This document shows positions 1 through 64,000 of a stretch of 64,000 nt of DNA, in pieces. Position 1 is the first letter of the stretch. Every line of letters starts with the position of its first letter. A program made the position numbers and the translations under genes. The notes beneath the pieces are model-generated. The model was not told the DNA's origin and ran no database searches. It saw only the letters and a program-made list of their open reading frames with translations. Source of the DNA: Cycas panzhihuaensis (Eukaryota > Plantae > Cycadophyta). The DNA is taken from contig CM041465.1 of assembly GCA_023213395.1 (NCBI GenBank), positions 180,427,741-180,491,740 on the forward strand. The letters are read 5' to 3'.

Positions 1-33
1 AACCTTCACAAACTCGCTACAAAAATAAAAGTG

Positions 34-45
34 GCTCTAATACCA
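34..45 (-). promoter_or_regulatory. Primer-binding site (tRNA-iMet type, one C>T change)
   Basis: rc reads tggtattagagc versus canonical tggtatcagagc, 2 bp from the LTR end. Confidence 0.85.
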
Positions 46-47
46 CT

Positions 48-694
48 TGTTAAGAAGATAGGTCCCAACCCTTAAACTGCCACCAAGATCTAAACTATTC
101 TTGCAACTAGTTACAAAAATCAAAACTAAAGATTACATGCAAGTTCTTAAAACCAGAGATAAAATAATAAAATGAACAAGAAAGCTAAGCATCACAAATA
201 CACCCGATATAACGTGATAAAACCCTAGCAGTGTTCTAGGGAAACATCCATATAGGAAAGATATTAATTTTTATTATGAAAGAATGAAGAAAATGTACAT
301 AATCCTATAGCAAAGTGCTTACAACAACAAAAACTAGCCGCCCAACTCCTCACAGTACATTGAATACAATAACATAATGAAAAATGCTCTAAATCAGGCT
401 ACATAAGAGGGTTATCCAAGGCATAAATCTCAACTATAGAATCTAGGGTATTTTGAGTGAACGATCCTAACTCTCTTTACATTTGATATACTTTCCAGTG
501 CTTAATGTTTTGGGTCAGGAGCTATCGCCCTCAAACCCCCTCTTTGCGAGGGGGCGTTCCACTCCCCGTGCACCCCCTAGCCAAGGGGGGCTCCTGCCCC
601 CCCTTGGAACCCTCTTTGGAAGGTTTGGGGGAGAAATGCACTGCCAACATGTGAAAATTTTAGCCTCCAACCATTGTTGTCACATTACCTAACA
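48..694 (-). mobile_element. 5' LTR (~647 bp) of a minus-strand LTR retrotransposon whose body lies left of the window
   Basis: TG..CA termini (tgttaag...cctaaca). Adjacent tRNA-iMet-type PBS at 34-45 (gctctaatacca = rc tggtattagagc). Collinear reverse-complement match to the solo LTR at 60905-61534. Confidence 0.85.
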
Positions 695-1524
695 ATAATC
701 GATATAATTAGGTTGGTAATGGTTCAAAGTTTAGAAGAGCCTTGTTATGCTACAACCAAAATATGATGTAGGAAGTTTCAAAGCGAAGCATTCTTTAAAG
801 AATAAGAATCCAAACAATTCTAACCATATAATTCATATAATAAATACATAAAATACTACCATAATTTTCTAAACAAGGAAGAAGAAGCAATTAAAAGTAA
901 ATTACATTAATTATAGAATAAGGTCCTTACATATATTCTAACCATATAATTGGTATAATAAGTGATTAAAAGTAAATTATTAACAACAAAATTAGGTGCT
1001 TGCATATAAGAGATAGAAGTCCCTAAGACCACATGTCCACTTTAGATTAAGAATCAACAAGTGTACTATAAAGTTGCACAATAATACAAGAAGTGACTAC
1101 ATTTTGATTAACTATACTATTAAATATGTGTAATTCTTCTGCCTTTGATAATATATAAAATTATTATGCTATTAAAATATTATTTCTAAAATTATAAAAC
1201 ATATATAAAGCATCATTATATAATGGCAAAAAATAAGCATGTGCTAAAAAGTTCCTTTTTCTATAAACCACTTCAAGCAATGAGCATGTCCCATATAAAA
1301 ATCAAGTGAAAAGTTTATTTAATGTGAATATTATTTAAAATGCAAAGTTTAATGAAATATATTTCCTAAATAAAGCATACCCTCAATTGTAATCATGTTT
1401 TAAGTGTAAGAGAGCAAGTTGAAATATGTTATTAATCTACTTCCCCCTACCCTCCTCCCCTCCACCTAGTTAAAACAAAATAATAATGTTATTATGCCTA
1501 GTAAATATCATCTACATATATACA

Positions 1525-1641
<117 letters not shown>

Positions 1642-2515
1642 ACATATATAAAAGATTCTCCATTTATTATGATTATTTTATAAGTAAATTTATTTAGAAG
1701 GACATGAAAAAGACATATATTAGGAAATTTAATAATGAACCCCATTTATATTTCTATTCTAAGATGTGTGTATTCTATAATAAATTTTTTCTTCAAGGAC
1801 ACATATTCTTATATCATCTAAAGCACATCGATAATGACAAGCATGGGAATTTTATAATTAAGAGGATGTCCATAGTGAAACAATTATATAATGTGTTATC
1901 AGTTTAATATCAACTCTCTCCCCTCCACCTGCACCCCCCCCCCCACCTCTCTCTCTCTCTCATACACATGCACACATATTCCACACATAATAATTCACAT
2001 CTACTTTAAAACTCTTTTGAGTCATCTATTATAATATAAGTAAAAAGAGAAACATGTTATAAACAACCTTAATAATAATAATAAATTATCTCTTACCTTT
2101 CCTTATATATATGTGTCACATATTATTTTAAAGAAGAAGGCAAAATAACACTTAATTTGTTACTTCTAAAGTCTCAATTATCACATAATATTAATTTACT
2201 TTAATTCTAATGTAAGTATAATAGATGGCCCCTCTAATTAAATATCAAAAGAGAATAAATGAAATAGAATGCTAATCCTTCAATATTAGATCATTTTATC
2301 ACAATAAAAAATAAGAATTATATAAGCATGAATTTGTGAGTTGATAAACACCTTAAATAACATGAAATTTTAAATTAAGATTGTTAAAATTAAGTGGTAG
2401 GTTATATATTTTAACACTAAACAAAAATATAAATTGTGAGTGTAAATTTAATTTTCTATTAAGAAAAAAGAGCATACTAAATTGGAGTTCTTTTAGGCTA
2501 ACTATGTAAACTAAG

Positions 2516-3000
2516 TGTTAGGCCTTAGTTTATATTTTGTATCTAGTAAACATTGTAGTTTATATTTTATATCTAGTAGACATTGTAGATCTTGCGTAAT
2601 AAATATAGGTGAACCATAGAACCTACATGCTCATTTTAATGTTAGTATTTAGTTAGTTATATAAATGTTTAGATATTATAGTTAGATATATGTTAGCTTC
2701 TTGGATAGTAAGGGGCTCCTTTGGGCAACATAAGAACTCTAAGGCATGTAACTTAGTCATGGTACTAATAAGAAGAATATGGTATTATCATGCCAAGTTC
2801 ATGTGATATAATGGATTGGGATGTGAGCCATGGCTTATTGTTATTCCCTAGAGGACCTAACATTGATTCCATTGCTAAATAAGACTTGAGGTTTTTGCGT
2901 TAAAGTAAGATGAGTATGAATAGTGGAGAGTAAAGAATTTATGAATGACACCAAAGAAGGCACAGGTAGAAGCATTAATCTAACAACAATGCCATCAACA
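2516..3000. mobile_element. Possible LTR or solo LTR adjacent to the 3' end of gypsy B
   Basis: Bounded by tgttagg...atcaaca (TG..CA). Flanks ctaag/ttggg are at best a decayed TSD and there is no second copy in the window. Confidence 0.3.
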
Positions 3001-3029
3001 TTGGGATCAAATTAAATATGAGGATCAAC

Positions 3030-3990
3030 TTTCTTTCATATCACTTTACCTTCTTAGGAAACTATCCTTTTAACCTAATCTACATGAATTCTTATTGTCC
3101 TTTATATGTGGTTCTTGTCTTTTTGGCCAATATTGAATCTTCTTAAAGTTCTTTAAATTCATTTGGTGTAAAGTATTCTATTGATGGAAGTACTTATTCT
3201 TCTACCTCCTTATCTAACATGGAAGGCTCAAACAATTGCAAGTTCTCCACATTGATTACTGAATACATCCTCATGCATAAAGGTAAATTCAATTTAAAAG
3301 CATTACCATTACCTTGTTCAATGATTTCAAAAGGCCTATACCTTAAAGGTTTTAATTTTTTACCTTGTCCTTGTAACCTCTCCTTGCTAAGATACAACCA
3401 AACTTTATCTCCACCATAGAATTTGTGATCTTGCCTATGCCATTCATGTCTTGTTTTGTATTTATATTGGCTCACTTTTAATTTCTCTTACACCTTAAGG
3501 TGGATTTGTTTAATCCTATCAATAACCTTAATAGCTCCACTCACCTCCTCATGATGTACTTGCTTACTTTCCTCTTGTTGTTCATATACAACATCAAAGG
3601 GTGATGGCAATAAATAACCAAAATAAGTTTCAAAATGAGGCTTTTAGGTGGATGTATGCAACGCCTTATTATATAAATGTTGTATGTATGGAAGATTCTC
3701 ATCCCAAGTCCTTAGATACTTTCTATTATATCCCCTTTAGAGTTATACCAAAGTATAATTGACTGTTTTGGTTTACCCATTCATTTATATATAGAAACCA
3801 ATTGATCTCTTCAACTTACTATCCATCTTCTCCCATAATATGGTCTAAAATATTCTTAAAAACCTTACACTTATATCTAAAATAATGGATTTAGGCAAAA
3901 CCAAATTGAATCTATACATTGGAGAAAAATAAATTAGTTATTTTTAGGGTCTATGATGGTTTTCTTATAAGGCATAAGCATGCACATCTT
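3030..3990 (-). pseudogene. pol: Ty3/gypsy (CRM-like) integrase C-terminal half, element B 3' piece
   Basis: ORF 3194-3475 GDKVWLYLSKERLQGQGKKLKPLRYRPFEIIEQ..NAFKLNLP..INVENLQLFEP. At 3990 the minus strand reads KMCMLMPYKKTI, the direct continuation of VVDRFSK at 42601. Confidence 0.88.
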
Positions 3991-4259
3991 TGTGGCCATT
4001 AAAATAGGTCAACCATAGAAACTAAGGAATACTCAATCAAGTAGAGGGGACCTATCTTCAAGACTACACATAAGGTGCCTTGAAAAGAGGTTCAAAGATG
4101 AATATTTAATTAAATAACCAATGATATCAAGTTATAATGGTCCATACATATATATACATATATGATGACCTTATATGAAAACGTATGACCCATCGACATA
4201 CCCTTTCCTAATTAAATAATTATTTATTAAAGTAAAGATACTTGATTAGGCATATAATA
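3991..4259 (-). repeat. 3' LTR of element A
   Basis: Aligns end to end with 42324-42600 (shared aggtcaaccata.aaactaaggaatactc, aatgatatcaagttataatgg, ccttatatgaaa..gtatgacccatc). Confidence 0.88.
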
Positions 4260-4269
4260 ATACTGCCCT

Positions 4270-5225
4270 CTTTAAAATGCTTTACTTTTAAAGTGTCTTC
4301 AGTGTTGGGTAATATTTATAAAATTCACTGGATTCCTAAAATGTATCCTCAAGTGGTAAAATTTTCCACTTAACCAAGTATTCTGGGATTCATCTTGAAT
4401 AAAATTTTTTTATCTACAAATCTAAAATTACTTCTAGAACTAAGATTAATTCCTTTCATCATTGACTTTTACTATCACCATTTACTATAGTATTTTCTCT
4501 CATATTTTTCTCTTTAAGGTAGGACACATAGAAGATATTGTGAATCCTTCCTTTATCAGGCAAGAGTAATGCATAAACAACCTCTCCAAGTTTTTGTTAA
4601 ATTTGATAAGGTTCATAGAATTTTGGAGTAAGTTTTCTCTTACTAAAATTCTTAAGGGATATTTATTTATAGGCCTAGAGTTTAATATAAATCTAAACTC
4701 TTGCTTGAAAATTTCTATAAGGTCTGTGCCAATATTCTTATATTTTCATTTAAATGTGGGATGATTCCAATCATTCCTTGAGAATTTATATGATTCTATG
4801 TGGTTGTTATAAGAAGTCTTGTGCTGCTAGAACCTTATCATAAAGTGAACTATATTCTTATAAAATTGGGGGGTTGTATCCATATAATACCATAAAGAGG
4901 CCATCTTAATGGAAGTATGGAATGTTATGTTATATGACCATTTAGTTAAGTAAATACATTGATGCCATCATTTGGTTTTTTCAGAGACAAAATTTCATAA
5001 ATATCCTTTTAAATAGTTATTAACTATTTCTATTTACCTATTTATTTATGAGTGATATGTTGTACTTATTATTAAGCTTATGACAACTTGCTTAAATAAC
5101 TCCTAGAAATTACATGTAAAATTTGGATCACGATCATTAATGACGACTTTTAGAAATTTATAAAGTCAAACAATAGATTTCATAAAAACATTTGTAATTT
5201 ATCTTGCATTGAAGGTTAATTGGAT
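4270..5225 (-). pseudogene. pol: Element A integrase core/C-terminus and chromodomain remnant
   Basis: Minus-strand translation gives INDRDPNFTCNF*ELF, STTYHS*INR*IEIVNNYLKGYL and EYLVKWKILPLED (chromodomain-like). Confidence 0.82.
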
Positions 5226-7336
5226 TATTATATTTCTCATAATCTGGGAGTTTCACAATCATCGTGCCAATAAGTAAGTGAGGTTAAATTCTTCTCACTT
5301 TCTAACTTAGCTTAGTTTACCTTTGATTAGTTCTTTTACAAACATATATTATTATTCACCTAGTTATATCCTAGACGAATGTGCCTACTTTTAGTTGATG
5401 ATTTTGACCATGGTTAGTGGCTTTATAGTTATTCATTTAAGCTCAATGAGTTAAAGAAAGGCCTCTCATTACCTTTATAAAACATGTCTCACCCTTCTCT
5501 TCCTCTTGCTTATAGAATTAATCTATCTAAATTATTTGTTTGGATCTTTTATTCTCCAAAAGTTGTATTTTTTCATGTTATTTTCATCCATACTGCCATG
5601 ATTATTATCATCTCACTTTGATCCATATTTTTGCATTTGTAAAAATGCGATTTTTACGATATCATGAAGTTCACTACAATACCACTTTAGACTTCTTGTT
5701 ATTGATTCTTTCACTTCTAATTTTTTTGGCCTACAATTAGTCATGTATTTATGGTAGTTACTCATGTGCCCATCCACTTATTTCATCAAAAGTATGGGCT
5801 ACCTATAGGTTTTGGATTAATACCATGGGCCAATTAATACCTTTGGTATTAGTTCCTCCTAAAACCATGGGTAATTAGCCTATGATATCCCCTTAATCTA
5901 TGGGTCCAAAATCATGGGTCCTAACCCTTCTATTTCTCTATATATACTTCTTCTTTTCATTGGAAAAGGAAGTTAATTCTTGAGTTATTTTATAGCCATT
6001 ATGTTGCCAAAATTTGGCTAGAATTCCCTTTTGCATACAAACTTGATTTTTGGCTTTCTCACTTGGCTTAGAGATTGAAGGATAGTTGATGTTAGAATGC
6101 TCTTGACTGAAGAAGATTGTCATTAGTTGAGAATTGGGGTAGTCCCCCCACACTACTAGAATTTTCACCTTTTTGTTAAGTGATTTTCCTTTTCTTTTTA
6201 ACATCTAATTGCTAGTATTTTATGTTTATTATTTATCTCAATTTCAATTGTTTTTCCCTTCATGATTCACTCTTCTATGTGTTAGTGTCTTGTAGAGATA
6301 AATAGAGTTTAGTATTCCTTGTTGAGCTTAGAAAGGGTGGCAATGTTGCCACTTCTGAGGCTTTCTTCACACATCCTTACCATTTATTTAAACTTGCATT
6401 TCAATCTTTTTTTAATAGCTCTTTATCAAAATTTTTCTATATATTTACATGTAAGATGACTTAAAATAGGTGGAGGAACACTTCACATATTTGTTATAGG
6501 ATGAAGAAGTGCTTGAAGTAGTTAGAGGAGTCCTCTTCTTCCTTTATCTTCTTCCACTAATTGATAGGGTGCTTTTTGTGTAGCCATTACACTGTCAAAA
6601 TCCTGCTAAAAAGCCTAAAAATAATTAGTATTCCAAGTTGATTTTAAAGTGATGTTTAACACATTTAATTTCTTAGTCAAACTTTTTTTTTTTGTCATAG
6701 GTCAATTTGACAAGTAAAAATACTACCATATTTTTCCTAGAAACCAATCATATTTACATACATTTGTAACCTTGTTTTGAGCATATTAGTAAATTGGAGA
6801 GCTAAAAATTACTTTAAAAAAGGGTTTGAATTGAATATTTGGTGAATTATTTTAGGTATTCTTCTAGCCCTCCCTTCATAGAATCAATTTCAAAGAAAAA
6901 GGCTTAAAAGTATATTTTTATTTCATAGATTTATTTCAAAACAAAAAGGTATGAAAGAGCAACTTCTTTATCACTTGTTCATCATTGCCTGTCTCTTTTC
7001 TATCTTGCATGTAGGTATAATTTTTAGTTTCAAAACAAAAAGGAATCACTTTTATTTATATTATATTACATTACATGTGCCTTTGGTTTAGTCCTTTTGG
7101 TGAATGCCTGTAAAGACCATAATGGGAAGAAGATCACACTTGTTATGAGTCATCGGATCCATGGGGACCACAAACTTATTTATTAGGTTAGTTTTACTTT
7201 TCAACATTTAAATTTAAATCACATATTAGTTGCATTTAGTACCTATTAATTTCTTTTTATAGTCTCTTTTAGGTTTTAGTATCCTTTCTCATACTAAAGA
7301 GGTGGGGCTATAGTTTCTCTACGTGGATTTTGTCAT

Positions 7337-10300
7337 TGAAAGAGGTTAATGTATCAAGCTCATTTATGTAGATTAATTATGTGACCTTAGGATATATTAT
7401 TAGCATTAGTCTCTTAATGAAATGCACTTTATATGTATTTAGATGTAATTTCAGGTTCATGTCATTAGGTAGGAAAATCTTAACCTGAATACTCACACTC
7501 AATAATAAAAGGCGAAATCTGAAGGAGGGAGTCATTATTCATTCTCATCTCCAAGCTTGCTCTCATATCTTGTTTCATTTCTTTTTCATTCTCTATTGCC
7601 ATTGTATATATGCGAGTGATTTATTCCCTAGATCTACCTTTCCTTCATGTGGTATTAGAGCTAGAAGGGGATCTATTCACTCCATTCCACTTGCATGGAG
7701 TCATTTTACCTCTCCTTCACCTTTAATGTGAAGTATTGAGAGTGCACTCATCATTTTTAATATTTTGAGAGCTTAAAATTATATTACTTTATATGTTGCT
7801 ACTTTATCTATGTGTGAAAAATTTCAAAGGTGAAGAATATAGGTTTTTAAAGCCGTTCAGTTGCTAGGACAGTCCTAAAAGCATTAAAGGCCTAAAATTT
7901 CATGCAAAATTTGACCATCTTAGATTTTGATGAAATTTGGCATGCAAGGTTACCTTGACTAGAATATCATTTCTATCTTCTAGAGCAACTTTATATTCAA
8001 CTTACAACAGTGAGTTTTGGCTAAAATAAAATGATAAAATTTGTAAATAAGTAACTTAAGGCACTTTTCCCTATGAAATCCAATAATTATAAGCTAAAAA
8101 TCTAAAGTTTTTTTAAGGTATCTAGTAGATTTATGTCTTAGGATTAATTTAAGAGAAAACTTAACAAATTTCATCCACCGGTTAGTGAGATCTATGTAGT
8201 TTTCTCACGGTTGCTAAATTTGCCTATTCAACCCCATAAAAGATATTGCAAGGGCATTTCAGGTAATTTTTTGGCTGATTTTGGAGATGGTACAGAAGGA
8301 AAAGTTGATGTATGTGTTAAGATGCAGCTTTTAACATATTGAAGTTCATATTCTAAGATAGTGGATTTGGTAGGACTATACTTTTATGTTTTTTTTTGGT
8401 AGAAAATTTTTTATGCCTTTTTAGAAATCTGACTTTACTACTCTATCAGAAATGGCATTATGAACACTTTTTCCTTATGATATAAATTCATATTTCATTA
8501 TTTATACTTTCATATTTATAATTTTTAGAAGAAATTACCTATTTATTATTATTTATAAATTTTATAAAAAAACCACAAAATAGGGCAAAAGAACATGCAT
8601 ATAGATTTACAAAAATCAGTATTTTAAAGGCAAGTTGATCTAATTTTTAGCCCATTATGGCTTTCGTATTTAAAATTTCAAAAATATATTTAGAAATATT
8701 ATACTAAAGTAAGGAAAACCTTAGATTAGAAGCAATATCTGGTTTCCCTGCTAAATCTACCATGCTTTTTCTATTTGCACACATAGTATAAAGCATCACA
8801 AAAATATTAACAATAACAAAGAAAACATGAAAAGCAAGTAAGAACATTTGGTAACTTTCTATTTCAGTTTTCATATATTTGGAAATAACGTACATTATTT
8901 CTAAAAGTAATCTCATCTGTATGCTTTATACTGTCAGTTCTTGACTTGTGTGCATACTCATCTTGGTTGAAATAGACCACAATTGGATGAAGTCTAGGCT
9001 CTAAGGGAGGTGTGAGTTTCATACTGGGTCTAGTCTTAACTTGAATAATGGTGGAGGTATAGGTTAGCTATATCTACAGCCTCTAATTAGGGATAATCTT
9101 GATAACTACCCGGGAAAACTAAAAACCTTAATACAAGATTAAAATTAACCCAGTCTAATATCCATCATAGCTATGGGATACATACATATCATTTGACTCT
9201 TCGTAGGAGGTATATAGTTAGCGCTGGTGAACTGGGTGAGGACTGGGTGTACCTGGGCTCTATTGTGACTTGGATTTCATCACCTAATACATGTGTGAGT
9301 ATCGCAGGTGAAGGCCCTAATCGTATACTAGAAGCCTTAGGCATCAAAACCTCACCTATATTTGGACATAAGTGAGAGGTTAGTGGCATGACATATCACC
9401 ACTATTTACTAGCTCTACATTAGGCCTCATTCTTTCATTGTTATTTATATTTATTTTTCTTCATAGTTATTGAAAAATACTTAATTATTGCTTGCTTCTC
9501 ATCATAGTATTCATTTCTATATCCTTGCTACGCTAGGTGTCCTAACCACACGTATCAGTGGCATATACTTCTATCATCTCTTCTACTTCTTCATCATCAC
9601 CATGTTATCTTAATTCAAGTAGAATGTCAATTGCATATTGAAAGGTAAAGAAAATTAGGATTTATGGTGCACTAGAGTAAAAAATGCTACAAAGTATGTA
9701 GGCCTTTAGAGAGCCCACTTGTAGCCTACACCCATCATACCAATAACAACTACAACACCTACTTCTGGTGGATTTGCCCCAATAGCTTCTACAAATGTTG
9801 CAGCCAAACTACAATGGGAGATAGATGATGAAAAGATTCATGTAGGAATTCTATTGGTTATTAATCACTCCTTACATAACTTGATTAATGAAGAGCAACA
9901 TGATACAACCTAAAAGGTCCTTGAAGTTATCAAAAAGAACTTTGATACCAAGTCAGATTTAGAATTTATTCATCTTGTTCTGAAAATGAACAAATTAAAA
10001 ATGTAGAAGGGATGAGCTCATGAGACAATAAATCTCATTCAACCAATCAAATAGGTAATTGACAAAGACTTTAAGACCTAATGCACCACTTAGGAAATTT
10101 TGATCCAATCATGTCTACATGTCCCTAATTATAAAAGCTTGCTTGGAAGTCTTCAATCTAGTGGAACATTGAAGACACTCAACTTCAAAGCACTTGCTAA
10201 GAAGTTCATAGAATTTGACAAGACTTTTGATACCAACTTTGTAGCTTCTGACACTCTTCCAGATATAGCCTTTGAGGTTGAAGAAGAAGTTTTCTATACA

Positions 10301-13300
10301 AAAAATCAAGGTCTCTCTCGTGGTAGAAGAAATAACCACACAAGAGAAAGAGGAAGAAATATGGGAAATCATCCACAAGGTCAATCAAACCCTCAGTCAC
10401 AACCTCGACAATCTCAAGGCCAAAGGCCACCTCAATAAAGAGCAAGATAATCAGGCCAAACCAATACCTCTTCAGGGATTGGTAATCAAACTATTATGCG
10501 TGATCAGTGTAACCATAAAGGACACTTAACAAAAGACTACAGAACTACCACTTATAAGTTGGCCAAGTTCCAACTAAAACATGCAGCCCACAATTTTGAA
10601 GAAACTTGTGAAGAATCCTTTAGTGGTGTAGGTTTTATATAAGCACACTTTCAAAGAATTAAATGATCTTCAATATCAAATACCATTAACTAACTAAAGA
10701 GATACTTTGGAGCTTGATGTGGATATATCACTTGTGAATTCCCTTCACCAATGCTAAGCCCTATTGGAATTACAAATATTGTGGCTTCAATCGAAGGACA
10801 GTGGATCATGGACATAGGAGCAACTCAACATATGACATGTAATCGCAATGTATATCAAATATTTGACTCAAATATTCAAGGAGTTGTTCACATGGCTAAT
10901 AAATCACAACAACCTATTAAAGGAATTGGTAACATTCGCCTGACACTCCCAGGCTTAAAAGATTTTACATTGCTTGATGTCTTATACATATCCAATCTTA
11001 AACAAAACCTACTCTCCTTATCCACACTTGTCTCTTATGGATTTAATCTGAGTGTAACCACAAATAACCAGACTCTCTAAGTCATTCACCCTCTAACTAA
11101 TCAAGTGGTTTTGACTAGACATCTCTCTAGTAAACTCTTTCAACTAAATGACTCTCCATCTTTTGAAGCCCATTATGGCTGAAGACCTTGTGCCGATCAA
11201 GAATTTACATTTAATTCCATCTTGACCCACCCAACATTATCACCAGAAGCTCTTTGGCACACTTACATGGGCCATATTCACATTGAAAGACTTAGAGATC
11301 TTTGTATCACTCTTCCAAATCTTCCAAAGTTCTCCTCTAAGCCCTTTAAATGTGAAGCTTGTATTATTACCAAATCTCATTGATAACCCTTTCCTAAAAG
11401 TCAATGGAAATTAGGCCATCCATTATAATTGGTACACTCTTATTTATGTAGACCAATGCCCATTCCTTCAATGAAGGGAAAGCTATATTATATCTCTTTT
11501 ATTGATGATTTCATTAGAAAAGTATGGGTAGATTTTCTACACAAGAAAGATGAAGCCTTCTATATATTTAAAGAATTTAAAGCCCTTACTGAAAAAGAGT
11601 TAGGTTATTAACTTAAATATCTTCGAACTAATAATGGTGGTAAATATACCTCACATGAGTTTGGAAGATACCTTCAAGATAATGGCATCAAACAATAGTA
11701 GCAAGTACCCCACAACAAAATGGAGTTGCTGAGTGCATGAACAGGACAATCATGAACATGGCTCATGCTATGGTAGTATATAAAAATATACCTACCTACC
11801 TATGGGTCAAAGTTATCTAGATAGTTATTTATTGTATTAATGATGTTAGCCCATCAAAGGAAGTACAATCACCTAATAAAAAGTGGTCAGGATAGGCCTC
11901 CATTATTCACTACTTCAAAATTTTTGGCTCTACATATTATGCACATATTCTGGATGCAGATCGAAATAAACTCCATCTAAGAGCACTTAAAGGCATCTTT
12001 GTTGGATACCCTATGGATAAGAAAGGGTATAAGGTCTTTATACCTTTACAACGAAAAATCATCATTACCAGAGATGTTATTTTTATGGAGATGGAGGATT
12101 AGTTACTTAAATTGGACTCGAAAATACCCTCACGCTATTACAATAATATTATCAAGTATGATGTTCAGAGTCTAAAATTTGAGGGGGGGGGGGGGACAGA
12201 CATAAATTACTCCAAATATTAGAAGCTGACAATAGAGCCTCAGAGAATACAAGTTGTGACTTTGAATTAATAAGTGCACATCCAACACCATCCTTTGAAG
12301 ATAACATAGTTAACAAAGGCAAAATGATTATAGAAGAACTATCTTCTCCACCTTCAATTGATAAAGATAAAACAATGGTATAAGGACCATCTTCCTTAGG
12401 TATATTCTAATGATCTTTCCAACTCGAGGATCTCAAGAAGCCCGCTAACTCAATAAAGATATACGATCAAATGAGGTGGGAAAAACTAGCACTTGAAGTG
12501 CCCATAGAGCAAGGATGTAGGAATCATTATATATTGAGCTTGAATTGGCAGAACTACACCTTACTGTCAATGAAGAGCCTTTAACATATCAAGAAGCTGT
12601 AAAGCATGTAATTTGGAGAAATGCCATAAACAGAGAGTACCAATCTCTTATCAAGAATAGTATATGGGAGCTCGTTGATTTACCACTTGGAAAAAAGATA
12701 GTTCAAAATAAATGGGTGTTCAAAAATAAATATAGATTAGATAACACCCTTGAAAAACATAAGGTAAGGTTGGTTTCTAAAAAATTTACACATAGGGAAG
12801 GCATTGATTACACTAAAGTCTTTACACCTACAACCAAGTGGCCTAAAATTAGAACTCTTATGGACTTAGTTGCTCAATAAGGTTGAAAAATCTACCAACT
12901 CGATATTAAGACTGTGTTTCTCAATGGAGATCTTAAAGAAGAAATTTACATGGCTAAGTTAGAAGGATATGAGATTAAAGGTCAAGAGCATAAGGATTAT
13001 AGGCTCAGAAAGTCTTTATACAGCTTTAAACAAGCCTCTCATGCTTGATTTGATAAGTTGTCTGAAAGAATGAGGCAACTTAGATATGAGGTTTGTGACT
13101 ACCAAGATATTGATGTAACATTGTTCATCAAACGCCATAAGTATAAAGTCACTTATCTCATAATCTTTATAGATGACATGTTAGTAACAGGTGATAGTGA
13201 ATAGATAATAAGCTAACTAAAAAAGGACCTTGGCAAAATGTTTGAATTGTTTGACCTCAGTTTAATGAAATATTACTTGGGAATTGAAGTAACACAAAAG

Positions 13301-14655
13301 AATAGAAAAGGTTTCCTCTCCCAAGGAAAATACATCAATAATCTTCTAACCAAGTTTCAGTTAGAAGATGCTCAACTAGTGATTTTACCTATGGATCCTA
13401 ATACCAAACTCTCAACTAAAGGTACACTAGGGAGATAGACATAACACTCTACATGAAACTTGTAGTAGTCTCATCTACTCTACCAATACAAGGCCAGATA
13501 TTACACACTCTATCGGCATTCTTGCTTGTTACATGATAAATCCTAAGTAGAATCACTGGTAGGTAGTAGTGCGAGTGTTGAGATACCTTAAGATGACTAA
13601 TAAATATGGTCTATTATATGAACCTAATTTAGACTTCAAGCTTTCTACATACACAAACTTAGAATTTATAGGAGATAAAGATACAAGAAGATCTATGTCC
13701 AACTATATAACATTTCTTAGAAAAGCACCAATGTCATGGAGATCCAGACGACAAAAGATAGTTGTAGATTCAATTACTGAAGTTGAATATTACTTTTGAG
13801 ACTAGTAAGGAGGTGATATAGCTTAGAAAATTATTAGAAACATTGAATATCATCTAAATAGTCCCTACTGGTCTTCATATGGATAATCAATCAGCAATCA
13901 ACATGGCAAAAAATCTTGTATTTCATGATCGTACTAAACACATAAGTACAAAAGTCCATAGGATTAGAGAACTTATTCACGATGATATAATTCAACTAGA
14001 ATACTACCCCACAGCAAATCAAGTGGCCAATATCTTCACTAAGCCACTACAAGAGGTAAAGTTTGAATAGTTCCAAAGGTAGCTCAGCCTTAAGGCCTTC
14101 ATCTTCGATTGATCAAAGAAGATAGCAATAGGATCATCATACTCTATTCTCTTCGTGAAAACCCCTTGTGGGCACCAAAGAATAAGATTAAATCTCTACT
14201 CTATCCTATTTGTAAAAACCCCATGTGGGCACAGAAGGATAAGGGTTATACTAGTTTTAAAAAATCAGAACCTGTGAAAATCTAAAAGGGCATAGGGGAT
14301 GACTAAATGATATATGGAGACTTAGCAGATTAAGCTGCATATTTAAGCTACTTGGCTATCAAGCTACATCAAAGAGCCACCTTAGCTATTTTGATTTATA
14401 AAGGGGCTATAAATCTTAAAATGTATATGGGTTTTTATTCCCCATAAGGGTTTTCCTACAAAAGCGTCATTTAGAATTTCAATGTAATAATGAGGCTCAA
14501 ATGAAGATCTCATAGACTAGATTTTTTCAAAATGACCTTCCACCATTAAGGGGAGGGGATTGAAAGAGGTTAATGTATCAAGGTCATTTGTATAGATTAA
14601 ATATGTGACCTTAGGATGTATTGTTAGCATTAGTCTCTTAATAAAATGCACTTAT
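7337..14655 (+). mobile_element. Ty1/copia element 1 inserted in the 5' LTR of C; 3' LTR truncated
   Basis: 5' LTR 7337-7647 (tgaaag..ttca), PBS tggtattagagc 7650-7661, ~1.9 kb leader, gag-pol remnant, PPT aaggggagggga before 14561, first 95 bp of 3' LTR at 14561-14655. Confidence 0.93.
9602..14112 (+). pseudogene. pol: Copia 1 gag-pol polyprotein remnant (GAG, zinc knuckle, PROT, INT, RT, RNase H) with many stops
   Basis: CDQCNHKGHLTKDY knuckle; WIMDIGATQHM protease; VHSYLCRPM..YYISFIDDFIRKVWV integrase; EEPLTYQEA..WELVDLPLGKKIVQNKWVFK RT; DNQSAINMAKNLVFHDRTKHI..QVANIFTKPL RNase H. Order PROT-INT-RT-RH. Confidence 0.95.
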
Positions 14656-17600
14656 CATAGATTGAGTCTATTATTTTTAGGGTTGTGTAGGAGTCTATGT
14701 TAGGTTATGTTAGTTTACTTGAGTGGGTTTAGTTGATTAGGATGGGCATGTAGTTATGTAGGAGTTTAGGCACTTATGCTTGATCAATACACCTCACATC
14801 ATAAGGGTTTTTTTATCTGATCTTTGGTTGTTCTAAGGATGTTAGTTATTTATTTGATTAATATTATCTCAAGCTTTATAGTTAGTTTATAATTCACTTT
14901 CTTGGTCGATGCACTATTGCCTCATCTATTGCATATTTTAGTTATTAGTTAGTTTTGGTTCTCCTTTCAATTTCTCTTTTATTTTCCTCTTTCTTTATCA
15001 TGTCATATATACTTGCATGTTGCTCTTAGTCAACCTAACAAACACATAATCTATTGTCGCCACATCTATGTATAAGAGACAGATGAGCACCATATGGAGT
15101 GTGTATGCTCACACCCCTCCCTACTTAGATCCCTCCTCATTCTTCAGGTCCATCTTAGGGTTGTGCATGTACATCCTCTCCTCCTACATATTTACATTCA
15201 GTAGTGACCATAGTAGGGACTCACCTATAGGGTGTTAGCTTTGCATTGTGTTATTAGCTCCTCCCTCCTCTTTGTTTGGGCCCTTTGTTTAGGGAAAGGC
15301 TCTTACAAATCTGTGATCTTTTTATGTGAGGATCCCTCACCCTTTTCTTGTAACTTTAGAGTTTTAGAACACATTGATCTTTAGGTAAATCTTGGATCCT
15401 CACCATTTTCACATATCTTAATGGTGAAGTAACCTTATCCATCTTAGGTCATTGCCCTCCTTTATGCCCCACATATGGTTGGCCCTTTCCCTTAACCATT
15501 GCCACCTTCCTATTTTTTCCCTGACTAGCCATTGACCCAAGGGCCTTATCCCTTCATTACCTAGCCTTTTGAGGCATGGATAAACCCCATTATCCTATCC
15601 TTACCCCATCCCTTATCCCAGTTCCCCATAGCCTATGGTACCTTGAGTCCCATCCTACAACTTACTCAGGTTGTGGCTTAGCCATGTCTTTACCCTATAT
15701 TCCACCTAACTATATCCCTGAGTAATAGGAGCAAGTTAGACCTTAGCTCCACACTGCTTGCAATGTGGATTACCTCCATCCATTTGGGGTTGCTCCTCTA
15801 GTTGAGAGCCCATATGGCTAAAATCCACTTCCTCATCCATAATATTATGCCTCTCCTATCTCATCTATCTAACAACCCTAACAGACCATGCCTCTTTTAT
15901 CCTACTAGGCCTAATAAGGCTAACCTACTTCTAATACCCTAAACATAAGTCTTCCCTAGGGAATTACTATGTAAAGGGGCATCCCTTACAAAGCCTAAAT
16001 CACCACCAATATATGAAATGTCCTAATTAATTTGTTCTAGCTCCTCCTACCTAGTTATATCCCTATGGAAACCTTAGCTTTTGAGAAACGACCCTTTATG
16101 TAGCAACCTCACACTCTAATATGGAAATCCTACACTAAGTTGGGATAATCCACTAGCCAATCATACAACCTATTTTTAATAAAGAAGAAAAATATAAAGA
16201 CGGCCTTTTATTCTAAGATGAAGTGACCAAGTTTAATCAAGACCCCACTTCTCTTGAGTTAAGCATAACCCCCTTTGCACCCACAAACATAGGACATTAT
16301 GCTTATCTTAGTGTCCCTAGTATTCCTAAATATGATAATGAGTACATCTCTATGTAAATAATGGGAATGAGTAATTCTGTTTGTAATAATCCTATATCTA
16401 GCTAGAGCAATTCCTTTAACTACCTCTACCTCAAACTTCTCATACATCTCACTTTAATCTTGATCCTTTTATATTAGATGATGAACTTATTACTGGTGAT
16501 TCCCACCTAATTCCTTAAAATAAATCTTTGATCTTTCTCTTCTTCTTGATCCATTTACAAATCCACTCAAGTCTCATTTCTAAGATATTAAATCTCCATA
16601 ATAGGATGATTCTTTGGAAGGATCCTAAAAAATCATAGATTGGGGGCATGACGATGGTCTTAATCCCTCTCTCATACCCTAGGGTAAAGTCACACTAGTT
16701 ATGGATAACCATCACCTTGAGAATAATGAAGCAATAACCTCACCTCTAACTAGGGTAATCCCCCATCCATTTTCATTTTATTAGGCCTACTAGTAAGGAC
16801 AACTACCCTATGGTAGTGTGCCCAAAGGTGTAATGTTGCATCTCTATGAGGCACTACCTCAACACTTGGTAAAAATTGCCCAAAAATTCCCTCCAAGTTA
16901 TTAGTCACCAATGAGGTTAAACTATGATGATCTTACTTTAAACAAAAGCTTCCTAGAGGGTAACAACCTCCTAAGAAAAAAAAACTTTGAAGACCAAGAG
17001 TCACTACCTCAACACTTGATGGAAGTAGCCCAAAAATTCTTTTTAAACCACTAATCACTAATGAGGTTAAATAATTGTAATCCCATCTTTGATACAACTC
17101 CATAATACATCAAGCTTTTCAAAGAATTCTATGATGTACTAAAACTTCCAAAAAATCAATCATTAAGAAAGGTAAATCATGGCAACCCCACCTATAGTAT
17201 AAAAGTACTACCTACCCTTCTCCTAAGTCATGCACTTAGGAGCACTACACTCCATAATGAGTCTAAACTAATAAAGCCCATCTATGAGTTTAAATTAGAA
17301 CCAACATCTCTTGATACTCTAAATAAGAGTATAAATTGTAATTTCCCCTTGTTTACACACTTGGGGGCATTATATCCTTTGTCAATTATAAACTAATTAT
17401 GCTCTAAAATGAGATTAAACTACTTATCACTTAAAAATAGCCTAAACTACTTATCACTTTGAAGTGAGCCTAAATTATAATCTTTAAATGTGCTATGATG
17501 TCTCATGCTTATCATGGTATATTAATCTTTTGTGCCTATCATGGAACCTGATGCTCTATCACGAGCATAACTCCCCTTTTGATTAAACCCCATGGGGGCA

Positions 17601-18462
17601 TGATTCTCCTTCATAAGCATAAATCAACCCATACTCCATCATGAATATAAGCTCTCACTTATGAATATTATTCTTAAAAAATATATATATAAAAATAATA
17701 AAAGTAAAAAATAAAACCCCTTTTTTTAAACTCAAAAATCATCATTCGTAAAGACTTTTTATTTTATTAGACTCTAAAATAAAGGATAAACTAATTTTTT
17801 AATTCTATTATAGGCAACTATGTGTGATTTGTATTATGTTTCCTTGATATCCCTTATGCTTGATCATAAAATATCCTATAAACCATTATAATAAAACTTT
17901 AGACAAGTTAATAAATATATTATGACCAACTTCCAACTAGATCAACTTATTAGTAGATAGTACACTACCAAAACTGGTTAAATTTAGTAAAAAATCAAAA
18001 AAACTGAGTAGAATATAGCATCCTACAGAGTTTTCTATGAATCTCATAGCCAATAAGGTGTATTATAGAGTTCTTAGTGATGGAATATTAGTAATGTATA
18101 TTTGTTTTATCCCACATGCAAATGAGTCCCACTCTCACTATTATGTCATGTATTATAAATACACACATAGTGTATCATATTAAGTATCTGTTGTAAGGAT
18201 GTTTTGAATGATGTTAATACAATTTGAGGTACCTTAGGGGTACTGTTCGATCCTGAAGGTGTTTTTATTCTATTTTGTGAATATTATCTTATTGCAGGTT
18301 CTATTTTCTAACATGGTATCAGAGCTATAAGGTGGAGCAAGACCAATTTATTATAAGTTCATTATCGTTGAGGTTGTGTGAGGTGACTCTATTTGTAGGT
18401 GTACCAATTTAGTTGGTGAAATCCTAGTTTTGTTGGTGTATAAGGATGTGATTGTCAGTTTT

Positions 18463-20727
18463 TGAAGGAAAATATATACTAGCAAGGAGAACAGGGCAGA
18501 ACATATATTAAATAACCATAAACCAGTATTGCATCAATGTATCAATGTATCACAATCACAATAGTATAAACACATGAAAGCCTTGTTGTTCAATCCATTG
18601 TAGTAGAAATGAGCATTACAAATCTCCTCAAAGGTAGGCGGTGTCTAAAGACACCAGGGTTGTACACCCCATAATATAAATAGTTTTGGGGGAGGAGGGA
18701 AACTCCTCAACCCCTGAATTTAAAATAATAATAAAATTATATTCACTTAACTCAAATGAAACTAACTCAACTTACTTTAACTTACCTTGACATGTTGAGC
18801 ATCACATGTCTAAATTGAGGTGCACAATCCTGGTAGGTAAGAGGGAGTTGAGTGATGACATTATACTCTAACATTCTCCCCCTTAATGTCAGCATGAACA
18901 CTTGTATCTTTTCCTTGAACTTATGGAACTGGTATTTGAAAAAAAATTTGAAATTCTGATCTTGATCTTTATCAACTCTTCTCATCCTTATAGTCACATA
19001 TGTCTCTTTATCATGGAATGATGTAGAAAAACTATAAGTAGATGAAACTTGATATAAATGTAGATGAATAGCTGTAATTTTGATTTTGTCAACTGGAACA
19101 TTAAGAAGGCTTTGAACTTGAACTTTTGTAATCTTTATGCTTTAAACAGTTGTCATATCATTAGGTTCATTCTTTGTCATATCATCAGATTCATTCTTCG
19201 TTATGTCATAAGATTCATCTTCATGCTCCCCCTCAAATGGAGGATCAAATCCTTATGCAACAAGGTGGTCTTGCATTTGATCTAAATCCTCATGGTTGTT
19301 GTCATCATGATCTATACGTTACATTACATCTCATATGCTCACCAAAAATTTCATCAAATATATTGGGGGTATCTCCCCCATAAATGGAAATCAATAAATC
19401 CCAAACAGACTTAGATGTTGTTAATTCAGAAACTAGTGAAAAAACATCATCAGTCATAGTGCAAAATAATAAACCTAAAACTTTATTATCTTTTCTAAAA
19501 TTTTCTTTAATGCTAAGGTCATATTCATGTTGTAAATACTTTAAAAGATCATGTTCAATAAAGTAAGTTTACATGGTGTCATACCATAGTGAAAAGTTAT
19601 GGCCATCAAAAATAGGGAATTGTGTCATTTTGAAAGTAATGTAATCAATAAGAAAATAATGATGCATTTGAAAGCAAACTTAAAAAATCTTTTTCACTTA
19701 TGCAAAACTAAAACAAACTCTTAAGAATGAAATATAAAGAGTTTTCAAAAATACCAATTTCTCAAATGAGTAAATGTAAATCTTCAATGTAAGAAAAACT
19801 TTCCCTTTTTGTATAAAAATAACTTTTCTTTGAGAAAAAAAAATATATTACCTTATGAACAAATGCTGGTTTGAAATAGCTTAAAAGCTTGTAGAAAGAT
19901 CAAGTAGAAACCTTGAGTTAAACAATGAGATATAAACTAGAATTTTCTTAAAAAGTTTGAAAAAAGATAAGCTTATTAGGATGTACTTATATGCTCAACT
20001 CTAACAGCTTGAAAACTATACTGAATAATGTCAGAATAACTTAAAATTCTACCAATATATAGATCAATAAGGTGTAAATCCAATGAAACTAACGGTTTTA
20101 AAAACGGGTACCAATAAATCATGATTTGAATGATGCAAAGGTATAGACCTCTTTATGGGGCCTAACAGGAGAAGGGTAGTCAAAATTGCATAAAATTACT
20201 AATTAACTTTTAAAAAATGTTGAAAAATGGAGCAAAATAGTGATGGAAAAATAATGGACCAAAACTATGCTCTGATACCAAATGTAGGAAAAATAGTGGA
20301 CCAAAACTATGATCTGATACCAAATGAAGGAAAATATATACTAGCAAGGAGAACAGGGAAAAACATATATCAAATAACCATAAACCAATATTGTATCAAT
20401 GTATCATAATCACAATAGCATAAACACATGAAAGCCTTATTGTTCAATCCATTATAGTAGAAATGAGCATTACAAATCTCCTCAAAGGTAGGTGGTGTCT
20501 AAAGACACTAGGGTTGTACACCCCATAATATAAATAGTTTTGGGGGAGGAGGGAAACTCCTCAACCCCTAAATTCAAAATAATAATAAAATAATATTCAC
20601 TTAACTCAAATGAAACTAACTCAACTTACCTTAACTTACCTTGACATGTTGATCATCATATGTCTAAATTGAGGTGCACAATCCTGGTAGGTAAGAGGGA
20701 GTTGAGTGATGACATTACACTCTAACC
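18463..20727 (-). mobile_element. Non-autonomous copia-derived element E (2.26 kb) nested in D
   Basis: LTRs 18463-18873 and 20325-20727 (~18 substitutions plus an 8-bp indel). Perfect TSD GTTTT (18458-18462, 20728-20732). PBS copies at 20269-20280 and 20311-20322. PPT rc aagggggagaa at 18874-18884. Gag-start remnant MTQFPIFDGHNFSLWYDTM*TYFIEHDL at ~19510-19628. Confidence 0.93.
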
Positions 20728-21313
20728 GTTTTCTAATATTATTCATGATTTCATTCATGGGTCGTGTGAGAGACTTCCCTGCCATTGTTTTATATATTAT
20801 TCACTATTTCTATGTTTTGATCACTTGTTCAGTCACTCATGGATTATTATCTCTATGCAGAGGAGGAAAGAGGAACAAAAAGCCATATAAGAGATCAAAA
20901 TCTTACCAAGAATTTTAGAGCAGTGGAGCAAGGCCGATTCCAATTCTATTTCACTATGTATTGAATCTCTAAAATTTCATTTCGATATCGCTAACTAAAA
21001 TCAATTCAACTAAATTAGTTTGTTTTAAATAATAAGTTATTGTAATCATGCAGAGCTATTTACAGTGATAATAAGAGTCAAGCTGAGCTGAATTGAGAGA
21101 TGAATCATAGAGGAATATATGTAGATAGCATATAGATTGTAGTCCATGCAAATACCCTAATTGGATAACCATTTCTTCATTGAATAAACTCATAGATCTG
21201 CGTAGTGATAAGTCACCATTGATATTTATAGGCTGCATGATGAAGTCGCCAATATTTTAATCATCATCGGTGTTACTGATATATGGTATGTTGGGTTAAT
21301 ATATTTTGATTTT

Positions 21314-21427
<114 letters not shown>

Positions 21428-22050
21428 CGCTCGTGTTAATATGGAGCCACACCCATTATCTTTCATACTTTTGGATTAATGTTTAATATCAAGTTTTTCC
21501 TTTTGATTAATGTATAATAATGAGTGGTGTTAATTTATATTAAATTGGCCATTATATCATTGGTGTAATTTATTTTGGTTGATATATTAATTATCTTTAT
21601 TAAGTGATGGTTTATTTAAGATGGATAAGATGGGTGAGATTGGGCATACTTAAGGGTAAGATTAGACATGTTTGATGGTGTGTTTTCCGAATTGGTAAAG
21701 AAGGATGAGTTTTGTTGAAGATACCTGAGTTGTAGGGAAGCAAACCTTGTTGAATGGTGTAGTGACATGAGTTGTGTTTGGGCAATTAAGTGAAGTATGA
21801 TGTGTCTTGGTAATTTAATAGTGACGTGAGGTATGCATGATCTTTATGAGATATATGTGGTATAAGTATTGATTTAATGGTAAAGGAAGTGTTTTAGATA
21901 CTCGTTGTATGTGATTACTTAGCAATATGAGAAATGGACAAGGTAATGATATGATGATAAAATCAATGATATAAGGGACATAAGGCATGAGAAACTTTGT
22001 TAAGATTAATTGAGTTTGTTGATTGAAAAATAGGGACGCAATGTTAGGAG

Positions 22051-22767
22051 ATGACATTTACAATCATGGAGAATGATGTGGTCATACATGTCTACGAAAT
22101 AAATGAATATTACATAAAGGGTTTGTTTCTTCTGATACCTAAGTGTAATGGAGAAAACTATTTCTTTTGGATGATTAAAATAAGATGTTTTTTCATAGCT
22201 AGAGATTTGTGGAAGCTTGTTACTGATGGATATGATATCCCTAAGGATGAAGAAGAAAAGGAAATACTTGAGAAGAAAGACAAAAAAACATTTATCATGA
22301 TTCTTGCTATATTAAACAAGGTTGATCTTCCTTCTGCATATCATTTTATCATTTATAAGATTCAACATGCAAGTACTACTAAGGAAGCTTAAGATGTTTT
22401 AAAGGATATATTTGAACAAACTCTTGAAGAGATATAATGAATGGTTGAAAAGGTAAATAAGATCAGTGATAGTTATGATATAGGTAAGACCAATGAAGAG
22501 AATTTTATTGACACTGATGAAACGATATGTCAAGATGAAATTTCTATTGAATGTAAAGAAACTATAGTTGAATGTATTGATGAGACTACAATTACTACTG
22601 AAGACATTGAGAGTGATGGATTAATAAAGGCTTATTTATATGATACTATTATTTCAAGGGAAATTGAACATGAATCTGATGGTCCTATAGAAGATGAGTC
22701 TCATATTGATTCAAATATGAATGATGTTCCTTATTTAAGCATTAATTCAAGTTTAAAGAGTATGTAA
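22051..22767 (+). pseudogene. gag: Copia gag N-terminal remnant (DUF4219/UBN2-like) followed by an acidic tail in element D
   Basis: IPKCNGENYFFWMIKIRCFFIARDLWKLVTDGY..KKDKK..IQHASTTKEA*, then a D/E-rich ORF at 22441-22767. Confidence 0.85.
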
Positions 22768-24572
22768 GCTGATCAAGATTCCACTCCAAAGGTTGAAGAA
22801 ATCATTGTTATACATGGTGATCAAGAAATTATATAGGATAATAATGACAAGCAAGTTATATTTAAAGATGGTTACTTACAAGATCTACATCAAAATCAGA
22901 CTAGATCAACCACAATGAAGAATTGGGATTTACACTTTCTAGAGTTGCTACAACAAAAGTATCAGTATAGAATTGAAGATGAAAATCAAGTTGAAGACAC
23001 CATTCTATAACAAAGACATCACTACAAGATTGAAGACAAGGATTAAGTTGAAGACATCATCTTCAAGACATTTCTAAGGATAAGGAATTGCAAATACAGA
23101 TAACCTAAATGTACATTAAGGGGGAGTGTTGGAATATTACTAATGTATATATGTTTTATCCCACATGCAAATGGGTCCCACTCTCACTATCATGTCATGT
23201 ATTATAAATACACACATAGTGTATCATATGAAGTATTTATTGTAAGGATGTTTTGAATGATATTAATACAATTTGAGGTACCTTAGGGGTATCATTCAAT
23301 CCTAAAGGTGTTTTTGTTTTGTTTTGCAAATATTATCTTATTGTAGGTTATGTTTTCTAATTAGTACGATTGTAGTTACAACAATGCTAACTAGGAGATT
23401 TAAAAAAAAGGGAAGAAAAATTAATTATAAAATTTCAAGAAATTTCTACCCATTCTAATGTTGGCCTATTTAAGATCATTAGGGCATTAAACTATCTTAA
23501 CTTAACTGTGAATTGGGGTTTGATCAAGGATCTATTTACTTAGAAAGTTCATGTAGGGCATCCCCCCTAAAATTATTTGCAAAGTGATTATTAACCATTA
23601 TTTTTACTATGTCAAATTATGCACCTATAGTGCTAACGTTTATTTAGAGGTGATCCTCCATTAGTAACTACCTATAGATCCCCTCACTATCTAACACCTA
23701 CCCTCTATAGGCTCTTCTACTAGTAGTTTTCTTTCTAGTTGCCTAGCCATTTACTAACTTGCAAAAGGTTGCCCTTGCCAATATATAACCCATAATCCTT
23801 ATACTAGCCTAATAACTTCATCATGCAATGTGTTTCCAAATAATAGTCCCACTTGATCATTGTTATAGTAGATGGCTTAGTTTATCATGGTAGCCTTTCC
23901 AGAGGCCTATTTTCATCCATTTCCTACATGAAAATACTAAGAGATAACTTGTATAAACTACCTAAGCTTTCCTAGTAGTTTGATCCTTACGACTTGGTTC
24001 TTAGGTCTTGTGTCATCTCACTTTATTAAATAATACTTTTATTTATTAGTTAACCTAGTCCCCTATAAGTTGGCTTATTACCATGGCATCTTTTCATACC
24101 CAAAAAATAAAATAGATATGAATACAAAAAAAAATTATGTATATATACACCCCCTATAAGAAAATGGATATAAAATAAAAAAATACAAAAAAAGTATTAT
24201 AAATTTGTACATAGACCTCTTTTCAACTTCTTAGCATCTAGGGAAAGCCACATGTTAGCTTTGCTTCCACCTATAATTCACAATTTAGGTCTAGATGTGT
24301 GGGTCATTTAGGAATTTTAGATCTGGTTGTTTGGGTCCACTATGGCCTTAATCATAATTGAAACCTACTTGACGCTTTGAGAGATAAAAATATATTTTTA
24401 AAATTTACTATGATAATGATATTAAGCCACTTATGGCAACTTTTTTTCAACCTATTTTGTAAATAGAGTGAGCATACAAACTTAAGACATAACCATGTTC
24501 AATTCCTACCTAATTCCCTTTATTCATTAATTTATCTCTGTGTTACTATTGTATTATCCCATAGTATTAATC

Positions 24573-24950
24573 ATTCACATTGACGAAGGTAGTTCTGGGA
24601 ACCTTGGCCTTTCTATTGTAGCTTAGACCATTTAAGACCAATTAGGATATGTCTTAACTCACACTGGAGTTTACTTACCTATAGTAACTAATAACATCAC
24701 TAAATACATTACTATCATTGAAGCCTTAATTGATGTAGTACAGGTCCATCATAACCCCATTTAACTATTGTTTGATTCTCAACTTATAGTTTGTTAGCTC
24801 ACTTAGGTCTATCATGATTATTATCCTCATTTATATGCTCTTACTAACCATGTTAGGTCACTTTTATCATAATTCTCATTAATTATAATCTAATACATCC
24901 CTAGAGGACATAACACTAAGATCAATCCACTTGTTGCTTTTATCCTTAAG
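24573..24950 (+). pseudogene. Archaeal-type RNase HI (aRH, RVT_3-like) remnant in the 3' internal region of element C
   Basis: Single-frame translation IHIDEGSSGNLGLS..TNNITKYITIIEAL..FDSQLIVC*L..YIPRGHNTKINPLVA matches the DGAS.GNPG / TNN.AEY / DSQLV / HIPR..N..AD.LA motifs. Confidence 0.82.
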
Positions 24951-26097
24951 CGTCATCTACCATAAGTAATTGATTCTCCTTAGGGTTATCGAGGCCACTA
25001 CAAAGTTGAGCCAATATGCCAATTTTCTCATCAATCCCCATTAGGTCTTTAAGATGAGGGTAAACTATTTGATGCTCCTCTAAGAGTTTAAATTAGACCT
25101 TTACTCCAAAATTAGCGTAAAATACCTTGTAAATTTGTAAATATTTAGCCTTATTGTGGCTTTCCAAAAGAGGCAACCCTTGTTCAACATCCCAAGTCTA
25201 GTTCTTTCCTATTTGTACCATTTATGTTTCATTAGTTTTCTTAGTTGATTTTCTTTACTCTCCTTCTTTCTCTAATATGTCATGGCATTAAAATAACAAA
25301 AAATATAAAAAAATAACAAAATTAAAAATACCCCAAAAATTATACTCCACCAAGAGCCTAAACTAGAACTAGTTTATAAATATCATTCCTACCAAGGTTA
25401 TTCAAAAGGTATAATCCCTAACATTCTCCTTTATGTAAACTTTCTTTCAGTGCATTTGTTTTAAGCCTTTATCCTTTTTCCCCCAGTTTGTCATTTCATT
25501 AAAAGAATAAATAAATAAAAAAAAGACATTACGAAATAATGAATGACCCAAAAAATTATAAAACCAAAAATAAAAAAATATAGTTCCAAGATAAGCCCAA
25601 ACAACTTCATCCTTAAAAAATAAATACTAATAAGGCTAATTTATGTGATCACCCTTGGCATTTAATCCTAACTTTTGGCTTCTAAGCCTAACTTTTAGCC
25701 TCCAAACCTAAATCAATTAGCTTTTTAGCCTAACCATTTTGAGTTATTGAGGCAACCCCTCAACCACCTAAGATTGCTCCAAAAAATAGTCTCTATAGAG
25801 GATAAATTATGGTGGCCTATTTATGTTCATCTAAGTTTGTCATAGCTATTAGCTCTTCTTGGTTTGAGTAGGCCTTCAACCAACCCCCACCCTAGTTAAC
25901 ACACCTCTGAAGTACTTATTGATAAGACTAAGCTAAGGGCAATATTTTTTGAGTACTTATTAAGGAGGCTAAACTATGGTAGACTGCCTTCCCCTTTTAT
26001 TTTGTCAAGCACATGCATAATATATATAGGATATTGTTGATAGCATTCGCTGTCTTACAACCATTGTCTAAAGAGGTTATGCTACTAAGGGTGCAAG

Positions 26098-29000
26098 TGT
26101 TCCCTGTAGTCAGGGAGCTTCATAGTAATTGCACCAATAGGTAAATTAGAGTATGTATTTCTCACTTTCTAACTTAGTTTAATTTACCTTAGATTAGTTA
26201 TTTTATAAGCATATGTTATTATTTTCTTGTTGATATATTAGACAAATGTGCCTGTTTTAGTTTATGATGATTTTGACTATGGTTGGTAGCTTCGTAGTTG
26301 TCCATTTGAGTTGAGTAAGTTAAAGAAAAGCCTCTTAGTACCTCTACAAGACACATCTCACCCTTCTTGTCCTTATCTTTATAGTATTACTCTATCTGGC
26401 TTCTTTGTTTAGACCTCTATTTCTTCAAAATCAATGTTTTTTTGTGCTTTTTTCATCCATTCTACCATGATTATTATTATCTCACTTTAATTCATGTTTT
26501 TGCATTTATAAAAATGTGATTTTTATGGTACCATGAAGTTCACCATAATACCACTTTGAAAATTTGTGGTACCACTTCAAACTTTACAGTATCAATTCTT
26601 TTACTTAATTTTTTTTTTTTTGCTTACAATTGATTGCATATTTATGGTACCTACCTTTGGGCCCATCCACTTATTTCATTAAAAATATAAGCCACCCATT
26701 GATTTTTATTTAATACCATGGATACATTAATACCTCTAACATTAATGCCCCACAAAACCATAGGTAATTATCCCATGGTATTCCCCTAATCTATGGGCCC
26801 AAAACCATGGGCCCTTTCCCTTCTAGTTTTCTATATATATGCCTTCTTTTCATTGAAAAAGGAGGTCAATTTCTAAGTTGTTATATTGCAAAATCTAGCT
26901 AGAATTCCCATTTGCATATAAACCTAATTATTGGATTCCTCACTTAGCTTGGAGATTGAAGGCTAACCAATTTTGGATCACTCTTGACTGAAGTTGATTA
27001 TCATTAACATCTCACCTTTGTTGAGAACTAGGGTAATCCCCTCTTAATGCTAGAATTTTCACCTTCTTATTAAGTGCTTTTCAAAATTTTCTAGCATTTA
27101 ATTACTATTATTTTATGCTTTTTATTAAGCTTAATTTTAGTTATTTTTCCCTTGAATGATTCACTCTTCCATGCATTAGTATCTTACAGAGAGAAATAAG
27201 GTTTACTATTGCTTACTAAGCTTAGAAAAAGGTGGTAGTGCTACTATTTCCCACGCTCTCTTTATGCTTCCTTACTATTTGTTTAAGCTTACATTTTAAT
27301 CTTTTTAAAATAGTCTTTTCATCAGAAATTTTCCTATATATTTGCATGTAAACTAACTTAAAATAAGTGGAGCAACACTTTACATATTTATCATAGGTTA
27401 GAGAAGTACTTAAAAATAGTCAGAGGAGTCCTCTTCTTCCCCCTCATCCTCTTTTCCTAACTAATAAGGTGCTTGTCGCATAGTTATTATGCTATCAAAA
27501 TTTTATCAGAAAGTATAAAAAAGGTTAGTATTCCAAGTTGGTTTTAAAGTGATCTTTAGCACATTTGATTTTCCAAATAAGTTTTTTTATTATCATAGGT
27601 CAATCCAACAAGTAGAAATGCTACTGAATTTTTCCTAGAAATCAATCATATTTATATGCTTAACTAATCCCATTTTGAGCCTATTGGCTTAGAGAGCTAA
27701 AAGTTACTTGGAAAAAGGGTTTGAATTGAATATTTAACACATTATTCTAGGTATTCTTCCAACCCTCCCTCCATAGATTCAATTTCAAAGAAAAATGCTT
27801 AAAAGTATATTTTTATTTCATAAGTTTATTTAAAAACAAAAAGGCAGGAAAGAGTAGCTTGTTTGTCACTTGTTCACCACTATTTGTCTCTTCCCTACCT
27901 CTCATGTGTGTATACTTTTGGTTTCAAAATGAGAAGGAATCTCTTTTATCTGCATTATATTGCATTGTATTTCTTATGCCTATTAGTTTAGTCATTTTGG
28001 TAAGTGCCTTTGAAGGCCATAACAGGGAAGAGGGTCATACCTATTACGAGTCCTTGAACTCATGGGGCCTATAAACTTGTTTGTTAGGTTAGATTTTCTT
28101 ATTTGACATTCAAATTTAAATTGCATATTAGTTATATTTAGCATGTGTTGATTTTTTCTTAAAATTTTAAGGTTTTGTTGTCCCTTTTTGTCCTAAAGAA
28201 GGAGGGGGGGATGGGCACTACTATAATTTCTTTACTTAGATTTCATCAACAAATAAGAGGTATAGTCTTATGCCTTTAGGTGCATCATGTTCTCTATATC
28301 TATATTCTTAATGAGCTAGTGAAGGATTTCTATCCTCACCATGTTCTTATGCATGGGGTATGGATAACCGAGTGAACTTCATTCATCTCATTGAGAGTAA
28401 TATCTTCTTCCATTTCACTACTTCAGAGCTTGAGGTTTGTTGGAATTAGATGTAGGCAATGCCAAGCCATCTTATAATCCTATGGGTTGGGTTGCCAATA
28501 TTGATAAGTCCCCATCAACTTATTTAGAAACAAATCTATCTTATGGTCTTGATTTCTTTAGACCTCTTACTTTGGGCAATCCTTTCACCCATTCTCATTT
28601 ATCGAGTTTGTTATTTTAGAGTCATGTAAAAGTCTAAGTTAAGTTAGGCTAGTCAACTTGGGTGGGTTTAGTTAATTAGGATAGGCACATAGTTGAGTAG
28701 GAGTTTGGATCCTTTTTATTTGATTGAACCCCCTCACATCGTTAGGGCTTTTTGTATGCTATTTGGTCCTTTTAAATATGTTGATTATTTATTTGATTAA
28801 TATTATATTAAGCTTTGTAGTTAGTTTGTAATTCAATTTTTTGGTTGGTACACTATTGTCTCATTTGCCTGTTTGCATTATACATTTTAATTATTAGTTA
28901 GTTTCGGTTTTCCTTTTAATTTCTCTTTTATTTTTCTCTTTCTTTGGCACATCACATACATCTACATATTACTTTTAGTCAACCTAATAGTCATATAATC

Positions 29001-29149
29001 TATTGTCCCTATACCTAGGTACAAGAGATGTATGAGCACTCCATGGAGGGTATATGCTTATGCCTCTCTCTATTTAGATCCCTCCTTGCCCTTCAGGTCG
29101 ATCTTAGGTTTGTGTTTATATGTCTTATCCTCTCTCTTATCCACTTTCA
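26098..29149 (+). repeat. 3' LTR of element C (3052 bp)
   Basis: tgttccc...actttca termini. Continuous similarity to 5231-7336 and 14656-15200. Confidence 0.88.
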
Positions 29150-29154
29150 TCCTA

Positions 29155-32100
29155 AAAAGTAAGCATATTTAGTTATTCTATTTATGACCAAAAAAACATT
29201 CTCTTCTTGTAATTTTATGAGCCTGATTATAAAATCGATTACTATTTATTTCCACTTCTCATTTGGTACATGCAAGAGTTGTAGAAGGATAAGAGTGACT
29301 GCATTCTCTTTTTTATAAGGTTAATATAAATCACATCCTACTACAAATTGTTAGATGTCTTGCTTTAGTCCTTTCTAGTAGAAGGATCAACATACCATAA
29401 GATAGGTTTTAAAGAATCCATCTATGGCTTATTATGGGTACTAAATAACAATCTTTCAAAATTAATTTTTTGTGCTTAGATATTAGAGTTAGGTAAATGT
29501 GTCCTTTGGACTAGAGGATATCACTCTTCTATTCATATTTATCTCTTATATACAATGTTTCTTCCTGTAGCTTCACTATGATCTCTTAAGTTTCCTTAGA
29601 TTTTGTATACTTAACTTGGATATCATTGATCTAGGTTGGAATAATAATAGTAGCAGAATATAAAATGGATTCTTCATCTCTTCTAGATTGTGCATTAGCC
29701 ACCTTGTTTTCCTTCCCTTTCTTATAAAAGATCTCAAAGTTAAATGCCTAAATATTAGTAACCCACTTTTTTATTCAAGGGCTAATATTTTTTAGTGTAG
29801 GATGTATTTTAGATTATCATGATCTATTTGTACTAGAAACTTACTTTCTAATAGGTATTGCTTCTATTTTATTAATTTATACATTGTTGCTAGCATTTCC
29901 TTATTATAAGTGGATTTTAATATTTTCTTCTTTCGAATGCAATTGGGTAATTTTCCTACATGAGGATGGTCCCTATTCCATTTTTAGATGCATTGTATTC
30001 TAAAGTGAAGGGTTTCAAGAAATTGGGTATGGTTAGTACTAGTGTAATCATCATGCATTATTTTAAGTTTTGGAAGCTTTGTTATGCCTCATTATTCCAT
30101 AGGAATGGTTCCCTTTTTAATAGGTTAGTTAAGGGGGTCATGATATGGGTATAAATTTTAATAAATGTTCTATAGTAACCTATTAATTCTAAGAATCCTT
30201 ATAATTTGCATATACATTTTGGGGTTGACTAGTCTAGAATAGCTTTGATTTTTCTTGGATCCATTTTTACTCCTTTAGATGATATAATATATCCTGAGGA
30301 TTCTATCTCTTATTTCCCAAATATACATTATGATTTCTTAGCATAGAACTGATTTTTTCTTAAAGTCTTCAAAACCTTCTCGACATGTAATAGGTGCTCA
30401 TCCTAAGTATGACTATATACTAAAATATCATCAAAGAAGATGAATACAAATTTTCTTAACCATGGTTGAAAGGTTTTGTTCATGACTTCTTGAAATGTTG
30501 TTGGGGTATTTATCAAGCTAAAGGGCATGGCATTGAATTTATAATGACCCATATGAGTATAAAATATTATTTTGGGAATATCTTTAATACAAATAAATAT
30601 TTGATAATATTTAGATCATAAATCTAGTGAAATATTTAGCTCCATGAAGTTCATCTAAGAGTTTATTAAATCTTTTTTTTTGGTAAGATAAAATGAATTA
30701 AAGTGGGTTTGAAAACAGGCTCCCACAACCTAGTACATCAACAATAGTAGACTGCATAATCAGTATTATCCGTGACAACCCCACGGAATAGGAAAAAGAA
30801 ACTAGAGTGCCGGGACAAGCCCCACGGCTAGCTGTTGCAGATCAAATCCTTGTCAACCAGAGTCAGAAGATCCCTAGGAAAATCATCTCTCCATACTTGA
30901 CTAGTCTTGTTCCTCACCCCCCAATTAGCCAAGAAGTCTGCAGCTTTGTTGCCTTCTCTCAGAGTGTGTCCGACATGCATATCCGCAAACCTTTGATAAT
31001 CTCTTGCGTATCTTTGATTATGTCTTGATATCTCCAATCTGGAAGAGCCTCACCTTTTAACGAATTTAAAACCACTTTAGAGTCCCCCTCAAGCACCAAC
31101 CTCTGGATAACCCCTATACGGGCTAAGTCGAGGGCTTTTAGCATGGCATGCATTTCTGCATAGTTGTTCATTTGACTCTCATAGTAGTCTGTAAAGGCCC
31201 AGATGAGGGAGCCCTTGCAATCCCTACAGATTCCCCAACCCCCAGCTTCACCAAGGTTCCCTTTCGCTGCCCCATCAAAATTTATTTTGAGCCAGGGCTC
31301 CTCTGGAGGGATCCATCTAATGCTTCTGGGCTTGGGGACCACGAATTCAGGTACTATGCCCCATTTGAGCAAGATCCTACTCTCTGACGGGGATATGTGC
31401 TTTTCTTTGGCCTTACCAACGTTTTCCTTAATGTCCGAGCAAATTCTACTGTAGATAGCCATATGGTCCTTATTTTTTCCCTAGAAGATCCTGCTGTTCC
31501 TTTCTTTCTAGATATTCCAAGCCAAAATCAGGAGCATATTCTTCCAGATACGGCTGAGAATGTTACTTTTGAATAGGCTTTGCCAGGTGAGCCAGAGGTC
31601 AGCTGGTTTGTGCGAAAATGTCCAGCACACTTCCAGCTTCCCGAGCAACAGCCTCCAGACTTCCCTTGCGAAGGGGCACTCTAGGATGATATGATCAATG
31701 GATTCCTCTCCTTTACAGTATAAAATGCATCTGTTGGCCATTAGAAAACCTCTCTTTTATAGGTTGTCTATAGTGAGAATTTTGTTCTTAAGACAGGTCC
31801 ACCAGAAGAGAGTTATTTTCAGAATAAGGGGGAGCCTCCAAACACCTTCCAACAGCGGGTCTTTTTTGTCCCCTCTTTTCAACCATAAGTACTGGTAACC
31901 CTGTTGCACTGTGTACTCTCCAGATGAGCTCGAGGGCCACACCATTGAGTCCTGCGAAGGGGTTCTAGAGATATAGCTCTTCCCTAGGATCCTTCTGATC
32001 TTATTAATACCCTCCTGCATGCTACCTATCCCATGGATATCCTCAAAATTCCTCCAGGACCTGCTCCCCTCTCTCCCCGACCAATAATCTTTAATCATTT

Positions 32101-35100
32101 TGCCATATTGCCTAACGCAGGGACCCATTAAAGGTATTAGGTTAGGAAACTCCTTCAAATGCTTCTCACAGCACCACGCGTCCTCCCAAAATCTGATGGA
32201 ATTATCATCTCCTAGTCTCCATTTTAAGCCATCTCTGATAGCTCCCCAAGCTTTAATGATACTCCTCCAGATGGTAGAGCCAACCAAGGATAAGCTGCTA
32301 TCCAAAAGGGAGCCCCCCTGTATGTATTTTCTAGAAAGGATCCTCTCCCAAAGTCTATCCCCCCCTTTGAGTAGTCTCCACCCAAGCTTTGCCCCCAGGG
32401 TGATATTAAAGAGAGGGGGCCTTCGTAGATTGAGGCCACTAGCCCATTTTGGGGAACAAACTTTGCTCCAACTTACCAAATGAATCCTGTATTTTGTTTC
32501 AGTCCTAGACCAAAAACATCTTTTCTGAATTGATTCGATGATGTCCGAGATACCAGGCGGAACCCTAAAGATGGACATCTAAAACACTGGAATGCTTTGA
32601 AGGGTAGAAGCTACTAGCTGGAGTTTTCCAGCTAGACTCAGGAGGGCACCTTTCTAACCTGCTAACTTTCTTTGCCTCCTATCTATAAGAGGGTTCCACA
32701 TATCTTTGGGCATCTTGCCAACAAAAAGGGGCAAACCTAGGTAGATTGTAGGGAGCTTTTTGATATCCATCCCAAGGATTCTGCTTATCCTACCTTGGGT
32801 GTGTCCTGGAGTGTTTAAGAAAAAGACATTACTCTTCCTGAGGCTTATCTTCTGGTTCGTGGCCTTCTAAAAAAGCCCCAGATCTCTTTAAATCTAGAGG
32901 CCTCCCTTACAGACGCTTTCCCAAGAAAGATGTTGTCATCTACAAATTGGTGGTGTACCACATTATCCACCCCCGATGTCAGTTTGATGCCATTTAAGAA
33001 CCCACGCCTCCTAGCAGACTCTAGGGTTCTGCCCAGCAGATCAGCCATCGTGATGAATAGAAAGGGAGAAAGGGGATCTCCTTGTCTCAGCCCCCTATGT
33101 CCGGGAAAAAACCTGGAGGATGAACCATTAATAATGACAGAAAATTGGGGATTGCCAATACACAACTTGATCTAGGACCACCATGGTTCCCCAAAGCTGA
33201 AAGCCTCTAGGCAATTCAACAGGCATTCCCAGGATACTCTATCAAAGGCCTTCGTGAGATCGATCTTGATGAGCATTGCAGGCTCCTTCCTTTCAGCAGC
33301 TGAATGGATTGTTTCATGTACAACAATATATCCATCGTAAATCTGCCTACCACGAAGGAACCCGTCCTGGTTGTGGGAGATAATATTTGGCATAATTCTC
33401 TTTAGCCTATTAACCAGGACTTTAGTTAAAATCTTGTGTTTAACATTGCAAAGACTGATTAGGCAAAACTCCTCCATCCTATTCGCTCCTTCTTTTTTAG
33501 GGATGAGGACAAGGAATGTAGTCTGCCATTCCTGGAGCATCTTATTGTTTGCATAGAACTCCTGCAAAGCTTCCATTAAATCTCCTTTAATAATATCCCA
33601 ATACTCCTGGAAGAAGCCCGAAGGAAAGCCATCAGGGCCAGGAGCTTTATCCTTTTTCATACCAAAGAGGGCCGTCCTGACCTCCTCCAATGTGAACGGC
33701 GCAGTCAGCTACATGTTTTGAGCTTCATTCACTAACCTGGGTATATTGTTTAGAAAGTCTCTTCTACTATCCATATCCCCATCTTAGGGTTCAGTGAATA
33801 GATCCTTGAAGTAATCACTGGCTAACTCCTTCATTTCTTCAGTCGAGCTAACCACAGAACCATCTTCCTTTTGAAGACTAGAAATTCTATTACTGGCTCT
33901 ATGTTTAACTGCAGTCATGTAAAAAAATTTTGTATTCCTATCACCTTCTGCCAACCAAAGAGCCCTGGATTTCTGTCTCTAGTGGATTTCTTCTCTGATG
34001 AGGGTCTCATCTAGTTTCTCCACCAATTACTTTTCGGTCTTATTTAGCTCGGGGGATCTACCCGTGCATTCAATCCTATCCTCGATGTCTTTTAGATCAC
34101 TGATAGTTTTATCCTTATGCAGATGGATATTTTGGAATACCTCCTTGTTCCAAGCCTTTACTTATTTTTTAATCCATTCCAACTTCTTCAAAAATCTAAA
34201 CATTGCATGGCCCTTGATTTGGATTCTCCACCATTCCTCGACCCTGTTCCTGAGGTCTGGGTGATGAAGCCACATTAGTTCAAACCTGAAGGGGGAACCT
34301 ATGAATTTATTCGGGTCCGAAAATTGAAGCAAGAGCGGAGAATAGTCAGAGCTAATCCTTGGTAATGCCTCAAGGGTGAAGTCATTGAATCTCCTCATCC
34401 AGTCATAATTGACCAACACCCTGTCCAGTTTAATTTGAATTAGGTCATTCCCCAAATGTTTGTTTGACCATGTATACGAGGCCCCTCTAAAGAGTTTATT
34501 AAATCTTGAAAAAAGAATATATTAATAGTTATTTTGTTCAGCATATAAAAATCTATACATATACAAAGAGAATAATATATATTTTTTTTTTTGCTAAGAT
34601 TATGGGTTTTGCATATGGGCTTTTACTAGGTAATATGGTTCTAATTTTTAATAGATCATAAATAAATTTTTTTATTTCATCTTTGTGAAAATAGAGATGT
34701 TAGTATGGGTTAATATTGATTGGTTTTGACCTTTCTTGGAGTTTAATCACACATTTCATACCTCAATCAAGAGGTAGTCCCATTAGAAGATCCTTAAACA
34801 CCTCTAAGTGTTTTTGTATAATTTCTTATATATTACTCAATGAATTGTCCTCAACTTCTACTTCAAGAGAGAAACATCTAATAACAAAGTCTAGCCATCC
34901 CATTTTTAACATTTTCTCCATTTTATAAGATGTCATGAATTAAGTTTTGATCAAAATGAATCCTTGTGATGTGTAGATTTTACCCTTAGATATAAATTTT
35001 ATGAATAGCTTATCTAGGTTTAATGCAATTGCCCTAATGTTCATAGCCATTAGGCACCTAATATAATATTTACACCACCTATAAGAATTACATACATTTG

Positions 35101-35510
35101 TGACTTAAGATAATATTCTCCCATTGTTATCTCTACATTTTAACACATTCCTCCATATTTAATAAATCCTCTATATATAATAATTACTTAAAACTAATTT
35201 ATGGGATAGATATATTCTTTAACTCTTTCTATACATTACTTATAAATAAAGTTATATGTACTACTAGAGTCAATAAGTACTATTGCACTTTCCTTCTTTA
35301 TATAGCCCATAATTTTAAGAGTTTAAGGGGTTATAATTCTTATGATTATTGCCAAGGATATTCTAAGTAGGTTCTTAATGACCTCATATTCTAATTCAAC
35401 TTCATTTAGGCCTTCTTCTATTTCTATCTCATTAAATTCCACTTCCTTATTTGGATAAGGGTCCATTCCTTGTTTATCAACTAGAGCTAAGTGTTGGATT
35501 GACACCTTAA
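29155..35510 (-). pseudogene. pol: Element A pol (protease, RT, RNase H, integrase start), interrupted by the L1 at 30673-34489
   Basis: Minus strand carries ELLDELHGAKYF, THMGHYKF..MPF, FVFIFFDDILVYS and VINRITKYAYFLG. Confidence 0.9.
30673..34489 (-). mobile_element. 5'-truncated L1-clade LINE (ORF2: endonuclease end, RT, zf-RVT, RNase H)
   Basis: Poly(A) tail seen as T9 at 30673-30681. Identical 16-18 bp TSD aagagtttattaaatc(tt) at 30657 and 34490. Motifs KLDRVLVN..SDYSPLL, KAPGPDGF, GLRQGDPLSPFLF, HQFVDD, CILYCKGEESIDHIILECPF, INFDGAAKGN, EGDSKVV, HTLREGNKAADFLA. Markedly higher GC than its surroundings. Confidence 0.97.
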
Positions 35511-37254
35511 TGATATATGAAGAATGATTGATGATTATTATTGAGAGTATAAGAGTATATATACAATTATGGTTTGTAACCCTCTTTAAACTACCTTGTA
35601 ACTGGCACATTATATAATGACACATGTCCTTCGATTATAACCATAGAATTTTCTTTAGAGAGTCTAGATAAAACATTATATTCTAACACCCTCTCTTAAT
35701 GTTTTATCCTTTTAACCCTATTTTATCTTTAAGAAATTTGAATTTATCTTTTCTTAGAGGCTTTGTCAATATATCAGCCACTTGATTACCTATTGGATAG
35801 TAAACAAGATCTATCTCCTTTGTTTATACTTTTTCCTAAATAAAACAATAGTGTACTTCAATGTGCTTGGTCTTGCCATAAAGTACTTGATTTTTGGTGA
35901 GTTTGATAGCACTTTGATTATCATAATAGAGTGTAGTAGCCCCTTTTTTAGGTTCCTTCAAGTCATTTAGGAGTTGTCTTAGATATATTACTTCAACAGT
36001 TACACTGACTATTGATTTATATTCTACCTTTGTAGATGATAGTGCTACAATTACTTATTTTTTACTGCTATAAGAAATTGGGGTTGAGCTTAGAAGGAAA
36101 TAATGCCCACTAGTTGATTTCCTTTATTCCTTATCACCTACCCAATTTGAATCATAGAAACCTATCAGCTGATGAGATTTTCCCTTTAAAAGCATTAATT
36201 TTAGTTCTGATGTTCCTTTTAGATATCTCAAAATCTTCTTTGTAGCATTTGAGTGTTTTGTTCTAGGCTCATATATGTATCTTGATATCATACCTACTGC
36301 ATATGAAATATTAGGTCTAGTAGCTATGAGGTAGATGAGACTACCTACAAGTTGTATGTACAGAGTGGTATCTACACAGGATTCTTTTTTATCTAGGGTC
36401 AAGTTATAATTTACTTCTATAGGAATGGAGTAAGGATTCTATTTATCCATGTGGAACTTAATTAGTAAATCTTTAATATATTTACTTTGGCATGAGGTGA
36501 TTGAGTTGCTATGTTAATCAACTTAGATGCCCAAATAGTAATTTAGAATCCTAGATCAGTCATCCCAAACTTATTCTCCAATTAACTCTTTATATCAAAT
36601 ATTGATTCCTCATCATCACTAGTAAGGATCATATCATTAACATATACTCCTATTATGATGATTTCACCATTTCTATTTTTTACATATAGACTTGAGTTTG
36701 TGCTGCTCTTGTGAAAACTATTCTTGCAAAAATGTTTATTTAATTTTACATACTAGGCATGAGGGGTTTATTTTAGAGTATATAGTGCCTTTTTAAATTT
36801 GCAGATAAAGTGCTCTTATCCCTTCTTGATGTAACCCTCAAGTTTTAACATGTAGATTTCTTCTTCTATTTCACCATTCAAAAAGGTACTTTTGATATCT
36901 AGTTGCTATATCTTCTAATTCTTTTGTGCTGCTAGAGTTATTATTATTCTCACTATATTTAGTTTAGCCACATATGAGAAAGTTTCATTATAATCCGCTC
37001 CTATTGTTTATGTGTAGCCTTTTCCAACTGGCCTTGCTTTATATTTTTCTATCTTCCCATTAGCTTCTTCTTTAATTTTGTAGATCTATTTATAGTTTAC
37101 AATAGGCTTATTGGATGGCAGTTTAACTAGTTCCTAGGTCTGGTTCTTGATTATGGAGTCTACTTCAACATCCATGGCTTTCCTCTATTTTATGTGTTCC
37201 TTTGCTTTAATATACGATTATGGATCTATTTGATTGACCAAGGCTCTATGTTTC
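35511..37254 (-). mobile_element. Ty1/copia element 3 remnant (RT, RNase H, 178-bp 3' LTR 35511-35688) inserted in A; left-arm copy
   Basis: YIQLVGSLIYLIATRPNISYAVGMISRY..KKILRYLKGT. PPT adjacent to a tgttaga..tatca LTR. Confidence 0.92.
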
Positions 37255-37261
37255 CTTATTA

Positions 37262-39005
37262 GAAACATAGAGTCTTGAGCAATCAAATGGAGCCATAATC
37301 GTACATTAAAGCAAAGGAGCATATAAAATAGAGGAAAGCCATGGATCTTGAACTAGACTCCATAATTAAGAACCTGACCTAGGAACTAGTTAAACTGCCA
37401 TCCAATAAGCCTATTGTAAACTATAAATAGATCTACAAAATTAAAGAAGGAGCCAATGGGAAGATAGAAAAATATAAATCAAGGCCAGTTGCAAAAGGCT
37501 ACACATAAATAGTAGGAGTGGATATTAAAGAAACTTTCTCATCTGTGGATAAACTAAATACAGTGGGAATAATAATAACTCTAGCAGCACAAAATAATTA
37601 GAAGATATAGCAACTAGATATCAAAAGTACCTTTTTGAATGTTGAAATAGAAGAATAAATCTACATGTTACAACTTGAGAGTTACATCAAGCAAGGATAA
37701 GAGCACTTTATCTGTAAATTAAAAAAGGCACTATATACTCTGAAATAAACCCCTCATGCCTAGTATGCAAAATTAGATAATAATCTTTGCAAGAATATTT
37801 TTCACAAGAGCAGCACAGACTCAAGACTATATGTAAAAAATAGAAATGGTGCAATCATCATAATAGTGGTATATATTAATAATATGATCTTCACTGGTGA
37901 TGATGAGGAATCAATATTTGATATAAAGAGTTAATTAGAGAACAAGTTTGAGATGACTGATCTAGGATTCTAAATTACTATTTGGGCATCTAAGTTGATT
38001 AACAAAGTAACTCAATCACCTTATGCTAAAGTAAATATATTAACGATTTGCTAGTTAAGTTCTATATGGATAAATAGAATCCTTGCTTTGTTCCTATAGA
38101 AGTAAATTATAACTTGACCCTAGATAAAAAAGAACCCTGTGTAGATGCCACTCTGTATAAACAACTTGTAGGCAGTCTCATCTATGTCACAGCTACCAGA
38201 CCTAATATTTCATATGCAGTAGGTATGATATCAAGATACATACATGAGCCTAGAAAAAAACACTCAAATACTGTAAAGAAGATTTTGAGATATCTAAAAG
38301 GAACATCAGAACTAAAATTAATGTTTTTAAAGGGAAAATCTCATAAGCTGATAGGTTTCTATGATTCAGACTAGGCAGGTGATAAGGAATAAAGGAAATC
38401 AACTAGTGGGCATTGTTTCTTTCTAGGCTCAACCCCAATTTCCTAAAGTAGTAAAAAATAAGCAACTGTAACACTATTATCAACATAGGCAAAATATAAA
38501 TTAGTAGTCAGTGCAACTGTTGAAGCAATATGTCTAAGATAACTCTTGAATGACTTGAAGGAACCTTAAAAAGGGGCTACTACACTCTATTATGATAATC
38601 AAAGTGCTATCAATCTCACAAAAAATCTAGTACTTTATGCCAAGACCAAGCACATCGAAGTACACTATCATTTTATTTGGGAAAAAATATAAACAAAGGA
38701 GATAGATCTTGTTTACTATCCAATAGGCAATCAAGTGGCTGATATATTGACAAAGCCTCTAAGAAAAGACAAATTCAAATTTCTTAGAGATAAAATAGGG
38801 TTAAAAGGATAAAACATTAAGAGGGGGTGTTAGAATATAATGTTTTATCTAGACTCTCTAGAGAAAGTTTTATGGTTGTAATCGAAGGACACGTGTCATT
38901 ATATAATGTGCTAATTACAAGGTAGTTTAAAAAGGGTTACAAACCATAATTGTATATATACTCTTATACTCTCAATAATAATCATCAATCATTCTTCATC
39001 TATCA
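37262..39005 (+). mobile_element. Mirror copy of copia 3 remnant (RT, RNase H, PPT, LTR 38828-39005)
   Basis: YKQLVGSLIYVTATRPNISYAVG; YDNQSAI..AKTKHIEVHYHF..QVADILTKPL; PPT aagaggggg before 38828. Confidence 0.92.
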
Positions 39006-41252
39006 TTGAGGGGTCAATCCAACACTTAGCTCTAGTTGATGAACAAGGAATGGACCCTTATCCAAATAAGGAGGTGGAATTTAATGAGATAGAAATAGAA
39101 GAAGGCCTAAATGAAGTTGAATTAGAAGATGAGGTCATTAAGAACCTAGCTACAATATCCTTGGCAATAATCATAGAAATTATAACCCCTTAAACTCTTA
39201 AAATTATGGGCTATATAAAGAAGGAAAGGGCAATAGTACTTATTAACTCTGGTATACATATAACTTTATTGATAAGTAATGCATAGAAAGAGTTAAAGAA
39301 TATATCTATCCCACAAATTAGTTTCAAGTAATTATTATATATAGAGGATTTGTTAAATATGGAGGAATGTGTTAAAGAGTAGAGATAACAATGGGAGAAA
39401 ATTATCTTAAGTCACAAATATATGTAATTCTTATAGGTGGTGTAAATATTATATTAGGTACCTAATGGATATGAACATTAGGGAAATTACATTAAACCTA
39501 GATAAGTTATTCATAAAATTTATATCTAAGGGTAAAATCTACACATCACAAGGATTCATTTTGATTAAAACTTAATTCATGACATCTCATAAAATGGAAA
39601 AAATGTTAAAAATTGGATGGCTAGACTTTGTTATTAGATGTTTCTCTCTTGAAGCAGAAGTTGAGGGCAATTCAATAAGGAGTAATATATAAGAAATTAT
39701 GTAAAAATACTTAGAGGTGTTTAAGGATCTTCTAATGGGACTGCCTCTTGATTGAGGTATGAAAAGTGTGATTAAACTCCAAGAAAGGTCAAAATCAATT
39801 AATATTAACCCATACCAACATCCCTATTATCAAAATAATGAAATTAAAAAAATTATTTAGGATCTATTAAAAATTAGAACCATATTACCTAGTAAAGCCC
39901 GTATGCAAAACCCATAGTCTTAGCTAAAAAAAAAAAGATTATTCCTTTTGTATATGTGTAGATTTTTATATGCTAAACAAAATAACTATTAATATATTCC
40001 TTTTTCAAGAATTGATAAACTCTTAGATGAACTTCATAGAGCTAAATATTTCACTAGATTTATGATCTGAATACTATCAAATATGTATTTATATTGAAGA
40101 TATTCCCAAAATAATATTTTATACTCATATGGGTCATTATAAATTTAATGTCATGCCCTTTAGCTTGATAAATACCCAAACAACATTTCAAGAAGTCATG
40201 AACAAAACCTTTCAACCATGGTTAAGAAAATTTGTACTCATCTTCTTTGATGATATTTTAGTATAAAGTCATAGTTGGGATGAGAACTTATTACATGTCG
40301 AGAAGGTTTTGAAGACGTTAAGAAAAAATGAGTTCTATGCTAAGAAATCATAATGTATATTTGGGAAATAGGAGATAGAATCCTTAGGATATATTATATC
40401 AGCTAAAGGAGTACCATTCTAGACTAGTCAACCCCAAAAAGTATATGCAAATTACAAGGATTCTTAGGATTAATAGGTTACTATAGAATATTTATTAAAA
40501 ACTACACCCATATCATGACCCCCTTAACTAACCTATTAAAAGGGGAACCATTCCTATGGAATAATAAGACATAACCAAGCTTCCAAAACTTAAAATAATG
40601 CATGATGATTACACCAGTACTAACCATACCCAATTTCTTAAAACCCTTCACTTTAGAATACAATGCATCTAGAAATGGAATAGGGACCATCCTCATGTAG
40701 GAAAATTACCCAATTGCATTCTAAAGAATAAAATTAAATCAAAAGAAAATATTGAAATCCACTTATAATAAGGAAATGCTAGCAACAATGCATAAATTAA
40801 TAAAATAGGTTTCTAGTCCAAATAGATCATGATAGTCTAAAATACTTCCTATACTAAAAGATATTAACCCTTGAATAAAAAAGTGGGTTACTAAAATTTA
40901 GGCATTTAACTTTGAGATATTTTATAAGAGAGGGAAGGAAAACAAGGTGGCTAATGCACAATCTAGAAGAGATGAAGAATCCATTTTATGTTCTACTACT
41001 ATTATTATTCCAACCTAGATCAATGATATCCAAGTTAAGTATACAAAATCTAAGGAAACTTAAGAGACCATAGTGAGGCTACAAGAAGAAAGATTATATA
41101 TAAGAGATAAATATGAATAGAAGAGTGATATCCTCTAATCCAAAGGACACATTTACCTAACCCCAATATCTAAGCACAAAAAATTATTTTAAAAGAATGT
41201 TATTTAGTACCCATAATAAGTCATACATGGATTCTTTAAAACCTATGTTATG
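39006..41252 (+). pseudogene. pol: Mirror copy of element A protease-RT-RNase H-integrase start (no L1)
   Basis: VLINSGIH protease-like motif, FFDDILV RT motif, YYKRGKENKVANA. The empty L1 site lies at ~40007-40024. Confidence 0.9.
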
Positions 41253-41700
41253 TGTTCTCATTGGGATTAATTTTAAAATAAGTGTCTAGTTTACTTATCT
41301 AAATTTGGGATCATTATCAAAGTCCTTCCTGAACTTTAGAATATTAATTTTATTACAAAACTTATTTGGAATTATACCCTATGGTTTATTTGAGTTGCCC
41401 CTCTAGCATTTTGATTTTGATTGGGATTTAAACTAGTAGAAATTTTCTTAACTAACTCCTTGATTGCCTTTATAATTTCTTGGATACTTATATTATCTTT
41501 ATTAAATTCATTATTTTTCTCCTTCTATGCCTCTTCATGTTGTTGTATTATCTTCCTTAGTTTATTATTAATCATAAATATTTCATTATTTAATTTAGCA
41601 TTAAAAACCATTATTTACGCAAGAGGATTTAACACAATAATTTTTAGAAGATTATATTATAAGTTATTTGGGTGTTTTGTATTTTTGTTTTATTTTTTGA
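41253..41700 (-). pseudogene. gag: Element A gag N-terminal remnant, truncated at the palindrome boundary
   Basis: Minus strand near 41253-41340 reads DPKF/ISKLDTYFKINPMRT, a gypsy gag-type motif. It lies downstream of A's PBS. Confidence 0.6.
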
Positions 41701-41991
41701 TAGAGTGCCCCACTACTTAGTCAATATACCTTGATCCACACAGAGATCAAATGTATATGGATCTAATATAGTGAGTAATTAATATATATATTATATAAAA
41801 AGAATGGTATCAAGATATATATATTATATCTGTCCTAATTAGGTAACTCTCCTAATGTACAAAATAATGTCAAAGATGTTCAATAGTTCTAGAGATAATA
41901 TTTATGTCTATCCTAAGCAAGTTACTTTCAAAAATTAAAAATTTATCTCCATTTATTAATTATGGGTAAAAGTGAATAATTCAAAAATAAC

Positions 41992-42290
<299 letters not shown>

Positions 42291-42323
42291 GTTTAATTAC
42301 AAACCATTTACTCTAATACCACT

Positions 42324-42600
42324 TTTGGTGATCCAAACAGGTCAACCATAAAAACTAAGGAATACTCCACTAATTAGAGGAGGTCAATCTCTTTGTTCAC
42401 ATATGAGGTATCTTGAAAAGGGATCTGAAGATTAATATTTAATTGACTAAATAATGATATCAAGTTATAATGGCCTACATATATGTATGTGTGTGTGTGT
42501 TGGGGGTAACCTTATATGAAAGGGTATGACCCATCAACGTACCCTTTCATAATTAAACAATAATTTGTTAAGGTAAAGGCACTTGATTTGGTACATAAAA
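42324..42600 (-). repeat. 5' LTR of element A
   Basis: Matches 3991-4259. PBS at 42310-42321. TSD ATCTT follows. Confidence 0.88.
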
Positions 42601-43374
42601 ATCTTACTAAACCTATCCACAACTATAAACAAGTAATCATGGCCCTTCTTTATCATTGATAATCCTCTAACAAAATCCATGGATATGCCCTCCCATGGTC
42701 TATTGGGTACTTGCAATGGCATATATAACCAAAGTTTCTTATTGATAAGCTTATTTATACTATAAAATATACATTGTCTAATGAATTTAGAGACTTGCTC
42801 TTACATTTTGGGCTAATAGGCATACCTTTATAAATTGGCTACTATATTTCAAATATCACAATGTTTAAATTTTTTTATGAATGTGCTTATTTAATGAGTT
42901 GAACTCTTGATCCTTATGGTATATACAACTTGCCCAATGTATAAATTAGCCCATCTTAGAGATAGAAATCAACCTTGTCATCTAAATATACATTCAAATT
43001 ACGCTTTAATTTTTCATATACCTCTTTAAAATCTATATCTTTTGAGTATTATTCTTTATATACCTCATGGGTAAATGGAACATGCTTCATTATGGTACTT
43101 ATGGCTAAAATCTTTGATATTAGAGGCCTAGAGAACATGTTATCTACCTTGTTCATGATGCCCTTCTTATATTTTATTACTAAATGGAAATATTGCAAAA
43201 CTTCCATCCATCTAAAATGCCTTACCTACTGTAATTTTATTTGAGTCTAGATATACTATAAGTTCTAGTGATTAGTGTGGATAATTACAATGATCCTTTC
43301 ATCCAATAGTTTGGCTTTTCTTTTTAATACTATTATAAGTCTTCTAGTTGTTTATGTAATAGTGAATAACTTTT

Positions 43375-43376
<2 letters not shown>
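42601..43376 (-). pseudogene. pol: Element B RNase H end to integrase N-half
   Basis: MPLQVPNRPWEGISMDFVRGLSMIKKGHDYLFIVVDRFSK. Upstream YKKGIMNKVDNMFSRP-type RNase H end. Confidence 0.9.
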
Positions 43377-45490
<2,114 letters not shown>

Positions 45491-48400
45491 TTCTCTAAAT
45501 GTATGGTTTGCTTTATAGTGTACATAAATACAATTGCAAAATAAAAAGAACAAGTGTAGAAATAAAAGGAACAAAAGAAATAGTTTTTGTTTATTTAATT
45601 ATCACATAGCATTATCCTTTATATCACATATAATTTGTTTGTAGAATAAAAGGTGGTATATATATGTAGAAATTCTAGTATAGGTTTTGCTACGACAAGA
45701 GGAGGAATTAACCAATCATTAGATATCTATATTTAATAGGATTTAACCACCTCACCCTCAACACTGATGTCTCTAACTAGGTTTTTCCCCCTCACACATG
45801 ATATCTCCATGCCACAGTAGGTTTCCCCCCTCATCCATGGTGCTATCAATGTAAGAACTGGGCTTTTCCCCCTCATCCATGATGCTACAAAGTCTGAATA
45901 TTCAATATAATAACCTAACTCCTCCCCTTCTCTTCTATTTCTAGAATACATATATGTGTTGAATATGTCAAGGGTTGTAACTAGTCCTTTATATTATATC
46001 CTTTTAGAAATAATTTTAGTTAATCTTTCATTAACATTAATTTGGTCATAAATCTTTCTTTTCTTTCCTTCATAGGGAGTTAAGAACATGACAATTCTCT
46101 TCCCTTGGTTACAACTATTCTTAGTAGTCATTTAGTTTCTCTATATCATAAAGGTACAAACATGGTCAATAAATAATTCAAGATATTACTTTTGAATAAA
46201 AGTTTTCCTTTCTTATGTTACATTATTTTTTTCACAAGATGTTCATTTAATTTCAATTTCAAAAATTATTTTATTTCTCAGTTTCTTAATTTTCTATCTA
46301 TTTTTTTAGTTTAGGTTTTAATAAGAACTCGCATTTAGGTTCTATAGTTATTTCATTCCATTGAATCAATTAGTTTTTATCAAGTTTGTGTTTTTTTAGT
46401 AGGCTTATAGGAAATACTCTAGATTTTTTATTAATCACTTTATGCAAGTTTGTAGGCTAGATTCCCTACTTATTTGAATATTTTAAAAAGGGCATAATAT
46501 CTAAGAGTCAGTTTATCATATTTCTCAAATCTTAGAGATTTTTTTAAAGGTTTGACTAAGATAAAGACTTTACCTCCCACTTGAAATTCTTTAACAAAAT
46601 ATTTCAAATTAATAAAATTCTTATATTAATCTTGGGTGACCTTCAAGTTATGTTTAGCTTTGTAAATGATTTCCTCAATTTCCACTAAATCTTCATTACA
46701 ATACTATTTTTAATGTATAGGATTAGACTAAGAAAGAGGTTTATTATGAAATTTTCTATAAATGGCTTCAAAGGGTGACATTTTAATAGAGGAATGATAC
46801 CTTTGATTATATGTAAATTCCACTACATCTAAATAGTCTTCCTAATAAAAAGGTATTTTTGTAGTATATATTCTAAGCATATCTTCTACTACTTTACTCA
46901 TTCTGGCTAGTCATCCATCTCAGGGTGATAGGTAGAACTTATTTTAAGAATAGTTATTATTTTATTAAAAAAAAACTCAAAACTAGAAGTAAATTTTGGG
47001 TTTGTATAAGATATAATGGTCTTAGGTATCCCATGTAACTAAATATTTCTTTCACAAATATGCACGCTATATCTTTTCCAGTGGAATTAATTTTAGTGGG
47101 CATGAAATGTGCCATTTTAGTTAGTCTATCTACTACAACTAAGATAATATCATGGCCTCTCAAATTTTAGAGTAAACCAATGATAAAATCCATGGTCATT
47201 AACTTCCATTTCCATCCAAGAATGTCTAGTGGTTGTAATAGTCATGGGGTTCTACTTTGTTTTGCCTAAACTTTTTTGATATAAAATATATTTTTAAATA
47301 TATAGTTATATATCTAGTTTTATTTTAGGCTATAAAACACTTTCCTAAGGGTTAGGTAGGTTTTATAGAATCTTAGATATCTAACTATAAGTATATCATG
47401 GGCATCCTTTAGGATTTCATCTTTTATTTTAGGGGTATTAAGTATGCATAATCATCCTTCATAATAAAGCAATGCATTATCTAATAAGACATATTTTTCT
47501 ATTTTCTCCTTACGATGAATATAGCATTGAGGGTTTTGGAGTTGGGAGGGAACCAATTTAAAATATACATCCTTAATCAAGAAATTTCTGATAGAATCAT
47601 TCAAGCTCATCTTTATGAAGGATAACACATTAATATAACTTTTTTTTTTTTTTTTACTAAGGGCATTTTCTACCTTATTTTTTCCCTTAGGCATATACTA
47701 GATATCAAAATCATATTTTATAATTAATTGCATTTAATCCCTATGTCTTATGTTTAGTCATGGTTGTTTAAATACATATTGTAGACTATGATGATTTATT
47801 TTAAGGGTAAATATCACTCCTAATAAATAATTTCATTGAACCTTTAAGGCACATACTATGCTTAGTAATTCTAAATCATGAGTCAAATAATTTCTTTTAG
47901 CATTTTGTAATTTTCTCAATTCATAACTTATATACCTCTTGTATTGCATTGGAACTCCTCCTAATTCATCTCTACTAGTGTTAGTGATTACTAATTAAGT
48001 TTTGTTTGAATCAAATATGATTAACACATGTATTATTATTAATGATTTTTTTAATCTGTAAAAGGCTTCTTCATATGTTGATGCCCATGTAAATGTTTTA
48101 TCCTTTTGGGTTAGGTTGGTTAATGGTATATCAATTTTAGTTTATCCTTTAATGAATTTGGATAAAATTTTGATAAACCTAAGAAGTTCCACACTTCATA
48201 TGTATCTTTTGGTTATGACCATTCTTGTATAACTTTTATCTTTTTAAGGTCAAGGGTGATTCCTTTTTTTGAAATGATGTGTCCTAGATATGGAATCTTT
48301 GTTTAGAAAAAAATATATTTACCATTTTGGCATATACTTTATGCTCTTTTATTTTTTAAAGTACCTTTCAAATATGTTGTTCATGTTATATTTTCATTTT

Positions 48401-49376
48401 TGAATATGTTAAGATATCATCTAGAAATATAATCATAAATATATCTAAATAGGATTAGAATATATTATTTATTAGGGTCATGAAAGTGGTTGATGTAATA
48501 ATTAGTCCAAAAGATAAAATAATACATTCATAATGGCCATACCTAGTATGAAAAGAAGTTTTAGGTATATATCCTTACTTAATTATGATTTGATAGTATC
48601 CTAATAGTGAATCTATCTTAGAGAAGTTTTTAAGACCATTTAATTGATCTAAATATCATCAATCCTTGGTAACAAGTATTTATTTTTTAATTATCAATTT
48701 GTTAAGTTATTAGTAATCAATGTATAATATTAAGATGCCACTTTTCTTTTTAAAAAATAATACTGGTACTCCCAATGGAGAAATACTGGGTCTAATCTTA
48801 CCTTATTCTATTAATTATTGTAATTATTCTTTAAGCTTAGTTAATTCTAAAATGGACTATCTATATAAGGTCTTTGACACTAGTTCTACTCCAAGTATAA
48901 GATTTATTACATGTTCCATAACTCCTTTTAGAGGTAGTTCTTTGATTTTTGAAGGGAATGTATCCTTGAATTCTTTAGTAATTGGATGGCCAATAGAATC
49001 ATGATTATGTGTTTGGGTGTTTTCGATTACTAATACATTAAAAAGTTTACATGTTTTATGACCACATTTTTTAGTCTATGTTATAAAAAGGGTATGTAAT
49101 TATGTGGGTGTCTCCTTCCCTTGAATAATCCTAACTCTATCAAGATGTTTAGTTATTTTAACCTATTTATTGTCGTAACCAACATATACACTATTAGGTA
49201 CTAACTAAACCATACCTATTATAATATTATATTTTCCTAGATCTAATACTTTGAAATCTCTAAATGTTTCATACTTATCTATATAAAATCTTAATTCCTC
49301 TAAAATAGAATTAGTTTGCTTAAGAGTGTCATTGTTATCCAATTCTACAGATGACAATGATGTTTATGTAGTTATC

Positions 49377-52300
49377 TCATGGATGTTAATGTATCAAGGT
49401 CATTAGATTAATTAGATAAATTATATGAAGGTGACTTCAGGTTAGCTAAGTCATATAGTTTAATTTAATTTCATTTATATTTAAGTGTAATTTTGAGACT
49501 ATGTCATTAGGTGGGAAACTCCTCTAGAAACCCTAATGCACATCCTTTGATATATATGACTAAATGTGAAGGGGAGAGTTAAAAAAAAAAATCTCACATC
49601 TAATTTTTACTCTCAATCTTATTCTCTTTATTTTGCTCTTCCTGTATGCCATTGCTTTAGTGTAGTGGATTGCAGCACTAGATCCTTCATCCAATAACTA
49701 GTATTGGAGCCATTGTTAACTACATTTCCCTACTTATCTTGCATGGAGCCGTTGATGCCTCTTACTCATAATTCATATGAGGTTGAGGGCTTAATTGAGA
49801 ACTTTATTTTATACTAGAGAGATTTAAATTTTATTATTTTATATATTACTATATTTACTATGTATTTAGAATTACATAGGTAAAAATGATTGATTTTTGA
49901 AGTCATATGACTACTGAAATAGCTTTATATCGCATTTTAAAGGGCTAAATTTTATGAAAATTTTGACAGTCTTCAATTTTGATAAAATTTGACATGCAAG
50001 GTTTCCCATCAAAGAGGAACAATTTTATCTTCTAGAGCATTTTTAGATTCAACATGTAACAACCAAATTTAGCTCAAACACAAATTTTATCTATTTAGAA
50101 GATCTACTACTAATTTCTTTAGATCTAATTGATTTCTACTAAAATTTTTTAAGAGTTTTAGTAAATATGGGTAAAACATCAATTTTGGATATGATCTCAT
50201 TAAATTTCATTGAGTATTAAGTGTGAATTTCTCTGAAAAATATCCAAATTTATGCACATGACCTAAGGAACTTTTCCTTAGTGAAATTTTTTAAATTTGA
50301 GCTAATAATCTAAATTTTTTTTAAGGGCTTTAGTAGATTTATATCTTAGAAAGATTTTGATACTGATTGCATTAAATTTCATTCACTAGTTGATGAGAAA
50401 TTTGTAATTTTCTAATGAATGTTGAATTTACCTATTCAACCATGTAAAAATATTTTGAGGGCATTTTGAGTAGTTTCTTGGCCTTCTTCAACCTATTATA
50501 GAAGGAAAAATTGATGTACATATTAAAACAAAGATTTTAATATACTAGAGTTTGGATTCTAAGACAACGAATCTGGAAATATTTTTTTATACATTTTTCA
50601 AAAATTTAACTTCACCATTTTATTAGATACATCATTTTGAGCACTTTTTTCTTTTGTCACAAATTTAGATTCTATTATTTAGGTCTCTGTATTTGTAATT
50701 TTTGTAAAATTTTACCCATTTATTATCATTTATAAATTTTGTAAATTAAAATAAATAAATAGGTGAATTAGCATGCTTCTAGATTCAAAAAAATTATTAT
50801 TTTAGCAACAGGTTGGTCTACTTTTTGGCCCTTTATGGATTTTGCATTAAACTTTCTAAAATTGAATTTGAAAACATTGTACCAAAGTAAGGGAAACCTT
50901 GGATTAAAAGCAACATCTAATTCCCTTACTAAATCTGACAAATTCTTTTTATTTTCACATATGGCATAAAGTAAATACATAAAGTAATAATAGCAATAAG
51001 CAAGCATGAAAGGCAAGCAAGTATTTGACATCTTTCTATTTCAGTTTTCAAGTTCAAGTTATTTGAAAACAACTTACACTCTTTCCTAAAAAGAATCTCA
51101 TTTGTACATCTTATACCACCAGTTCTTAACTTATGCGCATATTTATATTGGTTGAAATAGACCATAGTTGGCCAAAGTATGGGCCTTAAGAAAGGTGTGG
51201 GTTTCAGACCGGGTCTGGTCTTAATTAGAATAGTGGTGGAGGGGTAGGTTAACCATACCTATGGTCTCTAATAAGGGATAATCCTGATAACCACTTAGAA
51301 AAACTAAAAACTATAATCAAGATTAAAATATAGCCAATCTAATATCTGTCATAGATATGGGATATGTGTGTACCACCTTTTGATGTTAGGTATATCACTA
51401 CTCATTGATGAGTGGGATGAGGACTAGTAGTACTTGGGCTCCACATTGTCTTGGTTATGGTATGGGTATCACAAGTGAAGGTCCTAATACGTATACTAGA
51501 AGCCCTCTTAGGCATCGACACCTTAACTACTTTAGACTTGAGATAAAGGTTTGGGTTTAATTATATATCCTACATCACACTTGGTTTTTAGCTACATGCA
51601 CCACATACCGGGTTCTACATGGGTACAATCTTGATTGTATGATCACATGACACATTATTTATCTTTATGATCCTTATATTGCCATTTGTATATATTATGA
51701 TTGCCACTTGTACACATCATCAAATCCTTCTCTGTGAGGAGTATTTGCCATAAGTGTTGGTGGCCTATTATTATTATTTGTTATTTAATCACATTTCCCC
51801 TACTACACCAGGTGTATCAACTACATGTGTCAGTGGCATGTTCATTTACTATTTCTTCACTATCTCTTTCACTTCATCATCTTTACCATGTCTTCTCAGT
51901 TTAAGCAGAATATAAGCTACATCTTAAAAAGGAAAGATAATTGGGATCTATGGTATATTAGAGTCAAGAATGCTACTAAGTATAAAGACCTTTGGAGAGC
52001 CCATCTGTAACTTATATCTATCATCCCTGCGATAACAACAACACCTGCCTGTAGAGGAACTCCACCTATATATCTGGTAGGTCCTATAGTTAAATTACAA
52101 TGGTAAATTAATGATGAGAAGACTTATGCAGGTATTCTATTAGTGAATAATCACTTCTTACATAATCTAATTGATGAAAAATAACATGATATAACTTGGA
52201 AAGTCCATGAGGTTCTTAAAAAGAATTTCAATGTAAAGTCTAACCTTGAATTTGTTCATCTAGTCTTAAAGATGAACAAGATGAAGATACATAAGGGATG

Positions 52301-55300
52301 TGCATATGAAATAATCAACCTCCTTCAATTGATCAAACAAATAATAGACAAAGATTTTAAGACCCAATGTATTATATGCTTATTCCTTATACAATCCTAT
52401 CTACATATGCTTGATTATAAGAACTTGTTTGGGAGTCTTCAATTAAGTGAAATGTTAAAGATGCTTAACTTTGAAGCTCTTATAAAGAGGTTTATAGAAT
52501 TTGATAAGACCTTTGATACTAATTTTGTAACTTTAGATCCTCTTTTAGATGCAGCTTTTGATATAGAAGAAAAAGTATGTTTCTTAAAAAATTAGGGTTC
52601 ATCTTATGGTAGAGAAAATAACTAATTAAGGGATAGAGGATGAGGTAGAGGTGTAGAGGAGGAGGTAGAGGAAATAAACTACTAGGTCAACAAAACCCTT
52701 AACAATAGTAGCCTAGACAATCTTAAGGCTAAGTACCACCTTTCAATGTAAGGCAATTAGGCCAAACTAGTTCTTTAGGGAATAGGAATCAGATTATCAT
52801 TTGCGAAAGGTGTAATAAGAGTACACCTTGTAAAGGACTATCATATACCTACAAATAAGCTACTTAAGTTTCAACAGAAATATAAGGCTTACAATATTAA
52901 TAAAGCATATGAAGAATAATTTGGTGGTACTAGTTTTTCCTAAGCACACCTTAAAAAATTTAAGAGATCCTTATCAATAGAAGCGATTGATCAAACTAAG
53001 AGGTATTTTGAAGCCCATTGTAGCTATGCCACTTGTGATCTTAAATCACCAATGCAAACCTCTCTTAGAGTTATAAACAACATAACTTCAAACACCTCCT
53101 CATGGATCATGGATATAAGAGTGATATAACATATGATCTACAATCAAGATCTATATCAAACTTTTGATTCCAATGTATATGGTGTCATTCACATGGTCGA
53201 AAAATCCTAATAATCAATTAAAGGTATTGGAAACATATGTTCAAAACTCCCAGGCTTAAGATATTTCACATTACTTGATGTCTTATACATTCCTAATCTG
53301 AAACAAAACTTACTGTCTTTATCTACTCTTATCTCCTGTGGATTTGATCTTAGTGTTATTACAAATGACCAAACTCTCCAGGTCATTCACCTTCTAACAA
53401 ATTGAGTGGTCTTGACTGGAGTGATTACTAGAAAATTATTTAGATTGAATGACTCCCCATCTTCTAAAGCCAATTGGGCTCAAAGCCGTTGTGCTAACAA
53501 GGATTTTATTTTTAATACCACTTTGATACACCCTATGTTGTCCCAAGAAGCTCTTTGGCATGCTCGCATGGGTTACACTTATATTAATTGACTTAGAGAT
53601 CTTTGTCACACCCTTCCAAGTATGCTTAAGTTATTCTCTAAGCCTTTTAAATATCAAGCTTATATCATAGCCAAATCTCATAGACAACTCTTTCTTGATA
53701 GTCAGTGGAGATCGAGTCATCCTCTTCAATTAGTACACTCTAATCTATACAGACTAATGTCCATTCCATAATTAAAGTAGAAATTATATTACATATCCTT
53801 CATTGATGATTTTACCAAGAAAGTGTGGGTGGATTTTCTAACCAGGATAGATGAGGTATTTGGTGTCTTTAAAGCCTTTAAAGCTCATACCAAAAAGGGG
53901 TCATGTTATTAGATTAAGTGTCTTTGAATAGATAATAGTAGGGAATATATCTCTACTGAGTTTGAAACCTACCTACGAGATAATAATATCAAGTATCATA
54001 CTATAATAGCAGGCACCCCCTAACAAAATGGAGTTATCGAGTGCATGAATAGGTCTATTATGAATATGGCTCTAGCTATGTTAGTTTATAAAAATGTACC
54101 TACTTACCTATAGGTAGATGTAATTTGGACAACTATTTACTACATCAATACTATCATCCCACCTAAAGGAGGAACTTCTCTTAATGAAAAGTGGACTAGA
54201 TAGGCCCCCATTACCTACCACTTCAGAGTATTTGGCTTAACATGTTATGCCTATATACTAAATGGAGATAGAAATAAACTCCAACCTAGGTCACTTAAAG
54301 GCATCTTTGTTGGATACCTTATAGACAAAAAATGGTACAAGGTCCTTATACCTTCATAGTGGAAGATTATTATCACTAGAGACATGGTGTTTATTGAAAT
54401 AGAGGATCAATTATTATGATTAGACTTTAAAATATCAAATTATTATTACTATGATGTTACTCAATATGATGTACATATTCTAAACTTTGGTTGGGGGGGG
54501 AGGGACACTCAAGAGTTACTCAATTTATTGGAATATGATAATAGAGCCATGGAGGATAATAGCTATGGCTTTGAACTAATTAGTGCATGTCATGTACCAC
54601 CATTTGAGAATAACAGAGTTGACAAAGTAATGGCAGATGGACCATACTCCCTTGATGTAAAATGACCCTTTTTAGGATCTAAATGAAGACTATGTAGTTG
54701 AAGAAATGAAGATATCATTCCCAACTTGAGGTTCTCATGAAACTCACCAGCTAAATAAGGATATACGACCTAATGCGATGGGAAAAATTGGCACTCAAAA
54801 TGCTTACAGAGCTAAGATATAGGAATCAATTTCTATTAAGCTAGAACTGATAGAACTACATCTTGCTCTTAATGAAGAGCTCCTCTTATACTAAGAAGTT
54901 GTAAAACATATAGCTTGGAGGAATACCATAAGTGAAAACTATCAATATCTTATAAAAAATGATACATGGGAGCTCGTCAAACTATCACTTAGAAGAAATG
55001 TAGTTCAAAAGAAATGGGTATACAAAAATTAACACAGATCTAATAGAACCCTTAAAAAACATAAGGTGAGGTTGGTAGTAAAGGGATTCACATAAAGGGA
55101 AGGCATTAACTACATTGAAGTCTTTGCACCTATGACCAAGTGGCCTATAATAAAAACTCTTATGGCCTTGGCAACTCAACAAGGCTGAAAGATTCACCAG
55201 ATTGATGTGAAAATTGCATTTCTAAATGGTGATCTTGAAGAAGAAATCTACATGGCTCAACTTAAAGGATTTGAGATTGCTAGTCAAAAGCATAAGGTGT

Positions 55301-57491
55301 GCAGACTTAAAAAGTCCTTGTAAAGCCTTAAACAAGCCCCTCATGTTGGTTCACTAAGTTGTTAAAAAGAATGAGGCAACTTGAATATGAGGTTTGTGAC
55401 TTATTAGGATATTGATGTTGTGAATTGCCATTGTACCAAAAGCCCATGGGTGATTCGGGAAGATGACTCCTTAGAAAGTAAACCAACTATAGTCCAACAC
55501 TCCCTCATGATGAGGAGGCCATCATAGTACATCTTTACTAACCAATTCTATACCATGTGGGGAGAATGAGTCCTATTAGGGGATAGGGCACCATCTAGTA
55601 TATGCGTGGGATTTGAAACTTAAACGTAGGCTCTGAAACTACTTGTGACTTACTATTATACAAAAAGCCTGTATGTGATTTAGGAAGAGGACTCCTTGAT
55701 AAGTGAACTATCCATAGTCTAAAATATGCAACATTGTTTATTAAACGTTGAAAAGATAAAGTCACTTATCTCTTAATCTTTATGGATAATATGTTTATAA
55801 CAAGGAATAATGAATAAGTAATCAAACAACTAAAGAAGGACTTAGTTAAAACATTTAAATTATTTGACCTTGGATTGATAAAATACTACTTGGGATTGAA
55901 ATCACTTAGAAAGAGGGTAAAATCTTTCTTTCTTAAGAAAAGTACATCAATAATGTTATAATAAAGTTTTAGTTAGAAGATGCTTAACTTGTAGCCACTC
56001 TAATAGAACCTAATGCTAAACTAATAGTTAATGGCAATAATTGAGAGGTAAACATAATACTTTATAGGTAACTTATAAGTAGTCTCATCTATACTACTAA
56101 TACAAGACCTAATATTGCACACTCTATTAGAATTCTTGCTCGTTACATGATAAATCCTAAGCAGAATCACTAGCAAGTAGTACTGCAAGTATTGAGGTAC
56201 CTTAAGACGATTAGCAAATATGGTCTACTATATAAACCTAATTTAGATTCAAATTATATGTATACACAGACTTAAGCTTTACCAGAGATAAAAACACAGG
56301 GAGATCCATGTCTACGTATGCAACATTTCTTAGAACAACACTAATGTCATGGGGATTTAGATGGTAAAAGATAGTTATAGACTCAACTATTGAAGCTAAG
56401 TATATTACTACTTCTAAGATTAACAAAGATGTGATATGGCTAAGAAAATTATTGACTATATTAAATATCATCCAGACAAGTCCTACTTACCTTTGTGTGG
56501 ATAATCAATTTATGATCCATATGATTAAGAATCCTATATTTCACGATAAGACCAAATATATTATAACTAAAGTCTACAAGATTTGAGAACTAGTTCAATA
56601 CAACATGATTCAATTGGAATACTGCCCCATAGTAGATTAAGTGGCTAATATATTTACCAAACCAATGCAAATGGTGAAGTTTAAATAGTTTAAAAAGTAG
56701 CATAGCCTACGGGCCTCCATCTCTAACTGATTGGAGGAGATGATGGCATGATCAACATACTTTGTCCCATTCATAAAAATCCCATGTGGGTGCAGAAGGA
56801 TAAGAGTAAGTCTCTGTTGTATCCTATTTGTGAAAGCCCCTTATCAGCATGGAAGGATAAGGATTGTACTAGTCATAGAAAATCAGAACCTGTGAAAACC
56901 TGGAAGGGCATGGGGGATGACTAAATAGTATATAGAGACTCAACAGATCAAGTTATACATTTAAATTGCTTGGTTATGAGGCTACATCAAGAGCCACCTT
57001 AGTAATTTTGATTTATAAAAGGGGTTATATATCTTAGAAAGTCCATGGGTTTTTATTCCCCATGAGGGTTTTCCCATAAAAGTGTCATTTAGAATTTCAA
57101 TATAATAATGAGGGTCAAATGAAGACATCATAGAATAGATTTTACCATAATAACCTTACTATTAAGGAGGGGATTGATGGATGTTAATGCATCAAGTTCA
57201 TTAGATTAATTGGATAAATTATATGAAGGTGACTTTAAGTTAGCTAAGTCACATAGTTAATTTTAATTTCATTTATTTTTTAGTGTAATTTTAGGATCAT
57301 GTCATTAGGCAGGAAACTCATATAAAAACCTTAATGCACATCCTTTGATATATAAGACTGAATGTGAAGGGTAGAGTAAAAAAAATTCTCACCTCTCATT
57401 TTTGCTCTCAATCTTATTCTCTCTATTTTTCTCTTCTTGTGTACCATTGCTTTAGTGTAGTGGATTTTGACACTAGATCCTTCACCTAATA
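49377..57491 (+). mobile_element. Full-length decayed Ty1/copia element 2 (same family as copia 1) inserted in the protease of F
   Basis: LTRs 49377-49696 and 57175-57491. PBS tagtattggagc 49699-49710. PPT aaggagggga 57164-57173. TSD ttatc/gtatc. Gag-pol remnant 51888-56730 is collinear with 9602-14112. Confidence 0.93.
55419..55724 (-). mobile_element. TRIM (terminal-repeat retrotransposon in miniature), 306 bp, inserted in copia 2 RT
   Basis: 81-bp direct repeats 55419-55499 and 55644-55724. PBS-like gctctgaaacta 55630-55641. PPT-like rc gagggag at 55500-55506. Absent from the homologous site of copia 1 (gatgtaacattg). Flanks gatgt/tatgc. Confidence 0.85.
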
Positions 57492-60362
57492 GTATCAAAT
57501 TTAATTCTTTTACTAACCTTGGTGAAATAAAATTATGGCTACTTTCAAAGCCTATTAATATAACAAATGACTATTCCATTATTTTTTCTTTAACTTCTAT
57601 AAGAGATAATTATTTATGTATATTACTTGATTCAATGGTGACATGGACACACATATTAGGTTAAGATTATATTAGATATTTTATTATCAAGGTTCTTTTT
57701 GTTGACATGTTCTTTTGAAATTGGGGGCAATTTCTTTAAAAATGTTCTTATCTACATTTCTAACATTGAATATTCCTAGGTTGATTCCCTTAATTTGAGT
57801 TTCACTTTAGATTGTTCATTTGCCCTGAAGTATTCCTGAATAAACTTTGATAAGTATAACTTTTATTTTTACTACTATTATTATAATTATCTAGTTTTCT
57901 TTCCAGTCATGCTTTCCTTTGATATTAGAAAGTACCACTCTATGGGTGCCTTCTCACTCAGGAAACCATTCATTCTTTTTTCTTTCATTCAATATTTGAT
58001 CTTCATATCTTTTGGCAAGTCTAAAAGCTTCATTTATGGAAGTTGGTTTTCTTCCCCATATATTGGCATGATAGTATGGATTTAGTCCATTTACAAACCT
58101 CATAAGCCTATCCTTTTCTTGAGCATAAGGTATAAATCTATTTAAAGTTTCGAATTGCTCTTTGTATTCTCTCATACTAAGATTTCTTTGCTTTAGGTAA
58201 TATAATTCATTTAATTTATTTTAAAGGAAGTTTTTTAAAATAAATTTATCACATAATTTTTTCTAAGAAATTAACTCAATTTTAGTCTTATAGTTATAGA
58301 GCATATCACACCACTAGGTGAGTGTAATCCTCTTTAATTAGTATGTGGTAATTATGGTTTTACTATTACCACTCAATCATTTTAATTCAAAATACATTTC
58401 CATGTGTTCTAACCATTCTTTTTACCTCTTCTCTAGTATCTCTCTTCCTGTCATATTCTAAGAGTTTTAATTTCTTACTATAATGATCAATATCTTTTTG
58501 TTATTTTTTCCTTCGTATATGGCAAGAGTCGTTGTCTAACTTAGTATCCAATTCATTAGAACTTAAAGAGTTTCTAATACCAAACATCATTTTTTTACTA
58601 CTCAAACTTTGATTAGATTCATCCTTTCTTCTTTTTCCCTTATTTCCACTTTTATTCTTGTAGTTATGTTTTTTCTTACCAATCTTACATTTCTTATTAG
58701 TTTCTACTAAAGGTTCATCCTTGTTTCCTTCACTTTCTAAAGTGGATCCTTCTATATCTACCATCATAGAACCTAGCATAATTGCTTTAGTTCTTTTCTT
58801 CTTTTCTACTCTGTGTTTTAATTTGGTTAATTGATCATCATTCTTCTTTCTAAGCTTCTTTGAAAAGCTTGGTTCCTTTCCATCATCTTTGCTAGCTCAA
58901 AATCATTATCGATATCCATGGATTCTTATTATAATTTTGAGGTTTATCCTATGTTTTTCCAAACTATGATGTTTGTTCATAGATGGATGATATACAATTT
59001 TTACTAAAATTTTAAAATTGACTATAAGGAGCCTCCTCTAAAAGATGGTTCCTTTGAGAAGGGGAGAGGTTGTTATCCTAAAGGTATTGGGGTTCCCATC
59101 TTAGCAGAGTTGTATATGCCAATTTGTCTCCCCCATATAGTTATTCAAAAGAACACTTTAAAAAATAATTTTAAAAAATGGATACTATTATTTTTCTAAT
59201 TTAGTAATAAAAAAAATATATTAAATGGTTGCCTTAAGAAAGTTTTAGAAAGGTAACATACTTAATTATGAATGACCTCATAAGGATTAATGTCTCCTTA
59301 TAGTCCTTAATGGTTGTTGCCCTTCTTTTATTTTTTAAAGTTACTTGGCTTGTTCCTCTGGCAAAGGTAGGAAAGTGCATATGGCAATAAGTAATATTCT
59401 TATAGGATCTAAGGTAAGACTAAATAAATAATACTCTATTAAGTAGATACCTTATAATTTAATGTTGTACATATTAATTAAAGAGTAGTTTCACTATTTA
59501 GGTGGTCTTCATAAGATAAAGTGGTGTGTATATGTATGTGTGTGTATTAAGGGATTTATTAATTATAGTCTTCTTTATATTTTGTTATTATTATCATGGG
59601 TTGTCATTATACCAACTTAGATTTTAACACCCTTATGTGCCTATTATTAAGAGTTAGGGGGTAACTTATGCATACTAATATGGACCTATGTTAACACCCC
59701 TTTCGTAGTTAATGAGCTAGCCTATCATATACCATTTTTTTGTCACTTAAAACATGCCCTTACATTTTATTATTCATCATAATTCCTCAATATACCTTTA
59801 TAGGTTTGTTGCACATAATAATATATGGGTCTATTATCTATTTGGATTACTAATGGGGTTACTAATTTATCTACTTTATAACTTTATTTAATATTTTATT
59901 ACTAATTGTGATATTTGGTGAGGTGTCTAGTCTTATAAAATCTCAATCACTTTTATAGGTGGATAACTTGTATATGTTAATATAACCAGAAACAATATAT
60001 TATCTTCATCACATCTAGTGGACTCCTTTTAAACCTATATGTCTTAAGAATATAATCATATATACATTAATATATATTTACAGAAATTCAATAAACTAAC
60101 ATATCAGTAGTTTATTGTATTCAACATTTGTATATATCTTCATATCATCTATATGTAAATCTTATCATCTTCATCTAGCCCTAGAATCTTGGTCATATGT
60201 CATTGGTATAACTGGCATAATAAGACTTTTAGCTCATTAATTCAAACCTCATCCTAGCTCTTGTATTAGTTTATATATTGACTTTATAACTGGCTTAACT
60301 ATTCATCAAGCTCTATCAAGTATAGGCTTACAACCTACTTTCACAAGATATTTCATAACATG

Positions 60363-60849
60363 ACTTTGGTACCATGTTAGAATTTAGAATTTAACTTTGA
60401 TACCATATTAAAATAAACTCATTATATGCAAAAAACATATACTAATCATGTACATAAATCATATATGTAATATGGATGTATTAAACAATAACATGAATCA
60501 TAAAGTATAAACATCACAAAGTATCACCACAAGTGAGACAACAAATTGATATATAGAAAACCTAGTGTGGAAAAAACCATAGGAAAAGGTTGGACTTAGG
60601 AGCTACTCTTAATAATATTGAATGAATTATATTTCCAAATGAGTCCTTCCTCTCTTGATCCTTTATCAAGTTCTCAAGTGGTGTGTGTACCCTATTTAAA
60701 TGAACAATCTCCTCATGAATAACCTAAAATATCTCTTGATGTATTTTTATTATTTAATAGGATGTATACATAAATAATCATACATATCACATGTTTTAAT
60801 ACTTTTGCTATATGGAATTTTATGTAGGTCCACTATATTATGTTAAACA
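60363..60849 (-). mobile_element. Probable LTR remnant (from 60406) with two adjacent decayed PBS copies
   Basis: actttggtacca-tgttagaat (60363) and actttgatacca-tattaaaat (60394). LTR-typical gaaaacct..ggaaaaaacc motif at ~60556. The right boundary is uncertain. Confidence 0.45.
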
Positions 60850-60904
60850 TTATATATATGATAATATCATATATTCCAATAATATAATCATAATGTATTT
60901 GCCT

Positions 60905-61534
60905 TGTTAGATAATATGACAACAATGTTTTGGAGGATAAAATTTTGATAGGTTAGTAACGTGGTTTAACCCCCCAAACTTCCTCAGGGGGTTCTAAGGG
61001 GGGCGGGAGTTAGAACACCACCCAAAAAGAGGGGGTTCAGAGGTGATAGCCCCTAACCCAAAAAGCTAGCACTGAAAAGCATACTAAATTGTAAGGAGAA
61101 TTAGGGTCATTCACTCAAAATACCCTAGATTCTATGGTCAAGATTTATGCCTTGTATGAATCTCTTATATAGCCTAATTTAGGGTGTTTTTTCATTATGT
61201 TGATGGTGTTCTATGTACTGGATGTACTGTTAAGAGTTAGGCAACTCGTTGTTGTTGCTGTGAGCATTTTGCTACAGATTGTGTATATTTCTCCATTCTT
61301 TGATGATAAAGATTGATACCTTTCCTGTGTGGATGTTTCCTTAACATACTACTAGGGTTTTACCACGTTATATCAAGTGTATATGTGATGCTTGGCTTTC
61401 TTATTCATTTTATTATATTATCTACGATTTAAGAACTTGCATGTTAAATTTCAGTTTTGATCCTTGTAACTAGTTGCAAAATAGTTTAGATCTTGGTGGT
61501 GGTTTTAGGTTATTGGGACCTTGTCTTCTCAACA
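60905..61534 (+). mobile_element. Solo LTR (630 bp), same family as the LTR at 48-694
   Basis: tgttag..ctcaaca termini. TSD tgcct/tgtct. No PBS or PPT beside it. Confidence 0.88.
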
Positions 61535-61539
61535 TGTCT

Positions 61540-63343
61540 AGAGAGTACTATATCATCTAGATAGACTATAATCAAAGAATCTATGAATGGACATGATACA
61601 TTATTTATAACTTATATAAATGTAGTAGAAGCATTACATAAACTAGAAGATAATACTAACCATTTTTATAATCCTTGTTTTATCTTGAATGCATTCTAGA
61701 TGTCTTCTTCCTTCATTTTAATTTGGTTGTAGCCTAAATACAAATCCAATTTAGTGAAGTGCTTTACATTTTTTAGTTAGTCCATCAAATGATCTATCCT
61801 AGGTAACGGATATTAGTTCTTAATGGCAATCTTATTTAATGCTTAATAATCAATGCATATATACCATGTTCCATCCTTCTTTGGAACAATCACCATGGGT
61901 GAACTACATGGAGATGTGATAGAGATTCCTTTCTCTAATAAGTCATGGGGTTGTTTCTTTACTTTATTACTTTCTAATATATATTGTCTATACAATCTAA
62001 TATTAAGTAATTGTGCATTAGGATATAATTGTATTTCATACTCTACTCCTCCTTTTAGAGGTAAACCCTTAGGTTATTTGAATACTTCCTTAAATAATTG
62101 GATTAATATTTAATTTCTTCTTTTTGTTGAAAATCCTTATTAGTTATATTTATATTATTATGAATTATAGCACAAATAAATTTCTCATCTACATCAAAAC
62201 TATCTTCTATTTCCTTACCTTCTATAGAGATTATGATATTCTTCTTTAACTTGTCCTTTTTATTCTTTAGATGCAATTTTGGATGTAGCTTCTAACATTT
62301 CTCCTTAATGCATCTTTTAATAACATAATGGTCATAATGATTTTTAGATCTTTACATTTATGTAAAGTGGCTACAACTTTATTACCCTCACCTTTGCCTT
62401 TACTTTTTATGGTATCTTGCTAATTTTATTTGAAGGGTTAACTTGCTATTATTTTCTCTGATCCTCCTCAATATATTGAGCTTGTACATTGACTTGATCA
62501 ATATTTGTTAGAGTAAAAAGTGACAATTACCTTTGAATGTGACTATGAAACCATCCAAAGTATTTCATCAATGCTTACAGATCTTTAAGAGAAATTCCTA
62601 ATGTTATGGTTTGTTTACAAAATTTAGTTGTATACTCCTATACACTTTTCCATTTTCCTTACATATAAAATTACCATTTTATAATTTGATTTATTTCATG
62701 GATAATGGGATAAAATTAGTTCTAGAGTAGATTCTTAAAGTCATCCCATTCAAATATTAGTGCTTCCTTACTTGATTTCAATGAGTCTACATGACTATCC
62801 CACCATACAAGTGCATGTCCACCTATTTTAAGTCTAGCAAAAAAGGTTTTCTACTCATCATTACTTACTTCTTAAATTTCAAAGTATAATTCAAGTTGTG
62901 TTAACTAATGGTTTAATTTTTTAGCATTAGCATCCCCCTCAAATGGTGTAATTTCTACTTTAGCTTCTACTTTAAATGGTGGTTGAATATTTATACTACT
63001 TGAACTCCCCTCATTTTCAATATGAATCTTTATCTCTTTCTCAACACTAGACTTATTATTCATAATAGCTAATAATCTATAAACTTCATTGCTTATACCA
63101 ACCATAAAATTTTTAAGTATGGCAAATATTACCTCTAGGTCTATTGAATATTTATTTATTAAATCTTGAATTTAGCCTTTCAACTCTTTTCTCTACTTCC
63201 TAGTACCAATTTCAAGTTGCTCTAGCTCTAACTCACCTTCATCTTTCTTTTTTCCTACCTTTTATAAGTGACATAAACTTGAAACAAAATAATGCTACAC
63301 TAAGAAAATGAAACTTTTGTATTCTTGATCAACTCTAATACTA
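61540..63343 (-). pseudogene. Ty3/gypsy (CRM-like) gag and RT N-half remnant with PBS at 63332-63343
   Basis: PPFKVEAKVEITPFEGDANAKKLNH gag; IVPKKDGTWYMCIDY, LNKIAIKN*YPLPRIDHL and IVYLDD RT motifs; PBS actctaatacta. Confidence 0.82.
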
Positions 63344-64000
63344 ATTTAATTTAAAATTCTATAAGTTATGCCATTTAGAATTCATCATATAGAACTACTA
63401 AATCTTTACTTTCTAACTTAAGTATTCACTATTCAATTTTGTTGACCTAATGTTCCAAAATTTAGTCCAAAAATGTAAAACTATGATTTTTCTTAGATAA
63501 TAAGCAAGAAATAGAAGTGAACAAGATGTTAGATCTTTACAACTCATCAATGACACCCCATAAGATAACATATGCCCTAAAGAAACCCAATAAGGGAAAA
63601 AACTCTAGCCTTTAAAAGATATTTAGTTCTTATTCAATCACCTACATATACACGTACATAAATAAGAAAGAAATACTTAACTAAGGAGTGTATTAGTACT
63701 ATGGTTACATTTAAAGCCCTTCTTTTTCCTTTACTTATATTGTACAATGCTCCTCCTCTCAACTACTCCAAGGCCTATAAATAACCCCATTTCCAAAATG
63801 ACAAAGTGGGCCTATTTTTAGATCCTTCCAAGAATCTTTCTTAAAATAGATCTACTATTACTTTGTTATTTTAGAGGCCAAAACTATCAAATTTTAAGCT
63901 TATTTTTTGAGATAGTATAAAGTATCAATTATATAATAATATCATGAAATAATAGGCTTATTTGGGAACCATATATGAGAGTTATACCACAAAAAATATT

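What the first reader, a model, noticed from the sequence alone, without database searches (positions are those of the whole stretch)
29396..41252. Giant fold-back palindrome (~4 kb arms, 7-nt loop) built from a copia+gypsy composite
Seen: 37262-41252 is the reverse complement of 29396-37254 once the L1 is removed. The centre is ctctatgtttc-CTTATTA-gaaacatagag. Both arms carry the same copia-LTR/gypsy junction and the same inactivating stops (e.g. catgccTAGtatg), so one already dead composite was copied; these are not two insertions. The arms differ by ~5% (9/178 in the LTR) plus small arm-specific deletions (~40413, ~40808, ~29930). The structure is therefore old and not a read or assembly fold-back. 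Known: near-spacerless multi-kb palindromes are unstable (cruciforms, breakage). Inference: it is unusual for one to persist this long with its centre intact.
Basis: partly seen in the sequence, partly recalled or inferred. Interest (0 to 1): 0.85.

Follow-up and report, generated by a model that had tools for sequence, protein, structure and literature searches.

The report
Old fold-back duplication of dead retrotransposons
A 4-kb piece of already-dead nested plant retrotransposons was copied backwards right next to itself millions of years ago, leaving a real, near-spacerless but decayed palindrome: a tidy fossil of a known DNA-repair accident, with no sign of a new kind of element.

Summary
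Window 37262-41252 is the reverse complement of 29396-30674 plus 34508-37254, around a 7-nt centre (37255-37261).

The left arm alone carries a 3.8-kb 5'-truncated L1-type LINE with a 19/20-nt target-site duplication. The right arm keeps the empty site.

Each arm is the 3' part of a copia element (RT to 3' LTR) nested in a Ty3/gypsy pol. Both arms have the same LTR/gypsy junction and 12 shared in-frame stops, so one dead composite was copied once.

The gypsy integrase reading frame continues about 81 codons past 29396. The left arm is therefore parental, and the right arm is a copy joined at 41252 to unrelated AT-rich DNA.

Differences are scattered and transition-rich, with no gene-conversion tracts. 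K2P is 0.068, roughly 2.6-4.9 My at angiosperm rates.

This rules out a read or assembly fold-back. Public reads (short contigs only) did not bridge the centre.

Best reading: a fold-back-primed inverted duplication with deletion, now a neutral relic. Hairpin-siRNA function is untested. The kind is known (plant long inverted repeats, fold-back inversions), so interest is modest.

The parts
29153..29419 (-). Ty3/gypsy integrase (H2C2 zinc finger to start of the catalytic core). It crosses the outer end of the left arm (29396) and continues about 81 codons into the left flank.
   Evidence: tblastn with gypsy polyproteins P0139 and P0113 gives E 8e-14 and 1e-12 on the local subject and a colinear chain.
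29396..30674 (-). Left arm, outer segment: degenerate gypsy RT, RNase H and start of integrase.
   Evidence: One fragment carries the ..YYQI..FFDDILVYS motif. A Pfam RVT_1 hit (6.6e-8) came from the fragment set.
30656..30674 (.). Target-site duplication of the LINE, copy 1 (19 nt).
   Evidence: compared.
30675..34487 (-). 5'-truncated L1-type LINE. It inserted after the duplication and is in the left arm only. A short A-tail reads as a T run at 30675-30681.
   Evidence: Pfam RVT_1 1.9e-17, zf-RVT, RVT_3/RNase H. Boundaries.
34488..34507 (.). Target-site duplication of the LINE, copy 2 (20 nt, one indel against copy 1).
34508..35481 (-). Left arm: gypsy protease and N-terminal RT, up to the point where the copia element is nested.
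   Evidence: tblastn places the protease at 35442->35032 and RT at 34822->34473.
35482..35687 (-). Copia 3' LTR (about 206 nt, TG..CA) in the left arm, preceded by the polypurine tract.
   Evidence: There are only two copies in the window, 94.7% identical.
35707..37254 (-). Left arm, inner segment: degenerate copia pol from about the start of RT to the stop codon.
   Evidence: Fragments with ..YVNDM.. and ..ADILTKPL... A Pfam RVT_2 hit (1.8e-8) came from the fragment set.
37255..37261 (.). 7-nt centre (loop) of the palindrome, CTTATTA.
37262..41252 (+). Right arm (3991 nt): the derived inverted copy, running copia pol, copia LTR (38829-39034), then gypsy protease, RT and RNase H.
40007..40025 (.). 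Unoccupied LINE target site in the right arm (a single copy of the TSD sequence).
41253..41990 (.). Unrelated AT-rich right flank, joined to the copy at 41252/41253. It has no homology to the left flank or to either TE.

Best explanation
This is a genuine, ancient inverted duplication made in one DNA-level event, not a mobile element and not two insertions.

The starting locus held a Ty3/gypsy element on the minus strand, with a copia element nested between its gag and protease. Both were already riddled with stop codons.

A break or stalled fork inside the copia RT region left a 3' end that folded back on its own strand, leaving a 7-nt loop. That end primed synthesis outward for about 4.0 kb, through the copia 3' LTR and into gypsy protease, RT and RNase H.

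The newly made end was then joined, at 41252/41253, to unrelated DNA. The 5' half of copia and the 5' part of gypsy were lost, giving an inverted duplication with deletion.

Afterwards the two arms decayed independently by methylation-type C-to-T mutation and small deletions. An L1-type LINE landed in the parental arm.

The structure most likely has no function. It survives because it sits in silent TE DNA and because early mismatches close to the centre damp cruciform extrusion.

Shown here: the structure, its single origin, which arm is parental, the order of events and the lack of gene conversion. Inferred: the break, the fold-back priming and the end joining.
For: Structure and symmetry.

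Single origin from a dead composite: the same LTR/gypsy junction in both arms and 12 shared in-frame stops.

Polarity: the gypsy integrase frame runs 29419->29153, across the left-arm end at 29396. Nothing homologous follows 41252.

Deletion: there is no copia 5' LTR or 5' half anywhere in the window.

Later LINE insertion: TSD and A-tail in the left arm, empty site in the right arm.

Independent decay: 177 transitions against 80 transversions, and CpG observed/expected of 0.06-0.09. The longest identical run is 74 nt against 74.7 expected for scattered differences.

Not a third direct copy, so not an ODIRA-type triplication.

Precedent: fold-back inverted duplications form with 2-8 bp of inverted microhomology, and 4-6 bp suffices in yeast (PMC3907307).
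Against: No read or contig bridges the centre. Depth in bin 37179-37375 is 0.39, 44, 0 and 5.96 in the four runs. Independent physical confirmation is therefore missing.

The ancestral copia sequence to the right of the centre is unknown. The short inverted microhomology that the model needs cannot be shown.

The 41252 junction may be secondary, made by a later deletion, rather than the original join.

Human constitutional fold-back duplications have kb-scale spacers, not 7 nt (PMC3907307).

The mutation rate of this species is unknown, so the 2.6-4.9 My date is only indicative.
Confidence: 0.7

Rival explanations
1. Hairpin-RNA (Mu killer-like) silencer. Read-through transcription across both arms would give a long hairpin RNA. 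Dicer would cut it into siRNAs that silence both the copia and the gypsy family in trans, and the locus would be retained for that reason.
For: The structure meets the criteria for a plant long inverted repeat (PMC8728187). Mu killer is a natural inverted duplication of part of a TE that acts this way through a roughly 4-kb hairpin (PMC3440606). Perfect duplex runs of up to 74 bp remain between the arms. Both TE families are high-copy in related samples, with contig depth up to about 71,000 over the copia LTR region. Another first-stage note proposed this reading (s1-819655).
Against: No RNA run holds the stretch. The two copia LTRs point outward, so their transcripts would both be gypsy-sense and not complementary (anatomy). 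The arms drift apart at a neutral-looking rate with no conversion or constraint. A 3.8-kb LINE interrupts one arm. The copied TE was already dead. No flanking gene or promoter was identified.
Confidence: 0.12
2. Two-step origin. Either a direct duplication of the composite was followed by inversion of one copy, or ectopic recombination brought two paralogous copies head to head.
For: The end product would also be two diverged inverted copies. TE-rich regions rearrange often.
Against: It needs independent breakpoints that coincide to within 7 nt at the centre. No trace of a direct-repeat stage or a second inversion breakpoint is seen. A single fold-back event explains every junction.
Confidence: 0.07
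3. Sequencing or assembly artefact: a chimeric fold-back read (missed hairpin adapter) or an inverted mis-join of haplotypes or paralogues.
For: No contig of the public runs bridges the centre. Fold-back chimeras are a known long-read artefact (own knowledge).
Against: Artefactual fold-backs have identical arms. Here there are 257 substitutions with a biological spectrum, 9 indels and a LINE with a TSD in one arm only. A haplotype mis-join would extend the homology into both flanks, but it stops at 29396/41252. One contig of organism B covers 41223-41344 across the outer junction, which is weak support with about 30 nt on the arm side.
Confidence: 0.05
4. A mobile foldback-type transposon, or another element with long terminal inverted repeats, inserted as a unit.
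For: Other first-stage notes report foldback-like TE structures elsewhere in this genome (unchecked).
Against: No target-site duplication flanks the unit. The left arm is continuous with the gypsy integrase in its flank. The centre bin has very low depth in related samples while the TE bodies are high-copy.
Confidence: 0.02

Closest known systems
Fold-back inverted duplications after a double-strand break (yeast and CHO cell models; human inv-dup-del, Hermetz et al. 2014, PMC3907307)
   Same: An inverted copy lies directly beside the parental segment, separated by a short unique loop. One side is continuous with the parental flank. Sequence distal to the break is lost, and the far end is joined to unrelated DNA.
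   Different: The copy is only 4 kb and interstitial, not a chromosome-arm-scale duplication with a dicentric intermediate. The spacer is 7 nt against 766-70,466 bp in the human cases. It resembles the short-inverted-repeat events in yeast more closely. The microhomology could not be checked.
Plant long inverted repeats (LIRs) catalogued in LIRBase (PMC8728187)
   Same: Arms exceed 400 nt, with at least 80% matches and at most 10% indels. The repeat is TE-derived. It could in principle be a source of hairpin RNA.
   Different: According to the paper, many LIRs are two adjacent independent TE copies on opposite strands, with loops of up to 100 kb. This one is a true duplication of a composite with a 7-nt loop. 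No expression data exist for it.
Mu killer of maize (PMC3440606)
   Same: A natural inverted duplication of part of a transposon, with arms of a few kb.
   Different: Mu killer copies part of an active DNA transposon and is transcribed from a flanking gene. Here the template was dead retrotransposon DNA and no read-through promoter or RNA is known.
Sex-chromosome ampliconic palindromes of primates (own knowledge)
   Same: Multi-kb inverted arms persisting for millions of years.
   Different: Those have kb-scale spacers, carry genes and are kept above 99.9% identical by arm-to-arm gene conversion. Here the arms are 93.5% identical and show no conversion tracts.

Membership tests
Fold-back inverted duplication (DSB or fork, intrastrand priming) | Inverted copy immediately adjacent to the parental segment with a short unique spacer | tested here: met
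   7-nt spacer between 4.0-kb arms.
Fold-back inverted duplication (DSB or fork, intrastrand priming) | One arm continuous with the parental flank, the other ending at a novel junction | tested here: met
   The gypsy integrase frame crosses 29396 into the left flank. The right arm ends at 41252 against unrelated DNA.
Fold-back inverted duplication (DSB or fork, intrastrand priming) | Short inverted microhomology in the ancestral sequence at the loop boundary | not testable with these tools
   The window holds no other copy of this copia family, so the pre-event sequence beyond the centre is unknown.
Fold-back inverted duplication (DSB or fork, intrastrand priming) | Loss of sequence distal to the break | tested here: inconclusive
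   The copia 5' half, its 5' LTR and the gypsy 5' part are absent from the window. The pre-event state is not known, however.
Long inverted repeat / hairpin-RNA locus (LIRBase definition) | Arms over 400 nt, at least 80% matches, at most 10% indels | tested here: met
   4.0-kb arms, 93.5% identity, 74 gap columns in 4046. The left arm is interrupted by a 3.8-kb LINE.
Long inverted repeat / hairpin-RNA locus (LIRBase definition) | Transcribed into a hairpin RNA and processed into siRNAs that map to the arms | not testable with these tools
   No RNA run holds the stretch.
Mu killer-like TE silencer | Inverted duplication of part of an active element, with read-through from a flanking promoter | tested here: not met
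   The template already carried 12 shared in-frame stops. The LTR promoters face outward and no flanking gene was seen. Whether read-through transcription occurs was not tested.
Mobile foldback / long-TIR transposon | Inserted as a unit with a target-site duplication, and multi-copy | tested here: not met
   No TSD at 29396/41252. The left arm is continuous with its flank. The centre is low-depth in related samples.
Conversion-maintained ampliconic palindrome | Arms homogenised by gene conversion (over 99% identity, long identical tracts) | tested here: not met
   93.5% identity. The longest identical run is 74 nt against 74.7 expected by chance.
Read or assembly fold-back chimera | Arms identical apart from random sequencing error, with no arm-specific biological events | tested here: not met
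   257 substitutions at a transition:transversion ratio of 2.2, 9 indels, and a LINE with a TSD in one arm only.

The most novel reading that the evidence does not exclude
This locus may be one dated example of a recurrent class in this large plant genome. In that class, kb-scale, near-spacerless palindromes would arise from retrotransposon DNA by fold-back repair and be tolerated for millions of years. Some could act as double-headed hairpin-siRNA sources against high-copy copia and gypsy families. Unchecked first-stage notes list other TE palindromes on the same chromosome, for example s1-824891 with 3.3-kb copia arms and a 130-bp spacer.
Probability: 0.15. Interest if true: 0.6.

Novelty: new member of a known kind. 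Interest (0 to 1): 0.3.

Why it matters
The locus is a clean natural fossil of a fold-back inverted duplication in a plant. Both junctions are preserved, the parental arm is identified, and the order of events is clear: TE death, then duplication, then LINE insertion.

A rough date can be attached. There is also direct evidence that the arms never exchanged sequence.

It shows that a multi-kb palindrome with a 7-nt spacer can survive for millions of years in plant TE DNA. That is useful as a calibration point for studies of inverted-repeat fragility, which rest mostly on yeast, mouse transgenes and human disease loci.

It does not reveal a new mechanism or a new element.

Tried and rejected
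1. Public reads. The best holders share only 0.18-0.29 of the words. All are short Logan contigs from three coded related organisms, and no RNA run holds the stretch. When laid on 35800-41700, no piece bridged the centre. One 122-nt contig of organism B crosses 41252 with about 30 nt on the arm side. This neither confirms nor refutes the centre.

2. Pfam on ATG-ORFs and on the ten longest stop-to-stop fragments of the arms gave nothing. The RT signals sat in shorter fragments.

3. Excess mismatches next to the centre, as a possible signature of stabilisation: none found (P about 0.2). The inner 1.5 kb is more diverged (8.1% against 5.3%), but this is largely a G+C effect (P = 0.06).

4. Gene conversion between the arms: none.

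5. A third, direct copy after 41252 (inverted triplication), or inverted homology between the two outer flanks: none.

6. The minus-strand gypsy RNase H/integrase fragment at 42603-43243 as part of the event: rejected. It has the wrong strand for an extension of the right arm and no DNA similarity to the arms.

7. A whole-unit TSD: none.

8. A literature search for stably inherited T-DNA palindromes in plants gave nothing directly usable.

Full report
OBSERVATION

The inverted repeat is real and lies at the stated coordinates. The repeat finder reports a 1993-nt core pair, 35262-37254 and 37262-39254, with 7 nt between the arms, plus colinear outer blocks. blastn joins them into two segments:
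- right 40027..37262 matches left 34486..37254 at 92.7%;
- right 41252..40007 matches left 29396..30674 at 90.3% including gaps.

The centre reads ctctatgtttc-CTTATTA-gaaacatagag.

I removed the insertion and one copy of its target-site duplication and aligned the arms globally. They are 4027 and 3991 nt long, with 3715 matches and 257 mismatches (93.5% identity). Divergence is therefore 6.5% (K2P 0.068) rather than about 5%. The central 199 nt fold as a DNA hairpin at -80.1 kcal/mol, z = -20 against shuffles.

ANATOMY

The window is AT-rich plant TE DNA at about 30% G+C. It has no long ORF outside low-complexity runs.

The left-arm insertion, 30675-34487, is a 5'-truncated L1-type LINE on the minus strand. 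Pfam finds RVT_1 at 1.9e-17, zf-RVT and RVT_3/RNase H. It has a short A-tail and a 19/20-nt target-site duplication at 30656-30674 and 34488-34507. The right arm keeps the single empty site at 40007-40025. The LINE therefore arrived after the duplication.

Reading the left arm on the minus strand from the centre outward gives this order:
- degenerate copia RT (..YVNDM..) and the copia pol C-terminus (..ADILTKPL.., stop at 35707);
- a polypurine tract and a copia 3' LTR of about 206 nt, TG..CA, at 35687->35482;
- without a break, gypsy protease (35442->35032) and gypsy RT (34822->34473);
- the LINE, then more gypsy RT (30654->29935) and RNase H (29920->29610).

The composite is thus a copia element nested in a Ty3/gypsy element in the same orientation. 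The LTR/gypsy junction (..caatccaaca|cttagctc..) is identical in both arms, and the arm alignment crosses it unbroken.

ONE COPYING OF A DEAD TEMPLATE

In the gypsy RT-RNase H frame, 7 of 10 stop codons are shared by both arms at aligned positions. In the copia RT frame, 5 of 6 are shared. The composite was therefore a pseudogene before it was duplicated. These are not two independent insertions.

WHICH ARM IS PARENTAL

tblastn with gypsy polyproteins recovered from the 70-aa RT fragment shows the integrase continuing on the minus strand from 29419 to 29153. This covers the H2C2 zinc finger and the start of the catalytic core. It runs about 81 codons beyond the arm end at 29396 (E 8e-14 and 1e-12).

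Beyond the right arm end (41252) nothing homologous follows, either to the left flank or to gypsy on the plus strand. The left arm with its flank is therefore the original, and the right arm is the copy.

The copia LTR occurs only twice in the window, once per arm. The copia 5' half and the gypsy 5' part are absent. This fits an inverted duplication that replaced a deleted segment, as another first-stage note also proposed (s1-819746). No third direct copy follows the inverted one, so this is not an ODIRA-type triplication. No target-site duplication brackets the whole unit.

EVOLUTION SINCE THE EVENT

The differences comprise 177 transitions and 80 transversions. CpG is almost gone, at 5 and 8 observed against about 86 and 89 expected. 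This is the pattern of long-methylated TE DNA.

Differences are scattered. The longest identical run is 74 nt against a simulated mean of 74.7, so there has been no arm-to-arm gene conversion. Mismatches are not enriched next to the centre; the first lie 12, 17, 18, 28 and 31 nt out (P about 0.2).

K2P of 0.068 gives 2.6 My at 1.3e-8 substitutions per site per year and 4.9 My at 7e-9. Both rates are from my own knowledge of grass LTR and Arabidopsis estimates. The rate for this species is unknown.

ARTEFACT?

A chimeric fold-back read would give identical arms. An inverted haplotype mis-join would carry the homology into both flanks. Neither fits the 257 biologically patterned substitutions, the 9 indels, the one-arm LINE with its TSD, or the sharp end of homology at 29396/41252.

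Independent physical support is weak, however. The public runs that share words with the stretch are low-coverage DNA sets from three coded related organisms, held only as short contigs, and there is no RNA run. When laid at 95% likeness, the TE bodies show very high summed depth (up to about 71,000 over the copia LTR region), so these are high-copy families. The centre bin has depths of 0.39, 44, 0 and 5.96, and no listed piece bridges it.

One 122-nt contig of organism B covers 41223-41344 across the outer junction.

MECHANISM

The most economical account is a single fold-back event, in these steps:
- a break or stalled fork occurs in the copia RT region;
- the end is resected;
- the 3' end anneals within its own strand at a short inverted repeat, leaving a 7-nt loop;
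- about 4 kb of synthesis runs back along the parental arm;
- the extended end is joined to the other, degraded, side.

Fold-back inverted duplications of this logic are documented in human constitutional rearrangements. There the spacers are 766-70,466 bp, with 2-8 bp of inverted microhomology. The same paper notes that 4-6 bp suffices in yeast (PMC3907307).

The steps shown here are the product structure, the polarity, the loss of distal sequence and the order of events. The break, the priming and the joining are inferred. The microhomology cannot be checked without the ancestral copia sequence.

A perfect (TA)115 tract lies 740 bp to the right (41995-42224), and a 1.9-kb imperfect (TA)n tract lies further on (43377-45311). 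Such tracts are prone to forming secondary structure and could have contributed to fork stalling. This is speculation.

PERSISTENCE

In yeast, widening an Alu inverted-repeat spacer from 12 to 20 bp cuts recombination about 40-fold. Divergence reduces it exponentially, and a single mismatch near the centre of symmetry already lowers it (PMC10164571). Here three mismatches lie within 18 nt of the loop and the arms differ by 6.5%.

The critical period was the time just after formation, when the arms were identical. Nothing in the sequence speaks to that period.

Long inverted repeats are abundant in plants. LIRBase lists 1,731,978 in 139 genomes, many formed by adjacent TEs on opposite strands (PMC8728187). 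It allows loops of up to 100 kb and gives no count of near-spacerless cases.

First-stage notes on the same chromosome mention other kb-scale TE palindromes. They are unchecked, so they serve only as a lead that the class may be recurrent.

FUNCTION

A Mu killer-like hairpin-siRNA role (PMC3440606; note s1-819655) is not excluded but has no support. The two copia LTRs point away from the centre and would give non-complementary gypsy-sense transcripts. No flanking gene was found. One arm is interrupted by a LINE. The arms drift neutrally, and no RNA data were available.

VERDICT

This is a real, old, single-event fold-back inverted duplication of a dead nested copia-in-gypsy fragment. It was later hit by a LINE and has decayed without conversion. 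It is a new member of a known kind (fold-back inversion, plant long inverted repeat). It is notable for its 7-nt spacer, its resolvable history and its age, but it is not a new type of element or mechanism.

Noticed in passing
window 41995-42275 and 43377-45311: A perfect (TA)115 microsatellite is followed by a (CA)n run, and 1.1 kb further on lies a 1.9-kb imperfect (TA)n tract (87% matches). Both are self-complementary and produce long spurious ORFs of up to 521 aa. They lie 0.7 and 2.1 kb from the palindrome's outer junction.
   Followed up: partly
window 42335-43243 (minus strand) and 3167-5249: A separate gypsy RNase H/integrase fragment sits just right of the palindrome. Its 42335-42602 part is 76% identical to 4002-4261, beside another gypsy integrase remnant. 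This is a second gypsy family, unrelated at the DNA level to the one in the arms.
   Followed up: partly
window 46434-49303 (minus strand): A further degenerate Ty3/gypsy element with colinear protease, RT, RNase H and integrase matches (tblastn). Another RT fragment lies at 61525-62106.
   Followed up: no
window 5292-7239 / 26159-28141; 10802-14588 / 53103-57202; 14652-15165 / 28592-29114: Pairs of direct repeats at only 74-77% identity. They are probably old copies of the same TE families scattered through the window. The gypsy integrase of the parental arm ends at about 29153, next to one of them.
   Followed up: no
window 18463-18872 / 20325-20726 and 18076-18311 / 23125-23360: Two pairs of short direct repeats: 410 nt at 94%, 1.9 kb apart, and 236 nt at 91%, 5 kb apart. 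They could be LTR pairs of small nested elements.
   Followed up: no
window 38755-38951 (copia PPT/LTR region of the right arm): Summed contig depth of 11,000-71,000 in four low-coverage DNA runs of three related organisms. This copia LTR family is therefore extremely abundant in the relatives, while the palindrome centre is at or near single-copy depth.
   Followed up: partly
window 29396-41252, both arms: Extreme CpG depletion, at 5 and 8 CpG against about 86-89 expected. There is also a slight asymmetry: the left arm holds T/A where the right holds C/G at 102 sites, against 75 the other way.
   Followed up: partly
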